This document shows positions 1 to 64,000 of a stretch of DNA of 64,000 bases, in pieces. Below the pieces are notes generated by a model. That model made no database searches and was not told the DNA's origin. It worked only from the letters and a program-made list of their open reading frames with translations. Position numbers and translations under genes: made by a program. The DNA comes from an uncultured cyanobacterium (lineage in GTDB: Bacteria; Cyanobacteriota; Cyanobacteriia; Cyanobacteriales; CAWCAG01): the NCBI GenBank assembly GCA_963793425.1, contig CAWCAG010000009.1, positions 32,001 to 96,000 of the forward strand, in the 5' to 3' direction. Within the stretch, counting starts at the first letter, position 1. The number at the start of each line of letters is the position of its first letter.

Positions 1-119
1 AGTTGACTCCTTAAAGTGGTGCAAAAGAAATAAGTTAAACAGTTACAGTGGCAATTCTGTAGCACAATTTGTATCTCGAATAATAGTTTACTTGCACTAA
101 TTAACAAAATAGTTCCGAA

Positions 120-593
120 ATGACAAAACTTCGCTCTTTAATTATTGCCCTTGGGATCGCTTTATTTATGGTAGGGGCTTTTTTTGCTAATCAAGCAGAC
201 ATGGCAGCTATGCAAAGCAATTCTTCTGCTGCCGGTTTAACAGGGATGGAGAAATTGGCACAAAATTCAGTTCCCTATCAAAAAGCCTTAAACGACGGTA
301 AACCAACCCTATTGGAGTTTTATGCAGATTGGTGTACCACTTGCCAAGCTATGGCTCCTTTAATTAGTGATTTTCATCATCGCTACGGTGAAGAGATTGA
401 TTTTGTCACGATTAACATTGATGACCCCCAATGGCGAGGTTTAATTAAGGAATATCGTGTTACGGGTGTACCTCAATTTGAGTTTCTTGATTCTCAAAAA
501 GAAGTAACCAGAACACTTGTGGGTAGGGTTCCTGAGATGATTTTTAATGAGCAGCTATTAAGAATAATAGGAAGAGAAACTAATAAATCTTAA
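120..593 (+). CDS. Membrane-anchored/exported thioredoxin-family protein
   Basis: N-terminal hydrophobic segment; LLEFYADWCTTC CxxC motif; GVPQF cis-Pro loop. Confidence 0.85.
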   Translation: MTKLRSLIIALGIALFMVGAFFANQADMAAMQSNSSAAGLTGMEKLAQNSVPYQKALNDGKPTLLEFYADWCTTCQAMAPLISDFHHRYGEEIDFVTINIDDPQWRGLIKEYRVTGVPQFEFLDSQKEVTRTLVGRVPEMIFNEQLLRIIGRETNKS

Positions 594-1432
594 CTATGAA
601 AAGGTATTACTATTAAAGGGAACAAACTTACAATGATCCCAGCACAAATCCAGAAGTTGAATCCAGAAGGTAACTCTGAATTATTAATTAAGGCATCAAT
701 TCTTTCTTGTAAGCGATTTTTAGGAACTGGAGTACTAAAAGCAGCACTAAAGTTTTTTGACACCATTAAAGGGGAACTTATCACCGTTAATAGGGCTTCT
801 GCCAATATTAAAGGATCTACTTTTTGGGCTGCCCAACTATCGGCACGAATTTCTCGTAAGGTGAGGATTTCTTGCCATAATGCTTCTGTATTAGGTAACC
901 AAAAAGTGATTTTACGTAGCCATCCTAACCAGAAAAACCAAAAGGTATCTCGATAAAATAAATGAGCTTGTTCGTGGGTTAAAACAGCTTCTAAATGCTC
1001 TGGTGACAGAGATGCGATGAATCCTTTGCTCACCACTAATTGAGGCTGCCAAAAGCCAATTTGAGCGCAAAAAAGTAGAGGATTGTCAAGGAGTCGAACG
1101 GAGAATCCTGCTAATTGTTGGGTCGGATAATTATTAATTTCTCGCCTAAATTGACCTGCTTCTGTAGCTAATTTGACTGCGACTATAACGGCTAACAGCA
1201 GCCAACAGATGGTTATTAAGTAGCTAAACCAATCGGTGCTGAGTCCGATCATTTCCCCTTGAGGCCCCATAAAAAGTATGGCGATGCCACTCATCAAAAT
1301 TAAGAGGGGAGGTAAGAGAAAAAGTAGTAATGCTTGTTGCCAACGGGCTATCCAACTTCCTGCAACGGGAAACCAACTTAGTCTCAATAAATAAGCTAAA
1401 CTTACTACCCCAAGGATCATAATTAAGTGCAT
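590..1432 (-). CDS. petP: M56/BlaR1-like membrane zinc metalloprotease (PetP-like)
   Basis: HEQAH (HExxH) motif, REIRAD motif, N-terminal TM helices; downstream of a BlaI/CopY regulator as in the cyanobacterial petRP copper-switch operon. Confidence 0.7.
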   Translation of the reverse strand: MHLIMILGVVSLAYLLRLSWFPVAGSWIARWQQALLLFLLPPLLILMSGIAILFMGPQGEMIGLSTDWFSYLITICWLLLAVIVAVKLATEAGQFRREINNYPTQQLAGFSVRLLDNPLLFCAQIGFWQPQLVVSKGFIASLSPEHLEAVLTHEQAHLFYRDTFWFFWLGWLRKITFWLPNTEALWQEILTLREIRADSWAAQKVDPLILAEALLTVISSPLMVSKNFSAAFSTPVPKNRLQERIDALINNSELPSGFNFWICAGIIVSLFPLIVIPFHS

Positions 1433-1497
1433 TTATCCTTTCCCCCATCTCCTTAAATTTCTACTTCTACTGGTGTGACCCAGCTAAGATTCTGTGT

Positions 1498-1557
1498 TAG
1501 GGCGGGTTTATTGGATTTAATGTCAATCTCACGATTTGACTCAAAAACCGCCCCTAC
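1498..1557. repeat. GTAG-type REP-like inverted repeat
   Basis: TAGGGCGGGTTT...AAAACCGCCCCTAC inverted arms; the CTAC end overlaps the TAG stop of the upstream regulator. Confidence 0.55.
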
Positions 1558-1979
1558 TCTCCGTCACTTTCCCGAACCTGGCGGGCTTTTTGAATGCGCT
1601 GGGCAATAGCAGCAATCTGTTCTACGCTAGCTTTATCCAGGCTATCAGCAAAGGCAGCCACCACATCAGGGTTGCCTACCTCTAAGAAGCGATTAAGTTG
1701 GTCATGGGCTTGAATTACTTCAGCTTCTTGGCGAGAGATGCGGGGTTGCCAACAAAAAGCTCTTTCTTCTCGGTCACAAGCTAACCAACCTTTTTCAGTG
1801 AGACGACGCAATACTGTCGTAACCGAAGTATAAGCTAATTCTCGATTAGGATCTTCTAAGATGCGATCGCGGACTTCTTTAACACTAGCGGATTTTAATT
1901 CCCAAACGATTTCTAAAACTTCTCTTTCTAAAGGCCCAAGAGAGATTTTTTTGGGGCGATAATCAGGCAAAGGACTCAT
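1554..1979 (-). CDS. petR: BlaI/MecI/CopY-family transcriptional repressor (PetR-like)
   Basis: LGPLEREVLEIVW...LAYTSVTTVLRRLTEKGWL winged-HTH signature; paired with an M56 protease. Confidence 0.75.
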   Translation of the reverse strand: MSPLPDYRPKKISLGPLEREVLEIVWELKSASVKEVRDRILEDPNRELAYTSVTTVLRRLTEKGWLACDREERAFCWQPRISRQEAEVIQAHDQLNRFLEVGNPDVVAAFADSLDKASVEQIAAIAQRIQKARQVRESDGE

Positions 1980-2024
1980 AAAATTACAAATGGTAAATGT
2001 TTAATGATAAATGTTTAATGTTGA

Positions 2025-3647
2025 TTACCAAAACCCTCGCTTACCGCTGGGTAAAACAGTATTCCAGTTAGTTTTAGCTTGGGATAATTGTTCTTCGGTT
2101 ACTTTCGCATTACTAAGGTCTGCCCCTGATAAATTTGCTCCTTTTAAGTTAGCGTTACTAAGATGGGCATTACTAAGATCAGCCCCCCGTAAGTCCGCAT
2201 TTCCTAAATTGGCATAATTGAAGTAAGCCCGACATAAAATAGCATCTTTTAAAATCGCGTTAGTTAAGTTAGCCTTACCAAAATTAGTATTAGCTAAATC
2301 AGCCCCCTGTAGATTAGCCCTGGTTAACCGAGATTCATTAAAGTGGCTATCACAAAGACTTGTTTGTTGTAAGTCTATGCCGCTTAAATTTTGGCTGGTA
2401 AAATCCCTTCTACCTTTTTTGTAACCTTCCAGTAGAGAATTTTTATCTAATCTGGTTAGGTTTTTCCTCCGTCCAGAAGAACTAAGCTGCCCACTGGCCA
2501 TTCTCCCGGAAGTGCTATTCATTCCTCCTATAGAGTTCCCTGCTGCTGTATCTTGTTGTTTCAGCCGTTCTCTCCGGGCGCGAATTTTTTCGGCCATAGA
2601 ACTAACTCTTTTAGATGAAGAGGATGGTAAAGTATCAGCAGTATTACTAGCTCGATTAAAATTATTGGGTAAGTTAAAAGTATCTGTTTGACCTTTTTTT
2701 GGGGTGTTAACTTTAGTAACTAAACTTTCTGCTAACCCCTCTAAATAAGGTTCTAAATCCAAAGCCCGTAGCACATCATCAGTTTTTTGGTAACGATGCC
2801 GTACCCCCACCTCGAGCATTTTACCGAGTACTTGAGCTAAATGATCACTGATATCAACGTATTTGCGCCAAACCATTTCTCCTGTTGCTGGGTTATAGTC
2901 CAAGTCTTTAGGGGCTTTCCCGGTGAGCAGATAAATACTAGTTACCCCAATGGCGTAGATATCACTGGCATAAACTGGTCGCATAGCCATTTGTTCTGGG
3001 GGGGCAAAACCTGGAGTCCCGATGGCAAATTGAGTAAAAGCAGTTTGATCCGCAGAATCGGAGGTTTGTTCTGGGGTGATCTGATTTTTAACGGCTCCAA
3101 AGTCAATGAGTACTAATTTCTTATCTTGTTCCCGGCGAATTAGGTTAGCGGGTTTGATGTCTCGGTGAATCACTTTTTGGGAGTGAATGTACTGAATCAT
3201 CGGCATGATTTCACTGAGAAATTGCTTCACTCCTGCTTCGGTGAGGGGACCGTTGCGCTTAATTTCTTGCTGGAGGTTATTGCCTTTGACGTATTCTTGG
3301 ACTAAATAAAAATTCTCATTTTCCTCAAAATAGTCTAGTAATCTCGGTACTTGAGGATGATTACCAATGCGACCTAATGTTTCTGCTTCTCGTTCAAATA
3401 ACTCCCGGGCCATTTGTAAAATATGAGGAGAACTACTAGAAGGGCGTAGTTGTTTAATCACACAACTCGGCTTTCCTGGGAGAGATAGATCGCGGGCTAA
3501 AAAAGTTGCTCCAAATCCTCCTTGTCCAAGGCATAGTAGCCCTAAATAGCGGCTCTTCAGCAGTAAAGAGGAACCACAAGATTTACAGGATTTAACTGAG
3601 TCTGGATTTTTGGGCTGAGGACAGGCAGGATTAAGGCAGTAGCTCAT
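2025..3647 (-). CDS. spkB: Ser/Thr protein kinase with C-terminal pentapeptide repeats (SpkB-like)
   Basis: N-terminal CLNPAC zinc ribbon, LGQGGFG, HRDIKPAN, DFG, GTPGFAPPE; A(D/N)LxG pentapeptides at the C-terminus. Confidence 0.8.
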   Translation of the reverse strand: MSYCLNPACPQPKNPDSVKSCKSCGSSLLLKSRYLGLLCLGQGGFGATFLARDLSLPGKPSCVIKQLRPSSSSPHILQMARELFEREAETLGRIGNHPQVPRLLDYFEENENFYLVQEYVKGNNLQQEIKRNGPLTEAGVKQFLSEIMPMIQYIHSQKVIHRDIKPANLIRREQDKKLVLIDFGAVKNQITPEQTSDSADQTAFTQFAIGTPGFAPPEQMAMRPVYASDIYAIGVTSIYLLTGKAPKDLDYNPATGEMVWRKYVDISDHLAQVLGKMLEVGVRHRYQKTDDVLRALDLEPYLEGLAESLVTKVNTPKKGQTDTFNLPNNFNRASNTADTLPSSSSKRVSSMAEKIRARRERLKQQDTAAGNSIGGMNSTSGRMASGQLSSSGRRKNLTRLDKNSLLEGYKKGRRDFTSQNLSGIDLQQTSLCDSHFNESRLTRANLQGADLANTNFGKANLTNAILKDAILCRAYFNYANLGNADLRGADLSNAHLSNANLKGANLSGADLSNAKVTEEQLSQAKTNWNTVLPSGKRGFW

Positions 3648-4174
3648 TCAGCGTCACCGATGTTGCGTTGTCTGGGCTAGGACTAGTAAGTAGTTTGTCA
3701 ATTTTCCATTGACGGGTTAGAGAAACAGGGCAGGGGGAAAGTAATCTCTAAATCTAATCCGGACATAGTGCTAGCTGTCATCCGAGAATTCGGTGTGACA
3801 AATACACAGTTTTTAGTAGATATATTTTCAGTGTAAACCTTTGGCATACTCTCCTGCCAACAATTTGAAGTAAATTTGCTCAGCATCAAGAGTATTACTT
3901 GTAGTTTCACCCAACGACGGAGTTAAACACCCTGTTTATTGTTGGTGACGAATCACCAAATTTCCCTTGCCCACTTAGGATATCTTATTTTTCTTAATTC
4001 AAACTTGCTTAAGACTACTTTTTTTTAAAGAGTTCCCCTGATATATTCATTTTGCCCAAAATTAGCCTTGGAGTTTTCGGTAACTACCAAAATCAATTTG
4101 AGGGAGGCTCTATTGGGCGAGACTAGCTTAAGATAAAATACACAGCAGTGATAGTAGGTAGAAGCTAGTAGTAA

Positions 4175-6607
4175 ATGCGTATCTCTTTAAACTGGCTGCG
4201 GGAATTAGTAGACGTTAATCTTTCCCCAGAAGAATTGGCCAAAACCCTAACAATAGCAGGTTTTGAGGTAGAAGAAATCGAAGATCGCCATACTTTGGCC
4301 GCTGGAGTGGTGGTGGGTAAGGTGGTTGAATGTCAGCCCCACCCAAATGCTGATAAGTTAAGTGTTTGTCAAGTTGATATTGGCGAAAAAGAGCTTTCTC
4401 AAATTGTCTGTGGGGCTGCTAATGTCAAGGTGGATATTTATGTTCCTGTGGCTACGGTAGGAGCCTATTTACCCGCAGTAGAGATTAAAATCAAGGCAGC
4501 AAAATTACGGGGAGAGCGTTCAGCAGGGATGATTTGTTCTTTAGCTGAACTAGGTTTAGCCAAAGAATCTGAAGGGATTTATATTTTTCCTGGGGAAGAT
4601 TTAGTGCCAGGAAAGGAAGTAGCCCCTTTATTGGGATTAAACGATCTTGTTTTGGATTTGGCCACCACAGCTAACCGTGCGGATGCTTTGAGTATGGTAG
4701 GAGTAGCGCGGGAAGTTGCCGCTTTAACTGGGGGTAAGGTAAAGTTGCCCCCATCTCCAGAGTTAGAAGTTAGTAGCCAGGATGGCCTCAAATTAGATAT
4801 TGCTGATGCCAAAGCTTGCCCAGCTTATATTGGTACGGTAATTAAAAACTTACAAATTGCTCCTTCCCCAGAATGGTTAAAGTGGCGTTTAGAGGCTGCT
4901 GGAGTCCGACCAATTAATAATATTGTTGATATTACCAATTATGTGCTTTTAGAATGGGGACAGCCCCTCCATGCTTTTGATCTTCAGCGTTTACAAGCTG
5001 TAGCTGGGGGCAATAATTTAATTATGGGGGTCGGCTTTTCTGCTCCAGGAGAATCATTAAAAACCTTAGATGGTCAAGAGCGTCAGTTAAAATCCTCTAA
5101 CCTCCTCATTCAGGCCAATGGTAAACCTATTGCCTTAGCAGGGGTGATGGGGGGAGAAGCAACAGAAGTTCATGAAGAAACCCAAGAGATCCTCCTCGAA
5201 GCCGCCCTTTTTGACCCCGTAGTTATTCGTCGCTCCTCCCGGAGCCAGAATTTGCGTACAGAAGCCTCTTCCCGCTACGAACGCAGCGTTAACCAAGCAG
5301 AGCTAGCAGTAGCTTGTAATCGGGGGATCGCTCTGTTACAAGAGCTTGCTGGAGGCAATGTGGTTAAGCAAGCAATTGCCGATGCCAGACCAGATCCTAG
5401 TAGTTGGAGTCGTTCTATTGAGTTACGCTTAAGCAGAATTAATCAGATTTTGGGTCAAGTTAAGCAAGGAGATGGTACAGGTTACATCACCCAAGAAGAT
5501 GTGGAAAAAATTCTCACTGCTTTGGGATGCCAATTAACTAGTACAGATTCCCAAACTTGGACGGTTAAAGTCCCTCCTTACCGCTACCGAGATTTAGAGC
5601 GAGAAATTGATCTAATTGAAGAAGTTGCTCGTCTTTACGGTTATGATCATTTCTGCGATACCTTACCCAGCAAAACTCAACCGGGATATCTTCCTAGTAG
5701 TGAAAAAGTTAAACGCAAAGTTCGTCGGGCTTTCCAAGCCGTAGGTTTAACAGAAGTTGTACATTACTCCTTAGTTAAACCGGAAGGAGAAGAAGTGGTT
5801 TTAGATAACCCCTTATTCAGTGAGTATTCATCTCTGCGTACAGATTTACTCGGTGGTTTAATCAATGCCTTTCAATACAACTACTCACGGGGTAATGGTT
5901 CCCTGAATGCCTTTGAATTTGGGCGAATTTTCTGGCGTGGTGAAGAGGGCTTAGGAGAAGCTGATTCTGTAGCGGGGATTTTGGGAGGAGATTTTTATCC
6001 CCAAGGACGTTGGCTTAAAGGCGGTAAATCTGTTCCCATAACTTGGTTTGAGGCGAAAGGTTGCTTAGAAAGTGCTTTTGCTTTGTTAGGTTTGCAGGTA
6101 GAGTACCAACCTAGTAACCAAGATGAAAGATTACATCCGGGCCGTACTGCTTCTCTGTGGATAAGTGGTAAACGTTTAGGAACTTTTGGTCAAATCCATC
6201 CTCAACTAAGGAAAGAAAAGGATTTACCTGATGAAGTTTACATCTTTATTCTTTCTGCCCCAGTACTTTTAGAAACTTTGGAACCCCAAGAAACCAAAAG
6301 TAACAAGTTTCAACCATTTTCTACCTATCCGGCAGCGGAAAGAGATATTGCCTTTTTTGCTTCTGTAGAGACTTCTGTCGCCCAATTAGTTCAAGGTATG
6401 AAAAAAGCCGGGGGAAAACTCCTCAACAAAGTGGAATTGTTTGATGAGTATCAAGGAGAAAATGTTCCTGAAGGAGAGCGTAGCTTGGCTTTCAGCCTTG
6501 CCTACAGAGCTAGCGATCGCACTTTAACAGAGCAAGATATTGAACCTGTACATCAAAAAGTTAGAGAGGCTTTGACAGATAAGTTTAGGGTAACTTTAAG
6601 GAGTTGA
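4175..6607 (+). CDS. pheT: Phenylalanine-tRNA ligase beta subunit
   Basis: [12 protein letters not shown] start, HPNADKL tRNA-binding OB fold, B3/B4 and B5 domains, FDX-ACB C-terminus (SLAFSLAYR). Confidence 0.97.
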
Positions 6608-6637
6608 TTAAAACTTAATTTCCTAATCTTTGAAAGA

Positions 6638-7060
6638 ATGAACTTTATGGAAAACTTACTTTCTAAACGCCTCAAAGTAGCGCTGTTATGTGGTGCAATC
6701 ACAACAGCTATTGTATTACTATACAACTTTGATCCTGCTGCACCAGACACTTTTTTCCCCGCCAGCCCTTTCCGAAGTTTAACAAATTTGTATTGCCCAG
6801 GCTGTGGAACAACACGCGGTTTACATCAAATTTTACATGGTAACATCTTAGCGGCTTTGGATTTGAATCCTTTAATGGTTCTATTCCTGCCGTACTTAAT
6901 TTATGCCTTCTGTGCCTACAGCGCCCCAGTTATTACCAGTTATAGGTTGCCTCAACCTTATGTTAAAGGTAAATGGATTTGGGGTTTGTTAGTTATTGTT
7001 TTAGCCTATTGGGTATTAAGAAATTTGCCGATGTGGCCTTTTTCTTGGTTAGCGCCGTAA
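6638..7060 (+). CDS. DUF2752-family membrane protein
   Basis: PFRSLTNLYCPGCGTTRGLHQILHG motif, TM helices, C-terminal VLRNLP. Confidence 0.8.
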   Translation: MNFMENLLSKRLKVALLCGAITTAIVLLYNFDPAAPDTFFPASPFRSLTNLYCPGCGTTRGLHQILHGNILAALDLNPLMVLFLPYLIYAFCAYSAPVITSYRLPQPYVKGKWIWGLLVIVLAYWVLRNLPMWPFSWLAP

Positions 7061-7068
7061 TTCAATGA

Positions 7069-7383
7069 TCAATCATCCAAGATCCATTCTGACTCTCGCT
7101 CTCCTAAATCTAATGGTAAACTAATAGCCTTGCCTAAACGAGGGCGATCGCGGGCTTTGGTGATGAAAGCTTGTACTTGAGATACTCCACCCCAAGCATT
7201 AAGATAAGCAGACACTGTATCAAGATGAGCCAAATATTCTGCTTCAGAAAGAGGAAAAGAGGCTTGTTCTAAATATTTCCACATTACTTGGAAAAAAATC
7301 TTTCCTCTAATACGCCGTAGCTGGACATCATAAGAACGTCCCCATTTACTAAGTAATAGTTGCTGCAATTGTTCGCCAGTCAT
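7069..7383 (-). CDS. DUF3067-family protein
   Basis: KWGRSYDVQL...QVMWKYLEQASFPLSE conserved cyanobacterial/plastid motif. Confidence 0.8.
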   Translation of the reverse strand: MTGEQLQQLLLSKWGRSYDVQLRRIRGKIFFQVMWKYLEQASFPLSEAEYLAHLDTVSAYLNAWGGVSQVQAFITKARDRPRLGKAISLPLDLGERESEWILDD

Positions 7384-7455
7384 GGAATGATTACTTTTTT
7401 TCTGTCCTTGTGCTTTGCCCTCTTCTCCTACCTTAACTTGGTTTTAATTAAGAGA

Positions 7456-8055
7456 TCATCTGGCGCGAAGTTCGGTTTCGACAAGATCCAAATCTTCTTT
7501 CAGGAAAACAGTCATTTTCCCGGTAAAAGTTCTGCCGCGATGTTCCCCCGCCATTTCTTCCACCATCTCTAACCAATAAGCATAGCGATCCCCTAAGCGT
7601 AATTCTCCTTTAGTAGCGGCGAGGAGAGGTAAATTTTTGCGCCTAGCGATTTCCTCCATTTCTCTGGTGGGGTAGGCGTAGATGATGCGAGCATTAGTAT
7701 AATCTTGGTAAATGCTGACATCGTAAATTACTCGTAAAGATTCCTCTAACCGATCTCGGTTTACACCATTAACCCGGTCATAAAAAGAAAATTGTTCAGC
7801 ACGGATCAAGTTTTTGTTAGCTTGGTATGATCCTAAAGGGGGAATAACAGAAGCATGAAACTCGAAGCTTTGGAAGGCAGTATTATTCCTGCGTACAGTT
7901 AAGCCATCTCCTACGGTAGGTCGTAAACTACTATTACCATTAATCCAAGCTACCACAGTTGACTTTTTCTGACCGGGTAAAGCTTGTGCCGAAACTGCGC
8001 CTAAGCTCAAAATCACTCCAACAGATAGAAGTAGTTTGAGAGAATACTTAAACAC
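7456..8055 (-). CDS. Conserved exported hypothetical protein
   Basis: Signal peptide ending AQA-LPGQ; 199-aa ORF. Confidence 0.65.
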   Translation of the reverse strand: MFKYSLKLLLSVGVILSLGAVSAQALPGQKKSTVVAWINGNSSLRPTVGDGLTVRRNNTAFQSFEFHASVIPPLGSYQANKNLIRAEQFSFYDRVNGVNRDRLEESLRVIYDVSIYQDYTNARIIYAYPTREMEEIARRKNLPLLAATKGELRLGDRYAYWLEMVEEMAGEHRGRTFTGKMTVFLKEDLDLVETELRAR

Positions 8056-8112
8056 GGTTGTCCTCCTTTGCTAATTTTAAATGGGTGTTTTCTATGATTC
8101 CCATTCAGAGGG

Positions 8113-10539
8113 TTAATTGTTATCGACTAAGGGATAAAGATTTTGCCAAGCACGAAAAATATTACCCTGCATGAGGGCGGCAATGCCATTAATGGCCTGA
8201 AATTCTTGAGAATCAGGATTTTGTTGTAAAGCTGGTTGAATAGCTTTTTGGGCAGTGCGGGGATGGAAGTCGTAGAGGTTGACAAAAGCTAAGTAAGCGT
8301 GGGGATAAGGATTTTGAGAATCGAGGGCAATAATTTGTTGTAAAGCTTCCTTCGTTCCCTGTACATCCCGTTGCAAAGCCCTTGCTAAAGCTAAGCCATA
8401 GCCCCAGTTGAGGTTTTTTCTTTGCTGCAATCTATACACTAAAGCAGTCTCAGCTTGTGCCAGGTAATCTTGGGTGGGGTCGTATTGATTGATTCGACCT
8501 GTTTGGGCAAAAATTGGTTCTAAGCCTGTTATACCTTCACTTAAGCCAGGGGCAATGTTACGCAACTGAGTGACTAAATCTAACTCCGGGGCGGGTATAG
8601 CTGCTACTTGAGGGTTGATTTTGATGGTTACTTCCGGCACTACTAGAGGGTAGCTTTCCCCCGTTTTACGGTTAAGGTAAGTTGCTTGGAGTTGATATTC
8701 TCCCGGCTGTAATTCTATTTCCGGCAGCATTGCAGTACGTTCAGTAACCTGGAAGCTATCCTGGAAATCTTCAAGGTGCAATTGCCCCAAACCAATACCA
8801 TGATCATGGAACCAAGAAGTATTTGCACCCACATTCTCCCGATGTTGCCAAGTTAACACTACCAAACCAGCTTGTAATTCCGGACTGGGGCCAGTCCATT
8901 GATAGGTAACGGGGATGGGTTGCCCTGGGGGTGCTTGTGAGGGAATATTGATACTAGCTAGTTTAACTTGGGTTCCTTTGTTGGGGAGAGATTGCACAGC
9001 AACGGCAGGAAGCTTTTTACGGTAAAGTTTGAGAAGGGTATTATCAGGTAAAGTCCAAGTTTTAGCAGAAAAGAAATCTTGCCCTGACTCCACTCTTTGT
9101 ACCATTTGAGTTTGGGAAGGGGGGACACTTCCTAAGTCCCCAGTTTTGGTAACAAACCAATCAAAGGCGCGGGCATCAGTAGCAATAAATTCTTCTTTTC
9201 CTGAGACTTCCCGTCCATAAACTTGGAAGTTTGTCAATGCACCGTAGTAATTGAAATTGTGGTTGTTAAGTTGCGGGGTACTCATCAACACCCCCAGGTT
9301 GGTTTGCAAGTGAGGAGTTGTGCGGTTAATTTTGGCAATTACTTCTTCATGGGGCCAAGTTGCACCTAAATAGGGATGATATTGGGCATTGGGGCTTAAA
9401 AGCTGAGTTATGTATGTTCCTATGCCACTACTCACAGGAAAGAGATTTAAACACATCAGCAAAAAGCTTAAACCCATTGTTCCCCAAGCCACCCCTCGCC
9501 ACCGTTTGGGATACAAAGTTAAACCATAACCCAGTACCACAGCCAAAACTGGGTAAGCAACCATGACATAGCGAGTATCTTTGTTGACGATGGCGGAATT
9601 GATTAAATAGGCAGGGATAAAGAAGATGAGTAGCCAACGCAAGGTTGAAGTTTGAGGCAATTTGCGCCACCAACGGGGTAAATAAAGCAGGAAACCGACT
9701 ATGGGAACTAATAGTAAAGGAAAAGTGAAAGCAACAGGGAGAGTTTGTAAATAATGAGTCCAAGCCGCTAAGGTATTGAGGGGAGGATCTCCTTCTGCCA
9801 TTGCCCCGCCGACAATGCCCCTTTCATAACTACTAATAGCAAAAAGCCAATTGGTACGATACCAAGGGCCACAAATAAGTAAAGTAAGTAACAAAGCTGT
9901 AATTAATTGGGCGATCGCCTGCCATTTTCTTTGCCAAATCATTGTTGCACCTATCCACAAAAGTGGGAAGCAGAAAAAGATTAAGATTGTTGGTTTAGCT
10001 AACATTGCTAAGCCAAAGCAAAAGCCAAAACCCAATGCCCAATACCAACTCTTTCCCCTGTGCCAAATTGTCAGAGAAGTAAAGCTAGCTGCCCCCATCG
10101 CAATTAAGGAATAATCTACTAGATAATTAAGGCGGAGAATATAAAAAGCTGGCAACAAAACACAAATGCCTGCCCCCCAAAGTCCCGCCTGACTGTTAAA
10201 AAGTTCCTTACCTAACAAATAAACAGAAGTAAGTAAAATCCCACTAAAAAAAAGATTAACCAACAAAGCATTATCAGGACTGCTACCAAAAACTTGTTGC
10301 CAAGGGGCCGTACTAACATAAGTTAAGGGAGGATACTTTTTAGAAAGCATCCACAAACTTTGCCACCAAGTTCCAGATAATAATTGAGCATTTTGTAGAG
10401 CGTTTAAATAATTGAGTGAACCCGTAAGATGGTTACCTTGATCCCAAGCTGGCACACTTTTATCTAATGCTAACCACAGGCGATCGCGCAATACAGCTAT
10501 TAACCAAATAGCAACGAGAATACATTTATCATTAAACAT
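8113..10539 (-). CDS. Membrane glycosyltransferase (GT39/PMT-ArnT-like) with C-terminal TPR-like region
   Basis: PAWDQGNHL, KYPPL, multiple TM helices, NKDTRY motif. Confidence 0.75.
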   Translation of the reverse strand: MFNDKCILVAIWLIAVLRDRLWLALDKSVPAWDQGNHLTGSLNYLNALQNAQLLSGTWWQSLWMLSKKYPPLTYVSTAPWQQVFGSSPDNALLVNLFFSGILLTSVYLLGKELFNSQAGLWGAGICVLLPAFYILRLNYLVDYSLIAMGAASFTSLTIWHRGKSWYWALGFGFCFGLAMLAKPTILIFFCFPLLWIGATMIWQRKWQAIAQLITALLLTLLICGPWYRTNWLFAISSYERGIVGGAMAEGDPPLNTLAAWTHYLQTLPVAFTFPLLLVPIVGFLLYLPRWWRKLPQTSTLRWLLIFFIPAYLINSAIVNKDTRYVMVAYPVLAVVLGYGLTLYPKRWRGVAWGTMGLSFLLMCLNLFPVSSGIGTYITQLLSPNAQYHPYLGATWPHEEVIAKINRTTPHLQTNLGVLMSTPQLNNHNFNYYGALTNFQVYGREVSGKEEFIATDARAFDWFVTKTGDLGSVPPSQTQMVQRVESGQDFFSAKTWTLPDNTLLKLYRKKLPAVAVQSLPNKGTQVKLASINIPSQAPPGQPIPVTYQWTGPSPELQAGLVVLTWQHRENVGANTSWFHDHGIGLGQLHLEDFQDSFQVTERTAMLPEIELQPGEYQLQATYLNRKTGESYPLVVPEVTIKINPQVAAIPAPELDLVTQLRNIAPGLSEGITGLEPIFAQTGRINQYDPTQDYLAQAETALVYRLQQRKNLNWGYGLALARALQRDVQGTKEALQQIIALDSQNPYPHAYLAFVNLYDFHPRTAQKAIQPALQQNPDSQEFQAINGIAALMQGNIFRAWQNLYPLVDNN

Positions 10540-10544
10540 TAAAC

Positions 10545-11380
10545 GGTTCTACCGAACATAGGATGTAAGATTAGTAGTTGAAGTGCCAAGTCAAAATGCT
10601 CCTCAGAGAGAAGTTTTTAAAGTTCCTGAATCCGTAACCTCTCCTTTTAATCAACTTCAACTTGTTATTAATTCCTTCCACTACTCCTTGAGTTGTACGG
10701 GAGTCAAAGTAGGCTATAATCTCTCCCATCCAACGCCTTATTGTCCCACAACTTTTTGGGAAATACGAGTAAGCTTGAGCGCACCAATTAGCTATTTCTA
10801 ATAATCCTTCACTCCAGTCTTGGCTCTGTTCAAATATAGTTCTAAATTCCTCTTTTAATCTGTGCATTTTACCCAGAAGAGGTGAGACTTTATTGACTTG
10901 GTTCAATTTAATCTTTTGCTCTTCGCTCAAGTCTAATTCATTAAATTTCTTGCCACATTGCGAGCATCTCATTTGGCGATGATTAATTTTGAGATACACT
11001 GGTTGAGTTGCCCAAGGTAAATCTCTAATCGTTAGCTGATTATTCTGATGGAGTTTTTCAGTTATTGCACCGCAGTTAGTGCAGGTAGCTTTTTTCTCTA
11101 TTTTTTCTATGTGTAAGACTATGCCTATACTCTCTATACACTGATAATGTTTAACGGTAACTCCTTCTAATTGAAGTAAGTTTGTCATGAGGTTTAGTTG
11201 AGGATTCGATGGCATTTGTATAAGTTAAGTCTAAATAGTAGTTTTATTTTTACTATCATTTAATCTTTGAAAGAGCTATAATGCAAGCTGGATAAACTTT
11301 ATAGACATAAAACTATATATTTAAAGCCTGAGTATCTATTTTCTTGTTTTTTGCTTTCACATTGCAAGTTCGATAGAACC
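10545..11380 (-). mobile_element. ISL3-family insertion sequence, internally deleted (836 bp)
   Basis: Terminal inverted repeats GGTTCTACCGAAC (10545-10557) and GTTCGATAGAACC (11368-11380) enclose a transposase ORF. Confidence 0.85.
10571..11215 (-). pseudogene. ISL3 transposase with in-frame central deletion
   Basis: zf-ISL3 (CTNCG...IRDLPW...CSQCG) joined directly to the C-terminal part ([26 protein letters not shown]); 214 aa versus roughly 400 aa for intact ISL3 transposases. Confidence 0.8.
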
Positions 11381-11413
11381 AGAATTTTAGCTACGATCGC
11401 CAGTTTTAAATTT

Positions 11414-13099
11414 TTAGGTTTCTTTTTTCAATACAGATACTTCAAAGGGTTGTAAAGTTGAGGGCAGGTCTATAATTTTGTCAGCTCCCCAGACATTGGA
11501 AACCAGTACTTGCCAGCTTTCTCTAGGGATATATTCGTCTAATACTAAGTCCTTTTCATAGGCAAAATTGATGATGATTAAAACTTTTTCAGCTTGAGTT
11601 TCTCGAAGATAAGCTAAATGTTCATAAGGGTAATGAATTAAAGTTTTCCAGCTACCAACACGTAAAGCTTCGCTATTTTTTCTAGCTTTAATTAACTGTC
11701 GATAGAAATTTAAGATTGATTTCTGGTCTTTTAATTGTTTGGCAACATTAACTTCCTGGTAATTTTGATTTACTGGTAGCCAAGGTTCTGTATCTTTACC
11801 AAAGCTAAAACCAGCATTAACAGTATCATCCCATTGCATAGGAGTACGTCCCCCATCTCGTGGCGGTGGTAACTCTCCCGTTGCACTTTTAACTGTTGCA
11901 TGATCTTTCAGCTTTTCTGGAGGAATATCAAGATTATCAACCATGCCAATTTCTTGACCATAATAGACAACCGGAGTCCCTCTAACTGTTAACAAAATGG
12001 CTGCTGCTGCTTGGGCAATTCCTAATTCATTGCTACATAAACTACATTCATTCCAACGAGATAAATGTCTCGGAAGATCATGGTTATCTATAAAGTAAGT
12101 TGGCCATGCCCCTTGAGGTGTGATTAGCTCTTTTTTCGCAATTTCTCGCTGAAGATTTCCAGGATACCAGGGACTAAAAGGAAATTCAAAAGTAAATGCC
12201 AGATGTAATTCATCATTATTAACACCATAAAAAATAGTTGAGTCGTAGATCCTATTGTCAATAAAAGTTTCACCAATTAAAACTCGCTCATCATACTCAT
12301 CAATTATCTTTCTTATTGCTCTGATAATATAATGATTTTCAGGCAAATTCTTATCATATAAATGGCTTTGATTATGATAATTATTTTTATCAGTTGCACC
12401 AAATTTAACAGGATTAAAGCGATAGTATTCATCTTTGCTATAAACACTAGAAGCATCTAAACGAAAGCCATCAACCCCTTGATCTAACCAAAACCTAATT
12501 ACTTGGTAAACAGCTTCTTGAACTTCTGGGTTACGCCAGTTTAGATCCGGTTGAATAGTATTAAAAGTATGGTAATAATATTGTTGTCTGGTTTGATTAA
12601 AAGTCCAACCTGTTCCCCCAAAATAAGATAGCCAATTGTTAGGAACTCCGCCATCAGGACTAGGGTCTTGCCAATGATACCAGTCACTTTTAGGATTATC
12701 TTGGCTAGAACTAGATTCAAGGAACCAACTATGTTGATTAGAAGTATGATTAACTACTAAATCGAGAATTACTTTAATACCTCGTTTATGGGACTCTTTG
12801 ATGAGAGTTTCAAAATCTTTAAAATTACCAAATGTGTCGCTGATACCATAATAATCACTGATATCATAACCATTATCAATCATGGGGGATTCGTTAATCG
12901 GAGACAACCAAATAGCATCAACTCCTAAAGATGTTTCACTGTTAGGATTACCATCATTGAGATAGTCTAATTTATTAATGATTCCTGGTAAATCTCCAAT
13001 GCCATCGCCATTCCCATCAGCAAAGGTAAGGGGATATATTTGATAAATTACGCCAGTTTGCCACCATTTTGAAGAATCAGATTTTACATCTTGGGCCAT
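11414..13099 (-). CDS. GH13 alpha-glucosidase / oligo-1,6-glucosidase-like enzyme
   Basis: WWQTGVIYQIYP, DGNGDGIGDL, DLVVNHTS, GVDGFRLD, NHD motifs. Confidence 0.9.
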   Translation of the reverse strand: MAQDVKSDSSKWWQTGVIYQIYPLTFADGNGDGIGDLPGIINKLDYLNDGNPNSETSLGVDAIWLSPINESPMIDNGYDISDYYGISDTFGNFKDFETLIKESHKRGIKVILDLVVNHTSNQHSWFLESSSSQDNPKSDWYHWQDPSPDGGVPNNWLSYFGGTGWTFNQTRQQYYYHTFNTIQPDLNWRNPEVQEAVYQVIRFWLDQGVDGFRLDASSVYSKDEYYRFNPVKFGATDKNNYHNQSHLYDKNLPENHYIIRAIRKIIDEYDERVLIGETFIDNRIYDSTIFYGVNNDELHLAFTFEFPFSPWYPGNLQREIAKKELITPQGAWPTYFIDNHDLPRHLSRWNECSLCSNELGIAQAAAAILLTVRGTPVVYYGQEIGMVDNLDIPPEKLKDHATVKSATGELPPPRDGGRTPMQWDDTVNAGFSFGKDTEPWLPVNQNYQEVNVAKQLKDQKSILNFYRQLIKARKNSEALRVGSWKTLIHYPYEHLAYLRETQAEKVLIIINFAYEKDLVLDEYIPRESWQVLVSNVWGADKIIDLPSTLQPFEVSVLKKET

Positions 13100-13126
13100 A
13101 TTTCAATTATTTCCTGATAAATAAAT

Positions 13127-13765
13127 ATGATGAGTATCAGAACTAAGGTTGATCAAGAAGCTATTATAGCCACTTGGAGACAATCTCTAGGAAGACTACT
13201 ACATTTTTATGATCGCCGTCGAGGAAAATTGAAGCGATTTTTTCCTCGCCTCTTCATTTTCTTCGTATTCCTCAATATAACTTGTTATTGGTGGGCTATT
13301 GTTAGTGCTTATCCAGAAGCAGCTTTCGGTGAAGAGAAACTCCACTATTTTTTGATTCAGTTTCCTGTGGGTTTGTTGGGGGCTTTGTTTGATACCCTCT
13401 CTTTTTTTATCACTGTTTATATTGCGAAAAAAGCTTTAAAAACCACTTCAGTAACCAGTTATTTAGCCCATCTTAGTGTTGATATTATTATTGCCATTAT
13501 TGCCACTTGGTGGGTACTTTTTGTCTTTTCCTTTTCTGGTTGGTTAGTTAGTTTTGTGCAACACAACCCAGAATCTTTTACTCAACGCAGCTATGTTTAC
13601 GAACAAAGATTAACGGAGGCGATCACAAACCCTACCAACAAAGGAAGTCTCAAAAATATCTATTTTGGTTTTGTTGTGGGCATTTCTGCTATGCTACCGA
13701 CTTTTACTCATCTTTTCTTGTCGGTACGTGCTATAGCCAAAAATTTATTGACGAACAAAAATTAA
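13127..13765 (+). CDS. Hypothetical membrane protein
   Basis: 212-aa ORF with about four hydrophobic helices. Confidence 0.65.
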   Translation: MMSIRTKVDQEAIIATWRQSLGRLLHFYDRRRGKLKRFFPRLFIFFVFLNITCYWWAIVSAYPEAAFGEEKLHYFLIQFPVGLLGALFDTLSFFITVYIAKKALKTTSVTSYLAHLSVDIIIAIIATWWVLFVFSFSGWLVSFVQHNPESFTQRSYVYEQRLTEAITNPTNKGSLKNIYFGFVVGISAMLPTFTHLFLSVRAIAKNLLTNKN

Positions 13766-13907
13766 CAATATGTCGTCTTTTGTTAAATATGGTTCATACC
13801 TTGATAGGATAGTCTTAAAATAAACTAAAGATATGTAGACGGAACTAGGGAAATCGTGTTTATCCCACTCAGGATAGAGTTTTTTAAGAAATTACCTAAT
13901 AAAAAAA

Positions 13908-14354
13908 ATGACTGAAAGTAGTACTGCTGCCAAGAAAACCACTACTAAAGCCAAAACTACCCCCAGCCGTAGTAGTAGTGCGAGTAAAGAAAATGCTAAG
14001 GAGGAATTAGCTTTGGCTACGAAAGAAGAAACAAAAGAAACAAAACAACCCCTAGAGTTGGAAACCCAAGCCCCCACTGGCGCGATAGAATTGAGTCCAA
14101 AAATGACTTTGGTGGGCAATCGCCCTGTTGAAGCTAGTCATCTCGAATTATCAGACAACTTTGTTGCGGGAGGCCATATGCGTCCTGTGGTTAAAAGTGA
14201 TTTAGAGATTGTCGCTACAATGTCCTCTTCTGGCATTCGCCCAATCACTGCTAGTCATCTGAACATTAGCGAAACCTATAGAGTGATGGGAAATCGTCCT
14301 GTGGCTTCCAATGAAATTGATGATCCTACTACTTTAATGGGTTATTTGGATTAA
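13908..14354 (+). CDS. Hypothetical protein with four RP(V/I) motif repeats
   Basis: Low-complexity N-terminus; GNRPV, HMRPV, GIRPI, GNRPV at about 20-aa spacing. Confidence 0.65.
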   Translation: MTESSTAAKKTTTKAKTTPSRSSSASKENAKEELALATKEETKETKQPLELETQAPTGAIELSPKMTLVGNRPVEASHLELSDNFVAGGHMRPVVKSDLEIVATMSSSGIRPITASHLNISETYRVMGNRPVASNEIDDPTTLMGYLD

Positions 14355-14357
14355 GAT

Positions 14358-14392
14358 GCTAGTGGCTAGTGGCTAGTAGCTAACGGCTAGTT
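14358..14392. repeat. STRR-like heptamer tandem repeat (GCTAGTG)n
   Basis: gctagtg gctagtg gctagta gctaacg gctagtt; related heptamers near 25454, 26730, 39014, 43705. Confidence 0.6.
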
Positions 14393-14572
14393 GACAATTC
14401 TTTTTAAATAAAACCTGGCGATCGCCTAAACTTATAAGATTATAAGTAGCTGCGATCGCTATTTAATTGATAATTGTCTAATTTTGCTATTATCGTAGAC
14501 TAAAATTAATAACTGAATTATTGTTCGGCTTGCCCTTGCCGTTAGGCATCATTGATAACTGATAACTGATAA

Positions 14573-16894
14573 ATGAGTTTTCTTAGTAATCTTAATTCTT
14601 CTCAACGTAGTGCTGTAGAACATTATTGTGGCCCTTTGTTAGTTGTTGCGGGGGCGGGTTCAGGTAAAACTAGGGCTTTAACTTTTCGTATTGCTAACTT
14701 GATTGTTGAACATAAAGTTAATCCTGAAAACATTTTCGCCGTAACCTTTACCAATAAAGCGGCTAAGGAAATGAAGGAACGGATTGAGAAATTATTTGCT
14801 AATAAATTGGCAGAGGCTAAATATGGTCAACGTTTAGACTTGTTGCCTCCTCCTCAACAAACTCAATTGCGTTCCCAGGTTTATAAACAAACAATCAAAC
14901 CCCTTTGGATTGGAACTTTTCATAGTTTATTTGCACGAATTCTGCGTTTAGATATTAATAAGTATCAAGATGAATCAGGGCGACAGTGGCAGCGAAACTT
15001 TTCTATTTTTGATGAATCTGATGCTCAAAGTTTGGTAAAAAATATTGTCACTAAACAGTTAAATTTAGATGATAAAAAGTTTAATTTTCGTTCTGTACGT
15101 TATGCCATTAGTAATGCGAAAAATCAGGGTTTATCTCCCCAGGATTTCTTGAAAGAACAACCTAATTATCGCGGCAGAGTAATTAGTGAAGTATATAACG
15201 AATATATTAATCAACTAGCAGCTAATAATGCCCTGGATTTCGATGATTTAATCTTAGTTCCCTTAAGAATTTTCCAACAAAACGAAACAGTATTAGGCTA
15301 TTGGCATCGGCAGTTTCGTCATATCTTAGTAGATGAATATCAAGATACTAATCGCATTCAATATGAATTAATTCGTCTTTTAAGTACTAATGGTGAAACC
15401 AACAAAGCTAGTTGGGATTGGCGCGATCGCTCGGTTTTTGTCGTAGGAGATGCTGACCAATCTATTTATAGTTTTCGCATGGCAGACTATAAAATCTTAT
15501 TGGAGTTTCAAGAAAACTTTGGTGATGGTTTGCCTGATGATGATACGAGAACAATGGTTAAATTAGAAGAAAACTATCGTTCTAGGGAAAATATTCTCGA
15601 AGCTGCCAACCAACTTATTAATAATAATACTCAACGTATTGAAAAAGTTCTTAAACCTACAAGAGGTTCAGGGGAACCAATCTATCTTTACAAAGCAGAT
15701 GATGAAATAAGAGAAGCAAAATTTGTTGTTAATAAAATTCGTTATTTAGCCCAAGAAAACCCAGAAATAGATTGGGGCAGCTTTGCGATTTTATATCGTA
15801 CTAATGCTCAATCTCGTGCTTTTGAAGAAGTATTGCGGGGGCAAATTCCTTACTTAATTGTGGGGGGTTTAAAGTTTTATGATCGTAAAGAAATTAAAGA
15901 CGCTTTAGCTTATTTAAGGGCGATCGCTAATCCAGCCGATACCGTGAGTATTTTAAGGGTAATCAATACTCCCCGGCGGGGCATTGGTAAAGCGACCATC
16001 GAATCCCTTTTAGGGGCTTCTCAAGAATTAGGTATTCCCTTATGGGAAATTCTTAAAGATGAAACTTCTGTTAACACCATGGTAGGGCGCAAAGCTAAAG
16101 CGGTTAACAAGTTTACGGAGGTAATTAAGAAGTATCAAGAACAAATTAACAACCTCAGCGCCACGGAAATTATTCAAGGAGTGATGGAAGATTCTGATTA
16201 TGTTGATGATTTGAAAAGTAAGGGAACCGATGAAGATGCTAACCGCCTAGAAAACGTCTACGAATTATATAACGCGGTGGCACAGTTTCAAGAAGAATAT
16301 GAAGATAAGAGTTTACAAGGTTTTTTGGCAAATGCTTCTTTAGCGTCAGATTTAGATAATTTAGAAGATGGGCAAAAAGCGGTTTCTTTAATGACGTTGC
16401 ATTCTGCCAAAGGGTTAGAGTTTCCCATTGTGTTTATGGTGGGTTTAGAACAAGGATTATTTCCCAATATCAGAAGTTTAAATGACCCCACTTCTTTAGA
16501 AGAAGAACGTCGTTTATGTTATGTGGGCATTACCCGCGCCCAAGAACAGTTATTTATTAGCCACGCTAGGGAACGTCGTCTTTGGGGGGCAAGGGATGTG
16601 GCGATACCTTCACAGTTTTTACAAGAAATTCCTCGCGATTTGGTTGATAGCAAGGTGACGAAAAGTTTTAGTACAAGTTTGCGACGTAAGAAGGCTAAAA
16701 CTGAGGCGAATGAAGTTAGTAATGGGGTTAAGTATAGTTGGGAAAAAGGTGATTTGGTGTTACATAAAACCTTTGGAGAAGGAGAAGTTACCCATGTTTT
16801 TGGGGAAGGAAACAAGATGAATTTAGCGATTAAGTTTCCTGGTTTAGGTCAGAAGATTATTGACCCGAAGATTGCTTCTTTGGAAAAGTTGTGA
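14573..16894 (+). CDS. pcrA: ATP-dependent DNA helicase PcrA/UvrD
   Basis: VVAGAGSGKT, VDEYQDTN, VGDADQSIY, LEENYRS, TLHSAKGLEF, EERRLCYVGITRA motifs; C-terminal Tudor-like domain. Confidence 0.95.
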   Translation: MSFLSNLNSSQRSAVEHYCGPLLVVAGAGSGKTRALTFRIANLIVEHKVNPENIFAVTFTNKAAKEMKERIEKLFANKLAEAKYGQRLDLLPPPQQTQLRSQVYKQTIKPLWIGTFHSLFARILRLDINKYQDESGRQWQRNFSIFDESDAQSLVKNIVTKQLNLDDKKFNFRSVRYAISNAKNQGLSPQDFLKEQPNYRGRVISEVYNEYINQLAANNALDFDDLILVPLRIFQQNETVLGYWHRQFRHILVDEYQDTNRIQYELIRLLSTNGETNKASWDWRDRSVFVVGDADQSIYSFRMADYKILLEFQENFGDGLPDDDTRTMVKLEENYRSRENILEAANQLINNNTQRIEKVLKPTRGSGEPIYLYKADDEIREAKFVVNKIRYLAQENPEIDWGSFAILYRTNAQSRAFEEVLRGQIPYLIVGGLKFYDRKEIKDALAYLRAIANPADTVSILRVINTPRRGIGKATIESLLGASQELGIPLWEILKDETSVNTMVGRKAKAVNKFTEVIKKYQEQINNLSATEIIQGVMEDSDYVDDLKSKGTDEDANRLENVYELYNAVAQFQEEYEDKSLQGFLANASLASDLDNLEDGQKAVSLMTLHSAKGLEFPIVFMVGLEQGLFPNIRSLNDPTSLEEERRLCYVGITRAQEQLFISHARERRLWGARDVAIPSQFLQEIPRDLVDSKVTKSFSTSLRRKKAKTEANEVSNGVKYSWEKGDLVLHKTFGEGEVTHVFGEGNKMNLAIKFPGLGQKIIDPKIASLEKL

Positions 16895-16918
16895 TAGTAA
16901 GCTCAAAAGTTACATAAA

Positions 16919-18936
16919 TCTGTGGGTAGAGTTAGTTCTATTGGGGGACTAAGCCCCCCAAACCCGCATCTCAGGGAAACAAGTGTTTCCCCACACCCCT
17001 TCCTAACCGCTTCGCTCTTGGTTGGTTATGTTTGGCTGGCTAATTCCTGGTTGCTTTATCGTCGGAGATAGGCCTGGTGGTAGGGTGCATTGGGATTTAG
17101 GCTCGTTCCTTCTTTTGATTAGTCTGTGGGTAGAGTTAGTTTTATTGGGGGATTGACCCCCCAAACCCGCATCTCAGGGAAACAAGTGTTTCCCCACACC
17201 CCTTCCTAACCGCTTCGCTCTTGGTTGGTTGTGTTTGGCTGGCTCATTCTCGGTTGCTTTATCGTCGGAGATAGGCCTGGTGGTAGGGTGCATTGGGATT
17301 TAGGCTCGTTCCTTCTTTTGATTAGTCTGTGAGTAGCGTTAGTTTTATTGGGGGACTAAGCCCCCCAAACCCGCCCAGCAGGGAAACAAGTGTTTCCCCA
17401 CACCCCTTCCTAACCGCTTCGCTCTTGGTTGGTTATGTTTAGTTGGCTAATTCCTGGTTGCTTTTTCGTCGGAGATAGGCCTGGTGGTAGGGTGCATTGG
17501 GATTTAGGCTCGTTCCTTCTTTTGATTAGTCTGTGGGTAGAGTTAGTTTTATTGGGGGACTGACCCCCCAAACCCGCATCTCAGGGAAACAAGTGTTTCC
17601 CCACACCCCTTCCTAACCGCTTCGCTCTTGGTTGGTTATGTTTGGCTGGCTAATTCCTGGTTGCTTTATCGTCGGAAATAGGCCTGGTGGTAGGGTGCAT
17701 TGGGATTTAGGCTCGTTCCTTCTTTTGATTAGTCTGTGAGTAGCGTTAGTTTTATTGGGGGACTAAGCCCCCCAAACCCGCCCCTCAGGGAAACAAGTGT
17801 TTCCCCACACCCCTTCCTAACCGCTTCGCTCTTGGTTGGTTATGTTTAGTTGGCTAATTCCTGGTTGCTTTTTCGTCGGAGATAGGCCTGGTGGTAGGGT
17901 GCATTGGGATTTAGGCTCGTTCCTTCTTTTGATTAGTCTGTGGGTAGAGTTAGTTTTATTGGGGGATTGACCCCCCAAACCCGCATCTCAGGGAAACAAG
18001 TGTTTCCCCACACCCCTTCCTAACCGCTTCGCTCTTGGTTGGTTATGTTTAGTTGGCTCATTCTCGGTTGCTTTATCGTCGGAGATAGGCCTGGTGGTAG
18101 GGTGCATTGGGATTTAGGCTCGTTCCTTCTTTTGATTAGTCTGTGAGTAGCGTTAGTTTTATTGGGGGATTGACCCCCCAAACCCGCATCTCAGGGAAAC
18201 AAGTGTTTCCCCACACCCCTTCCTAACCGCTTCGCTCTTGGTTGGTTATGTTTAGTTGGCTAATTCCTGGTTGCTTTATCGTCGGAAATAGGCCTGGTGG
18301 TAGGGTGCATTGGGATTTAGGCTCGTTCCTTCTTTTGATTAGTCTGTGGGTAGCGTTAGTTTTATTGGGGGATTGACCCCCCAAACCCGCATCTCAGGGA
18401 AACAAGTGTTTCCCCACACCCCTTCCTAACCGCTTCGCTCTTGGTTGGTTATGTTTAGTTGGCTCATTCCTGGTTGCTTTATCGTCGGAAATGGGCCTGG
18501 TGGTAGGGTGCATTGGGATTTAGGCTCGTTCCTTCTTTTGATTAGTCTGTGGGTAGAGTTAGTTTTATTGGGGGATTGACCCCCCAAACCCGCATCTCAG
18601 GGAAACAAGTGTTTCCCCACACCCCTTCCTAACCGCTTCGCTCTTGGTTGGTTGTGTTTGGCTGGCTCATTCTCGGTTGCTTTATCGTCGGAAATGGGAC
18701 TGGTGGTAGGGTGCATTGGGATTTAGGCTCGTTCCTTCTTTTGATTAGTCTGTGAGTAGCGTTAGTTTTATTGGGGGACTAACCCCCCAAACCCGCATCT
18801 CAGGGAAACAAGTGTTTCCCCACACCCCTTCCTAACCGCTTCGCTCTTGGTTGGTTGTGTTTGGCTGGCTCATTCTCGGTTGCTCTGTCGTCGGAGATAG
18901 GCCTGGTGGTAGGGCGCATTGGGATTTAGGCTCGTT
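16919..18936. repeat. Non-coding tandem array of ten 203-204-bp hairpin-containing units
   Basis: Unit starts (TCTGTG) at 16919, 17123, 17326, 17530, 17733, 17937, 18140, 18343, 18546, 18749; last unit truncated at about 18936; no ORF in the track. Confidence 0.97.
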
Positions 18937-19022
18937 TTTGAAATCGATGATAATCAGTACTCTTGTTTTACTATATTTTTCCTGATTTCGGTATTTCCGC
19001 AAAACTGAAATGCTTCCTCTCC

Positions 19023-21552
19023 CTACTTCCTCATCTCTTCCTGGAGATAAGCAAGATTATTCCGAATAGTTACTGTGTTGGGGTGGTTGCTGCCTAAAAC
19101 TTGTTCGCATAACTCCAAAGCTTGTTGATATAGAGGTTCTGCTTCTGTATACTTTCCTTGTGATTTGTAGAGTCCTGCCAGGTTGTTGAGACTCGATGCT
19201 ACATCAGGATGTTCTTCTCCTAAAAGGCGTTTTCTTAGCTCCAAAGCTTGTTTGATATAAAGGTTCTGCTTCTGTATACCTTCCTTGGGATTCGTAGAGT
19301 GATGCCAGGTTGTTGAGACTCGATGCTACATCAGGATGTTCTTCTCCTAAAAGGCGTTTTCTTAGCTCCAAAGCTTGTTTGTATAAAGGTTCTGCCTCTG
19401 TATACCTTCCTTGGGATTTGTAGAGTAATGCCAGGTTGTTGAGACTGGTTGCAATAGAAGGATGTTCTTCTCCTAAAAGGCGTTTTCTTAGCTCCAAAGC
19501 TTGTTGATATAAAGGTTCTGCTTCTGTATACCTTCCTTGGGATTCGTAGAGTGCTGCCAGGTTGTTGAGACTGGATGCTACATCAGGATGTTCTTCTCCT
19601 AAAAGGCGTTTTCTTAACTCCAAAGCTTGTTGATATAAAGGTTCTGCCTCTGTATACCTTCCTTGGGATTTGTAGAGTCCTGCCAGGTTGTTGAGACTGG
19701 TTGCTACATCAGGATGTTCTTCTCCTAAAAGGCGTTTTCATAACTCCAAAGCTTGTTGATATAAAGGTTCTGCTTCTGTATACCTTCCTTGGGATTTGTA
19801 GAGTCCTGCCAGGTTGTTGAGACTGGTTGCTACATCAGGATGTTCTTCTCCTAAAAGGCGTTTTCTTAACTCCAAAGCTTGTTGATATAAAGGTTCTGCT
19901 TCTGTATACCTTCCTTGGGAATAGTAGAGTCATGCCAGGTTGTTGAGACTGGTTGCTACATCAGGATGTTCTTCTCCTAAAAGGCGTTTTCTTAACTCCA
20001 AAGCTTGTTGATATAAAGGTTCTGCCTCTGTATACCTTCCTTGGGATTCGTAGAGTGATGCCAGGTTATTGAGACTGGATGCTACATCAGGATGTTCTTC
20101 TCCTAAAAGGCGTTTTCATAACTCCAAAGCTTGTTGATATAGAGGTTCTGCCTCTGTATACCTTCCTTGGGATTCGTAGAGTTCTGCCAGGTTGTTGAGA
20201 CTCGATGCTACATGAGGATGTTCTTCTCCTAAGCGAGTTTCTACTTCTACCCAACACTGGTTTAAATAAGGTTCTGCTAATTTGTATAACCCCTGTCCTT
20301 TATAAAACCAAGCTAAACCAAGGAAAGACCAAATCAAGTCTTCATCATCGGCTACAACATCAAGATGCTTTGACGGTACTTCTTTGAGGTGAGGAATAGC
20401 TGCTTTTACCCTTTGAATATCTTTTAGAGTAGGTGTTTGAGGAATCGTCTTAGCAATAGCCACCATCGCCTCAGCAAAAGCCGTTGCAAACGCCTCTTTC
20501 TGCACCGAGGCTGCTAACTTTTCTTGGCAAAATACCCGAATCAAAGCATGAACTTTGTAACCGTTTTCTTTCTCATCAAACTGAATTAAATGCCGTTGAT
20601 AAAGTTGCCTTTTCCCCTGATTCAAACTCCCTTTACTCCAACTAAGATGACTTTCCGCCGCTTCCTTCACCAACTCCCAAGGTAACAAAGCCGGGGCAAA
20701 CAGCCCCATAAACATAGCCAAATCCTTCGCTTCTGTGTCCAGCTTTGCCCAACTCAACTCAAAAGCTGCCCTAACCCCTCTTTCTGCCGTACCATTAATG
20801 CTGCGATCTACTGCCTCGCAACCCAAACCCTCCTCTTGCAGCAATTCCCCCATCTCCTGCAAGCTCAAGCTGGGATCTTCCCTTAAATACCAACCCACCA
20901 ACTCAATACCCAAAGGTAAATAACCCAACCAAGCTAACAACTCCCTCGCCGTAGCAGCTTCTTGTGTAACTCGCTGTTTCCCCAACAGCTTAATCAATAA
21001 CTCCTCTGCCTTCTCCAGGGACAACACATTTAAAGGCATCTCCGTAAAACTGGGGCTGAGGTTACGCACTCTTGTAGTTAAAAGGAGAGAAAACCTCTTA
21101 TTTTGGGGTAAAACTTCCTGTAACTTCGTCTCCTTCCCCACATCATCCACCACTAGCAAAACCTTTCCCTGTTCGGGTTGCCAATGCTGCCAACACCACC
21201 TCACCTGCTGCAAAATATCGAGGGGTTGCCCCTGAGAGTTTTTTTGCGGAATCTCCAAACCCAGATTAAGCTGAATAAACTCTACCACCGCCGTAGCCAA
21301 GTCATTCACCCGCACATCAAACCAACAAACTCCCCCACCATAAACATCCTGATATCTCTTTACATATTGCGTCGCCAACTCCGTCTTGCCCACACCACCC
21401 ATTCCTGCCACCGCAGAAATAGCTATACCTTCTCCTTGGCATAACTTTGTGTGGAGTGTCTCCAACTCCTTCTCCCGTCCCACAAAATACTTTGAACCAG
21501 AATATTTAAGAGATTGTAATGGCTTTGAGTCCTGTTCCCCAGGCGAGTTCAG
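19023..21552 (-). pseudogene. NB-ARC (STAND) ATPase + TPR repeats, NLR-like; interrupted as assembled
   Basis: FVGRE, Walker A GMGGVGKT, Walker [31 protein letters not shown]s; in-frame TGA at 20116, 19930 and 19738 and a 1-nt insertion near 19251. Confidence 0.85.
19115..20232 (-). repeat. Nine near-identical 126-bp (42-aa) TPR-coding repeats
   Basis: AGGATGTTCTTCTCCTAA marker at 19206, 19333, 19459, 19585, 19711, 19837, 19963, 20089, 20215 (spacing 126, once 127). Confidence 0.95.
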
Positions 21553-22023
21553 TCAATAGTTATTATTGTTAACAGTAAAGCTACCAGGGCCAGAATTATT
21601 ATACTGCCCACCTTCAATCTTTTGCTGATAAACCCCAATACTTTCTGCTAACTTAGGGCGATTTTCCTTTGCCGCTTGTGCCTGTAATCTTTTGTTTAAA
21701 ACACCCAACTGCTTTTTAAAAACCTGATTTTCTTGCGCTGCCTCTTTTACCCGTTGCCCTAAAATCTCTAACTCTTGGCGCAACTCCCCATCAGACTCAA
21801 CCTCCTTTGCCACAGCCTCCAAAACCGCCACCCCAATATCTTCAGGATCTTCTACTGCTGCTTCCAACGCCTTAAACTTTTCCGGAGATTTACCAACCAA
21901 CAAACTCTTAACCTTGCTTCCCTGTTGCCAAGCTGCCTCAACAACCTTTTCTCCTGCTTTCTCCAGAGTTTTATTACCAAGCAAAACTCCCAAGGCAATT
22001 AATGTAGGAATAATTGGTTCCAT
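21553..22023 (-). CDS. Small helical Bell-like domain protein with C-terminal N/Q/G-rich amyloid-like tail; in frame with the downstream NB-ARC-TPR
   Basis: Hydrophobic N-terminal helix (MEPIIPTLIALGVLLGNKTLEKAGEK), helical body, tail IGVYQQKIEGGQYNNSGPGSFTVNNNNY; family call is by resemblance only. Confidence 0.6.
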   Translation of the reverse strand: MEPIIPTLIALGVLLGNKTLEKAGEKVVEAAWQQGSKVKSLLVGKSPEKFKALEAAVEDPEDIGVAVLEAVAKEVESDGELRQELEILGQRVKEAAQENQVFKKQLGVLNKRLQAQAAKENRPKLAESIGVYQQKIEGGQYNNSGPGSFTVNNNNY

Positions 22024-22092
22024 TATTCTGTCATAGTTAAAACTGTTGTTGCTATTATAGCTTGAGAGATTTTTTGTTAGTCACAGATAAAT

Positions 22093-22135
22093 GATCCTCC
22101 CAAGTCCCCCTTCCCAAGGGGGATTTAGGGGGATC
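22093..22135. repeat. Cyanobacterial palindromic short repeat / possible terminator after gnd
   Basis: GATCCTCCCAAGTCCCCCTT-CCC-AAGGGGGATTTAGGGGGATC imperfect palindrome. Confidence 0.6.
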
Positions 22136-22160
22136 ATCAAACTAAATCAACTAAAAAAAC

Positions 22161-23585
22161 CTAAGCTTGTTCCATCCACTCTGTATGAGTAAACTCACCT
22201 CTGGGCTTGTCGATTCTTTCGTAGGTATGGGCCCCGAAATAATCCCGTTGTGCCTGAGTTAAGTTTTGGGGTAAACTGCCACGACGATAGCTATCGAAGT
22301 AATCCAACGAAGCACTAAAAGCAGGAACAGCAATACCTGAACTATTGGCAGTAGCAAGGACTTCCCGCCATGCCTCTTGGCGATCTAGGATACTTTGCTT
22401 AAACTCTGGGGCCAAGAGTAGGTTAGGTAAAAGAGGATTGTCTCGGAAAGCCTCCTTAATCTTATCCAAGAAACTAGCCCGAATAATACAACCTCCTTTC
22501 CAAATACGAGAAGTTTCGCTTAAATTGAGGTTATAGTTAAACTCGCTAGATGCCTTACTTAACAAAGCCATGCCTTGGGCATAGGAACACATTTTAGAAC
22601 AGTAAAGGGCATCCCGAATCTTATTAACAAAAGCTTTCTTGTCTCCTTCAAACTTACCCATCGGGCCAGTCAAAACCTTAGAAGCAGCCACCCTTTCATC
22701 TTTGTAAGCAGACATAACGCGGGCATTAACTGCTGCATAGATAGTGGGTATAGGTACGCCTAATTCCAAAGAACTAACCACAGTCCAACGTCCAGTACCC
22801 TTTTGCCCAGCAGCATCAAGAATTAATTCTACCAGAGGGCCTTTAGTTTCTGGATCAATATACTTAAAGATGTCGGCGGTAATCTCAATCAAGAAAGAAT
22901 TGAGTTCATCTGTAGTATTCCACTCAGCAAACACTTCATGTAACTCAGTATGGCTTAAGCCTAAAGCATTTTTCATTAAATCATAGGCTTCAGCAATAAG
23001 CTGCATATCTCCATACTCAATGCCATTGTGAACCATTTTCACATAATGACCCGCACCTCCAGGGCCGATAAAAGTCACACAAGGACCATCATCCACTTGG
23101 GCAGCAATTTTGGTTAAAATGGGTTCCAACTTTTGGTAAGCTGCTTCTGTCCCTCCTGGCATCAAACTAGGGCCATTAAGGGCCCCTTCTTCGCCGCCAC
23201 TAACACCCATACCCATATAACCTAGTCCCGTAGCTTCTAGTTCTTGGGTACGTCTTTCGGTATCATTATAAAGAGAGTTACCGCCATCGATAATCATATC
23301 TCCTTCTTCTAGCAAAGGCTTAAGCTGTCCAATAACTGCATCCACAGGTTTACCAGCTTTAACCATTACTAGGATTTGGCGGGGACGTTCTAGACTTTCG
23401 ACAAATTCCTCCAAAGAATAGGCTGCTTTCACGTCCTTATCTTGGGCGCGGTTGGCCATAAAATCCTTCGTTTTCGTGGGAGTTCGGTTATAAACTGCGA
23501 TGGGAAAACCGCGACTTTCTACATTAAGGGCCAAATTTTCCCCCATTACCGCTAAGCCAATTACGCCGAAATTTCTTTTACTCAT
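22161..23585 (-). CDS. gnd: 6-phosphogluconate dehydrogenase (NADP-dependent, decarboxylating)
   Basis: GVIGLAVMGENLALN, VKMVHNGIEYGDMQ, QAQRDYFGAHTY; ATG at 23585 preferred over the upstream TTG. Confidence 0.97.
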   Translation of the reverse strand: MSKRNFGVIGLAVMGENLALNVESRGFPIAVYNRTPTKTKDFMANRAQDKDVKAAYSLEEFVESLERPRQILVMVKAGKPVDAVIGQLKPLLEEGDMIIDGGNSLYNDTERRTQELEATGLGYMGMGVSGGEEGALNGPSLMPGGTEAAYQKLEPILTKIAAQVDDGPCVTFIGPGGAGHYVKMVHNGIEYGDMQLIAEAYDLMKNALGLSHTELHEVFAEWNTTDELNSFLIEITADIFKYIDPETKGPLVELILDAAGQKGTGRWTVVSSLELGVPIPTIYAAVNARVMSAYKDERVAASKVLTGPMGKFEGDKKAFVNKIRDALYCSKMCSYAQGMALLSKASSEFNYNLNLSETSRIWKGGCIIRASFLDKIKEAFRDNPLLPNLLLAPEFKQSILDRQEAWREVLATANSSGIAVPAFSASLDYFDSYRRGSLPQNLTQAQRDYFGAHTYERIDKPRGEFTHTEWMEQA

Positions 23586-23733
23586 AAAACTCTTTGCCAA
23601 TTCTAATATCTATCCCGCGTGGGGGTAAGCTACACTCTCAACAGTAGCCCGATCTTCTTGATTCATGGCTAAAGAAGAGATTAAGAGTTTTGTCTTTTGT
23701 TAAAAGTAGCTGACTATTTTCAATGAACAGTTA

Positions 23734-24297
23734 TCAATAATCAATGATCAGTGGGGGAGTGTTAGGCGGTTTTAGTTGGAAGAGTGAACATTTGATGCCG
23801 TAGTATTTATCTGTTGTCCCCAGGGGGAGCATTTTTAGACGTTCCATGACGCGAATTGAACGCTTATTTTCTGCCCTGGTGATCGCATAAATTACCGGCA
23901 AATTTAAACTATCAAAGCCATACTCAAGAATCTTTTTTGCCCCCTCTGTGGCATAACCTTGACCCCAACTTCTACGCCGCAAATGCCAGCCAATTTCAAC
24001 ATCTTGAGTTAATTTTCCTTCCGCATCAGGTAATTGCTTGAGAATAATTGCCCCAATAAGCTGTCCTGTGGCTTTTTCTACAGCAGCCCAATAACCAGTG
24101 CCATTGTTAAGGGCATCGTAACGGTCTACATTTAATTGCAGGCGATCGCGTACACTAGTAATGCTTTTTTCAACTTTACCATCACCGATATAACGCATTA
24201 CTTCACGATCACCATAAATCTCCCAAGCGGCTTGGGCATCTTGTTGAGGTTGCCAAGGGCGGAGTAATAAGCGTTGGGTGATAAACTCCTTATTCAT
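23734..24297 (-). CDS. GNAT N-acetyltransferase (RimJ/RimL type)
   Basis: TQRLLLRPW, EIGWHL...WGQGYATEGA, N..SIRVMERL. Confidence 0.85.
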   Translation of the reverse strand: MNKEFITQRLLLRPWQPQQDAQAAWEIYGDREVMRYIGDGKVEKSITSVRDRLQLNVDRYDALNNGTGYWAAVEKATGQLIGAIILKQLPDAEGKLTQDVEIGWHLRRRSWGQGYATEGAKKILEYGFDSLNLPVIYAITRAENKRSIRVMERLKMLPLGTTDKYYGIKCSLFQLKPPNTPPLIIDY

Positions 24298-24495
24298 CGC
24301 CGTTAATTTATCTCTTCCTTTTGATTTTATGCTCTGAAGGTAACTTCTTTCTTAAGGAAGTGTTAACCTCAAAGCTTATTTACTTAGCATATTACTAAAC
24401 TTCTGTTTCGTTCTTGCCGGCAAATACAGACCGAAAGAGAGTAAGTTGAACCTAAATATAAATTTACCCAATCTCTGAGCGAAGAAAGTAGTAAT

Positions 24496-25452
24496 ATGAG
24501 TCGTACAGCCTGCTTGATTTTTAATCCTGTTGCTGGACAAGGGGATGCTGACCAAGATTTAGAAAAAATCAAGACCCTTCTTGACCCCAAAATTGATCTT
24601 GATATTAAGCTAACAACCAAAGAGGTTGATGCAGGTCAACTGGCACGAGAGGCCGTAGCAAGGGGGGTTGAAGCTGTTATCGCTTCGGGGGGAGATGGTA
24701 CTCTTTCTGCGGCGGCCGAAGCTTTAGTAGAAACGGATATTCCTTTGGGAATAATTTCTAGGGGGACGGCCAATGCTTTCGCCTCAGCTTTAGGAATTCC
24801 TGATGTCATTGAAGAAGCTTGTCAAATGATTCTTGATGGCAAAACTAGAGTTGTAGATGCGGCTGTGTGCAACGACAAGCCCATGGTACTTTTAGCCGGG
24901 ATCGGTTTTGAAGCAGAAACGGTTAAAGATACCTCTCGCGCCTCCAAAAATCGTTGGGGAATGCTAGCTTATGTTCTCGCTGGCATCAAGCAACTGGCAG
25001 ATTTAGAAGCTTTTGAAGCTACCATTGAAACAGAAGATAAAATTATTGAAGTTACTGCCACAGCCATAACCGTTGCTAATGCTGCCCCCCCTTCATCAGT
25101 TTTAGCCCAAGGGCCAGCAGGTATTATTGTTGATGATGGCTTGCTTGATTTAACCTTAGTAGCCCCTAATAGTCGGGCTGGGGCTGTGGCAGCTTCTTAT
25201 CATTTATTACAAACTGCTTTTAGTAACGAAGCAGCAGAAAGAGATGATATTGGTTATCTACGGGCTAAAGAAATCAAAGTTACTACTAATCCTCCTCAGC
25301 AAGTGGTTCTGGATGGAGAATTAATTGGTAAAACTCCTGTTAGTATTAAATGTATTCCCCAATGCTTGACTATTTTTGTTCCCATGACGAAAGCAGAAAG
25401 GCCAGCAGAAAAGTTGGCAGGACTACCGGAGTTAAAGGTTGAGGATAAGTGA
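24496..25452 (+). CDS. YegS/DAGK-family lipid kinase
   Basis: IFNPVAG, SGGDGT, RGTANAFA, GIGFEA, LDGE motifs. Confidence 0.9.
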   Translation: MSRTACLIFNPVAGQGDADQDLEKIKTLLDPKIDLDIKLTTKEVDAGQLAREAVARGVEAVIASGGDGTLSAAAEALVETDIPLGIISRGTANAFASALGIPDVIEEACQMILDGKTRVVDAAVCNDKPMVLLAGIGFEAETVKDTSRASKNRWGMLAYVLAGIKQLADLEAFEATIETEDKIIEVTATAITVANAAPPSSVLAQGPAGIIVDDGLLDLTLVAPNSRAGAVAASYHLLQTAFSNEAAERDDIGYLRAKEIKVTTNPPQQVVLDGELIGKTPVSIKCIPQCLTIFVPMTKAERPAEKLAGLPELKVEDK

Positions 25453-25499
25453 TTGCTAGTTGCTAATTGCCAACTCCGTTCCCTGTTTTCACGACTAAC

Positions 25500-26177
25500 T
25501 TAAACAGACATTTGGGTTATGGCGATATTTCCTGAGAAGCAAATATCTACATCTGAACCAGAGGTGCGATCGCGTTTTTCATAAACACCTTCGTATTGAT
25601 AGGAGTTTCCCTCAACTCGATATTGTAATGGCAACGGTTCTTTACTTTGAGGGCAAAAGACAATTTTGGGATCAGGGGAACCAGATTCTAAATGAGGTAA
25701 GTTAACATTCCAAAAACTTCCAGGGGGTAAGGGGCGAGGAAATAAATCTGCTAATACTTTTTTAGTCCAGTAAGTAGCCCAATCCCAATCAATTATTAAA
25801 GGTCTTTTGATCCAATGGGAAACAGCTATTCCCGAAATACCTTGCATCGCAGCTTCTCTGACAGCAGCCACAGTTCCAGAAATATAAGCATCGGTTCCTA
25901 AGTTGCCCCCAGCATTAATACCAGAAAGAAGCCAATCTATTTCTCTACATAAATGGCTAACTGCGAGGCGGCTACAATCGGCCGGAGTGCCGCCGATAGC
26001 ATACTCAGTTTCTGTACGTTGCACCACTGGAATTGGTCTGTCGGTAGTAACTTGGTGGCTGCAACCAGAGTGATGTTCTTTGGGGGCAACAATTATGCCT
26101 TTTCCTTCTACGGCCCCTTGTAAAGCTTGTATACCAGGGGCATCAATACCGTCATCATTGGTTAAAACTAAGATCAT
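25500..26177 (-). CDS. surE: 5'/3'-nucleotidase SurE
   Basis: LTNDDGIDAPG, GTPADC, SGINAGGNLG, SGTVAA. Confidence 0.92.
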   Translation of the reverse strand: MILVLTNDDGIDAPGIQALQGAVEGKGIIVAPKEHHSGCSHQVTTDRPIPVVQRTETEYAIGGTPADCSRLAVSHLCREIDWLLSGINAGGNLGTDAYISGTVAAVREAAMQGISGIAVSHWIKRPLIIDWDWATYWTKKVLADLFPRPLPPGSFWNVNLPHLESGSPDPKIVFCPQSKEPLPLQYRVEGNSYQYEGVYEKRDRTSGSDVDICFSGNIAITQMSV

Positions 26178-26244
26178 TTACCATTTATCTTTTAGCCGTC
26201 TTACTTATTGTCTGCGATCGCCTGAGCTTTTTCGACTAATAAAT

Positions 26245-26538
26245 CTAATGACTACGGAAATATTGATAGCGATAGAAGGTATAAAGATTAAACAAACCTC
26301 CTACCAAACTACAGGCTAAGGCAATTGTCAATATTCCCTGTAAAGGGCAACCGTTGCCGAAGGTAGCCAGAAATTTAAAAACCGTACTTAGGAAAATCTG
26401 ACCAAAAACAGCTAAGCCCGGTATATAGATAGCTATAACGGGAACCACCAGTATCGCGCCTACTACAACCATTGGCGCTAAAAAACTGAAAATGGTAGTT
26501 AGTAGTAAAGAAAATAAGAAATTAGGCAAACTGCTCAT
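26245..26538 (-). CDS. Small conserved hypothetical membrane protein
   Basis: Hydrophobic 97-aa ORF with FLATFGNG motif. Confidence 0.6.
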   Translation of the reverse strand: MSSLPNFLFSLLLTTIFSFLAPMVVVGAILVVPVIAIYIPGLAVFGQIFLSTVFKFLATFGNGCPLQGILTIALACSLVGGLFNLYTFYRYQYFRSH

Positions 26539-26728
26539 AGGGAAGCTAGTAATTTAGTAACTGAAGCAGGATAATGATACGAAAATAAATTTTACTATCC
26601 TGCGCCTTCTTTCCAGTATTAGAGGAGAAAAACCGATTTTTCCGGAAATGTTTTATTTCTTAAATGTTCATTAACAATCTTGGTGAACATCCGTAAATTT
26701 CTTCTCATAAATCAGGACGGGGAGAAAA

Positions 26729-26798
26729 CTATTAGCAACTAGCAACTAGCCATTAGCCATAACCAGGCTGTACCTCACGCTTACCAGAAATTGCTATA
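26729..26798 (+). mobile_element. Partial copy (one arm) of the TATAGC...GAGGTACA MITE family
   Basis: AGGCTGTACCTCACGCTTACCAGAAATTGCTATA closely matches the reverse complement of 43649-43682; preceded by heptamer repeats. Confidence 0.6.
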
Positions 26799-26836
26799 TA
26801 TATCTAATTAACTTAACTTAACTTTTGTTTGCATGG

Positions 26837-27763
26837 TTAAAAATCCTCTTGGCGAATCCAGCCATTAATGGTAAAGCGGCTATCCCGAAAAGCTTGGGAT
26901 TGGCAGTTGATGGGCAGGACTTCGTGCATATAGCGGCTGAGAAAGAAGACAATGCTATTTTGACGAGGTTCAACGGTTTGATAAGAATCTGCCTCTACAT
27001 AGAAATTGTTTTCTATCTTACTATCATAAATAACTAACTCTCCTCCTCCAAAAGATTTAGGTTCGCGATAAAAATAATAAACGTAGGTGAGAAGACGATT
27101 AGCAGTATCGGGACTCCCGTTATCATTGTGAATACGATAGTAGTTTCCCTGATTGTGGGCAGTTAATTGAGTTTCTACCTCAGTTGGATTAAAAGAAGAA
27201 ATTCCTAATTGTGAACAGACTTGAGGAAGAACTTTTTTGATCCGAGTGACAATAAGTTCAGAAAAGTTAGGGAAGGAATAAAGTACTGAAGATTGGCGAT
27301 AATTAAGGTCTTGGGTGGAAGTATTACTAGGGATAAAGTCTTTCTCTTTGGCGATAACATAATTAAGTAATTGTTGTTGTTCTTCTGAGGTTAAAAGGTC
27401 ATCAAGTTGAACAGATTCTGAAGGAATTACTTCTAATTGTGGCTGACCCTCATCCTGAAGTAGAGTTTCTGGAGTCTCAGGCAACTTTGTCAGAGAATTT
27501 TCGACATTCAACTGAACTGGTGGTTCGGTAATTACCCCAATTAAATGTTCCGCTGACAAATAAAGTGCTGCCCGGTTTTCTTGAAGAGGAATTTGCCAAC
27601 CAGGAGGAGACGCTTGGCTAACATCAGAATTCATAAACCGATAAACTAATTCATAGAGGAGAGGATGATCAGATGGCAGATAAAAAGTTTTTTCGTGACC
27701 ACCAGAAAGCAGAAGAGTAACCTTAACCTCTTGAGTGGCAAAAGAGTCAGAAACAAATACCAT
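26837..27763 (-). CDS. 2OG-Fe(II) oxygenase (prolyl-hydroxylase-like)
   Basis: HND iron ligand motif, GGEL, HEV, SRFTINGW. Confidence 0.85.
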   Translation of the reverse strand: MVFVSDSFATQEVKVTLLLSGGHEKTFYLPSDHPLLYELVYRFMNSDVSQASPPGWQIPLQENRAALYLSAEHLIGVITEPPVQLNVENSLTKLPETPETLLQDEGQPQLEVIPSESVQLDDLLTSEEQQQLLNYVIAKEKDFIPSNTSTQDLNYRQSSVLYSFPNFSELIVTRIKKVLPQVCSQLGISSFNPTEVETQLTAHNQGNYYRIHNDNGSPDTANRLLTYVYYFYREPKSFGGGELVIYDSKIENNFYVEADSYQTVEPRQNSIVFFLSRYMHEVLPINCQSQAFRDSRFTINGWIRQEDF

Positions 27764-27825
27764 AAAAATCAGGTTTAAAAAGCAACTGTAAAATAAAAAA
27801 GTAGGCAGTTAAAGGAGGAAGATAG

Positions 27826-28602
27826 ATGGTAAAATCTGAGGCAATTTTGCGTCTACCAACGGGCAAAGAACTACCTTGCTCTGATGATACCCCTGTGGAT
27901 AACGAACTACAAAATCTTATTCCTAATCTTCTCGAAATTATCCTCGCTTCGATTTGGCACAACCGCAGAGATTGGTTTTTTGCTGTGGATATGGGAGTTT
28001 ATCATCAAACAGGTACAAAGGTAAGAAGTCCGATTGTTCCTGATGGCTTTCTGAGTTTGGGTGTAGAGAGGGTTAAAGATGGTGAAGCGAGAGATAGTTA
28101 TGTGGTTTGGGAAGAAAAAAATGTTGTCCCGATTTGGGTATTAGAGATAGTCTCAAAAACCTATGGAGGAGAATATGACCGCAAGATGGCAGATTATGCC
28201 AGATTGGGAGTAAGTTACTACACAATTTACAACCCGAAATACTGGCAAAAGCAGAAAAGAAAGAGTGCTTTGGAAGTATATCATTTGGAAGAAGGCAGCT
28301 ATCGACTTTTAGAAGGAGAACCAATTTGGTTGCCAGAAGTGGGTTTAGGCATTGGATGTTCTCAAGGGAAGTATTGTGGTTTAGAGAGGGAGTGGTTGTT
28401 TTGGTTTGATGAAGCAGGAAATCGTTTTTCCCTTCCGGAAGAGTTGTTGGAAAATGCTGTACAAAGAGCAAGAATTATAGAAGAACAATTGGCAGCAGAG
28501 AGACTGAAAAATCAACAAAAACAACAAGCAGCGATCGCAAATCTCCAAGCTTTAGGTTTAAGTTTGGAACAAATTACTGAAGCTTTGGGTTTGGATAGAT
28601 GA
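27826..28602 (+). CDS. Uma2-family (DUF820) putative endonuclease
   Basis: SDDTPVDNELQ, VPDGFLSLG, VLEIVS, K..DYARLGVSYY.IYNP. Confidence 0.88.
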   Translation: MVKSEAILRLPTGKELPCSDDTPVDNELQNLIPNLLEIILASIWHNRRDWFFAVDMGVYHQTGTKVRSPIVPDGFLSLGVERVKDGEARDSYVVWEEKNVVPIWVLEIVSKTYGGEYDRKMADYARLGVSYYTIYNPKYWQKQKRKSALEVYHLEEGSYRLLEGEPIWLPEVGLGIGCSQGKYCGLEREWLFWFDEAGNRFSLPEELLENAVQRARIIEEQLAAERLKNQQKQQAAIANLQALGLSLEQITEALGLDR

Positions 28603-28614
28603 GTAAGTAATCAG

Positions 28615-28631
28615 GGTGGGCGATGCCCACC
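28615..28631. repeat. Short REP-like hairpin between convergent genes
   Basis: GGTGGGC-GAT-GCCCACC perfect 7-bp stem. Confidence 0.5.
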
Positions 28632-28642
28632 TCCAGAAAAAA

Positions 28643-30610
28643 CTAACTTTGCCTCAACTTATCCAAGACACTTAAATCCTCCATTGTCGATACATCCCCT
28701 ACTAACTCTTGCCCTGCGGCCAAATTACGTAGGAAACGACGGATAATTTTGCCGGAACGAGTTTTGGGTAAAGCGTCGGTAAAACGAATTTCTCCCGGAC
28801 GGGCGATCGCACCAATTTCTTTGACAACGTGTTGCTTAAGTTCTTTTTTCAACTCATCGCTGGGCTGAGAATTGCTTTCTAAGGTCACAAAAGCATAAAC
28901 ATCCTCTCCCTTAACTTCATCGGGGCGACCGACCACTGCTGCTTCTGCAACTGCGGGGTGAGATACCAATGCCGATTCTACCTCCATTGTACCTAAGCGA
29001 TGTCCTGCTACATTAATAACATCATCTACGCGCCCCATAACCCAGAAATAACCATCTTCATCCTTTCTTGCACCGTCCCCGGCAAAGTATAAATATTGCC
29101 CATCTTTGGGGGGTATATGTTCCCAATAGGTCTTGCGGAATCGTTCATCATCCCCATAAACTGTACGCATCATACTTGGCCAAGGATGCTTAATCACGAG
29201 ATAACCCCCTTGATTATCTTCTACGGGGTTGCCTTCTAGGTCAACAATATCAGCGATAATGCCAGGAAAAGGTAAGGTTGCGGAACCTGGTTTGGTGGGG
29301 GTTGCACCGGGAAGGGGCGTTAGCATAAAGCCTCCGGTTTCAGTTTGCCACCAAGTATCGATGATGGGACAGGTTTCATTACCAATCACTTGATGATACC
29401 ACATCCAAGCTTTGGGGTTAATGGGTTCACCCACAGTTCCCAGGATACGGAGGGAGGATAAATCTCTAGCTTTAGGGTGTTCATCTCCCAACTTAATCAG
29501 CGCCCGAATGGCTGTAGGGGCAGTGTAAAAAATATTCACCCCATACTTTTCTACCACATCCCACCAACAACCAGGGTTAGAGGTACGGGGTACACCTTCA
29601 TACATTAAGCTGGTAGCACCGTTGGACAAAGGGCCATAAACGATGTAGCTGTGGCCAGTAATCCAACCCACATCAGCGGTACACCAATAAACATCAGTTT
29701 CTTTGAGGTCAAAAGCCCATTTTGTGGTTATGTGAGTATAGAGATTGTACCCCCCAGTGGTATGAACAACCCCTTTCGGTTTACCCGTTGTACCGCTAGT
29801 GTAGAGAATGAACAGCAAATCTTCACTATCCATTTGTTCCGCAGGGCAGTTAGGGGAAGCTTGGGGTTGTAAGCCATGCCACCAATGATCTCTACCCTCA
29901 AGCATTTCGATATCTTCTTTGGTACGCTGCACCACCAGAACATTTTCGACACTGGGGGCAGCATTATTTTCTAAAGCCTTATCTACCTGTACTTTCAAAG
30001 GAACAACTTTATCTTTACGGAAACCACCATCAGCAGTAATCACTAACTTTGCTTGGGCATCAACTAAGCGATCCTTCAATGCCTCAGCACTAAAACCACC
30101 AAAAACTACGGTATGTGCCGCACCAATCCGGGCGCAAGCTAACATAGCGATCGCAGCTTCAGGAATCATGGGTAGATAAATGGCGACGCGATCGCCTTTT
30201 TTGACCCCCAATTCCTTCATGACATTGGCACACTGACAAACTTCTCGGTGCAGTTGTCCGTAAGTGATGACGCGGGAGTCCCCAGGTTCCCCTTCCCAGA
30301 TAATTGCTGCTTTGTTTCTACGATGAGTGGTTAAATGACGGTCTAAGCAGTTATAGGAAATATTAATTTTACCTCCTACAAACCATTTAACAAAAGGGGG
30401 TTGCCAATCTAGTACTGTGTCCCATTTTTTAAACCAATGCAGTTCTTGTTCTGCTAATTCTGCCCAAAATTGAGCAGGATCTGCTTGGGCTTTGGCATAA
30501 ATTTCTTGATATTCAGCTAAACTCTTAATATTTGCTTCGGCAGAAAATTCAGCCGGAGGGGGAAAGAGGCGCTTTTCTTGGAGAATTGATTCTATGGTTG
30601 GTTGGGACAT
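28643..30610 (-). CDS. acsA: Acetate-CoA ligase (acetyl-CoA synthetase)
   Basis: [36 protein letters not shown]. Confidence 0.96.
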
Positions 30611-30739
30611 TTTTAATAGTTAGGGGTAAGAGTATAATCCTATATCTATCAGCATTTGAGTCAATTTTAGGTTACAATTTCTTGACTCTATAATTCCAAG
30701 CCACCTTAGCTGTAGGTGAATTAGGAAGAAAGGCAACCC

Positions 30740-31636
30740 ATGAGTAAATCGATACGCAAAAAAAACTCTAGTCAATGGTCAAAAGAAGTTGACGATTTTA
30801 TTCGTGGGGCTTCAGGAGGCTTTCTCTTTGGTATTCCCTTGCTATACACTATGGAAGTTTGGTGGATTGGCTCCTATATTGAACCTCCAAGAATGTTAGG
30901 CTTGTTGGCTGTTACCTATGTCGTTGTCTTCTTATTAAACCGAGTTGAAGGTTTTCGTGAGAATAGCAACCAAGTTATTGATGCGGCGATGGAAAGTGTT
31001 GAAGCTTTAACCATTGGTATAATTTGCACTACTTTCCTGTTAATTTTGTTGCGCCGTATCACCCTAGAAACTTCTTTAGATGAAGCCTTGGGAAAAATTA
31101 TTCTAGAAAGCATACCTTTCTCTTTGGGGGTAACTCTATCACGGTCATTTTTACAAGGCGATCGCAGTTTATCTCAACAGCAAAAAGACTCTTCGGGTCA
31201 ATCCCACCAGAAAGCTCAAAAAGCTAATCACCCTAACTTCTATGAAACTTTAGCAGATATCAGTGCCACCCTTATTGGTGCAATTATGATTGCTTTTAGC
31301 ATTGCCCCTACAGATGAAATTCCGTTACTAGCGGCTGCTTCTTCACCATTTTGGTTGATTGCCATTATAGTTGTTTCTTTGCTCATCTCCTTTGGTATTG
31401 TCTTTGCTGCGGGATTAACAGATCAACGAAAACGCCAGCAACAGCGGGGTATTTTCCAGACTCCTGGGGGAGAAACCCTTCTTTCTTACTTAGTCTCTTT
31501 ATTGGCTTCTGGTTTAATGCTCTGGTTTTTTGCTCAACTTAGTTTAAGTGATCCTTGGTTTATGTGGTTGCGTTATACTCTTTTGTTGGGTTTACCTGCA
31601 ACCATTGGTGGGGCTGCAGGACGTTTGGCCCTATGA
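30740..31636 (+). CDS. TIGR02587-family integral membrane protein
   Basis: GGFLFGIPLLYTMEVWWIG, IAPTDEI, LPATIGGAAGRL. Confidence 0.8.
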   Translation: MSKSIRKKNSSQWSKEVDDFIRGASGGFLFGIPLLYTMEVWWIGSYIEPPRMLGLLAVTYVVVFLLNRVEGFRENSNQVIDAAMESVEALTIGIICTTFLLILLRRITLETSLDEALGKIILESIPFSLGVTLSRSFLQGDRSLSQQQKDSSGQSHQKAQKANHPNFYETLADISATLIGAIMIAFSIAPTDEIPLLAAASSPFWLIAIIVVSLLISFGIVFAAGLTDQRKRQQQRGIFQTPGGETLLSYLVSLLASGLMLWFFAQLSLSDPWFMWLRYTLLLGLPATIGGAAGRLAL

Positions 31637-32037
31637 GTAAAAAACGTTCTGCTCAGAAATTATCAAATCGTTCCCCCGCAGAAAAAGTAAGTTTTGTGAT
31701 CGCTTTATCTATCCTTTCTTTAATCGTCGGATTGGTGTTTTATAGTTGGTTTACAGGAGAAAACGAGCCTCCGATTTTATCTGTAAGTGTGCAAACAGAA
31801 ATTCGTCAAGTTGAAGGGCAATTCTATATACCTTTTAAGGTAACGAACAAAGGAGGGGTTACAGTAGAATCAGTGCAGATCATTGCTGAATTAGAAGAGC
31901 AAGAATTACAGGAAATTGGGCAACAGGAATTTAACTTCCTTTCCGGCGGGGAAGTTAGGGAAGGAGCATTTATTTCTCCTCGCGATCCTAATTTAGGGAA
32001 ATTAATGATTAGGGTAGCAAGTTATAAGTTGCCTTGA
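31633..32037 (+). CDS. TIGR02588-family protein
   Basis: ATGA overlap with the upstream gene; TM helix, then FYIPFKVTNKGGVT and FLSGGE motifs. Confidence 0.75.
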   Translation: MSKKRSAQKLSNRSPAEKVSFVIALSILSLIVGLVFYSWFTGENEPPILSVSVQTEIRQVEGQFYIPFKVTNKGGVTVESVQIIAELEEQELQEIGQQEFNFLSGGEVREGAFISPRDPNLGKLMIRVASYKLP

Positions 32038-32126
32038 TTTTAGTTACTAATTAGGCTAGTTACGGCCCAGAAAAACCCTCGGCTGGGTAGCATAGATTTA
32101 TAGATATCCATAGGTTAGATATTACC

Positions 32127-32954
32127 ATGAAGCAACCTTCACTACGAACTACTACCGCAATCTTTTTAGGCAGTATTTTGACTTTGGGTACGGTAGCTTG
32201 TAGTCAAGATTCTGAGCCTGCTTCCACCGCTGAAGTTTCTCCTGCTGAGGCAGCGGCAGTGGTGGAAGCGTCTCCTTCTCCTTCCCTTTCCCCTTCACCC
32301 CAAGCATCTCTTTCCCCTTCCCCTCAAGAAGATTCTTTCCAAGAAGCTTTCGATATGGCCACAGGAGCAACTGCTATGGGCAAATCCGCCCTAGCTAGGG
32401 AAGATTGGGTTTTAATTGTTCAACGCTGGGAAAAGGTGATTAAGTTATTAGAAACAGTACCAGCTTCTAGCCCTAACCATAAAATAGCTCAGGAAAAGTT
32501 AGCAGAGTACAAAAGTTATTTAGCCAAGGCAAAGCAAAGAGCAACTCCTCGCCCTGATGTTGGAGAAACCATTAGTGATGCTAATCCTAAGTTTTTCTCC
32601 ATACCAATTAAAGCAAAATCCCAAGGTATACCTATTGTAGCGGTGACTTTTAATGGTAGCAAGACCTTTGATATGCTTTTTGATACAGGGGCAACTAATA
32701 CCCTGATTACTCAATCTATAGCCCAAGCTTTGGAGTTAAGGGCGATTAGCAGTTCTAATATTATTATTGCTAATGGTTCTATAGTTTCTATGCCTGTAAT
32801 GCAACTAGAATCTATGGCAACTGATGGCCGAGTTAAAACCAATGTCAGGGTGGCTATGGCTGAAAGTATGCCCATTGGTTTATTGGGGCAGGATTTTTAT
32901 GCCGGTTACGACATTAATATTAAAACTGGGGTTATTGAATTTACCAGGAGATAA
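32127..32954 (+). CDS. Lipoprotein with retropepsin-like aspartyl protease domain
   Basis: Lipobox TVAC; FDTGAT catalytic motif; GLLGQDF. Confidence 0.85.
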   Translation: MKQPSLRTTTAIFLGSILTLGTVACSQDSEPASTAEVSPAEAAAVVEASPSPSLSPSPQASLSPSPQEDSFQEAFDMATGATAMGKSALAREDWVLIVQRWEKVIKLLETVPASSPNHKIAQEKLAEYKSYLAKAKQRATPRPDVGETISDANPKFFSIPIKAKSQGIPIVAVTFNGSKTFDMLFDTGATNTLITQSIAQALELRAISSSNIIIANGSIVSMPVMQLESMATDGRVKTNVRVAMAESMPIGLLGQDFYAGYDINIKTGVIEFTRR

Positions 32955-32993
32955 AAGGAGATAAAAGAAGATGGGAAGACTGGGACTAATTAA

Positions 32994-33410
32994 TTAATCC
33001 TGTTCTAATGAGGTAATGTTTGCTTTTAAAACATCAGGATTATTGGCAAGATAAGCTATTAACCAATGGATTTGAGCAACGGTAATTTCTACTAACTTTT
33101 CTTCTGTAGGTTGAGCTAATCCTTGTTCTTGCATAGCCTCAAGAATCTGCTTTCTCAATTCAGCAACTGCTTCTTCAATGGGGGTAGGATCAATCATGGT
33201 TGGTTGCTGTTGCAATTCTATTACTGAAAGGGCATTAACAAGATTGACTTGGCAGATATCTAAATAATCATCAACTCTTTCCCAAGCGGCTGCTAAATCA
33301 GGTTTAGAGCTTATCTCTTCTTCTATTTCTCTTAAGATAGTTAAAGCTTGTTTAAGTCGCTCTGAAATATTTTTTTGTTGATCAGATTCATTTTGTTCTG
33401 AGTTTGTCAT
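32994..33410 (-). CDS. Hypothetical protein
   Basis: 138-aa helical ORF with ATG start. Confidence 0.5.
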   Translation of the reverse strand: MTNSEQNESDQQKNISERLKQALTILREIEEEISSKPDLAAAWERVDDYLDICQVNLVNALSVIELQQQPTMIDPTPIEEAVAELRKQILEAMQEQGLAQPTEEKLVEITVAQIHWLIAYLANNPDVLKANITSLEQD

Positions 33411-33451
33411 CTTAATTTCCCCTGCATAATCACCTTAAAGTAATCATACAG

Positions 33452-34150
33452 TTAATCTAATTTTGCTTGATGTTCACACTTAAAACCTTTCTTTTGCCAA
33501 GCATCCATATTTACCTCCGTTAACCTTTTTAAATCAGGGCAAGAAGGACGTACAAATTGACTAATAATAGCCCAAAAGAAGCTGCGAGTGACATCTAAAC
33601 TAGTTTTTAAACTAGACTCTTGATTACCAGGAATACCCTTTTCCGGGGCAATATCTGTTTCCACCCAAATACCATGAGAACCGAGAATAATTTGAGCCAT
33701 CCATTGGGCGCGAGGGAGATGAGTTTGAGAAGTAATTAATTTAACTTTATGGACTTTCCAGTTGCGGAGAATATCAAGACCATAATAAAAATTAGTAAAG
33801 GTATTATGAGCACAATGCTCTAACCAAACCTGATCTTGATTAGCGTTTTCTCTTTTAAAAATTAACCGAATACAAGGATCTAAAGAACCTTGAGAAATAA
33901 TAATTTTTGCTTGGGGATAATCTTTAGCTAATTTTGCTGCATAAATTTCTCGGCGAATGCTACCTCCTAAAACCAAGAAAGCATCTACCGATTGTTGTTG
34001 GTGTAAAAATAGTTTGAGGCTAATTATTAACAACCAAGTACTAAGAAAAAGTCCTAGGGCGATGCCCAGGCGCTTTTGATAATTAGTCATGGACAAACTT
34101 TGAGAGATATTCCACTTTGGTAGTGTAATCTGCTGAAGCAATAAAAGCAT
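33452..34150 (-). CDS. YdcF/DUF218-family protein
   Basis: FLVLGGS, A.NTFTNF, LITSQTHLPRA; start codon uncertain. Confidence 0.8.
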   Translation of the reverse strand: MLLLLQQITLPKWNISQSLSMTNYQKRLGIALGLFLSTWLLIISLKLFLHQQQSVDAFLVLGGSIRREIYAAKLAKDYPQAKIIISQGSLDPCIRLIFKRENANQDQVWLEHCAHNTFTNFYYGLDILRNWKVHKVKLITSQTHLPRAQWMAQIILGSHGIWVETDIAPEKGIPGNQESSLKTSLDVTRSFFWAIISQFVRPSCPDLKRLTEVNMDAWQKKGFKCEHQAKLD

Positions 34151-34213
34151 ACACTATACTAATAGCGGTTCCGTGTCATATCCACATTAGAAACTCTCTT
34201 TCCTCGTCCATAG

Positions 34214-36415
34214 ATGTTTTCTCAACTAAAATATCAACTAAGCTCTTGGCGATCGCAAGCTTTATCGACTTGGAAAGGTAGAGTTGCGGTAACCAGTGTG
34301 GTAGTTACAGGGTTAGTATTAATCACTCGTCAGTTGGGTTTGTTACAAGGCTTTGAACTCAGCGCCTATGACCAATTGCTACGCTGGAAACCAGAAAGAG
34401 GGGAAGATGAGCGTATTTTGGTGGTTGGTATCACCGAAGAAGATATTAAAAGTACTATCAAAGAATTTCCTGTTTCAGATGGAACCCTTGCTAAAGCTTT
34501 AAACAAAATTCAGGCCAACAAACCCAGGGCAATTGCTTTAGATATTATTAGGGATGTACCAGTTGGTAAAGGTCACAGTAAATTAGTTAAAGAATTTGAG
34601 CAACCAAATTTAATTGCTGTTTGTCAAATGAATGAGGCGGAAGATCCTGGATTTGCCCCGCCCCCAAAACTGCCTGCTGAACAAGTAGGTTTTGCTGATC
34701 TTCCCCAAGATGCTGATGACGTTTACCGTCGCAGTTTGTTACTTGCCCTTCCCCCTATTCCAGATAGAGACTATAGCAGCCAACATTTATGTAATGATGC
34801 CGAATCAGAAGAGTTACTTTATTCCCTCTCTTTAGCTGCATCTACCCTTTACCTAGAAGAGGAGGGCATAGAAAGAGAAATTACTGAATATGATGACCTG
34901 CAATTCGGAGAAACTATCTTTCCTTTCCTCTCTCCTAATGCTGGAGGCTATCATAATATTTTTGCTGATGGACTGCAAATTTTAATCGATTACCGTTCCG
35001 CCAAAAATCCGACTAACTTCGTCAGCCTCAATGACATCCTTACCGATAAAGTAGATCCAGAATTAATCCGCGATCGCCTAGTTTTCATCGGTTATGAGGC
35101 AAAAAGTTCTCAGGATACCTTCAACACTCCTTACAGTGCAGCCCTAGAAACAAATCCTCGAATGCCTGGGGTCGTAGTTCATGCCCAAGTTGCTAGCCAA
35201 ATTCTCGGTGCTGTCTTAGATAATCGCCCTTTAATTTGGTATTTGCCTGATCCAGTGGAATGGTTATGGATCTTAGGCTGGGCAGTGCTGGGGGGTCTTT
35301 TAGCCCTACCAAAATTGAAACTGTGGCAAGTGGCTTTAGCAGATGGTGTAGCTATAGGGGTGTTGGTTGGTACAAGTTATGGACTCTTCCTGTTAGCGGC
35401 TTGGATACCTTTAATACCTCCTGGTTTAGGCTTAGTAATGGCTTCGGTAGGAGTAGTTTTAGTAGATAGAGTACCGGCGATTAAAAAGCTGCTCAAAATT
35501 GATATTGATATCGATTGGGAAAGGGTGAAAAAAGATGCTGATCAAGCTCTAGGAGCTGAGTCTCCTAAAGAGGAAGTCGCAGCAACCGTTTCTGAAGTTA
35601 CAACGGAACAAGATAATTATTTAACTCAGTTGCAAACCAGGGCTGAAACTAGACGTAAGCAAACCAGAAAAGCAACCACAGGAAGAGTTGTTCCGGTTAA
35701 TCAAGTTTCTGAAACAGCAACTAAAGATAACTTTTTAGCCCAATTGCAAGATAAAGCTCAAACAAGAAGAAGCAAACGCCAGAGTCCAACCACTGAAATT
35801 TCTTCGCCAGCAACAGAAGACAACTTTTTAGGGGCGTTGCAACAAAAAGCTCAAGCCCGGAGAAATCAGGAAAGAAGACCTTCTGCTACTAGGGTAAAAC
35901 CTTCAGTTAACCCAGTTTCTCAAACTACTGCGAAGGATAACTTTTTATCTCAACTACAAACCAAAGCCTTAGCAAGAAGAAATAAAAGGCAACTATCTTC
36001 TCCGGTTGCAGAGATACCCACAACAGAAAGTAACTTCTTAACTCAACTGCAAGCCAAAGCACAAACTAGAAGGAACAAAGCCAAACAAACCCGCCCCCCT
36101 CTTCTTACTCCAGTAGTTAATTCAGGGTCGAAAACAAGGACAGGGGTCAAAGATAATTTCTTGACCCAATTACAAGCCAAGGCCCAAACTAGAAGGAATA
36201 AAGGTAAAAGAAAAACTACAGCTATCTCCCTTCCACCCCAGGGGAGTTATATTGAGCAGCTTAAACAACAATCAAAGCAACGCTTGCAAGAAGCAACTAC
36301 CCAAGCTTCTCCACCGCCAGTTATAGCTACTAGCCAAGTTTCTCATTCCAAGGTGCGTAATAAGTACCTAGAGGATCTTTTAGCCAGATCAAAAAGATTG
36401 AGAAGCGGAGATTAA
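34214..36415 (+). CDS. CHASE2 sensor-domain membrane protein with a repetitive cytoplasmic tail
   Basis: ELSAYDQL, ILVVGITEEDI, IALDIIRD, VGFAD, PGVVVHAQ, three TM helices; repeated DNFLxQLQxKA motif. Confidence 0.85.
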   Translation: MFSQLKYQLSSWRSQALSTWKGRVAVTSVVVTGLVLITRQLGLLQGFELSAYDQLLRWKPERGEDERILVVGITEEDIKSTIKEFPVSDGTLAKALNKIQANKPRAIALDIIRDVPVGKGHSKLVKEFEQPNLIAVCQMNEAEDPGFAPPPKLPAEQVGFADLPQDADDVYRRSLLLALPPIPDRDYSSQHLCNDAESEELLYSLSLAASTLYLEEEGIEREITEYDDLQFGETIFPFLSPNAGGYHNIFADGLQILIDYRSAKNPTNFVSLNDILTDKVDPELIRDRLVFIGYEAKSSQDTFNTPYSAALETNPRMPGVVVHAQVASQILGAVLDNRPLIWYLPDPVEWLWILGWAVLGGLLALPKLKLWQVALADGVAIGVLVGTSYGLFLLAAWIPLIPPGLGLVMASVGVVLVDRVPAIKKLLKIDIDIDWERVKKDADQALGAESPKEEVAATVSEVTTEQDNYLTQLQTRAETRRKQTRKATTGRVVPVNQVSETATKDNFLAQLQDKAQTRRSKRQSPTTEISSPATEDNFLGALQQKAQARRNQERRPSATRVKPSVNPVSQTTAKDNFLSQLQTKALARRNKRQLSSPVAEIPTTESNFLTQLQAKAQTRRNKAKQTRPPLLTPVVNSGSKTRTGVKDNFLTQLQAKAQTRRNKGKRKTTAISLPPQGSYIEQLKQQSKQRLQEATTQASPPPVIATSQVSHSKVRNKYLEDLLARSKRLRSGD

Positions 36416-36889
36416 GCTAGTACTCTGTCAATTTTTAATTAACGGGTAAAGGGGTAAAAGTTATCCCTCAATATAAAGCGGATGCAGCGTTAGTTATATA
36501 AGTTTTGATTAAACCAAATTCAGTTTGCGATTAAATATTTTAACTTTACATAACTTCAACTTGTCAAATGTCAAGAGCAAAAAAATTTTCAGAGGACGCA
36601 TTTACGTGGTTTAATGGGATTATTAAAAAATAAGAGTGCTATACTTTTATCTAAAATGAAACTACAATCTCTACAATCTAGATATAGCGTTACATTATCC
36701 ACCATTAACCCTCAAAATCACGGCGAAAAGAAATGCTTGGATCAACAATTTTTTAGGCTCTTGAAAAAGTTTTTTTGACAAATGAGGCAATTAATGCAAT
36801 TTGCGATCACCTCACAAGACATCTCCTAAAATCAAAAACAAAATCGATCCTTTCTTCTATTCCCTTGTCTCCTAAGCAATAGCCGGGGT

Positions 36890-36943
36890 TGGTAAGAAAG
36901 AAGCCCACACTTACAGCAAGCTGAAGTGTGGGAGTATTGTCAC
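36890..36943 (+). mobile_element. IS200/IS605-like right-end remnant (hairpin ending in TCAC)
   Basis: GAAGCCCACACTT...AAGTGTGGGAGTATTGTCAC; layout resembles cyanobacterial tnpB-element right ends. Confidence 0.5.
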
Positions 36944-37398
36944 AGTGGTGTCACCTGAATTTCTATTTCCGCATCTACTTCAGGATGAAGTTTAACCTGA
37001 GCTTTGTAGAAACCAATTTTGTTGATTTCTGGTAAAGTGATGCCGCGACGATCAATCTCTTGCCCTGTAGCAGCTTCAACGGCTTCAGCCACTTCAATAC
37101 TAGTAACTGTACCAAAAATCGCCTCATCTTCTCCCACTTGCTTCTTAATATTGAAACGACCAATGGTTTCTAAAGCGGTCTTGCGACTTTGGGCTTGGCG
37201 TTTAATCTCCTCTAATCTTAATCTTTCCTTCTCTCTTCTTTGTTCCACCTGCTTAATAATCCCACGAGTAGCAGGAACCGCCATGCCCTGGGGAATCAAG
37301 TAATTACGGGCATAACCTGGGGCGACTTCTAATAAATCTCCAGATTGACCCAGCTTACCAACATCTTTATTAAGTACTACTTGAACTCGTTTAGCCAT
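36940..37398 (-). CDS. rplI: 50S ribosomal protein L9
   Basis: MAKRVQVVL...[34 protein letters not shown]. Confidence 0.96.
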
Positions 37399-37716
37399 AA
37401 TTTTTCCTCTCGGCACTGCCGCTTAACTATAAACTGTCTCAAAGCAAAATATTTTTGAGCAATAACATTCCATCATATCAAGTTTGCTTGGACAATTGCA
37501 AAATTCAAAATTAGGGAGCAGCACTAAGTCATTCATATAAGCCTTCTTGCACCTAGTAAGTAATATCAAGCCGAATAAACAGCTTTTCGCTAATAGTAAT
37601 TTTCTCTAGCGGTAACAAACTTGACTAGGGTGGGATAATAAATTTAGCTCATCATCAACGGTCTTACATTCATCATCTCTACCATAATTGTTAAACAATG
37701 GGACAAGAGTTAAATT

Positions 37717-38178
37717 ATGTCATACCTATCAATGACTAGGTTAAAGCTTAAATCTCCTCGTTACTTAATTCGGTTCTGGAACTATAACGAGAAAATAGTG
37801 CGCCAGATGCAAACAGCAGAGGGTTTCTTACAAGGTAAGTTGTTAGCAAACTATAGTCTGGCAATGTGGACAACAACCCTTTGGACATCCTCTGAAGCAC
37901 TAAAAGAATTTTATCTTAATGGCTCTCATCAAGAGGTAATAGCGAGAATAAGTGAATGGTCTTCTGAGGCTGTTCACTTTTCCAAATACGTCAGTACAAA
38001 GGAGTTACCATCTTGGCAACAAATAGGAAGTGAACTTGCTCATCAAGGAAGATTTCAAGAACTGAAGCAACCATCACTTAATCAGCAAAACAAAGTGGTT
38101 TTACCACCAAAATTTGTGAATTTAGTTAAAGAAGTTACGGCAACTCAGATCAAATCTTACATTTCTCTAAATAAGTAA
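37717..38178 (+). CDS. DUF3291/ABM-like dimeric alpha-beta barrel protein
   Basis: QMQTAEGFLQG...WTTTLWTSSEALKEF..GSHQEV pattern. Confidence 0.55.
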   Translation: MSYLSMTRLKLKSPRYLIRFWNYNEKIVRQMQTAEGFLQGKLLANYSLAMWTTTLWTSSEALKEFYLNGSHQEVIARISEWSSEAVHFSKYVSTKELPSWQQIGSELAHQGRFQELKQPSLNQQNKVVLPPKFVNLVKEVTATQIKSYISLNK

Positions 38179-38204
38179 AACTTCTCCTTGATTTTCTTTT
38201 AAAA

Positions 38205-39023
38205 ATGGCACAAGAAAGCTTAAACGAAGGTCTAATTATCGATGGACTTAAAGAAGCTTTTCCCCAGAAAAAGCCTCTTTTAATCAGCCAAAACTATGGC
38301 TTAGAGAATATATTTTTAGTGCAGTATCAATACCCACCCCATGAACTCCCAGAACACGCTGTTCCCTACAATGTTTTAGAGGTTATTGACCGCCGATACT
38401 TTTCACCCCATAAGCGACGTTTAGCTGATAATTTATATACTAAACCTTTGCGCGGCGGTGAAGTATTTTTTTATCCTCAACATTGCGACCACCATATTAG
38501 GTGGGACAAAGAAATGATGTTCACACTACTAAATTTTAGACCACAACTTTTTGAGCAAGAGTTTGGTTGTAGTAGTTCTGCCGAGCTTTTTCCTTATTTT
38601 CAAGAATGTAATCCTGAAATTTATACCTTGGTTAATCTAATTATAGAAGGACTGAAACAAGAGTATATAAATGTTAGTTACATTGACTGTTTAGCTTTAG
38701 CTCTTGCCAAACATCTTGTACCATTAATGGGTTTAAGATATAAGGTTACTCAAGAAAGTCAATTAGCTAAAAAAATAGTCAAGGAACTTGTAGATTTTAT
38801 TGAATCAGAAATTGAATTAGGCCGTAAACCTACACTACCAGAACTAACTAAGCAAGCCGGATTTCAAAGTCAATCGTACTTCAGTAAACTCTTCAAAAAA
38901 GACCTAGGAGTTGCACCATGCAAATATGTTACCCAAAGAGCAATAGAACGTGCTAAGTATTTGCTCAAAAAAACAGATATAGCCTTTCTCGGACTGATGA
39001 GGTACATTTCCACTAGCCACTAG
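38205..39023 (+). pseudogene. AraC-family regulator truncated by a MITE
   Basis: First HTH intact (SYFSKLFKKDLGVAP..YV..R.IERAKYLL); after KKTDI the frame runs into a MITE at 38978; second HTH missing. Confidence 0.75.
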
Positions 39024-39072
39024 CCAAAGCGCAAAAACCAGGCTGTACCTCACTAGCCTAAGAATCGCTATA
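38978..39072 (+). mobile_element. MITE with TATAGC...TGAGGTACA / TGTACCTCA...GCTATA inverted arms
   Basis: Inverted arms; first 32 nt are identical to the reverse complement of 43743-43774. Confidence 0.8.
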
Positions 39073-39284
39073 TCCCTCTTCTATCAATCTCCGGAAACAA
39101 AAGTCATTTCTAAATTCTGGAGCTTTTGTATAGTATGCGATCGCAATATTTTTTCTTCCTAAAAATTCTTGCAAGCAGCAAAATTGCCAAAATTCGATTA
39201 TTGCACTCTGCATTCCCTAGTATATCATTTGTCCAGGAAGTTCAAATAATAGGAAAAATCGGAATCTGACAGAAGAGGGATATA

Positions 39285-39968
39285 ATGGCAGCGTTCACAA
39301 CAGAAAAACAAGCTCTCCATGATATTATCGCTAGATGTTTAGTTGTGAATGGGAGAGGTCAATCTAGCTCAACTCCTTGGAAACTTTTAATTGGATTGGC
39401 AGTAGCAGCCATTTTATCTAGGGGAGTAATAGCACAGTTTCCTCCCCATAATTTTATAGACGAACATGAAGAACACTCGGAAATTATAGAAGAAGAACTG
39501 AACGAAATACCAATGTCTGGAAGATTTACTATTTGTGGATTTGAAGAGCAACTCATTAAACCAGGTAACAATAACATTGATGGAGACTGGAAATTAGAGT
39601 TTAGTGCTGGTGGAGTTACTCATATAGCCAGACTACAAATGGAAGGAGCTTCAGGAGCTATGAGAGTTATCTTCCCTAATGGTAGTGTGGATCAAACAAT
39701 GCAACTCTACAATTCATCCAAAGGAATAGTTTTGCTAGGCTTTTATCCTGTTGATCCTAATACTGGAGAGTCTGTTCCTTCTTACAAAGCCGATAATTTT
39801 CTAATTAGACAGGAAATTGACAGCTCATGGACAATTGTAAACTGCGATGATGGTGGCAATACTTCCCCCTTGCTACAACTCTCTCTTCTGGGAATGCGAT
39901 CGCTCAAAACGAATTCTGTCGCGGCAACGAAGTCCTCACAGCAAGCTATTGTGCTGGGGATAACTTAG
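39285..39968 (+). CDS. Hypothetical exported protein, probably chimeric at its 3' end
   Basis: Signal-like segment ending VIAQ, beta-rich body; 3' end overlaps a CAP-domain fragment in another frame. Confidence 0.45.
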   Translation: MAAFTTEKQALHDIIARCLVVNGRGQSSSTPWKLLIGLAVAAILSRGVIAQFPPHNFIDEHEEHSEIIEEELNEIPMSGRFTICGFEEQLIKPGNNNIDGDWKLEFSAGGVTHIARLQMEGASGAMRVIFPNGSVDQTMQLYNSSKGIVLLGFYPVDPNTGESVPSYKADNFLIRQEIDSSWTIVNCDDGGNTSPLLQLSLLGMRSLKTNSVAATKSSQQAIVLGIT

Positions 39969-40114
39969 AATCAGAAGAAGCTAAACTCTATGAATTAGTC
40001 AACCAATATCGCGCTCAAAATGGTTTACCAGCCATACCCCTTTCCCCTTCCTTAACTTTAGTAGCTAATCGCCATGTCCTAGATTTAGAGCAAAATATTG
40101 GTTATTTAAATTAA
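39860..40114 (+). pseudogene. CAP/SCP-domain protein fragment
   Basis: Translates as ...NAIAQNEFC...EEAKLYELVNQYRAQNGLPAIPLSPSLTLVANRHVLDL..* with no clear start and an early stop. Confidence 0.65.
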
Positions 40115-40210
40115 ACTTAACAGGAAAGTAGATAAATTGGTTTGTATGGTTGCTTGGGTTGAGAAACCTGTAAGATTTGATAATTCAGCAACATCTGCAA
40201 TTCCCTCTTT

Positions 40211-40636
40211 ATGAGAAAATCTACTCGTAGCTACTTCGTCAAATTCCTGGTATTACTCACTTCCTTAATAGTCTTGCTAACTTACTCTCTTCCCGCCCAA
40301 GCAAACACCATTGCTGATTCTCAATTAGAACAACAAGTCCTAGAAATTATCCGTAACAACCCAGAGGTGATTATTGAATCAGTCCAAACCTACCAACAGC
40401 AACAGCTTAAACAACAATAACAACAACAGCAAGCATTTTTGCAGCAAATAACAGCTAATCCTCAGTTAGCTATCGGTACTTCTCCGACTAAAGGGGCAAC
40501 CCAAGCAAAGGTAGTGCTGTTGGAGTTTTCAGACTTCCAATGTCCCTTTTGTGCTGAAGCTAGTAAAACTATCAAACAGTTTATAACAAACCATCAAGAT
40601 ATCGTCATTCTAGTGCTGTACCTCTCAATGAATTAG
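40211..40636 (+). pseudogene. DsbA-family oxidoreductase pseudogene
   Basis: QVLEIIRNNPEVIIES and EFSDFQCPFC lie in one frame split by CAA>TAA in a poly-Q run (40418-40420); C-terminal half absent. Confidence 0.8.
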
Positions 40637-40976
40637 ACGCAATTCTAGCAAGAGTTCGTTCAAAGTAAGTGAGAAATCAACTGCTCCCTTGCCAAAGATT
40701 AAGAACAAATTTGATTTTTATTGAGTATTTAATCATGTTGAAACTAAAACTAAGTGGGATCGCCTTTGCTACCATCTTTTTTCCCATAACTGCGATGCCT
40801 TCGGCGGGCTTTGCCTACGCCTATCATCCTTCACCACAAAACAACAGTTCTACTCAAGAAGATATTTTACTTTGTTTAACTATGCTGAAACTATCATCAA
40901 AGGCGATCGCCCTTACTAAAATTGTCTTTTCTCGGAAGCGCGATCGCCAGTCAAAATTATCTAATTCCAGCTTTTG

Positions 40977-41900
40977 TTATGACTCCTTACTCAAAGAAAC
41001 TGTTGTAATCCAATCTTGATACTGTGAATCTTGATTTTCTGTAATCGCTGTCAACTTATCTCGCAACCTTTCCGCTAGGGGCTTAGCTTCCGGTAAGTGA
41101 TAAGTTTCAATACGGTTAACGGGGGTTATTTTCGCTGCTGTGCCGCAGAGAAATACTTCATCGGCAATGAGTAATTCTGACTTATCAACGGCTCTTTCTC
41201 TAACCGTAAGACCTAAATCTTGAGCAATAGTAATAATGCTATCCCGCGTAATTCCTTCGAGGATATCTTGATCTAAACTAGGGGTGATAATTTGCTCGTT
41301 TCTAACTAAGAAAATGTTCATCCCGGAAGCTTCACAAACTTTCCCTTGAGAGTTCATTAAAATCGCTTCATCAAAACCAGATTCTACGGCCTCTGTCTTC
41401 GCTAGGGAAGAAGTAATATAAGCAGCGCTAATTTTGCCCCGCAGAGGAAAACTACGGTCTTCTTGGCGATACCAGGAACTAATACGACAATTTACCCCTC
41501 CTGGAGATAGGTAATCTCCTAACTCTAAACCATAAACAAAGAAGTCTTTTTCAATTTGATGGAGTCGAGGTGAAATTCCTAAACCGGAAGTATAAACCAA
41601 AGGTCGAATATAAAAGTTGTTTTGTGGTTGATTTTTCTTGATAAAATCAATAATAATTGATTCAATTTTATCAGCAGGTAAATCGTAATTTAAAAACTTA
41701 GCGCTATTGCTTAATCTTTGGCAGTGACGATCTAATCTAAATAAAAGAACTTCCTGAGAATTGCTCTGATTAATGATGCCACGCATTCCTCCGAAAGCTC
41801 CTGTACCATAATGTAGGGCATGAGTAGCTATGGATAGCTGTGCTTCCGGGAAAGGTAGAAACTTGTTTTGAAAGTAAGCAATAGGTAGGAAATTATGCAT
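40977..41900 (-). CDS. ilvE: Branched-chain amino acid aminotransferase
   Basis: THALHYGTGAFGG, YIRP, EASGMN, ILEGITRDS, EVFLCGTAA. Confidence 0.93.
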   Translation of the reverse strand: MHNFLPIAYFQNKFLPFPEAQLSIATHALHYGTGAFGGMRGIINQSNSQEVLLFRLDRHCQRLSNSAKFLNYDLPADKIESIIIDFIKKNQPQNNFYIRPLVYTSGLGISPRLHQIEKDFFVYGLELGDYLSPGGVNCRISSWYRQEDRSFPLRGKISAAYITSSLAKTEAVESGFDEAILMNSQGKVCEASGMNIFLVRNEQIITPSLDQDILEGITRDSIITIAQDLGLTVRERAVDKSELLIADEVFLCGTAAKITPVNRIETYHLPEAKPLAERLRDKLTAITENQDSQYQDWITTVSLSKES

Positions 41901-42126
41901 AGTATTTTTTGATAAAATGTAGGAGCGCTCAACAAATATAAGCTAGCTGTGGTAGTTAGTCAAAAATGTCATAACTTGGTATATCTGCGATCGCAGAGTT
42001 AGAGAGTATTTCATTCCTCTGGTGAAAATCATTCCTGCTCTCAACTCTAAGTTAGGTTAATCTAAATTTATAGAGTTTCAACTTAGTGATGGAAATTTCT
42101 AGGAAATCCTTTACCTGAATCAGATT

Positions 42127-43644
42127 ATGAAGCAGCCCTATTTTGATATAATTGTTATTGGCGGTGGTATTAATGGCGCAGGTATTGCCCGTGATGCTCA
42201 GGGCAGAGGACTATCTGTTTACCTCTGTGAAAAAGACGACCTTGCCAGCGCCACCTCTTCAGCAAGTAGCAAACTGATTCACGGTGGGCTACGTTATCTT
42301 GAGTATTACGAATTTTCTTTGGTGCGTAAGGCCCTGAAAGAAAGAGAAGTATTGTTAGCAATGGCCCCTCATATTATTTGGCCACTCCGATTTATCTTAC
42401 CCCATAATCAACATCAACGCCCAGCTTGGCTGATTCGCCTCGGCTTATTCCTTTACGACCATTTAGCAAAGCGTAAAGTTCTATCTGGTTCAAAACAAGT
42501 CAACTTACATAAGCATACTGCTGGCAATCCCTTACAAGATAAACATAAAATTGCTTTTGCCTATTCTGACTGTTGGGTTCAGGATGCACGTCTCACAGTA
42601 CTTAATGCCGTCGATGCCCAAAATCGCGGGGCGACTATTGAAACTCGTACAGAATGTCTTAAAGCACAACGTGTCAATGATCTTTGGGAAGTTACCGTCC
42701 GGGATACAGAAACTGGACAAGAAAAAGTTCTCTTAAGCAAGGCTATAGTCAACGCTACTGGACCTTGGGTTGCTAGCCTGATGGATGAGAAAAAGATCGC
42801 CGTTGAGAATACAAAACAACTGCGTTTAGTCAAAGGAAGCCATATTGTCACCAAAAAACTCTTTGACCACAACTATTGCTATATTTTTCAGAATGATGAT
42901 GGTCGAATTGTTTTCGCCATTCCTTATGAAAGCGATTATACCTTAATCGGAACCACAGAAGTTGATTACCAGGATGATCCAGGAAAAGCAACACCAAACG
43001 ATGCAGAAAAAGCTTATTTGTGCGAAGTGAGTAACGACTATTTCCAAACCTCTATTACTCCCCAAGACATTATCTGGTCTTATGCTGGTGTACGTCCCCT
43101 TTTTGATGATGCGGTTGATGATGCTTCGGCAGCAACACGAGACTATGTATTTGATATCCAAGATGTAGACGGGAAAGCGCCAATTTTGTCAATTTTTGGT
43201 GGCAAAATCACCACTTTCCGTAGACTCGCAGAAAGTGCGGTTGAGCAATTATCTGCTTACTTTGATCATCCTGCCAAAAACTGGACAGCAACGGCCCCTC
43301 TTCCAGGAGGCGATCTTGATGGACTTTCTTTTGATGCTTTTGTTGAGGCTAAACAAAGTCAGTATTCCTGGGCATCCCCCAAGATGATTTATCGGCTATG
43401 TCGAGAATACGGTAGTTGTATCGATTCTTTGTTAGCAGGATGTAGCAGTGTATCTGAGTTGGGTGAACATTTTGGCCACAACTTCTATGAGGCAGAAGCA
43501 AATTATTTGGCAACTTATGAATTTGCTAAAACAGCAGATGATATTTTGTGGCGACGTTCAAAACTTGGTTTACATTTGACGATTCAGGAGAGGGAAAGAT
43601 TTAGGAGTATGTTTGAAAAGGAGTTAGCAAAAAGTGAGCAATGA
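42127..43644 (+). CDS. glpD: FAD-dependent aerobic glycerol-3-phosphate dehydrogenase
   Basis: IGGGINGAGIARDAQGRG, ATSSASSKLIHGGLRYLE, GGKITTFR, DILWRRSKLG. Confidence 0.93.
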   Translation: MKQPYFDIIVIGGGINGAGIARDAQGRGLSVYLCEKDDLASATSSASSKLIHGGLRYLEYYEFSLVRKALKEREVLLAMAPHIIWPLRFILPHNQHQRPAWLIRLGLFLYDHLAKRKVLSGSKQVNLHKHTAGNPLQDKHKIAFAYSDCWVQDARLTVLNAVDAQNRGATIETRTECLKAQRVNDLWEVTVRDTETGQEKVLLSKAIVNATGPWVASLMDEKKIAVENTKQLRLVKGSHIVTKKLFDHNYCYIFQNDDGRIVFAIPYESDYTLIGTTEVDYQDDPGKATPNDAEKAYLCEVSNDYFQTSITPQDIIWSYAGVRPLFDDAVDDASAATRDYVFDIQDVDGKAPILSIFGGKITTFRRLAESAVEQLSAYFDHPAKNWTATAPLPGGDLDGLSFDAFVEAKQSQYSWASPKMIYRLCREYGSCIDSLLAGCSSVSELGEHFGHNFYEAEANYLATYEFAKTADDILWRRSKLGLHLTIQERERFRSMFEKELAKSEQ

Positions 43645-43648
43645 GAAA

Positions 43649-43774
43649 TACAGCAATTCTTAGTAAGCGTGAGGTACAGCCTAGATTCTGGTTTTTGCTA
43701 ATAGCTAGTTGCTGGTTGCTAGTTGAAACATGGAAATAGAGCAAATGTACCTCATCAGTCCGAGAAAGGCTATA
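43649..43774 (-). mobile_element. MITE copy, same family as 38978-39072
   Basis: TACAGC...TGAGGTACAG and TGTACCTCA...GCTATA arms with internal heptamers. Confidence 0.8.
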
Positions 43775-43873
43775 CATAAAAGAGCGGGCATTATAATAAT
43801 GAAAATGATAATGTAATTATATTTCGATATTTTGTAGAGTTATTCATAAAATATTAGTAATATAGATACTGCT

Positions 43874-44212
43874 CTAAGAATTGCCAATTTCTACAATAAT
43901 TTCTCCTTGACGCAGTTGTTCTAAAGCTTCAGAAAAAGTAGTAGTCAGTATATTTCTAAGATTGCGATTTGTGACGTTACCACAGGTTATCCACAGAATT
44001 TGAGGAGGCGCTCCCAATCTACACACTAAATCAATAAAATCACTATCTTTTGTCATAATTACAGCATTCTCGTCTCGTGCTGCTTCAAAGATTTCCATAT
44101 CTTGAGCATCTCGTAGTCCCAATTCCTGCAATGTCATGGCTTCTATGCTAAAAGTTTCCCTAAGCCATTGTGCTAGTGTTGGAGGTAATTGAGCATTAAT
44201 CCAAATTTTCAT
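43874..44212 (-). CDS. DUF5615 PIN-like toxin
   Basis: MKIWINAQLPP, GLRDAQD.EIF, IMTKDSDF, GNVTN; overlaps the DUF433 gene. Confidence 0.85.
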   Translation of the reverse strand: MKIWINAQLPPTLAQWLRETFSIEAMTLQELGLRDAQDMEIFEAARDENAVIMTKDSDFIDLVCRLGAPPQILWITCGNVTNRNLRNILTTTFSEALEQLRQGEIIVEIGNS

Positions 44213-44448
44213 GCTGTTAGCCTGGGAAAATCAGTGCGTCGTGCAGCAAAAAGTAGACAAGCCTGAACATCAGCTAATTCTAAATCAGGAAAGTCTTCTA
44301 AAATTTCAGTAACATTGACATTCTCAGCCAACATTTCCAAAATATCAGTAACTCGGATTCGCATTCCCCTAATGCAGGGACGACCACCACACTGACCAGG
44401 TACTTGGGTGATACGATTTAACAGGCTATTCTGGGAATTTGTGGGCAT
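44209..44448 (-). CDS. DUF433-family antitoxin
   Basis: RITQVPGQCGGRPCIRGMRIRV...EILEDFPDL. Confidence 0.9.
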   Translation of the reverse strand: MPTNSQNSLLNRITQVPGQCGGRPCIRGMRIRVTDILEMLAENVNVTEILEDFPDLELADVQACLLFAARRTDFPRLTA

Positions 44449-44562
44449 ATTTATAAGTAGCTTGATTGTTTTCCTATTTTATCGACTAATTCAGTGCAGA
44501 TAAAAGGTTTAGCAATACAAGATAAGTAGCAAAGTCATGCTGGAAGCTAATAAGCTTCAAGG

Positions 44563-46704
44563 TTACTCTTTCTCTTCCTTCTTCAACCTCCGCCACCAAG
44601 CCCTAACCAAACTAATCTCCTCATAAGAATAAAAATCTCCAATCGACTCCCGAATTGCTTTTAACGAATCTCCCCCCACCTTTTCAAGCGCAGCTATAAT
44701 CACTTCTTGCTTCTCTTTAACTACCAAACGCTCTAATTCTACAGGCTGATTTAACTCAATTAACTCGCATAAATGATTGACAATTGTTCGGGGAGTAAAA
44801 CCTCTTTTTTTTGCTATTTCTTCTACATCCAAACCCTGTTGAAACAACCCGAATGTATTCATTTGCGTATTGTTGGGCAGGGCTTCCGGGGGTTGCTGTT
44901 CCTGACAAAAGGCGCGAATCTCAGAAACAAAGCGATCGCCATATTGCTTCAGTTTATAATCCCCGACTCCAGAAATGTTGCTAAAAGCTGGTAAGGATTG
45001 AGGTTGCTTTTGCGCCATTAATTTTAAGGTAGAATCACCGAAAACTACATAGGGAGCAACACCTTGTTGATCAGCAGTTTGTTTCCTCAATCTCCGCAAA
45101 CGCTCAAATAGTAACTCTGCTTCCATTGTCCTAGGATTAGCATCTGCAAGCTCTTTGGAGGCTGGCTTTTTGGTAATTGCAATGTTCACCTCACGTTGAC
45201 TCCGCAACACCTCCCAACTACGCTTATTCAACTTGAGGATGCGATACCCATCGGTGGTTTGGTTAACTAGGCCCTGATGAAGGAGCGATCGCGCTAACAT
45301 TTTCCAAGCATCAGCAGTTTTATCTTTACCGATACCATAAGTAGAAAGGAGGTGATGCCCATATTGTTGCACCTTTTGTTTCCTTGAACCCCGCAACACA
45401 TCAATAATGTGGTTTGTACCAAACTTTTCTCGACATCGGGCTACACAGGAAAGAAACTTTTGTGCTTCAATTGTCCAATCTTCAATAGGCTTAGGGTTGC
45501 GGCAATTATCGCAGTTGTCGCAGTTGCCTTTGAATCTTTCTCCAAAGTAACCTAAAACAATAGTGCGGCGACAGTCTGTACCTTCGGCGTAATCAATGAT
45601 TTGAGCGAGTTGTTGACGCGATACTCTTTGTTCATTGGGGTCTGGTTTTTGAGCAATGAGGTAATCGATTCTGGGGATATCTCCCGCGCTGTAGAAAAAG
45701 AGACAATCTGCCGGTTCCCCATCCCTGCCTGCCCGGCCGGATTCTTGATAATAACCTTCTAAATTCCTGGGCAGATCGTAGTGGATCACAAACCGCACAT
45801 CTGGTTTGTCAATGCCCATACCAAAAGCAATAGTTGCTACCATTATTCTTACATCGTCCCGAATAAAGCGAGTTTGGTTCATTGCCCGCGCCTCACTTTG
45901 CATTCCTGCATGGTAAGGTAGTGCTTTAATGCCATCACTTTGTAAACGGTTTGCAGTTTCTTCTACCTGACGACGACTAAGACAATAAATAATTCCTGAA
46001 CCTTGGCGATCCCGTACTGCTTTCAATAGTTGCCCATAGCTGTTGCGTTGCTTTTGTTGTACTTCATAGTAAAGATTTGGGCGATCAAAACTGGCTAAAT
46101 GAATGCTAGGCTCTTTTAAACCAAGCTGTTGGACAATATCTTCCTTAACTCGCTTTGTTGCTGTAGCAGTGAGGGCAATGACGGGAATGCGTGGGTAACG
46201 CTTCCTCAAAAGCCTAAGCTGACGGTATTCTGGGCGAAAATCATGACCCCACTCCGAAACGCAATGAGCCTCATCAATGGCAAACGCAGAGATACCTAAT
46301 TGCATAGATACTAAATCTAAAAAAGGCAGAAATCTTTCCCCCAACAATCTTTCAGGGGCGACATAAAGTAATTTCACCTTTCCTGCCAAAATTTCCTGTT
46401 CTCGCTCTCGTATTTCCCGACCTTTCAAACTACTATTAAGAAAGGTTGCCCCAATGCCATTATCATACAAAGTATCTACTTGGTCTTGCATCAAAGCAAT
46501 CAGGGGAGAAACCACCACCGTTAAACCAGGTTTTAATAGGGCAGGTAACTGGAAACAGAGAGACTTTCCCCCTCCTGTAGGCATAATCACCAGTAAATCC
46601 TTATTTTGCAACGCTTCTTCAACAATTTGACGTTGCCCAGGGCGAAAATTATCGTAACCGAAGTAATGTTTAAGTTCTTGCTCCAGAGATTGCAACTGGT
46701 ACAT
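44563..46704 (-). CDS. recQ: ATP-dependent DNA helicase RecQ
   Basis: [38 protein letters not shown] zinc site, HRDC domain. Confidence 0.96.
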
Positions 46705-46774
46705 AGGAGATTTGTGCTCTGATGATCTGGAGTTATTTTACCAAGAAAAAATGCCTTTAGGACTTAAATAGTAC

Positions 46775-47236
46775 CTATTGCTGCTTAGCTTTCTTTTCTA
46801 AATACTGTTGATGATAATCTTCAGCAAGATAAAATTGACAAGCAGGTTTTATTTCTGTCACAATTTTGTTTTGATATTTACCGGACTTCTCTAATTCTGC
46901 TTTAGAAGCTAGAGCAGTAGTTTCTTGTTCGTGATTGTGGTAAAAAATTACTGAACGGTATTGTTCTCCCCGATCTGCTCCCTGGCGATTTAAGGTAGTG
47001 GGATCGTGGATTTGCCAAAAAATGTTGAGCAATTCTGTATAACTAATTTCTTGGCAATTATATTCTATTTGTACAGCTTCTGCATGGCCTGTAATTCTCG
47101 CACAGACATCAAGATATATAGGGTTTTCAAAATGTCCTCCGGTATAACCAACAGTGGTATAAATAACTCCTTTAACTTGACGAAATTTGTCTTCAACTCC
47201 CCAAAAACAACCGGCGGCAAATGTAGCTTTGTCCAT
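46775..47236 (-). CDS. msrA: Peptide-methionine (S)-S-oxide reductase
   Basis: AAGCFWGVE, GHAEAV, HDPT, AEDYHQQY. Confidence 0.95.
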   Translation of the reverse strand: MDKATFAAGCFWGVEDKFRQVKGVIYTTVGYTGGHFENPIYLDVCARITGHAEAVQIEYNCQEISYTELLNIFWQIHDPTTLNRQGADRGEQYRSVIFYHNHEQETTALASKAELEKSGKYQNKIVTEIKPACQFYLAEDYHQQYLEKKAKQQ

Positions 47237-47273
47237 AAAAGCTCCTAAATTAATTGGTAGAACCTATTTTAAT

Positions 47274-48548
47274 TCACAAGCAATTAAACAAAGTTGACAA
47301 AACTGTATTAGAAAACAAAAAACCTTCAGGATCACTCAAACACAAATATCCAAAATCTGGTAAACTCTCCCTATTTTTCATCTCAATTTTCTGACCATTA
47401 TCTCCTCTTACTTCCACCCAGCCGCAACTATAATAATCCCGTAAGCAAGAATGTAACTTAAGCAAAACTTCCTTCCCAAACTGCTGGCGAATATTAATTA
47501 AACTTACCCCTTCTTTAAGACGCAAACCTAACATCAAAGTCTCTAAAAGAACATCTTCCGGGCAGGTTTGAGGACAATCAATTATTCCTCCTCCATCTAG
47601 CCAATCATAATATTCTCTTCTGGTACGAGGGCGAGTAAATCTTTGAGAGGTAACATAACTCGCTGCCCCCATACCAAAACCGTAGTAGGGTTGATTTTGC
47701 CAATAAACTTGGTTGTGACGACATTGAAATCCTGGTTTAGCATAGTTAGAGATTTCATAATGCAGATATCCGGCACTACCCAGAACTTCCTGTGCCAAAC
47801 GATACATCATTGCTGTGGTTTCATCATTTGGTAAAGGTTTAACCCCTGGTTGATACTGTTTACCAAAAGCTGTTACGGTTTCCAACACCAAATCGTAGCA
47901 GGAGAGATGATTCGGTGCTAAATCTACTGCTGCGGTTAAAGAAGCTTGCCACTGACTCAAACTTTGATGGGGTAAACCGGAAATTAAATCTAAACTAAGG
48001 TTGGCTATCCCCCCTTGTCGAATCAACTCCACCGCTGTGAAAATATCAGTAGTGGAATGCGATCGCCCGCAAGTTGTTAAAAGTTCATCTTGAAAAGCTT
48101 GTACTCCTAAACTAACGCGGTTAATTCCTGCTTGTTTATAACCTTGGATTTTTTCTAAGGTAAAAGTTCCCGGATCGACTTCTATGGAGATTTCTGCAGC
48201 TTGAGCAATCCCAAAATGTTGCTCCAAAACCTGCAAAATAGCCCCAAGCTGTTCTACAGCTAGTAAAGAAGGAGTTCCCCCGCCAAAAAAGACTGTTTGC
48301 AACTTTTCTGGCCCCACTTTGGGTGTTGCCCTAATTTCCTGGTTAAGCTTACTAACGTAGCGTTCAATAGAATTGCGAGGATTATTAGTCACAGAATCCC
48401 CTAAAACGGCTACAGGAAAATCGCAATAGTAACAACGGCGGCGACAAAAGGGAATATGAATATAGGCAGAAGTAGGGATAATTGTGGTAGCGAGTTGCTT
48501 AGGTTTCTGGGCAAAATCTCCTTCTTTTACTGGCATGAAGGTTAGCAA
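47274..48548 (-). CDS. hemW: Radical SAM heme chaperone HemW (HemN-like)
   Basis: YIHIPFCRRRCYYCDF, FFGGGTPS, HYEISNY, HNQVYW; start uncertain. Confidence 0.88.
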   Translation of the reverse strand: MLTFMPVKEGDFAQKPKQLATTIIPTSAYIHIPFCRRRCYYCDFPVAVLGDSVTNNPRNSIERYVSKLNQEIRATPKVGPEKLQTVFFGGGTPSLLAVEQLGAILQVLEQHFGIAQAAEISIEVDPGTFTLEKIQGYKQAGINRVSLGVQAFQDELLTTCGRSHSTTDIFTAVELIRQGGIANLSLDLISGLPHQSLSQWQASLTAAVDLAPNHLSCYDLVLETVTAFGKQYQPGVKPLPNDETTAMMYRLAQEVLGSAGYLHYEISNYAKPGFQCRHNQVYWQNQPYYGFGMGAASYVTSQRFTRPRTRREYYDWLDGGGIIDCPQTCPEDVLLETLMLGLRLKEGVSLINIRQQFGKEVLLKLHSCLRDYYSCGWVEVRGDNGQKIEMKNRESLPDFGYLCLSDPEGFLFSNTVLSTLFNCL

Positions 48549-48872
48549 TCCTTAATTCAAAGTTAATAGTTGTTAATTTACTTAATTTTCTGCAATTCTT
48601 GAAGCAGCCACTTTACTTACTTGCTAACTAAGAAAGAGATTTTTAGTTAAGAAGATGAAAAAGCCCCATCTTTGCTCTTGGTAAGGCATTACCCGATTAT
48701 CCTTAAGCATAAATTCGAGTGGCTAGTTGAGATCGTTTTCTACATGAGAACTATTATCTGCGTGAAGTTCCTGACATTATTAGGAACAAGGACAAAGATA
48801 TAATAAATTAAGGGCATTTGATCTCGCTTTTATCGCATTTCAGCAACAGAAATTGCTCTTACTTTTTATTGG

Positions 48873-49961
48873 ATGAGAAAGATGCTTGATGCTGTCATCA
48901 TATTATTATTCATTTTCGCTGCTGCTGGCATTGGTTTCTCTGGTGTAGAACTGTTGCCGGTAAGAGTGTTAGACCAAGTTACCAACGTTGAAGCCTTACG
49001 ATGGGTAACAGCCGGTTTTGCTGCCTTGGTTGGGTTAGCAACAGGCTTAGCGGCTCAAACTACCTACCGCCGCGTAGAAAGCCGAGTTAGAAGACTGCCT
49101 ATTGAGGTTATCTTCACCCGCGCCATTGGTTTAGCCATCGGCTTATTGTTAGCTAACTTGATGCTAGCTCCTATTTTCTTGCTTCCTATACCAGAAAAGC
49201 TAGCTTTTGTCAAACCAGCTCTAGCTATTTTAGGGAGTATTGTGTTTGCCTTTTTAGGAATTGGCCTAGCCGACACCCACGGCCGTAATTTTCTGAGATT
49301 GATTAACCCCAACAATGTCGAAAGTATCTTAGTTGCCGAAGGCACTCTCAAATCCGCCACATCTAAAGTTGTAGACACAAGCTGCATCATCGATGGACGT
49401 ATTGAAGAATTATTAAACACAGGTTTCATCGAAGGTCAAATCCTCATTCCTCAATTTGTTTTACAGGAATTACAACAATTAGCTGATGCTGCTAATGACC
49501 AAAAACGTATTCGCGGCAGACGAGGACTAGATATCCTCAACCGAATGCAGGAAGCCTATCCAGAAAGACTGATCGTTAATTCTGCTGATTATGATGATCT
49601 GACGACAGTAGATGCTAAATTAGTACGCTTTGCCCAGGAAATTAATAGTACCCTGTTAACCAACGATTACAACTTAAGCAAAGTAGCCAACCTGCAAAAA
49701 GTTCCGGTACTCAATATCAATGATTTAGCTAAAGCTATACGTCCCATTTACTTACCAGGAGATAGCTTAGAACTGAAAATTATCAAAAAAGGCAAAGAAC
49801 CAACCCAAGGAGTTGGTTACTTGGAAGATGGAACCATGGTAGTAGTAGAAGAAGGAAAAAGTTACTTAGGAGATGAACTCCAAGTTATCGTCACCTCAGC
49901 CCTGCAAACCTCTGCGGGGAGAATGATTTTCGCTAAACCAGAAACTTCAGTAGTAGCTTAA
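48873..49961 (+). CDS. PIN/TRAM domain membrane protein (YacL-like)
   Basis: TM helices, VDTSCIIDGR, RGRRGLDIL, TNDYNL, QGVGYLEDGTMVVVE. Confidence 0.9.
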   Translation: MRKMLDAVIILLFIFAAAGIGFSGVELLPVRVLDQVTNVEALRWVTAGFAALVGLATGLAAQTTYRRVESRVRRLPIEVIFTRAIGLAIGLLLANLMLAPIFLLPIPEKLAFVKPALAILGSIVFAFLGIGLADTHGRNFLRLINPNNVESILVAEGTLKSATSKVVDTSCIIDGRIEELLNTGFIEGQILIPQFVLQELQQLADAANDQKRIRGRRGLDILNRMQEAYPERLIVNSADYDDLTTVDAKLVRFAQEINSTLLTNDYNLSKVANLQKVPVLNINDLAKAIRPIYLPGDSLELKIIKKGKEPTQGVGYLEDGTMVVVEEGKSYLGDELQVIVTSALQTSAGRMIFAKPETSVVA

Positions 49962-49963
49962 GA

Positions 49964-51205
49964 TTACTCCTGCAACTTAGTTTTAGAAACAATACGGGTT
50001 TTCTTGCGCTCAGCATCAGAAAGATTTTCTCCTGACTGTAAGCGAGTCGCGCTAGTTTGTAGCACAGTCGCTGCCCCCTCATCTCCCATTTGAATCGCTG
50101 TTTTTGCCGCAGTTTGTAACATAGTTGCGGCCCCCGCACGATCCCCTTGCTGCAATTTTGTTTCCGCAATTTTGGTTTGACGATATTTTGCCAAAGCTAA
50201 AATCGACTTTTTCACACTAGGGTTATTAGCTGGTTGATAAGCTGCTTGAGATTGCGCCTCGACAAAAACCGCTTCTGAAAGTAAAGCTTCTTTGCCCAAA
50301 GCCGGATCATCATAACGCACTTGTACTTTAGCCAGATTCTGAGGACCAGGGGGAAATTGATTAATATAAAGGTTAGCTAAAATAACTCGTTCTGCATCAG
50401 TCATCAAATCACCAATACGGACAAGAAAACTTTCTCCCTCAGTTTGTACTGGCAATTCAACAGTTTCTGGTGCAACTTGGGCAATAGGTTTCAGTTCTGC
50501 TAAACGTACCCCTGGCATTAAATTAAAAATCAAATAAGCATTGGTTAAACCAACAGACTGAACCCTTTCAAACAAGCGTCCAAACTCATCTAAAGCTTGT
50601 TCTGGGCGTTCAATATAGGCTAAAGTTCCCCCCGCCACATCAGCAATATTTTCTAAAACATCTTGGTTCCAATGATTGCCAAACCCCATGGTATTCAAAG
50701 TTACGTTTTCTTGGGAAGCTAACTCAGCAAATTGTAAACAGCGTTCATTATCTCCATGTTCATTTTCCCCATCTGTCAGCAAAAAGATTTGCGAAGCTGT
50801 ATCCTTTTTACCCTTAGCTATTTCTTGGAGTCCCAGTTTCATGCCCTCATCAATAGCTGTTCCTCCATCAGCATCCAACTTCTTGATCTGCTTTTTCACA
50901 TAATTAACATTATCAACGCTCTGATTATCAATCAGCACCTTAGCACGATGATCAAAAGCCACTATTGAAAGGCGATCGCTAGGCTTCAAACGCTCAACAA
51001 GACTCATAGCTGCCTTTTTTACTGTTTCCATAGGACGACCCCCCATAGAGCCGCTATGATCGAGTACTAAGCAAAGATTTAAAGGCAAACTCTCATCTAA
51101 TCCCCCTGCCACAGCAGAAATGGAAACCGATAGCTGACGCTGACTAGCAGCTTGATTAGCATCAATATGGGAATCATTCAAAATAGGTTGTAAACCAACT
51201 TTCAT
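49964..51205 (-). CDS. von Willebrand factor A domain protein
   Basis: LVLDHSGSM MIDAS motif, GGTAI, LLTDG. Confidence 0.88.
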   Translation of the reverse strand: MKVGLQPILNDSHIDANQAASQRQLSVSISAVAGGLDESLPLNLCLVLDHSGSMGGRPMETVKKAAMSLVERLKPSDRLSIVAFDHRAKVLIDNQSVDNVNYVKKQIKKLDADGGTAIDEGMKLGLQEIAKGKKDTASQIFLLTDGENEHGDNERCLQFAELASQENVTLNTMGFGNHWNQDVLENIADVAGGTLAYIERPEQALDEFGRLFERVQSVGLTNAYLIFNLMPGVRLAELKPIAQVAPETVELPVQTEGESFLVRIGDLMTDAERVILANLYINQFPPGPQNLAKVQVRYDDPALGKEALLSEAVFVEAQSQAAYQPANNPSVKKSILALAKYRQTKIAETKLQQGDRAGAATMLQTAAKTAIQMGDEGAATVLQTSATRLQSGENLSDAERKKTRIVSKTKLQE

Positions 51206-51347
51206 AATTATTTAGCTCCTGGATGAAGTATCTATTTAGTTTATATACATAGCCCAATGACAAAATACTGGGCATATTTCCCAGAATAGCCTGCTCACAA
51301 CGGAGATCGGTAGGCAATCAGTTAATTTAGGTTAAAGGTTGTACTTC

Positions 51348-51779
51348 TTAGCCCTTAATAGTACGTCGTTTGTCTAGCCAGCGTTGTAAAATAATTGCTG
51401 CTGCCTTGCGGTCAATGGTTGCTTTATTGCGGGAAACAGAAACTTTTTGTCCCTTCATTTGTTGCTCTGCTTCAACAGAAGTCAAACGTTCATCAACATA
51501 CTCTATGGGCAAATCAAGAGCAGTTGAGATTCTTTGGCTAAATTTCTGCACTTGGCGGGCTTGAAATCCTAATTCCCCAGCCATAGTGTAGGGAAGCCCA
51601 ACTACTAATAATTGTACTTCCCTAGCTTCAGCAATCTCTCTAAGCTGTTCCACATCAGCTTGAAAGGAGGTTCGCTTAATAGTAGTTAAGCCTGTGGCAA
51701 TTAAACCTGTACCATCACATCCGGCGACACCCACCCGCTTTTTTCCTACATCTAACCCTAATACAGAGACTTTCTCCAT
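51348..51779 (-). CDS. ruvX: Holliday junction resolvase-like / pre-16S rRNA nuclease RuvX (YqgF)
   Basis: LGLDVGKKRVGVA, VVGLP, VDERLTS, IDRKAAAIILQ. Confidence 0.93.
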   Translation of the reverse strand: MEKVSVLGLDVGKKRVGVAGCDGTGLIATGLTTIKRTSFQADVEQLREIAEAREVQLLVVGLPYTMAGELGFQARQVQKFSQRISTALDLPIEYVDERLTSVEAEQQMKGQKVSVSRNKATIDRKAAAIILQRWLDKRRTIKG

Positions 51780-51784
51780 TTTCC

Positions 51785-53047
51785 TTAAGACATCTCCGGG
51801 GGTTCATTGGCTTTGAGCTGTTCTTCTTTCGGGTTGGAATTAACAGAACTATCTTTTTGAGAATTATGGCGATCGCTTGATTTCTGCTCGGTTAGTTGAT
51901 TAATGGTTTTTAACCAAGAAATGCGACTAGGAATAGGAGTTCTAGGGGCAGGTTGCAGTCCTTTAAGAACTTCTGATAGCTGTAAACCTTCCAAGGAAGA
52001 TGGTTTTGCTTCCCGAAGCTTATGCCAAACAGAACGCGACATCAATAGGGTATGTTCAATACGTTGTGCGCCAATCTTTTCTAAATACTCTTCCCGCTCC
52101 GGCTGATAATCTGCTGAAGCTAGTTGTAAAGATTGCTCTGGCAAACCTTGTACAATCCTTGCTAGTTGAGAAAATAGCTCTGGATATAACCAAGTATAAG
52201 CTGGATGAACGTTTACTTTCGCTTTATGGGGGTTAGAGCGATCGCTATAGGCTTCTAATTCAAAATGCCCAATGGCTGCCTTACGCTGGGGTTCAAAAAC
52301 ATAACCACTAATGGTTTCTTGATGATTTAACCATTGCTTAATGCTAGTAAGTACAGCGCGAGGGAAGCTAGCCTTGAAGTCTTGGATATGACGATCAAAA
52401 ACTTGCCGTAACAGAGGCGGCATAGATACTGTATCAAGTTGATACAATAACTGAGCATCAGCATTACTTACAGGTAAGAGGTTCGGTAAATCTGGTTCAT
52501 GTTGAGCAATTTGTGCTAATAATTCTGGGGTGATCGCCCAATAAGTCATTTGGGCTAAAGGCTGGAAACCATTTTGCCGATACAATGCCAAGGTGCTTTT
52601 ATTATTAACATTAACTTCCAAAATCCAAGTACGGGCTTCCCAGATTTTCTCAAAGCAGTGTTTTAATAATTGAGAGCCAATATCTGGCTGTTGGCAATTA
52701 TGATCAACCAAAACCTGTTTAACCCGCCAAGTAGTGCGAGTTTTGTTAAAAGGTTCCACTTGAATCAGACCAAGAATTTTCTGATCTAACTCAGCTACAT
52801 AGATACAGAGATCATGCTGATAAGGATTAGGGAATAAAGTTAAGAACTTAAGAATTCCATACCAACTACGCAACTTGTTTAACTGCTTGCTTAAATTCAC
52901 TGAACAACTTTGGTCATCAGTTGTCCCGGAATTGGCAGCAAGAACCTCTATCGCCTCAATGTCCCGATAGACTAAGGGGCGAATGGCCAGTTTATTATTT
53001 TCGCTGATAGATGTGGTCATAATCGGGGACAAATAGGATTGAGCCAA
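51785..53047 (-). CDS. GNAT-family acetyltransferase
   Basis: IGSQLL, LEVNVNN..ALYRQNGFQ; TTG start, uncertain. Confidence 0.8.
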   Translation of the reverse strand: MAQSYLSPIMTTSISENNKLAIRPLVYRDIEAIEVLAANSGTTDDQSCSVNLSKQLNKLRSWYGILKFLTLFPNPYQHDLCIYVAELDQKILGLIQVEPFNKTRTTWRVKQVLVDHNCQQPDIGSQLLKHCFEKIWEARTWILEVNVNNKSTLALYRQNGFQPLAQMTYWAITPELLAQIAQHEPDLPNLLPVSNADAQLLYQLDTVSMPPLLRQVFDRHIQDFKASFPRAVLTSIKQWLNHQETISGYVFEPQRKAAIGHFELEAYSDRSNPHKAKVNVHPAYTWLYPELFSQLARIVQGLPEQSLQLASADYQPEREEYLEKIGAQRIEHTLLMSRSVWHKLREAKPSSLEGLQLSEVLKGLQPAPRTPIPSRISWLKTINQLTEQKSSDRHNSQKDSSVNSNPKEEQLKANEPPEMS

Positions 53048-53256
53048 CAGTTAAAACAGGTACTTACGTTGGCAAAGGCTAGAATTATCTATATATTTAC
53101 CTGCTGTTTTTATTCTAACTATTTTATCGTCATCAGATGCTGACAATTGTGTTAGCTAGCTATTTATCCTTACAATAATCTTTTCGTTAAAATCTGGTTC
53201 AATAAATATGATAAGTTAAAATAGTCTAGATAGTTTAGCTTTCTAAACCGAAGAGC

Positions 53257-53337
53257 GCGGATGTGGTGGAATGGTAGACACGCACGCTTGAGGGGCGTGT
53301 GGCGAAAGCCATGCGAGTTCGAGTCTCGCCATCCGCA
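53257..53337 (+). tRNA. trnL: tRNA-Leu(GAG)
   Basis: GCGGATG/CATCCGC acceptor stem, CACGC-TTGAGGG-GCGTG anticodon arm, long variable arm, GTTCGAG T-loop. Confidence 0.95.
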
Positions 53338-53357
53338 TTTTTTCTGGTAATTAAAGC

Positions 53358-54221
53358 TTAATTTAAACGAGGTCGTACAACTTGAGAAAATCGGCTTTGT
53401 CCTTCATCTAACTCAGCCGGTACACCACTAGGATATTCTTCCTGGATTAAACCTTGGAGACGTTCAACGCGGTTGCCGGGATCTGGGTGGGTGCTAAGGA
53501 ATTCTGGGGAACGCCCCCCCCCTGAAGCTGAACCAAGAATCCGCATCAATTCAACCAAACCTTCGGGATCATAGCCAGCTTCGGTCATAAAACGAAAACC
53601 CAAGCTATCGCTTTCTAATTCATCGTTACGACCATATTTAAGGTTAACTAACTGGTTAATCCCTTGGGCAAGGGCTGCCGCTTGACGGGCGCTTTCTGGA
53701 CTATCGCTAGCGGCGATACCAACAGCATTAACTAAAGCTGAACCCAAATTTTGTCTTGCCAGATGTTCTGCCCCATGTCTGGCAATAACATGACCAACTT
53801 CATGCCCCAAGACTCCAGCTAATTGGGCTTCTGTACTAAGGCGGCTTAACAGGGCGGCTGTAATAAAAACTTGCCCTCCTGGTAAAGCAAAGGCGTTAAC
53901 GGTTCGGGTATCTCTAAGAAGATGAAATTCAAAAGGATAGGAGGAAGTAGAAGCAGTTGACTGTTGTACAATCCGCCTACCTACGGTATCTATGTAATTC
54001 TGTAGAGTCTCGTCAGGATAAAGCCCACCGTGTTGTTGTGCTAACTGGTTTCTTGATTTTAAGCCAATAACTACTTCTTGGCGCGGTGAAAGTTGAACTC
54101 GCTGCTGTTCTCCTGTGATCGGATTTTCGACGACATTAGTACAATAACTGAGCAATCCAAATAGTGCTACAACAAGTCCAATCACCATACGAACTAATAA
54201 TCTACGCACTTGCTCTATCAC
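53358..54221 (-). CDS. M48-family metallopeptidase
   Basis: VNAFALPGG, LGHEVGH, ELESD, FLSTHP. Confidence 0.9.
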   Translation of the reverse strand: MIEQVRRLLVRMVIGLVVALFGLLSYCTNVVENPITGEQQRVQLSPRQEVVIGLKSRNQLAQQHGGLYPDETLQNYIDTVGRRIVQQSTASTSSYPFEFHLLRDTRTVNAFALPGGQVFITAALLSRLSTEAQLAGVLGHEVGHVIARHGAEHLARQNLGSALVNAVGIAASDSPESARQAAALAQGINQLVNLKYGRNDELESDSLGFRFMTEAGYDPEGLVELMRILGSASGGGRSPEFLSTHPDPGNRVERLQGLIQEEYPSGVPAELDEGQSRFSQVVRPRLN

Positions 54222-54351
54222 CTCACTGTTTTGCTGAGCATATTATCACAATCGCACTGTTGCTGGAGGAAAATTCACTCAGCGATCGCACCGACAAGGC
54301 TTAGCCTCAAGTCCGTTCCCTCAGTTTCTCCTCCTCCAACTCCTGACAACC

Positions 54352-54972
54352 TCAATCAATAATGGCGTTGAGTAAAACCTCAGTTAAAGTCAAATTTTCC
54401 ATATCATCAATGGTGATTGTATCAACGATATCAAACTTAGCTCCAGCAGTTTGGAGTTGGTCATCTAAGGCTTTAAGATACTGGGTGGCACGGCGATCGC
54501 CTCCTACTTGGATTAAGGAAATTCCTATTTCTTCATCCCTGTCTATTTGACGGGATGCTTCAATGATGATTCGCATCACCATTTTGCGGTCGTCGGGTTC
54601 TCCATCTGTTACAACTAAGATTGTCTCTCCATTAGGCTTAGCTTGCCCATCTGCTTTACGCTGAAAGTAATTAGCTAAAGCATCTTCTAAAACTCCCGCT
54701 AAGTCTGTACGCCCCATAGGGTCATTTTCTTGATAAATTTGAGCTACTTTTTCTGAGGTTACGTTATCGTAGCGTTTAAAGCGACCGGAAAAAAGATACA
54801 CTGTGATACCATCAGGGTCGATTTTTTCACAGGCCCTTGCTAAAGCTAGGGTTGATTCTTGGGCAATTTCCCAACGGCTTTTTCCTACTGCTTGGTCAGG
54901 AGCAGACATACTTCCGCTTTTATCGATAATGAGAGTATAGTCTCTTTCTTCAACAATAGAACCTTCTGACAC
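54352..54972 (-). CDS. vWA domain protein
   Basis: IIDKSGSM, VVTDGEP; GTG start. Confidence 0.85.
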   Translation of the reverse strand: MSEGSIVEERDYTLIIDKSGSMSAPDQAVGKSRWEIAQESTLALARACEKIDPDGITVYLFSGRFKRYDNVTSEKVAQIYQENDPMGRTDLAGVLEDALANYFQRKADGQAKPNGETILVVTDGEPDDRKMVMRIIIEASRQIDRDEEIGISLIQVGGDRRATQYLKALDDQLQTAGAKFDIVDTITIDDMENLTLTEVLLNAIID

Positions 54973-55067
54973 TTAGCTAAGACCTCCTGGGGGGTGATAA
55001 TTGTTCTCTTTCTTTTAGCCTATAGCGAGGTTGAAGATTTGAAAGAAAATCTTAGAATTTCTCCCAA

Positions 55068-55655
55068 TTAATTTTTTGTCACCAGGTCAATTTGTTGCAG
55101 TAGATAGTCTCGATTGCCAGTGTTGTTTAAGACAACATCAGCAATAGCAATTTTTTCTTCTAAGGGTAGTTGACTATTGATACGTTCTTGGGAATCTTTA
55201 ACAGAAAGGCGATTCCGCTGTACCAAACGCCGTAATTGTTCCTCTTCACTACAAATCACTACCCAAATTTCCGTTACTAAGTCCATCATGTTCGCTTCTA
55301 ATAGCAAAGGAATAACTAAAACTACTTCGGGTTGGCTTAAATACTTAAGTGCCTCAACAAAGCATTCCCTCACATAAGGATGAATTTGTGCTTCCAACCA
55401 ATGGCGTTCTTCTGGATTGCTGAAGACAATTTCTCCTAGCTTGCTACGATTGAGTCTACCATCGGTTAACTGAATCTTATTGCCATAGCGCTGGAAAATT
55501 TTTTCTAAAACTGGTGAACCGATTTGCACAGCTTCTCTAGCAAAAAGATCTGCATCTAAAATGGGTAATTTATAGGCCTGGGCTAAATAATCAGCTACAG
55601 TAGTTTTTCCTGTAGCAATACCCCCAGTTAAACCAATAATCCTTTTTTGATTCAT
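55068..55655 (-). CDS. coaE: Dephospho-CoA kinase
   Basis: IGLTGGIATGKTT, DAD, IHPYV, IPLLLE. Confidence 0.95.
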   Translation of the reverse strand: MNQKRIIGLTGGIATGKTTVADYLAQAYKLPILDADLFAREAVQIGSPVLEKIFQRYGNKIQLTDGRLNRSKLGEIVFSNPEERHWLEAQIHPYVRECFVEALKYLSQPEVVLVIPLLLEANMMDLVTEIWVVICSEEEQLRRLVQRNRLSVKDSQERINSQLPLEEKIAIADVVLNNTGNRDYLLQQIDLVTKN

Positions 55656-55686
55656 ATCAGGGTTAGGATTCTTAGCTCTTAGCTAT

Positions 55687-56439
55687 TCAACTATTAAAAC
55701 TGCGATCGCGCCATTTATTGAGTTGCGCTTCACCAATAGTAGCTAGACGCTGTAAATCTGCCATTTGGCTTTTTAACAAGGTAATTTGTCTATCTTTTGT
55801 ATTAATTTGTTTTTTTATTTCTCGATAGTTTTTTGCTTGGCTTGTTGCTTGGGTACGTTGTTGAAAGAGTCTTTTTTCTAGTTCAGCAACTCGCTCTTCT
55901 TGATTTTGGGATTGTTGTTGAGTTAATTGCTGTTCCAACTCATTAACACGGTTATCTTTAGCAGTAACTTCCTCTTTTCTGCGAGTTAGTTGCTGTTCCA
56001 ACTCAGTAATGCGGTTATCTTTAGCAGTAGCTTCCTCTTTTCTTTGAGTTAGTTGCTTTTCTAACTCAGTAATGCGAGTATCTTTTGCTTGGAGTTCTTT
56101 TTTTAGGGTTTCATAAGTCTCTAAAGGTATCTGTTGACTAACTTCCTCCGTTTTTTCCTCAACTTCTTCTGGAGAACTAACTACTCCAATGATAGTCTTG
56201 TTCTCTGCTCCTTGATTCTTGCTTTCCTCAGAGGCTTCTAGAGTAATTATCTTTTGTGCTGTAGTGCTAGCTAAGGCAATATAACCTTTAGCCATTTGTT
56301 CTACTAGCTGGGATTTTGATAACCCAACTTTTTCTGCCATTTCATTAAGCAAATCAACCCCTGTTGAGGTGAGGGTGATTCCTACCTTAGATTTTCCTGA
56401 AGAATGCTTATCGGAAACTTTACGCCTTTTTCTTGCCAT
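55687..56439 (-). CDS. Putative ribbon-helix-helix protein with coiled-coil repeats
   Basis: VGITLT...LNEMAEKVGLSKSQLVE RHH-like N-terminus; three 21-aa KD(T/N)R(I/V)xELExQL repeats. Confidence 0.6.
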   Translation of the reverse strand: MARKRRKVSDKHSSGKSKVGITLTSTGVDLLNEMAEKVGLSKSQLVEQMAKGYIALASTTAQKIITLEASEESKNQGAENKTIIGVVSSPEEVEEKTEEVSQQIPLETYETLKKELQAKDTRITELEKQLTQRKEEATAKDNRITELEQQLTRRKEEVTAKDNRVNELEQQLTQQQSQNQEERVAELEKRLFQQRTQATSQAKNYREIKKQINTKDRQITLLKSQMADLQRLATIGEAQLNKWRDRSFNS

Positions 56440-56604
56440 GAGCTTGTTGAAACTTGGGATGTGTCAGTCAAACAAGTATATGGCACTCAAAGCAATGTTA
56501 AAAGGGGACTTGAGCATTCAGCAATCTTTCTTATTTTTTGTCATCATTTGTTTGTTTGGTTCAATAGTCTCCCATCTCCCCATCTCGCCATCTCTCCATT
56601 TCCC

Positions 56605-57423
56605 CTATCGCCTCAATGTCATAATTTCCACCCCTTCTTTAGTTACAGCGATAGTATGTTCAAACTGGGCTGATAATTTACCATCTTTAGTCAGTGCTGT
56701 CCAACCATCTTCGAGGATCTCTGCTTGCCAGGTTCCTTCATTAATCATTGGTTCAATAGTAAATACCATACCAGGGCGGAAACGTTTGCCTTTGCCCCGT
56801 TTGCCATAGTGAGGTATTTGAGGGGCGGTGTGGAAGATTCTGTTAACCCCATGTCCCACAAAATCCCGAACTACAGAAAAGCCTTCTCCTTCGGCATACT
56901 CTTGAATAGCTGCGCCAATATCACCAATCCTTCCTCCTGGTTTGACAGCAGCAATACCTCTTCTTAAACATTCTTCAGTAACTTCTACTAGCTTTTTTGC
57001 CTTGGTAGAAGGAGTACCAACAAAGAAAGTTCGGGAAGTATCACCATGATAACCATCTAAGATGGGGGTAACATCAATGTTAATAATGTCTCCATCCTTA
57101 AGAATCTGCTTCTTGCTAGGGATGCCGTGACAAATGACTTCGTTAACGCTAGTACAAATAGACTTAGGAAAATCTATCGGAACCCCATGATAACCTAGAG
57201 GCGCACTAATAGCTCCATTGGACTGAGTCCAACGTTCTGCTTCGTCATTGATTTCTAGGGTACTTACACCGGGCTTTACCATCGGTTTAAGATGATCTAA
57301 TAATTCTGCGGCTAAGCTTCCTGCTTGACGCATTTTTTCAATCTCTCTTGCCGAGAGGAGAGTTATTCTTTCGCTTCCCATTTTTGAAGATTGACTTTCA
57401 GTAGTTGAAGTCTGGTAAAACAT
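56605..57423 (-). CDS. map: Methionine aminopeptidase type I
   Basis: SICTSVNEVICHGIP, DIINID, GHGV, FTIEPMIN, SAQFEHT. Confidence 0.96.
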   Translation of the reverse strand: MFYQTSTTESQSSKMGSERITLLSAREIEKMRQAGSLAAELLDHLKPMVKPGVSTLEINDEAERWTQSNGAISAPLGYHGVPIDFPKSICTSVNEVICHGIPSKKQILKDGDIINIDVTPILDGYHGDTSRTFFVGTPSTKAKKLVEVTEECLRRGIAAVKPGGRIGDIGAAIQEYAEGEGFSVVRDFVGHGVNRIFHTAPQIPHYGKRGKGKRFRPGMVFTIEPMINEGTWQAEILEDGWTALTKDGKLSAQFEHTIAVTKEGVEIMTLRR

Positions 57424-57451
57424 AAAATTATACGCTAATTAGGTTCTAGAT

Positions 57452-57943
57452 TTAATGGTGAATATCCAAATTCAAAATGTAATTCCCCAAAGGGACTTTA
57501 TCTGACCACAACTCGTATTCCAACCTCAAGCTTTCCGGTAAAGAACCTCCTGTGAGTTGTAAGCTACGAGTGAAGTTACGCAGGCGGATCGCCCCGTTTT
57601 CTTGGACTACTTGGCTATGTAGCCAATAACGACTAATACCATATACACCTTCTTCCCAAAAATGGCGATAACCAATTTGGCTACTGCCTTGCATTGTCAT
57701 GATGACTCGGTAAGGGGAAATTTCTAGCCACAGTAGGGTAGATTGGGTTGTAGTTTGAGAAGTCCTTTGAGGGGTTGCCCCAGAAGGGCTTTCTAAAGGT
57801 GTAGAATCAGGATTACTTAGTAGTAAGTGAAACTTTTCTCGGTCTTTTTGATACAAAGTAGCTGCAGTTTCAAAGTTATACCAAATTGGTAAATCGGTGG
57901 AGATTAAAGACAGACAAATGGGCCTGCGGTGATGGGCCAGCAT
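57452..57943 (-). CDS. Conserved cyanobacterial hypothetical protein
   Basis: 163-aa ORF with WLEISPYRVIMTMQG motif, upstream of map. Confidence 0.65.
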   Translation of the reverse strand: MLAHHRRPICLSLISTDLPIWYNFETAATLYQKDREKFHLLLSNPDSTPLESPSGATPQRTSQTTTQSTLLWLEISPYRVIMTMQGSSQIGYRHFWEEGVYGISRYWLHSQVVQENGAIRLRNFTRSLQLTGGSLPESLRLEYELWSDKVPLGNYILNLDIHH

Positions 57944-58087
57944 GAAGTGTCATTGAGAGAGTTAACATAACTAAGATAGCTTTAAAACTCCCTCCTTGGC
58001 GTTTTTTTGAATTTTTTTTGTCAAATAGCTTGCAAAAGCTATTTTTTAGGGATATAATCATTAACTGTTGTCAACTGATAACTACAA

Positions 58088-58159
58088 TCCTCAGTAGCTC
58101 AGTGGTAGAGCGGTCGGCTGTTAACCGATTGGTCGTAAGTTCGAATCTTACCTGGGGAG
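58088..58159 (+). tRNA. trnN: tRNA-Asn(GTT)
   Basis: TCCTCAG/CTGGGGA acceptor stem, CTGTTAA anticodon loop, GTAAG-TTCGAAT-CTTAC T-arm. Confidence 0.95.
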
Positions 58160-58180
58160 TTTGAGATTTACACAATTAGT

Positions 58181-58219
58181 AGAAGCTGGGGAACAGGATT
58201 CTTCGCAGCTTCTTTTTTA
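58181..58219 (+). terminator. Intrinsic terminator after tRNA-Asn
   Basis: AGAAGCTG...CAGCTTCT stem followed by a T-run. Confidence 0.6.
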
Positions 58220-58251
58220 TTGCCCATCCCCCAATAACTTACAACCAAAGA

Positions 58252-59754
58252 TTAAAGCTCGTAATTTTGGATATAGAGTAAAATTCCCTCTGCGATCGCA
58301 GCAGCCATTTGATTACGGAAATTAGCATCTCTTAATTTTGCTGCATCAACGCGGCCGGTAACAAAACCAACTTCTACTAAAGCAGAAGGCATAGCAGAAT
58401 TTCTTAAGACATAAAAACGGGCTTGTTTTACCCCCCGGTTGTTCATCCCCAACCTACGAATAATCGTACTTTGAATTGATTGGGCTAAACGGCGACCACT
58501 TTGATAATAGAAAGTTTCTGTACCGTTAACAGAAGAATTTCCCCCTCCCACTGCATTGGCGTGAATACTAACAAAAAGGTCTGATCCGGCGCGGTTTGCC
58601 AATTGAGTACGCCCAGCTAAACTAACAAAAGTATTATTGTTGCGGGTCATTCTTACCTTAACCCCTTGTGCCTCCAAAATTCTGGTCACTTCTTGGGAAA
58701 TAGGTAAAACAACATCGGTTTCCCGCAAGCCCCCAATACCAATAGCCCCAGGATCTTTACCTCCATGGCCAGGATCAATAGTGATGGAAACTTTACCTTG
58801 AGGAATCTTGGGTAAGTTGGGGTTAGGAGAAGAAGACGGAGGAGTTGAAGGGGTTGGAGAAGGAGTTGGTGTAGGGGTTGGGCGAGGAACTTGCAAAGCC
58901 ACATTCCTATCTGGAGGGGGAACAGGAAGGGCAATGCGATCTGGAGTATTAGGATTCCCAGTGGTAGGTAAGGGGTTATCAGGATCGAGGGGAAATAACC
59001 CTCCTTCAGGAAAGAGAGTTAAATTGCCTCTAGGACTAACATAAGCTTTCCAATCAGGACTATTGGCATCAACATTAAGGATGACGCGGGCAAACTTATT
59101 TTGTTGATTAAACTGCACCCCTCTAAGTCCATATTGATTAAGGGGAAAGGCTTTATCAGAAAGAGTACCAGGAAAAACTACTCCTTCTAAATAAACATCA
59201 ATTTGACGGCGATCGCTACTGCGAGTTACTACAATATTCTCGGTGCTATTACTAGACCCCAAACGGGCAAACAAACCGTTTTGAGTAATGACAAAATCCT
59301 GTGTGTTTGGTTGAGAAGGAGGAGTTGCTGTTACCCTTTGAGGTGTGGGTAACTGTACTGACCATTGATTAGTATAAGACCCTCGGAATTTTACTTGATT
59401 AGGATCAATAGCAAAACCAGAGGCTAATTCTACTACTAAGCGAGTGGTATTATTTTCAAACTGACCAACTCTAACTTGCTTAATAGCACCCCCCACAGAT
59501 TGGTTAACAGTGGGTTTACCTAATCTAGTGCCGGGTAAATCAATCACAAGACGATTAGGGTTAAAAATCATTTGTGCCGTAGGTTGCACCCCTTCATCTG
59601 TGGTAAATTCCAAGCGATTTTGGTTACTTGCAAAGTTCCATTTTACTAGTTGCCTAGCTTCAGCAATAGAGGAGAAGAGGAAAACGCTGCTGATGCTTAG
59701 TAGCAACCAATAAAGCTTGGCAAATTTAAAAGTGATAGGTGAGGAGTTTTTCAT
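58252..59754 (-). CDS. amiC: N-acetylmuramoyl-L-alanine amidase with AMIN domain
   Basis: Signal peptide, NPNRLVIDL AMIN domain, Pro-rich linker, IDPGHGGKDPGA, FVSIHAN, LVEVGF; ATG at 59754. Confidence 0.88.
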   Translation of the reverse strand: MKNSSPITFKFAKLYWLLLSISSVFLFSSIAEARQLVKWNFASNQNRLEFTTDEGVQPTAQMIFNPNRLVIDLPGTRLGKPTVNQSVGGAIKQVRVGQFENNTTRLVVELASGFAIDPNQVKFRGSYTNQWSVQLPTPQRVTATPPSQPNTQDFVITQNGLFARLGSSNSTENIVVTRSSDRRQIDVYLEGVVFPGTLSDKAFPLNQYGLRGVQFNQQNKFARVILNVDANSPDWKAYVSPRGNLTLFPEGGLFPLDPDNPLPTTGNPNTPDRIALPVPPPDRNVALQVPRPTPTPTPSPTPSTPPSSSPNPNLPKIPQGKVSITIDPGHGGKDPGAIGIGGLRETDVVLPISQEVTRILEAQGVKVRMTRNNNTFVSLAGRTQLANRAGSDLFVSIHANAVGGGNSSVNGTETFYYQSGRRLAQSIQSTIIRRLGMNNRGVKQARFYVLRNSAMPSALVEVGFVTGRVDAAKLRDANFRNQMAAAIAEGILLYIQNYEL

Positions 59755-60109
59755 TGGATATCTAGGGCGAACTTTTATTGATTCGTCAAGACCATCATCC
59801 AATGGTTATTGTTAGTTATCCGGAAAAACTTATCTAGATTTTGTAGGCTAATCTTTGTTTTTCTAAAGCTTAATTGAAATTTTTAAATAGGCTTTTATGA
59901 AATTACAGTTTTTAGTAGAAGTTAGTAGCTAAATTCTTTAAGACGCAATAACTTATTTAATAGTTCCTTGTTAAGTAATAATTGGTTGACCTGCTTTGAG
60001 AAGTTTTCATTTATAGCTACAGATAAGACGGTTAAGAAAATTCCCTACTCACTGTTACTTATACAAATTGCTTGATATTTTGCAAATCTGTTGTGAGTTA
60101 TGAATTAAG

Positions 60110-61270
60110 TTAGTCTTTACCTTGAAAAAGATCGACGAAAGTTTTTATCTTTTCAAAAACCTCATCGTACGTGATAATTTGGACATTCCTATGTTCAGAT
60201 CTATACATTTCAAAAGACTTTCTCTTTCCGTCATCAGATAGTTCATTGTGTCCATGTCCTAAAATAATGATGCAGAGAGGATTGAAAACCTCGAAATAAT
60301 CTCCTGAGTGATCAACTAATCTATCGTATTCTTTAATCAACGTATCTTTATATGTAGATATCTGAGTTACAGCACCTAATAAATCATTTGAAGGACTATA
60401 AATGCCTTCTCTATATTTCGCTCCTAGAAGACGACTAGTAGGAGTTTTTATTTCAATTAGGGAGGTATTTCTGGTTAACTTATTGACAAAAAGAAAATCT
60501 ATAATATTACCACCAGTATTTCCTATTCCTTTACCTCCAACATATGCTTGTGAAGAAAGTATAGTTACTGGCGTATTGAAAACTTGTGAAAGTATCAAAG
60601 AATGTTCTGCCAGCAGCTTCTGCCAAAATGACTCATTAGAATTATTTTCATTCTTTTTCCAAACTTCGAGAATTTGCTTAAGCTTGTTTACCTCAACTAG
60701 AGTATTTAACATTTTCTGAACTTGAACATCTCGATTATCGTCGCTTTCTTCCAGGAAGTTGACAACAAGCTGAGCAATCTGATTTGAAATATAAATAAGT
60801 TCTAAAATCTTGCTGAATTCATCGGGGTTTTCAGCTTTTTCGGTAAGCCTAGTTGTTACATCTCTAATATGTTTATTCTTACCAAAAAGGGGGATTACTT
60901 TTTCTCTCCACTCGTTTAGAGATTTCCAAACTTTGTCGTTATCTTGAAAGTAAACTTCTCTAAAAACATCTTTAGTGTGACTTTTGCGTTCCAACTCAAA
61001 ATTTTCAGAGATTATAGTTGCAGCATGATTTACGCTTTTGGCCTTTTCTTGAAGAGCAGGAATAAGGCAATGGCAATCCTGCAAACTTCTAGTTCTAGAT
61101 CTTATTTGTAGATTGTCTAAAAGAACCAACTCTACAAATAGACTGTCTTTTGCTCTTGAAGTCTTTAGGCTTTCATATAAGGTAGAATATAGTTTTTTGT
61201 CTTTAGTAGTTACATTAACAACTACCATCAATCTTGTTCCCGTTACTAAAAGGATGTTCTGCTCTGTCAT
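60110..61270 (-). CDS. sduA: Shedu-type (DUF4263) anti-phage nuclease
   Basis: NESFWQ..., AYVGGK, IDFL, LIEIKTP, GAVTQ, IITYDE motifs in the C-terminal half; unrecognised N-terminal domain. Confidence 0.8.
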   Translation of the reverse strand: MTEQNILLVTGTRLMVVVNVTTKDKKLYSTLYESLKTSRAKDSLFVELVLLDNLQIRSRTRSLQDCHCLIPALQEKAKSVNHAATIISENFELERKSHTKDVFREVYFQDNDKVWKSLNEWREKVIPLFGKNKHIRDVTTRLTEKAENPDEFSKILELIYISNQIAQLVVNFLEESDDNRDVQVQKMLNTLVEVNKLKQILEVWKKNENNSNESFWQKLLAEHSLILSQVFNTPVTILSSQAYVGGKGIGNTGGNIIDFLFVNKLTRNTSLIEIKTPTSRLLGAKYREGIYSPSNDLLGAVTQISTYKDTLIKEYDRLVDHSGDYFEVFNPLCIIILGHGHNELSDDGKRKSFEMYRSEHRNVQIITYDEVFEKIKTFVDLFQGKD

Positions 61271-61273
61271 TTT

Positions 61274-61348
61274 TCAAAACCAAACTGACTTGAAATCCTG
61301 CACAAACATAACAATACTAACAAAAATAGTAAATAACTCAAATGCCCC
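61274..61348 (-). pseudogene. Diverged duplicate of the trkH 3' end
   Basis: Encodes GAFELFTIFVSIVMFVQDFKSVWF* versus trkH GRLEFFTVFVGVVRFLQDFKSVWF* at 62043-62117. Confidence 0.85.
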
Positions 61349-61505
61349 AATACCTCTTGTAGGGTATGTCTATGTTGTTGAAAATTATAGCCCAATTCAC
61401 CAATTTTCTCATTTTTAACCTTAGCGATCGCAACTGCTTTAGTATAAGCAATTTTCCAAATCATACCTAAAGTTAGATTAGATCCTTCTACATTGAGACA
61501 ACACT

Positions 61506-61873
61506 CTATTTGCTATTAACTGAAATTGCCCACTCTCTTATCTTTCTGCGAATCATTCTTCTGCCTTCCATACGATATTGATTAATTATCATCGGAATTT
61601 CTTGTACAAGGAGATTAGGAAAAACCAAACTCTGCTGTGACTCTTGATATTCCTCATTTTCTCCTAATAAATAAACCTTGAGTTTTCCTTGGTCGTAACA
61701 CCATAATTCAGGTATTCTTAAACGAGCATATAGGGGAAAGCGATTTAGAGATTTACTAGTAATATAAATTTCTAAAATCAAATCTGGAGAAAGATATTCT
61801 CAAATTGTTCCCAACTAAAGTTATGTAACAAAACTCTATCTGCACGACGTTGAGTAAACATGGTACTTTTCAT
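61506..61873 (-). pseudogene. Uma2-family gene with internal deletion and frameshift
   Basis: N-terminus RVLLHNFSWEQFENI joined out of frame to PDLILEIYITSKS..RFPLYARLRIPELW. Confidence 0.75.
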
Positions 61874-62042
61874 TTATCCTTAAACATTAAACATTTCGTG
61901 GGAAGTAAGTTAAGCTAAAACTGGATTTTAAAAACACTTTTGCTATTGGCTAATCTAATGTGCATACTATCTTAAGATACTTGCAAAGTATTAGTATAAA
62001 CTGACCGAATGTAAGGTTCAAACACACATCGACTTACTTAGT

Positions 62043-63569
62043 TTAAAACCAAACTGACTTAAAATCCTGCAAAAACCTGACAACCCCAACAAATACAGTA
62101 AAGAATTCCAAACGCCCCAGGAACATACCAACAATATGCGTCCACAACAAACCAACAGGGGCATCTGAAGCTGTAACCCCCACAGAAAGCCCTACTGTAC
62201 TCAGGCTGCTTGCATACTCAAATAAGCTGTCTTGCAAAGAGTAGCCATAGCTAGCGGTAATCAAAACCCCAATGAAATAAACTAGGAAGTATAAAAAGAC
62301 AAATAAAGCAATGTTGCGGATTAAACCATCATTGAGGAAGCGGCGCTGTTCTCCTTGCCAAAAGTCTGGTTCTGTGACAGTATTTGGGGGTAGTAACATC
62401 CGGCGCACTTCCCATAATAAGGCTCGATAAAGAGCATAGATGCGAAACTGTTTGATACCTCCAGCCGTTGCTCCTGTTCCCCCGCCAATTAACATTAAAG
62501 GAATTAAGATCAACCAGCCCAAACTATTCCAGTCACCATAACCGACAGTAGAAAAGCCGGTTGTAGAAAGGGCAGTGATAGTTTCAAAGATGGCGACTCT
62601 GATACTTTTTTGCCAAGTAGGATAAAGTTGCGTTGTTACCCCCAAAAAGAGAATTAGGGCAGACAATGGTATAACTAAGGCTTGCAGCCTAATTTCGCCG
62701 TTGCGTAGTACTGCTTTGAATTTGCCGCGCAACAACATATAGCCAGTGAGGAAATTCACTGTACCAAAAATCATCAACACAATGGTGACAGCCTCTATCG
62801 GCGCACTGTCCCAATAACCAATAGAATCAGTACGGGTAGAAAATCCCCCGGTGGAGAGGGCAGCGAAGGAATGATTAACCGCATCAAACCAACCCATACC
62901 TGCAACCCATAAAGCAATTGTTCCGACTGCTACGTAACCAGAGTAGATACTTAGAACTAGTTTAGCTGACTTGCGGACATTAGGGGCAAGTTGTTCGGTG
63001 CGTCCTTCGGCTGCGGTTAATCCTGAACCAGAAGCCCCGGTAATTGCACTTAAGGTTATGATTGCCAAACCCGCACCCCCAGCTAGTTCTATGGTACTGC
63101 GAAATAATAAAATGAGGTGAGAAGCTTGGGTGACATCCACAACAGATAATCCGGTGGTTGTCCAACCGCTAGTAGATTCAAATACGGCTTGGGTAAAAGT
63201 TAGTCCTTGGATTGTCATCAGGGGAAAAACACCAATGCCGATAGCAAGCAACCAGGAAAAGACGACAATGACAGCCCCTTCTTGCAAGGTGAGACTGTGA
63301 GTCTTTTTCGGAACAAGTTGCCACCATAGCAACCCCCCAATTATAGTCGTGATTAACCCAGGTACTAAAAACCCCCAAGCGAGGTTGATTTCTTCGGGAT
63401 AGGCGAATAGGGCGATGAGAGGGGCGATGGTAACTAAACCGGCGATCGCACAACTTAAGCCAGTGTAACCTAAGATAGCTCGATATCTTTGGCGTAAAAA
63501 TCTGCCGTAGCGCCCTTGATTTGATATGGTTGTAGACAATGTTTTGCTCCCCTTGGTATTATGAACCAA
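62043..63569 (-). CDS. trkH: TrkH-family potassium uptake membrane subunit
   Basis: FESTSGWTTTGLS, STGGFS, TTGFS, GGGTGATAGGIK, GRLEF. Confidence 0.92.
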   Translation of the reverse strand: MVHNTKGSKTLSTTISNQGRYGRFLRQRYRAILGYTGLSCAIAGLVTIAPLIALFAYPEEINLAWGFLVPGLITTIIGGLLWWQLVPKKTHSLTLQEGAVIVVFSWLLAIGIGVFPLMTIQGLTFTQAVFESTSGWTTTGLSVVDVTQASHLILLFRSTIELAGGAGLAIITLSAITGASGSGLTAAEGRTEQLAPNVRKSAKLVLSIYSGYVAVGTIALWVAGMGWFDAVNHSFAALSTGGFSTRTDSIGYWDSAPIEAVTIVLMIFGTVNFLTGYMLLRGKFKAVLRNGEIRLQALVIPLSALILFLGVTTQLYPTWQKSIRVAIFETITALSTTGFSTVGYGDWNSLGWLILIPLMLIGGGTGATAGGIKQFRIYALYRALLWEVRRMLLPPNTVTEPDFWQGEQRRFLNDGLIRNIALFVFLYFLVYFIGVLITASYGYSLQDSLFEYASSLSTVGLSVGVTASDAPVGLLWTHIVGMFLGRLEFFTVFVGVVRFLQDFKSVWF

Positions 63570-64000
63570 CTAACATTCTCATTAACTGCCCATAGTTATC
63601 TGGTTGGCTGAGCAGAATTAAACGGTCTTTTACTTTTAAACTAGTTTGACCTCCTGGTACAATGACTTCTCCCTGGCGGAGGATGCAAGCAATTAATGTT
63701 CCTGTGGGTAATTGCAATTCCTGTAGCTTTTTCCCTAATCCAGGACTGTCTTCTGTGAGGGCAACTTCTGTAACATTGACTTTGCCTTCTGCCACAGGAA
63801 GAAGGTTAGTGATTTCTTCTACACTTGTTTGCTGTTCAATTAAACTAGTAATGATTTCCGTGGCAGAAAAAGCGACGCTAATACCCAATTTTTCAAAGAT
63901 AGCGCGGTTTTCTGGATCATTGACTAAAGCAACGGTGCGAGGTACACCATACTTTTTCTGGGCAATTTGACAAGCAATTAAGTTATCTTGGTCTTGGGAA
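63559..64000 (-). CDS. trkA: TrkA-family regulatory subunit (5' end outside window)
   Basis: DQDNLIACQIA RCK-N end and TrkA-C (GKKLQEL.LP...IACILRQGEVIVPGG); frame stays open to the window edge. Confidence 0.88.
   Translation of the reverse strand, partial: SQDQDNLIACQIAQKKYGVPRTVALVNDPENRAIFEKLGISVAFSATEIITSLIEQQTSVEEITNLLPVAEGKVNVTEVALTEDSPGLGKKLQELQLPTGTLIACILRQGEVIVPGGQTSLKVKDRLILLSQPDNYGQLMRMLVGS

Follow-up and report, generated by a model that had tools for sequence, protein, structure and literature searches.

A gap of about 2 kb between two convergent genes of an uncultured cyanobacterium is filled with ten head-to-tail copies of a hairpin-bearing unit, and the question raised by this locus is whether the units are RNA genes, protein-binding DNA, or the remains of a mobile element. 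The initial annotation of the window (the whole stretch of 64,000 nucleotides that was analyzed) had left the choice between a multimeric structured ncRNA, possibly tied to the neighboring NLR-like TPR gene, and a tandemly amplified small mobile element or protein-binding DNA array. The features at issue, in window coordinates, are as follows.

14573 to 16894, plus strand: pcrA/UvrD-type helicase gene, with its stop 24 nt ahead of the array
16919 to 18936, plus strand: tandem array of ten units, the first nine full (203-204 bp) and the last 188 bp
17123 to 17325, plus strand: unit 2, as an example; its first 188 nt are the core common to all dispersed copies
17145 to 17164, plus strand: hairpin 1 of unit 2, TTGGGGG-loop-CCCCCAA, with the stem in 10/10 units and a variable loop
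17175 to 17230, plus strand: 56-nt invariant block (unit 2 copy), the same in 10/10 units
17177 to 17194, plus strand: hairpin 2 of unit 2, GGGAAAC-AAGT-GTTTCCC, the same sequence in 10/10 units
18937 to 18997, plus strand: decayed right arm of a full-length element, after the last unit, aligning to the right arm of that element
19023 to 21552, minus strand: NB-ARC + TPR gene, convergent with pcrA

The ten head-to-tail units were borne out by Tandem Repeats Finder, which returned a period of 203 (9.9 copies, 95% matches, 0% indels) together with a higher-order period of 407 bp (5.0 copies, 96%). Units start at positions 16919, 17123, 17326, 17530, 17733, 17937, 18140, 18343, 18546, and 18749, and their lengths are, in order, 204, 203, 204, 203, 204, 203, 203, 203, 203, and 188 nt. 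The alternation between 203 and 204 described earlier holds for the first six units and is absent from the last four. Pairwise identity among the units ranges from 91% to 99%, no two of them are identical, and variants common to several units are distributed in a mosaic pattern, with 22 of 189 alignment columns variable. Being head-to-tail, of high identity, and periodic at a higher order, the array is a satellite, or long-unit tandem repeat. No variable column falls inside the 56-nt core, which had been read as identical throughout and of which we counted ten exact occurrences; an invariant run of this length has P = 0.005 (200000 random placements). The core covers most of the best-conserved 20-mer of the repeat family, TTCCTAACCGCTTCGCTCTT. 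Both hairpins are present in each unit as described, and the loop of hairpin 1 takes four forms (ACTAAGC in three units, ATTGAC in five, ACTGAC and ACTAAC in one each). Four G-runs were observed on the minus strand of every unit. The longest ORF within the array is just 56 aa, in line with its non-coding description, and a reading as a coding repeat was dropped on this basis.

The array lies 24 nt from the pcrA stop and 86 nt from the stop of the last frame of the TPR gene (19023), close to the ~25 and ~87 bp given in the initial annotation. Three in-frame TGA codons and a single frameshift break the NB-ARC/TPR gene, and the frameshift is probably an assembly error. We found no cas genes among the 14 ORFs screened, from 8113 to 27763; the statement that neither cas nor transposase genes are adjacent therefore stands for cas, while it has to be amended by a truncated ISL3 transposase ORF at 10571-11215, 5.7 kb upstream of the array. 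No connection between this ORF and the repeat was found. The units abut directly, with none of the unique spacers whose absence had already been noted, and a CRISPR array was dropped for this reason and for want of a cas gene among the screened ORFs. A CRISPR-like or guide-RNA array with 16-nt guides was likewise dropped, given that the 15-16-nt linker is uniform and comes from a larger element: these last 15-16 nt of the unit (CCTTCTTTTGATTAG) derive from the left arm of the full-length element described below.

The unit is not confined to the window. A total of 31 matches were found in the same genome, of which ten are the window units, four belong to an array of period 311, eight to an array of period 152, and nine are solo copies or fragments; these represent 12 loci of the unit family, and three isolated end fragments occur besides. 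Dispersed monomers and arrays, which had been posed as alternatives to be checked, thus coexist in one genome. Among 41 related genomes, two carry the unit, this one and one congener (13 matches), and the ~190-bp core of the unit is a dispersed family limited to this genus among the genomes searched. An exact scan of a species-representative genome collection, which excludes the genome under study, for the conserved 21-mer of the family returned two chance matches (a Dehalococcoidia MAG and Haloarcula), and a 22-mer of the family had no matches in a metagenome scan.

Alignments of 9 and 19 copies with their flanks showed that full-length solo copies are ~350 bp long and that those retaining both ends are bounded by imperfect terminal inverted repeats of ~33-36 bp, while many dispersed copies are truncated. 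These copies thus have the small size, absence of coding capacity, inverted ends, and multiple dispersed loci in two genomes by which a MITE is recognized. Next to full-length copies there is no consistent direct repeat from which a target-site duplication could be defined, with TA or TTA adjoining the ends in some. Allowing ≤3 mismatches, the end sequence was present in 5 of the 301 genomes of the order that were scanned, and in three other genera (genomes G191, G076, and G200) it bounds elements of ~95-180 bp with other interiors. A shorter end pattern had 435 matches in G076, 21 in G191, 13 in the congener (G001), and 3 in G200. Ends shared with an autonomous insertion sequence were not found in the three places searched: a blast of the end sequence gave no autonomous partner in the same genome; the best plasmid match, 87% over 38 nt on a Chondrocystis plasmid, has no transposase within 2.5 kb; and four loci fetched from the end-rich G076 gave none either, with seven ORFs from two of them lacking a transposase domain. 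Because full-length copies with inverted ends are dispersed and the same ends bound other elements, we take the unit to be the core of a MITE-like non-autonomous element, which favors the tandemly amplified mobile element among the options first proposed.

The remaining arrays suggest how such an element became a satellite. In the same genome (G000, array C1) and in the congener (G001, array C2), whole elements follow one another head to tail, right end against left end, at periods of 311 bp and 306 bp, respectively; the two arrays are not syntenic with each other. The 203-bp window unit and the 152-bp unit of the third array both correspond to this end-to-end repeat with the junction and both ends removed. 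The decayed right arm that follows the last window unit closes with what is left of the right terminal inverted repeat (18984-18997). We therefore consider the array, with a probability of about 0.7, to be satellite-like DNA that arose from a non-autonomous, MITE-like transposable element. The element would once have been moved by a transposase not encoded in this genome but supplied in trans, and this enzyme would have made, or allowed, end-to-end multimers in the manner of copy-out-paste-in insertion sequences. A deletion across one junction would then have left a shorter, immobile repeat, and unequal recombination or replication slippage could have expanded it to ten copies while shuffling variants between units, which would explain both the mosaic and the 407-bp super-period. 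Most likely, the array has persisted because it is tolerated in the gap between two convergent genes. Between the two species, arrays are non-syntenic and the pcrA locus differs, and a clean empty site was not reconstructed.

One observation hints at constraint or function: the 56-nt invariant block is unlike what random decay would predict (P = 0.005).

The interior of the element has a wider distribution than its ends. Both hairpins are part of a module of ~83 nt that was found in 13 of the 80 cyanobacterial genera sampled, inside elements with different ends. Its layout comprises an invariant G5/C5 hairpin, a C-run, a covarying second hairpin, another C-run, and a tail pairing with the second-hairpin loop. 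Across genera, the stem pairs of hairpin 1 are nearly invariant, while hairpin 2 has changes on both sides in 8 of 10 pairs. In 72 distinct sequences, 89.7% of cells in the module pair, compared to 78.8% in shuffles (0/500 reach the observed value); for the loop-to-tail helix alone the values are 77.4% and 68.0% (0/500), falling to at most 42.2% when slid. The window units and the other copies of the genus do not have the loop-to-tail complementarity. Covariation is weak within the genus and supports hairpin 2 and the loop-to-tail helix in the wider module, a signal that ssDNA or paired protein half-sites would give equally. In 51 of 53 module instances the better fold is that of the G-rich strand, a bias for which composition alone can account. 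A viral-contig scan for the module had no matches, and literature searches with the hairpin-1 string and the C-run and G-run strings returned nothing relevant. Module-bearing elements are also arrayed in other genera (365 bp, 4.1 copies, in G132; 211 bp, 1.9 copies, in G334), so array formation may belong to the element itself and need not be accidental. The module is conserved across genera with compensatory changes, whereas MITE interiors can ordinarily drift. It is conceivable, though we consider it unlikely, that the module is an undescribed structured nucleic-acid element carried by differently ended MITE families across much of Cyanobacteria, and that it may act as RNA or ssDNA in element propagation. 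Such a role may include end-to-end multimer formation or the processing of multimeric transcripts and, if true, would account for the tandem arrays of module-bearing elements in at least three genera.

The same module speaks for an alternative in which the array would encode a structured ncRNA in multiple gene copies, with mobility secondary; a multimer, transcribed by putative read-through from pcrA or from an unrecognized promoter, would be cut into monomers of ~200 nt. The array does begin shortly past the pcrA stop on the same strand, its hairpins belong to a module with cross-genus covariation and a loop-to-tail helix that pairs above shuffles, the 56-nt block is invariant in every unit, and in tandem-gene contexts elsewhere the module is found 18 times in sense and 7 times in antisense orientation (rough ORF calls, related loci included). 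Against this, the loop-to-tail pairing is lost in the copies of this genus, and covariation among 21 copies of the genus is weak: the RNAalifold covariation term is only -1.05, and compensatory changes were seen in 3 of 33 pairs. Single-unit folds were no better than shuffles (z = +0.28 and -0.60). We found no promoter-like and no terminator-like sites in the array. The Rfam search proposed for the unit gave no family match either: in Rfam 15 the best hit was Hrs13 at 17.4 bits (gathering score 52, E = 0.73), and a full-length copy plus four module loci of other genera had no matches at E ≤ 0.1. Many dispersed copies are truncated, the pcrA locus of the congener has no array, and the three arrays (311, 203, and 152 bp) keep different parts of the element, all of which make an RNA gene an improbable account of the array.

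The more specific proposal of an ncRNA linked to the NLR-TPR gene did not survive comparison of loci. A look for recurring neighbor genes had been proposed, and the neighbors at the 14 loci are mutually unrelated, with gltB, glyS, argS, ackA/xfp, and others of housekeeping type. The 13 loci outside the window all differ from it in this respect. TPR proteins adjoin 4 of the 14 loci, beside these other genes, and TPR genes are common in cyanobacteria. In the congener, similarity stops at the pcrA stop, and neither an array nor an NB-ARC gene is present in the next 4.5 kb. The tie to the NB-ARC/TPR gene was dropped accordingly.

We consider it still less probable that the array acts as DNA, through phased protein-binding sites or unusual DNA structures, for example as a putative insulator or barrier separating pcrA from the NB-ARC gene convergent with it. 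The sequence of hairpin 1, loop included, is nearly invariant in many genera of the order, which suits a protein site more than an RNA stem; each unit offers its four minus-strand G-runs; and 10 of the 14 loci sit between convergent genes. Among the window units, however, the hairpin-1 loop differs in length as well as in sequence, a variation that would not be expected of a strict binding site. The loci have no candidate binding protein linked to them, there is no terminator-like site, and the array is not kept in the congener.

The weakest alternative is that the array or its copy number is an artifact of long-read metagenome assembly. The stretch is present in four runs, all DNA, of one sediment-metagenome study, and short-read contigs from these runs cover both array edges (run X1 contigs 16400-16968 and 18855-19134, with 0 differences from the assembly). 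The array is not bridged by any short-read contig, and its interior is covered in patches, so the count of ten units is that of the assembly. At least one likely indel error lies nearby, where one base at 19251 is absent from the short-read contigs of all four runs. An artifact is nonetheless very improbable, given that unit-specific variant stretches match contigs exactly (for example, 17818-17917 and 18652-18729 in run X2), that all ten units differ from each other, that the edges agree without differences, and that the family forms two more arrays in this genome and another in the separately assembled congener.

If the satellite origin from a MITE-like element is correct, this array near an NLR-like gene is mobile-element DNA, and annotating it as an RNA gene or as a component of a defense locus would be misplaced. 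In bacterial genomes, it is rare for the origin of a long-unit satellite to be traceable step by step. Here, a single genus would show every stage, from the whole element through the end-to-end multimer and the junction-deleted repeat to the amplified array, making it a clean prokaryotic case of the passage from MITE to satellite. The interior module is better conserved across genera than the element ends, which is the reverse of what is expected of a MITE. With compensatory changes and no Rfam counterpart, the module is a candidate new structured RNA or ssDNA motif in cyanobacteria.

Several known systems share parts of this picture. NsiR1-type tandem sRNA arrays of cyanobacteria carry a promoter and a terminator in each unit and occupy a conserved locus. 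The array resembles them in its head-to-tail, non-coding, intergenic units in a filamentous-type cyanobacterium, but its family is dispersed with inverted ends, and we found no promoter/terminator pattern or Rfam match. To our knowledge, arrays of ~200-bp units of MITE origin have rarely been reported in bacteria. Nezha is described as a MITE of Anabaena/Nostoc of ~130-170 bp (PMC3184786). Compared by description only, both elements are small, non-coding, multi-copy, and intergenic, have terminal inverted repeats, and occur in few related genomes; the present one differs in its length of ~350 bp and its long-unit tandem arrays, and no target-site duplication or matching insertion sequence was found for it. 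The small dispersed repeats of Nostoc treated by Elhai et al. 2008 (as cited in PMC3116915) may include related tiny elements. BOX elements of Streptococcus pneumoniae, as described in PMC3184786, are modular intergenic repeats with a tandem middle part and predicted hairpins. The array is likewise intergenic, tandemly repeated, and hairpin-bearing, whereas BOX modules are short and have no link to inverted-repeat ends of this kind, and sequence and host are unrelated.

Other parallels come from elements in which mobility and tandem repetition meet. BrickBuilt of Porphyromonas gingivalis is an intact MITE whose interior holds a minisatellite of 23-nt units (PMC4596501). It too combines a MITE with a tandem repeat, is always intergenic in that account, and has several forms per genome, but the unit here spans almost the full element, at 203 bp (311 bp when the ends are included), and the inverted ends are gone from the window array. 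The IS30, IS3, IS21, and IS256 families are known to form end-joined dimers and minicircle junctions (PMC9333248, PMC3299598). The left and right ends that abut in the 311-bp and 306-bp arrays resemble these copy-out-paste-in dimers, and we infer a transposase origin for the end-to-end junctions of the element. Unlike the dimers described there, those of this element are stable, occur in multiple copies (3-4), and have been partly deleted, and no transposase is known for the element. DTC84 of the clam Donax trunculus offers an example of a tandem-repeat MITE or MITE-derived satellite (PMC3879986). As in such satellites, the interior of a mobile element has apparently given rise to tandem arrays able to outlive its mobility; those described there are eukaryotic, whereas the array reported here is bacterial.

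Features of the window discussed here:
10571-11215, minus strand: truncated ISL3-family transposase ORF (214 aa; zinc ribbon and end of the DDE domain)
14573-16894, plus strand: pcrA
16919-18936: non-coding array of ten ~203-bp units
18937-18997: weak alignment to the right arm of the full-length element, including a right inverted-repeat remnant
19023-21552, minus strand: NB-ARC/TPR gene, convergent with pcrA (the NLR-like gene of the initial annotation)
19110-20232: coding tandem repeat of 126 bp (42 aa), 8.9 copies at 94%, making up the TPR portion of the NB-ARC gene

The array starts 24 nt past the pcrA stop, and 86 nt separate its end from the last-frame stop of the TPR gene. Tandem Repeats Finder confirmed the head-to-tail organization, with a period of 203, 9.9 copies, 95% matches, and no indels, and reported a second period of 407 bp (5.0 copies, 96%). 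Split at the unit start, the units begin at 16919, 17123, 17326, 17530, 17733, 17937, 18140, 18343, 18546, and 18749, with lengths of 204, 203, 204, 203, 204, 203, 203, 203, and 203, and a final 188 nt. No two units are identical (pairwise identity 91%-99%), and variants are common to non-adjacent units in a mosaic pattern. Across units, 22 of 189 aligned columns are variable, none of them inside the 56-nt core, which occurs exactly ten times, as claimed; an invariant run of at least 56 columns arose in 0.5% of 200,000 random placements. Both hairpin stems are whole in all units, variation within the hairpins is confined to the hairpin-1 loop, and the longest ORF inside the array is 56 aa, in keeping with a non-coding repeat. 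At both edges there is coverage by short-read contigs of four DNA runs, all from one study; those of one run, X1, cover 16400-16968 and 18855-19134 with 0 differences. No contig from the four runs crosses the whole array, and the count of ten comes from the assembly. With the hairpins, 56-nt core, position, and edge contigs checked, the array observation stands with two small corrections. The reported 203/204 alternation holds for the first six units and not for the remainder, and the statement that no transposase gene is adjacent must allow for the truncated ISL3 ORF 5.7 kb upstream, whose sequence resembles the array's element only in a chance match of 12 nt. The two hairpins of each unit belong to an ~83-nt stretch, hereafter the module. 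Its minus strand (e.g., at 17145-17205) has four G-runs, each three to six nt long, spaced by short loops and the hairpin-2 sequence, and could in principle form a G-quadruplex.

A search of this genome (G000; 5.28 Mb, 9 contigs, with the window at C9:32001-96000) with a single unit returned 31 matches, and the unit is present in 2 of 41 related genomes, counting this one, the other being a congener (G001, 13 matches). By these sequence matches, the unit is a dispersed element and not a local invention, and the family is not confined to the window locus. Matches outside the window end at unit position 188 or before, so the last 15-16 nt of the window units lie outside the common core of ~190 bp.

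Matches to one unit in this genome
Window array: 10 matches
Array on contig C1: 4 matches; period 311, 3.8 copies, 96%
Array on contig C7: 8 matches; period 152, 7.9 copies, 99%
Solo copies or fragments: 9 matches

Element anatomy was derived from alignments of solo copies and their flanks, with 9 copies and then 19 from both species. Similarity continues well past the core on both sides, and copies retaining both ends carry imperfect inverted repeats of ~33-36 bp, giving a complete element of ~350 bp. Many copies are truncated or lack one end, and isolated end fragments are also present. In the window units, the 15-16-nt "linker" corresponds to the inner portion of the full element's left arm. 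In one solo copy (G000:C1:334600-334700), a run of GGGAATA heptamers, a kind of short tandem repeat frequent in cyanobacteria, replaces the outer left inverted repeat. No target-site duplication could be defined among the 19 aligned copies. Of 301 genomes from the order, 5 contain the end sequence when up to 3 mismatches are allowed, and in G191, G076, and G200 such ends flank elements of ~95-180 bp with interiors that bear no relation to the core. A shorter end pattern gave 435 matches in G076, 21 in G191, 13 in the congener, and 3 in G200, with almost no matches to the reversed pattern used as a control. The inverted ends thus behave as a transposon-end family, and the 435 matches indicate a large burst of related short elements in G076. 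That genome belongs to another family of the order; its matches comprise 225 forward and 210 reverse, and many are within ~200 nt of contig starts. In size, non-coding content, inverted ends, and copy number, the element conforms to a MITE. A matching autonomous insertion sequence has not been found so far: no transposase gene was seen between these ends in this genome, beside the best plasmid match, or at four G076 loci, two of which were screened for ORFs.

The arrays themselves suggest how a dispersed element may have become a satellite. In the C1 array and in that of the congener (period 306, 2.9 copies, 95%), the units are whole elements arranged head-to-tail, with the right inverted repeat directly abutting the left. 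Only the repeats align between these two arrays, so their sites are non-syntenic, and at the junction both show one and the same altered form of the right end, from which the end-to-end multimer seems to be an old form of the element, itself moved or inherited. The first multimer may have been made by a transposase; end-joined dimers and circle junctions are normal copy-out-paste-in intermediates of the IS30, IS3, IS21, and IS256 families (PMC9333248, PMC3299598). The 203-bp window unit corresponds to the multimer repeat minus ~110 bp around the junction, with both inverted repeats gone, while in the 152-bp C7 unit the deletion is larger, falls on the 3' side, and is bounded by a pair of short similar stretches. 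Later expansion would have proceeded by unequal recombination or slippage, which fits the 407-bp super-period and the mosaic variants.

The initial annotation had also raised a possible functional tie to the NB-ARC/TPR gene. Counting fragments, 14 loci were compared; the flanking genes are convergent at 10 of them, tandem at 2, and divergent at 2. Their neighbours include glutamate synthase with an MmeI-type enzyme, glyS, argS, acetate kinase with phosphoketolase, a BFA1-like protein, a response-regulator kinase, XisI, and others, and 4 of the 14 adjoin TPR proteins. Similarity to the congener stops at the pcrA stop (window 16895 onward against L095, the corresponding locus on G001:C11), and the 4.5 kb after the congener's pcrA contain neither the array nor the NB-ARC gene. 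The varied neighbours and this absence argue against the tie. Downstream of pcrA is a variable spot between the congeners, here holding the array, the NB-ARC/TPR gene, and a 156-aa ORF. The 126-bp coding repeat lies directly beside the non-coding array, and the gene has three in-frame TGA codons in the assembly, two of them AGA-to-TGA changes that share one position within the 42-aa repeat, and a third replacing a variable residue. It also has one frameshift, an extra A near 19251, which is probably an assembly error because the base is absent from the contigs of all four runs.

Dispersed ~350-bp copies with inverted ends, together with whole-element multimers, favour the proposal of a tandemly amplified small mobile element. 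The most probable reading, which we put at roughly 70%, is that the array is satellite DNA descended from a MITE, lacking a dedicated function and unconnected with the NLR-like gene. A role as a transcribed, structured RNA is unlikely, given the tests on the unit. At a permissive threshold, Rfam returned only Hrs13, at chance level (17.4 bits, where the gathering score is 52; E=0.73), and one full-length copy and four module loci of other genera gave no match at E<=0.1. Within the array, 0 sigma-70-like promoters and 0 terminator-like sites were found (1.6 and 6.1 in shuffles), and a single unit did not fold better than shuffles on either strand (z +0.28 and -0.60). For 21 copies from two species, RNAalifold gave -19.8 kcal/mol with a covariation term of only -1.05, compensatory changes in 3 of 33 pairs, and a consensus from which hairpin 2 is absent. 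Covariation, weak within the genus, does appear in the module across genera.

Searched against 301 genomes of the order, a solo copy matched 31 genomes in 20 of 119 genera, this genome counted, with matches outside the genus limited to query ~14-79, the two-hairpin region. The module begins with a G5/C5-6 hairpin that hardly varies within the order, followed by three purine-rich bases, a C-run, a second hairpin varying in sequence between genera, a second C-run, and a short tail. In a first set of 18 sequences from nine or more genera, 6 of 10 hairpin-2 pairs were changed on both sides, 85.9% of cells were paired against 75.5% in shuffles (0/500 reached this), and the covariation score was 0.262 against 0.104 shuffled and at most 0.123 with partners slid. 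The covariance model R1, built from this set, detected the module in 13 genomes out of a phylum-wide sample of 151 (13 of 80 genera, this genome counted), with as many as 25-26 copies in single genomes among the 30 candidates scored in each; a metagenome scan added 31 loci. In a larger set of 85 matches (72 distinct), 8 of 10 hairpin-2 pairs were changed on both sides, 89.7% of cells paired against 78.8% shuffled (0/500), and covariation was 0.216 against 0.072 shuffled and at most 0.060 slid; the sequences are related, many come from few genomes, and the shuffle counts are not probabilities. The hairpin 2 loop is complementary to the module tail: this helix alone paired in 77.4% of cells against 68.0% shuffled (0/500) and at most 42.2% slid, and one of its pairs alternates between A-U (22), G-C (16), and U-A (2). 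The complementarity is not kept in copies of this genus, window units included, and in other genera the module is found with inverted ends unlike those of the window element. The same pairing pattern would be expected of single-stranded DNA or of paired half-sites for a protein. Folding is better on the G-rich strand in 51 of 53 module instances, a preference that base composition by itself could account for, so either strand may be the relevant one. A DNA-level role for the array is more doubtful still than one in RNA. Least credible is an artefact, since short-read contigs match both edges and, exactly, several unit-specific stretches.

The module is the part of the array most worth following up. 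Gene contexts of 49 module loci are tabulated below. At L089 (G097) and L092 (G016), hairpin 2 is missing exactly between the two C-runs, reflecting either a tiny nested insertion with C-run duplication or loss by recombination between the C-runs. Elements carrying the module are also arrayed in tandem in G132 (365 bp, 4.1 copies, 99%) and G334 (L103; 211 bp, 1.9 copies, 97%); each 365-bp unit of the former (L126, G132:C1:3870400-3875600) holds (TCAGTTA)n heptamer runs. Sequence-string searches of the literature found no paper on the module. Elhai et al. reportedly described very small mobile repeats of Nostoc in 2008, which could bear on it.

Gene contexts of 49 module loci (rough ORF calls, related loci included)
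Tandem genes, module sense: 18 loci
Tandem genes, module antisense: 7 loci
Between convergent genes: 10 loci
Between divergent genes: 2 loci
Inside an ORF: 6 loci
Context incomplete: 6 loci

Partial parallels exist among known systems. The Nezha-type cyanobacterial MITEs (PMC3184786) were compared by their published description. Others are a Porphyromonas gingivalis MITE with an internal 23-nt minisatellite (PMC4596501), tandem-repeat MITEs of a clam that seed satellites (PMC3879986), and BOX elements with a tandem middle module (PMC3184786). Unlike in these systems, the ~200-300-bp repeated unit here is the element itself, and the steps from multimer to satellite are all preserved within one genus.

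Follow-up and report, generated by a model that had tools for sequence, protein, structure and literature searches.

A conserved in-frame stop codon and downstream RNA hairpin between effector and NB-ARC-TPR frames suggest a readthrough cassette in cyanobacterial NLR loci

The closest described relatives of the locus analyzed here are the two-gene Bell/BASS-NLR amyloid clusters that Dyrka et al. 2020 (bioRxiv 10.1101/2020.01.06.895854) describe in Actinobacteria and Cyanobacteria. These clusters share several properties with the loci considered below: an effector that is short and helical and has a hydrophobic N-terminal helix, an acidic position 2 and a C-terminal motif; a collinear NB-ARC/NACHT receptor with TPRs immediately downstream; occurrence in filamentous cyanobacteria; and alternative effector domains (alpha/beta hydrolase, CHAT). 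In the published clusters the motif occurs twice, with one copy ending the effector and the other opening an NLR that has its own start, whereas here it is present in a single copy, the NLR has no start of its own, and what separates the two coding parts is an in-frame stop accompanied by an RNA signal of the recoding type. The published pipeline demanded motif matches on both proteins, so that loci of the present kind would not have been picked up. Neither that article nor a second key paper uses the terms readthrough, stop codon or in-frame. Fungal HET-S/NWD2 and related pairs follow the same logic, in which an NLR nucleates the amyloid templating of a membrane-targeting effector, but, as summarized by Dyrka et al., they are two separate eukaryotic genes without recoding. 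All-in-one NLRs, finally, have the very architecture that we predict for a readthrough product, but they lack the stop and usually also an amyloid motif. A literature search that covered sources other than subscription journals and bioRxiv supplements returned no report of readthrough at cyanobacterial NLR loci.

On bacterial ribosomes, a leaky UGA is known from the coat/A1 gene of phage Qbeta, where a minor extended product is needed for function; to our knowledge this signal has no conserved downstream pseudoknot, and we know of no link between it and NLRs. Structured readthrough signals are described by Firth et al. 2011 (PMC3159437), both for the type II UGA-CUA/CGG signals of alphaviruses and tobraviruses, with a 3′ stem-loop after a spacer of 7-9 nt, and for the UAG of MuLV, with an 8-nt spacer and a pseudoknot. 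Our loci resemble the viral signals in the UGA-CU(A/G) context, the 8-nt spacer, a downstream structure backed by compensatory changes, lowered synonymous divergence and two predicted products with a common N-terminus. They differ in that the viral signals act on eukaryotic ribosomes with eRF1 and mostly have stems of 11-12 bp or more, whereas here a chromosomal gene of a bacterium (RF2) carries a minimal knot (5 + 4 bp).

The window, a stretch of 64,000 nucleotides from an uncultured cyanobacterium, contains the locus on its minus strand (Table 1). Translation of a single frame from 22023 to 19023 yields the effector ORF, a stop and then the NB-ARC/TPR frame, which bears out the sequence-only reading that the two ORFs share one frame; we count 1000 codons if all breaks are read through, where that reading had given about 999 aa. 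The effector ORF starts with ATG at 22023 and ends as NNNNY-TGA-CTG, and beyond the TGA the frame runs on as LNSPGEQDSKPLQSLKYSGSKYFVGRE... into the NB-ARC domain, whose P-loop (Walker A), GMGGVGKT, lies at 21382-21405. Further downstream, TRF delimits the TPR array at 19110-20232 with a period of 126 and 8.9 copies. The NLR stays under the cut-off for FxSxx_TPR and other PADLOC/NCBIfam models, and no paralogue of the effector and NB-ARC part was found in the window's own genome.

Table 1. Features of the locus in the window, listed in the direction of transcription
Feature	Position	Strand	Remarks
Effector ORF, 156 aa	21556..22023	-	hydrophobic N-terminal helix MEPIIPTLIALGVLLG, helical domain to ~residue 128, tail
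C-terminal tail ENRPKLAESIGVYQQKIEGGQYNNSGPGSFTVNNNNY	21556..21666	-	candidate amyloid-signalling motif; single copy at locus
In-frame TGA, proposed leaky (readthrough) stop	21553..21555	-	same place in 31 loci
CTG (Leu), +4/+5 CU context	21550..21552	-	CTN in 31/31 loci
Linker, stop to FVGRE	21487..21552	-	22 codons; without ATG, GTG, TTG
Weak hairpin CCUG-GGGAA-CAGG	21531..21543	-	place of class stem 1
NB-ARC NTPase	20851..21477	-	PF00931, E 4.4e-17, 62.6 bits (cut-off 23.5), residues 25-233 of 477-aa query
TPR_12/TPR_10 array	19026..20232	-	126-bp units, 94% alike; Pfam TPR_12 E 1.2e-148
In-frame TGA in TPR (ELxKRL)	20116..20118	-	TGG in runs X1, X4 (all), X2 (half)
In-frame TGA in TPR (NLAxLY)	19930..19932	-	X1, X2 read TTA or TCA; X4 keeps TGA
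In-frame TGA in TPR (ELxKRL)	19738..19740	-	kept in X1 and X2 contigs
1-nt insertion (frameshift), second-to-last TPR unit	19250..19252	-	extra base missing in X3

The effector has the short size, the helical domain and the hydrophobic N-terminal helix (MEPIIPTLIALGVLLG, with Glu at position 2) that are characteristic of Bell effectors, which measure about 120-140 aa, have an alpha-helical domain of about 100 aa and carry a negative charge at residue 2 or 3; ME(P) opens most rows of the effector alignment (A4). Its family comprises 1286 representatives, and 147 of the best 150 are 86-174 aa long. In the AF2 model (pLDDT 74.9) helices span residues 4-128, while the N/Q/G-rich tail is disordered, with residues 132-156 below a pLDDT of 50. 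Pfam, NCBIfam and PADLOC, which hold no Bell model, gave no family match; Foldseek of the model against the PDB gave 0 matches at E <= 0.001, with Rx-CC tenth at E 4.3, and the best Z in VIA-align was 4.8. “Bell-like” is thus a label drawn from sequence features only. The tail is a candidate amyloid-signalling motif: its K[LF]AE.IG is similar to the motif MPEDSGKFAEKIGAF... at the N-terminus of four NLRs with their own start (L123, L125, L131 and L134), which rank among the nearest NB-ARC relatives of the window's NLR. As in Bell clusters, a collinear NB-ARC + TPR protein lies directly downstream on the same strand, but no second motif was found at the NLR N-terminus and the NLR frame has no own start, so that the single motif would reach the NLR only by readthrough. 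Among the best 150 effector representatives there was no intact effector-motif-sense-NLR fusion, and a word-indexed search, a weak test for this purpose, returned no longer (fused) effector relatives.

The sequence-only reading had further proposed to check whether homologues keep an in-frame stop, above all TGA-C, right after the tail, and the comparative data show that they do. An in-frame stop stands at the same place in 31 loci, namely 23 of the 80 best genome-contig relatives, 7 more from the genomes of 60 relatives, and the window itself; it reads TGA in 29 and TAG in 2 of them, and never TAA. The next codon is always CTN (CTG 16, CTA 13, CTC 2), with TTA or TTG in 0/31 and no locus in which a codon other than Leu follows the in-frame stop. 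For comparison, TTA and TTG make up 59% of the Leu codons in the window's own genome, where TGA ends 21% of 2034 long ORFs, C follows 7.9% of those TGAs and CT follows 6.2% of all stops, against 31/31 at the junction. This arrangement is far from chance. Within the window, the junction TGA is bridged without any difference by contigs of all four public runs (X1-X4), which come from one study and are possibly the source of the assembly itself. Among the relatives, one sense variant (L113) has TGG (Trp) at the stop site, keeps the hairpin and stays open over at least 1128 codons.

Downstream of the stop, the class shares a cassette of ~45 nt in which 8 nt of spacer separate the stop-CTN region from a hairpin of 5 bp that shows compensatory changes. 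In the alignment, 95.4% of stem 1 cells are paired as compared with 82% in shuffles, of which 0/500 reached the observed value, and with no more than 36% once the partner strand is slid, and RNAalifold recovered the stem independently. Compensatory changes occur at 3 of the 5 pairs, a count to be read with the loci being related and recombining, so that the events are not independent; much of the covariation in stem 1 reflects two haplotypes, S..T and P..V. A second helix, in which GGGA of the loop pairs with UCCC further downstream, probably forms an H-type pseudoknot with the hairpin: its four pairs form in 22-25 of the 26 rows and show CG, AU and GU changes, and three loci (L096, L147 and L157) do not show it. 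A fifth pair was rejected, as 21 of the 26 rows leave it unpaired. The many G-U pairs in the stems fit a sense-strand RNA and point to an RNA rather than a DNA element. By class, the hairpin is found in 26/31 junction loci, 7/39 loci with an own-start NLR and 2/18 fused loci, which indicates that it is specific to the junction class. The peptide VK.NPP just past the hairpin has a similar distribution (19/31, 5/39 and 0/18, respectively); we rejected it as proof of linker translation in its own right, since it overlaps stem 2 and may be conserved as RNA.

The window's own hairpin is a weaker member of this class, with a stem of 4 bp instead of 5 and a loop shorter by 3 nt. It is the centroid fold, with z = 0.03 against shuffles; the corresponding values are 0.15 for L016, -0.43 for L018, -1.0 for L126 and -2.8 for L117. 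As these single-sequence folding energies are unremarkable, the support for the hairpin comes from the comparative data alone. The RNA model R1 scores the window's site with 21 bits (E 0.19); over 151 genomes of the phylum it gave 18 matches, 16 of which are true cassettes, some of them in front of NACHT-like NTPases. Rfam (E <= 1), searched with the junction and the 203-bp repeats, returned no family and only two chance eukaryotic matches.

Purifying selection acts on both sides of the stop, which was the other half of the check proposed in the sequence-only reading: dN/dS is 0.14-0.34 in the effector and 0.17-0.29 over NLR codons 25-420, and in most pairs dS is lowered across the 24 codons past the stop. 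The NLR frame is open over at least 500 codons in 28/31 loci. The same cassette also follows alpha/beta-hydrolase and CHAT effectors and precedes bodies with NACHT-like NTPases. In relatives with a classical arrangement the NLR has an ATG and an N-terminal motif of its own, and fused relatives account for 17/80 loci in the same NB-ARC clades; in one all-in-one sister (L105), motif, stop and hairpin have all been lost together. Junction loci are spread over the NB-ARC tree, which requires at least 17 changes. In addition, the effectors of L013 and L031 differ with a dN of 0.68 and their NLRs with a dN of only 0.07, whereas L097 and L132 show the reverse, so that, by these sequence distances, effector heads and NB-ARC bodies have clearly been shuffled at this joint.

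Taken together, the conserved stop with constraint on both sides, the leaky stop and its 3′ context, and a covarying structure about 8 nt downstream, of which the window retains only a 4-bp stem, make it likely that these loci use programmed stop-codon readthrough to produce abundant free effector and a rare effector-motif-NLR fusion. The earlier proposal that leaky termination joins the effector to the NLR thus gains comparative support from stop, context, structure and selection, with the window's copy contributing the weaker evidence. With somewhat more reserve, we favor the view that UGA-CUN, the 8-nt spacer and the minimal H-type pseudoknot form a dedicated, transferable cassette, which would build an NLR-amyloid switch in one frame with motifs that always match and far less receptor than effector. 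In the readthrough model as such, the locus would carry a recoding cassette that is conserved among cyanobacterial NLR loci. The effector ORF, here Bell-like and helical and elsewhere an alpha/beta hydrolase or CHAT protease, would end in a short amyloid-type motif and in a poor stop (UGA, rarely UAG) with CU at +4/+5, followed by the 8-nt spacer and a small pseudoknot with a stem 1 of 5 bp. The majority of ribosomes would terminate and release the free effector-motif protein, while the remaining few would read the stop as a sense codon, probably Trp via tRNA-Trp(CCA), and continue through the linker into NB-ARC-TPR, giving an effector-motif-NLR product that bears the identical motif. Once a trigger is sensed, the NLR would oligomerize, and its clustered motifs may nucleate an amyloid fold and template the pool of free effector, a step that is modeled on the two-gene Bell/BASS-NLR systems. 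Readthrough and its level, the inserted residue, the templating of amyloid and an involvement in cell death or defense are what we infer from this pattern.

Compatible with readthrough for the class as a whole is the possibility, which we regard as doubtful but not negligible, that the window's copy is a dead relic of a cassette that is real in its relatives. Three more in-frame TGAs and a frameshift interrupt the assembled TPR array, the hairpin is the weak one described above, the second cassette of the same genome (C9:341171-341227) is clearly broken, and the NLR frames of L013 and L110 are truncated. On the other hand, the effector and NB-ARC parts of the window are intact, and the metagenome contigs contradict two of the three TPR TGAs as well as the frameshift. 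At 20116 a T>C difference accounts for 29.9/29.9 of the depth in X1, 4.57/4.57 in X4, 6.1/12.1 in X2 and 0/6.04 in X3, on contigs that are short and lie inside the repeat, so that cross-mapping is possible. At 19931, the whole depth in X1 and X2 is accounted for by C>A plus C>G, and the extra base at 19251 is left out in X3 (4.92/4.92), the sole run that covers it; two contig records span 19738-19740 without a listed difference. Assembly or strain artefacts in a tandem array of 94% identity may thus account for several of the TPR breaks. A plain nonsense mutation, which the sequence-only reading held plausible in view of these breaks, is rejected for the junction stop on the comparative data; the window's copy may still be decaying.

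A second alternative, which we consider unlikely, is an ordinary two-gene operon with true termination, in which translation of the NLR begins independently close to FVGR, from GTG, TTG or a non-canonical codon, or else follows termination-reinitiation; the stop-CUN-pseudoknot would then serve coupling, pausing or mRNA stability, or be a recombination joint for swapping heads. The shuffling at the joint and the at least 17 changes on the NB-ARC tree would suit such a joint, Dyrka et al. report Bell and NLR ORFs that often overlap or lie no more than 10 bp apart, and in 12/31 loci a GTG or TTG 2-17 codons ahead of FVGR could start a motif-less NLR. Such an NLR, however, would have neither effector domain nor motif, unlike every own-start relative. 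Moreover, ATG is found between stop and FVGR in 0/31 loci, 19/31 have no ATG, GTG or TTG from the stop to FVGR, and 4 have none before the P-loop. The window itself fits this pattern: as the sequence-only reading had noted, its frame holds no ATG between the junction stop and the P-loop Met, and the GTG start called by the ORF track (21483), which is the earliest canonical start (codon 24), encodes the V of FVGRE. A start at the Leu codon was rejected as well, given that 15/31 loci have CTA or CTC there, neither of which is a start codon. Independent ORFs would also be free to lose their common frame, but a cassette out of frame was not seen among the relatives, and the G-U pairs favor an RNA over a DNA element.

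That a chance nonsense mutation created the junction TGA in a once-fused all-in-one NLR, the alternative named in the sequence-only reading, is very improbable: more stops do occur in the same assembled frame, but 30 other loci from many genera have the same stop, with CTN and RNA structure conserved and selection on both sides, and this comparison indicates that the stop is not a private nonsense mutation of the window. Recoding by dedicated machinery, either selenocysteine insertion via a SECIS-like hairpin or a suppressor tRNA, is likewise very improbable, because, for all that a UGA with a nearby hairpin resembles the bacterial SECIS layout, Aragorn finds 50 tRNAs but no tRNA-Sec and no suppressor tRNA in the window's genome, 2/31 loci have TAG, and the sense homologue has Trp rather than Cys. 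Two further candidates were rejected, a +1 frameshift of the prfB type (NNU UGA C), since the NLR is in the zero frame, and, by reasoning, A-to-I editing of the stop, which lies outside the loop and would need different edit positions for TGA and TAG.

If programmed readthrough is indeed what these loci use, they would represent a third NLR-amyloid architecture beside the two-gene and the all-in-one forms, with one frame, two products and one motif. This would explain why many cyanobacterial Bell-type effectors adjoin NLR ORFs that seemingly have neither start nor motif, and it would mean that such loci are passed over or wrongly annotated by gene callers and by screens for motif pairs. A conserved structure-stimulated readthrough signal, of a kind characterized mainly in eukaryotic viruses so far, would moreover be placed in a bacterial chromosomal gene family. 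The level of readthrough would set the ratio of receptor to effector, and immune sensitivity may thereby be linked to translation fidelity or tRNA supply, both of which phages are known to perturb.

The sequence-only reading had placed a Bell-like effector and an NB-ARC/TPR (NLR) gene in one frame, interrupted at a single TGA-CTG, and translation bears this out: past the junction stop, the frame (LNSPGEQDSKPLQSLKYSGSKYFVGRE) runs on into the NB-ARC domain and then the TPR array. Between this stop and the Met of the P-loop the window's frame has no ATG, and an ORF caller would start at a GTG that is the Val codon of FVGRE; these and all other factual statements of the sequence-only reading hold. 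The further breaks reported in the TPRs are likewise found, as three TGAs and a 1-nt insertion, and the frame read through all of them amounts to 1000 codons. The effector matched no family in Pfam, NCBIfam or PADLOC. Its AlphaFold2 model (27-sequence alignment) is an all-helical domain at residues 4-128 (pLDDT 74.9, pTM 0.65), with the tail from 132 to 156 disordered. The N-terminus, MEPIIPTLIALGVLLG, is a hydrophobic helix with an acidic second residue and thereby shares the two hallmarks that Dyrka et al. (2020, bioRxiv 10.1101/2020.01.06.895854) give for Bell domains; we call the protein “Bell-like” by these features, rather than by demonstrated homology.

Features of the effector-NLR locus and its surroundings (window positions, unless a genome contig is named)
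Feature	Position	Strand	Details
6-Phosphogluconate-dehydrogenase-like ORF	22161-23600	minus	479 aa; directly upstream of effector, same strand; identified by inspecting translation
GC-rich inverted repeat	22075-22135		GATCCCCCTAAATCCCCCTTGGGAAGGGGGACTTGGGAGGATC; between the preceding ORF and the effector ORF
Effector ORF	22023-21556	minus	156 aa; end reads ...AAC TAT TGA CTG AAC TCG...
NB-ARC domain		minus	downstream of junction; PF00931, E 4.4e-17
TPR array		minus	TPR_12 E 1.2e-148; 126-bp units, 8.9 copies, 94% alike
Further in-frame TGAs of assembly	20118-20116, 19932-19930, 19740-19738	minus	frame translation
1-nt insertion	near 19251	minus	assembly frame
Tandem array	16919-18936		203-bp unit, 9.9 copies, 95% alike; adjoins NLR end on downstream side
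Second cassette of own genome, outside window	G000:C9:341171-341227 (L141:1501-1557)

GC-rich inverted repeats (GGGGGACTGACCCCCC) recur in each 203-bp unit of the tandem array, together with spurious ORFs of 53 and 44 aa. The inverted repeat preceding the effector may be a terminator. No Rfam match was found in window 15000-24500.

The genomes of 60 relatives were searched with the read-through protein, with X at the stop position. Seven strong matches extend across an upstream ORF and NB-ARC and contain a single stop, whose position is identical in all seven, right after the variable N/Q/G/H-rich tail and right before Leu-x-(S/P)-(S/P). The junction is absent from 20 further strong NB-ARC matches of this search that were fetched and read, which have either a fused N-terminal domain or an ATG of their own with a motif of ~25 aa. 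A one-genome-per-species scan that used an alignment of the post-stop parts as query divided the best 80 of 488 relatives, all cyanobacterial, into 23 junction loci, 39 with an own start and short N-terminus, 17 with a fused N-domain, and L113, a locus whose frame is open as far as the contig start. Junction loci total 31, the window included. These loci are kin, hence the following counts are not independent trials: the stop is TGA in 29, TAG in two and TAA in none, and the next codon is CTG in 16, CTA in 13 and CTC in two, with neither TTA nor TTG. No in-frame stop followed by a non-Leu codon occurs at this position in any of the loci compared; one cassette (stop, Leu codon, spacer and RNA structure) recovered from a 151-genome sample with R1, a covariance model of the cassette, reads TGA CCG. 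In the window's genome, stop usage over 2034 long ORFs is TAA 52%, TAG 26% and TGA 21%, C follows TGA in 7.9% and CT follows any stop in 6.2%; TTA and TTG make up 59% of its Leu codons. The discrete stop-CTN pattern points to a constraint acting at the nucleotide level. Judged by these loci, the junction stop is conserved and not private to the window, and the expectation that homologues keep an in-frame stop, mostly TGA-C, right after the tail holds.

Nei-Gojobori estimates for 15 pairs with unsaturated dS put dN/dS at 0.14-0.34 in the effector ORF and at 0.17-0.29 across NLR codons 25-420, below 1 on both sides of the stop as had been anticipated; by this measure, both ORFs are under purifying selection. 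In the first 24 codons past the stop, dS lies below the flanks in most of the 15 pairs, as would be expected of an overlapping RNA element. The NLR frame is open for at least 500 codons in 28 of the 31 junction loci, the exceptions being L013, L110 and the window. A 27-effector profile run against 1.84 billion proteins returned a family of 1286 representatives at E <= 0.001, and the stop is retained: 147 of the best 150 measure 86-174 aa, and the other three owe their greater length to deletion fusion or to an unrelated extension. A sense codon is found only in L113, from a Trichodesmium MAG, which reads TGG CCG versus TGA CTG in its Okeania sister, keeps the hairpin and is open for at least 1128 codons. 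This natural fixed fusion shows tolerance both of Trp in place of the stop and of a fused product. In the Moorena pair L077/L105, the all-in-one sister L105 has lost motif, stop and hairpin together. The two-gene locus L038 (G022:C35) still has the hairpin TCGTCCGAACGGGAACGGGTA after its NLR-side motif, suggesting that cassette forms can give rise to own-start forms.

Eight nt past the stop lies a hairpin of 5 bp with an 8-nt loop (stem 1; consensus GYCNG-AACGGGAA-CNGRY), paired in 95.4% of cells across 27 ungapped sequences, as against 82% in column shuffles (0/500 reach the observed value) and at most 36% with slid partners. RNAalifold, unprompted, returned the same stem. Three of its five pairs display compensatory changes (CG 14 / UA 10; CG 12 / GC 6 / UA 3 / UG 3; GU 13 / GC 12), at one covarying position a synonymous third base follows an amino-acid-changing base in the partner codon, and the frequent G-U pairs would fit a sense-strand RNA. 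The loop GGGA is able to pair with UCCC nine nt past stem 1 (stem 2); four of its pairs form in 22-25 of 26 rows, and compensatory variants occur as GCGGA/UCCGC (L140), CAGGA/UCCUG (L119), CGGA/UCCG (L023) and GAG/CUC (L073). A fifth pair found no support in the 26 rows. Together, the two stems are predicted to be a minimal H-type pseudoknot. A cassette subgroup (L096, L147, L157) has the loop GAG(A/G)GGCA and no obvious stem 2 partner; stem 2 may not be universal among cassettes. A 5-bp GC-rich hairpin occurs within 80 nt upstream of FVGR in 26/31 junction, 7/39 own-start and 2/18 fused loci, L113 being one of the last two. Because single-sequence folding energies are unremarkable (z 0.15 to -2.8 for the loci folded besides the window), support for the RNA structure is comparative only. 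No Rfam family was found at the cassette.

As to the window's own copy, contigs from four of four public runs (X1-X4), sediment metagenomes of one study and possibly the assembly's own source, bridge the junction TGA unchanged. Within the TPR array, where coverage consists of short contigs only and cross-mapping between units is possible, TGG replaces TGA at position 20116 at full depth in X1 and X4 and at half depth in X2, 19931 has TTA or TCA in X1 and X2 and TGA in X4, the TGA at 19740-19738 is kept, and the frameshifting base at 19251 is missing from the sole contig crossing it. The reality of the TPR breaks is doubtful because the contigs disagree with the assembly at 20116, 19931 and 19251, which may reflect mis-assembly of the array or polymorphism in the population. 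In the window, the stem is limited to 4 bp and the loop to 5 nt, as in its relatives L016 and L018; the window's hairpin has z 0.03 and an R1 E value of 0.19. That this copy is an inactive relic is possible if rather unlikely, and would be compatible with readthrough in the class.

None of the 31 junction loci has an ATG between stop and FVGR, 19 lack any ATG, GTG or TTG in this stretch, and four lack them as far as the P-loop; neither CTA nor CTC serves as a start codon. Own-start relatives open with ATG and a motif (e.g. MTDENWQGINLKGGNPTIKDNVINF), and the same kind of motif closes the effector of junction loci (e.g. ...NWQGINIKGGTNTISGNTFNF-stop in L074). Since junction loci have one motif copy and no own NLR start, the NLR would get the motif solely via decoding of the stop. 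The window's effector tail, KLAESIGVY..., resembles the N-terminal KFAEKIGAF... of own-start NLRs that count among the closest NB-ARC relatives of its NLR. True termination with internal initiation, or another role for the element, gives no reason for the frames staying aligned nor for an NLR without head and motif, and we consider it improbable. A chance nonsense mutation, the alternative offered earlier for the junction TGA, is rejected as very improbable with the stop conserved in 31 loci. Decoding as selenocysteine or by a suppressor tRNA is hardly credible, as neither tRNA-Sec nor a suppressor tRNA was found in the window's genome.

The effectors preceding the junction are Bell-like in most loci, alpha/beta hydrolases in L023 and L077 (Abhydrolase_6) and a CHAT protease in L062. 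R1, which includes stop and stem so that its matches lend these two features no independent support, matched in 14 genomes of a phylum-wide sample of 151 (12/80 genera), 16 of its 18 matches being true cassettes, and had no match in one family represented by 50 genomes. Several cassettes found in this way precede NACHT-like NTPases (GEPGAGKTT). Junction loci lie scattered over a quick IQ-TREE tree of NB-ARC (101 rows), where well-supported branches force at least 17 changes. Heads and bodies are exchanged at the junction in L013/L031 (effector dN 0.68, NLR dN 0.07), L097/L132 (0.09 and 0.53), L077/L105 and L064/L079, the last being near-identical NB-ARC bodies of one Microseira genome with an own-start and a junction head, respectively. 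Near-identical NLRs with very different effectors, and the converse, show recombination at the joint, and the conserved cassette may have a second role in such exchange. The second cassette of the window's genome is stronger than the window's (R1 45 bits, E 4e-7). There, after a Bell-like ORF, come a tandem motif duplicate whose 1-nt difference shifts the frame, then TGA CTA GAG TCG... and a NACHT-like NTPase (GEPGAGKTT) interrupted by a stop ~40 residues past the P-loop; this locus looks decayed.

Taken together, the loci compared show a conserved in-frame weak stop with CU context, 8-nt spacer and covarying RNA structure, and natural derivatives in fixed-fusion and deletion-fusion form. UGA-C is the weakest stop context of E. 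coli. The cassette's layout of stop context, spacer and structure runs parallel to viral readthrough signals, which in Firth et al. (2011, PMC3159437) comprise UGA-CUA/CGG with a stem-loop after a 7-9-nt spacer and, in MuLV, UAG, an 8-nt spacer and a pseudoknot; +4U lowers read-through according to PMC5289835. In the full-text literature, with subscription-only journals and bioRxiv supplements outside the search, we found no relevant report of readthrough at cyanobacterial NB-ARC/NLR loci or of antiphage programmed readthrough, and a text word search of key bacterial amyloid-signalling papers returned none of “readthrough”, “stop codon” and “in-frame”. Under readthrough, some ribosomes would decode the junction stop, UGA presumably via near-cognate tRNA-Trp, and the product would be effector-motif-linker-NB-ARC-TPR. 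Once activated, the receptor would oligomerise, bring its motif copies together and template the abundant pool of free effector, as is proposed for two-gene Bell/BASS systems. NLR-amyloid signalling as such is known; its coupling by recoding would be what is new here.
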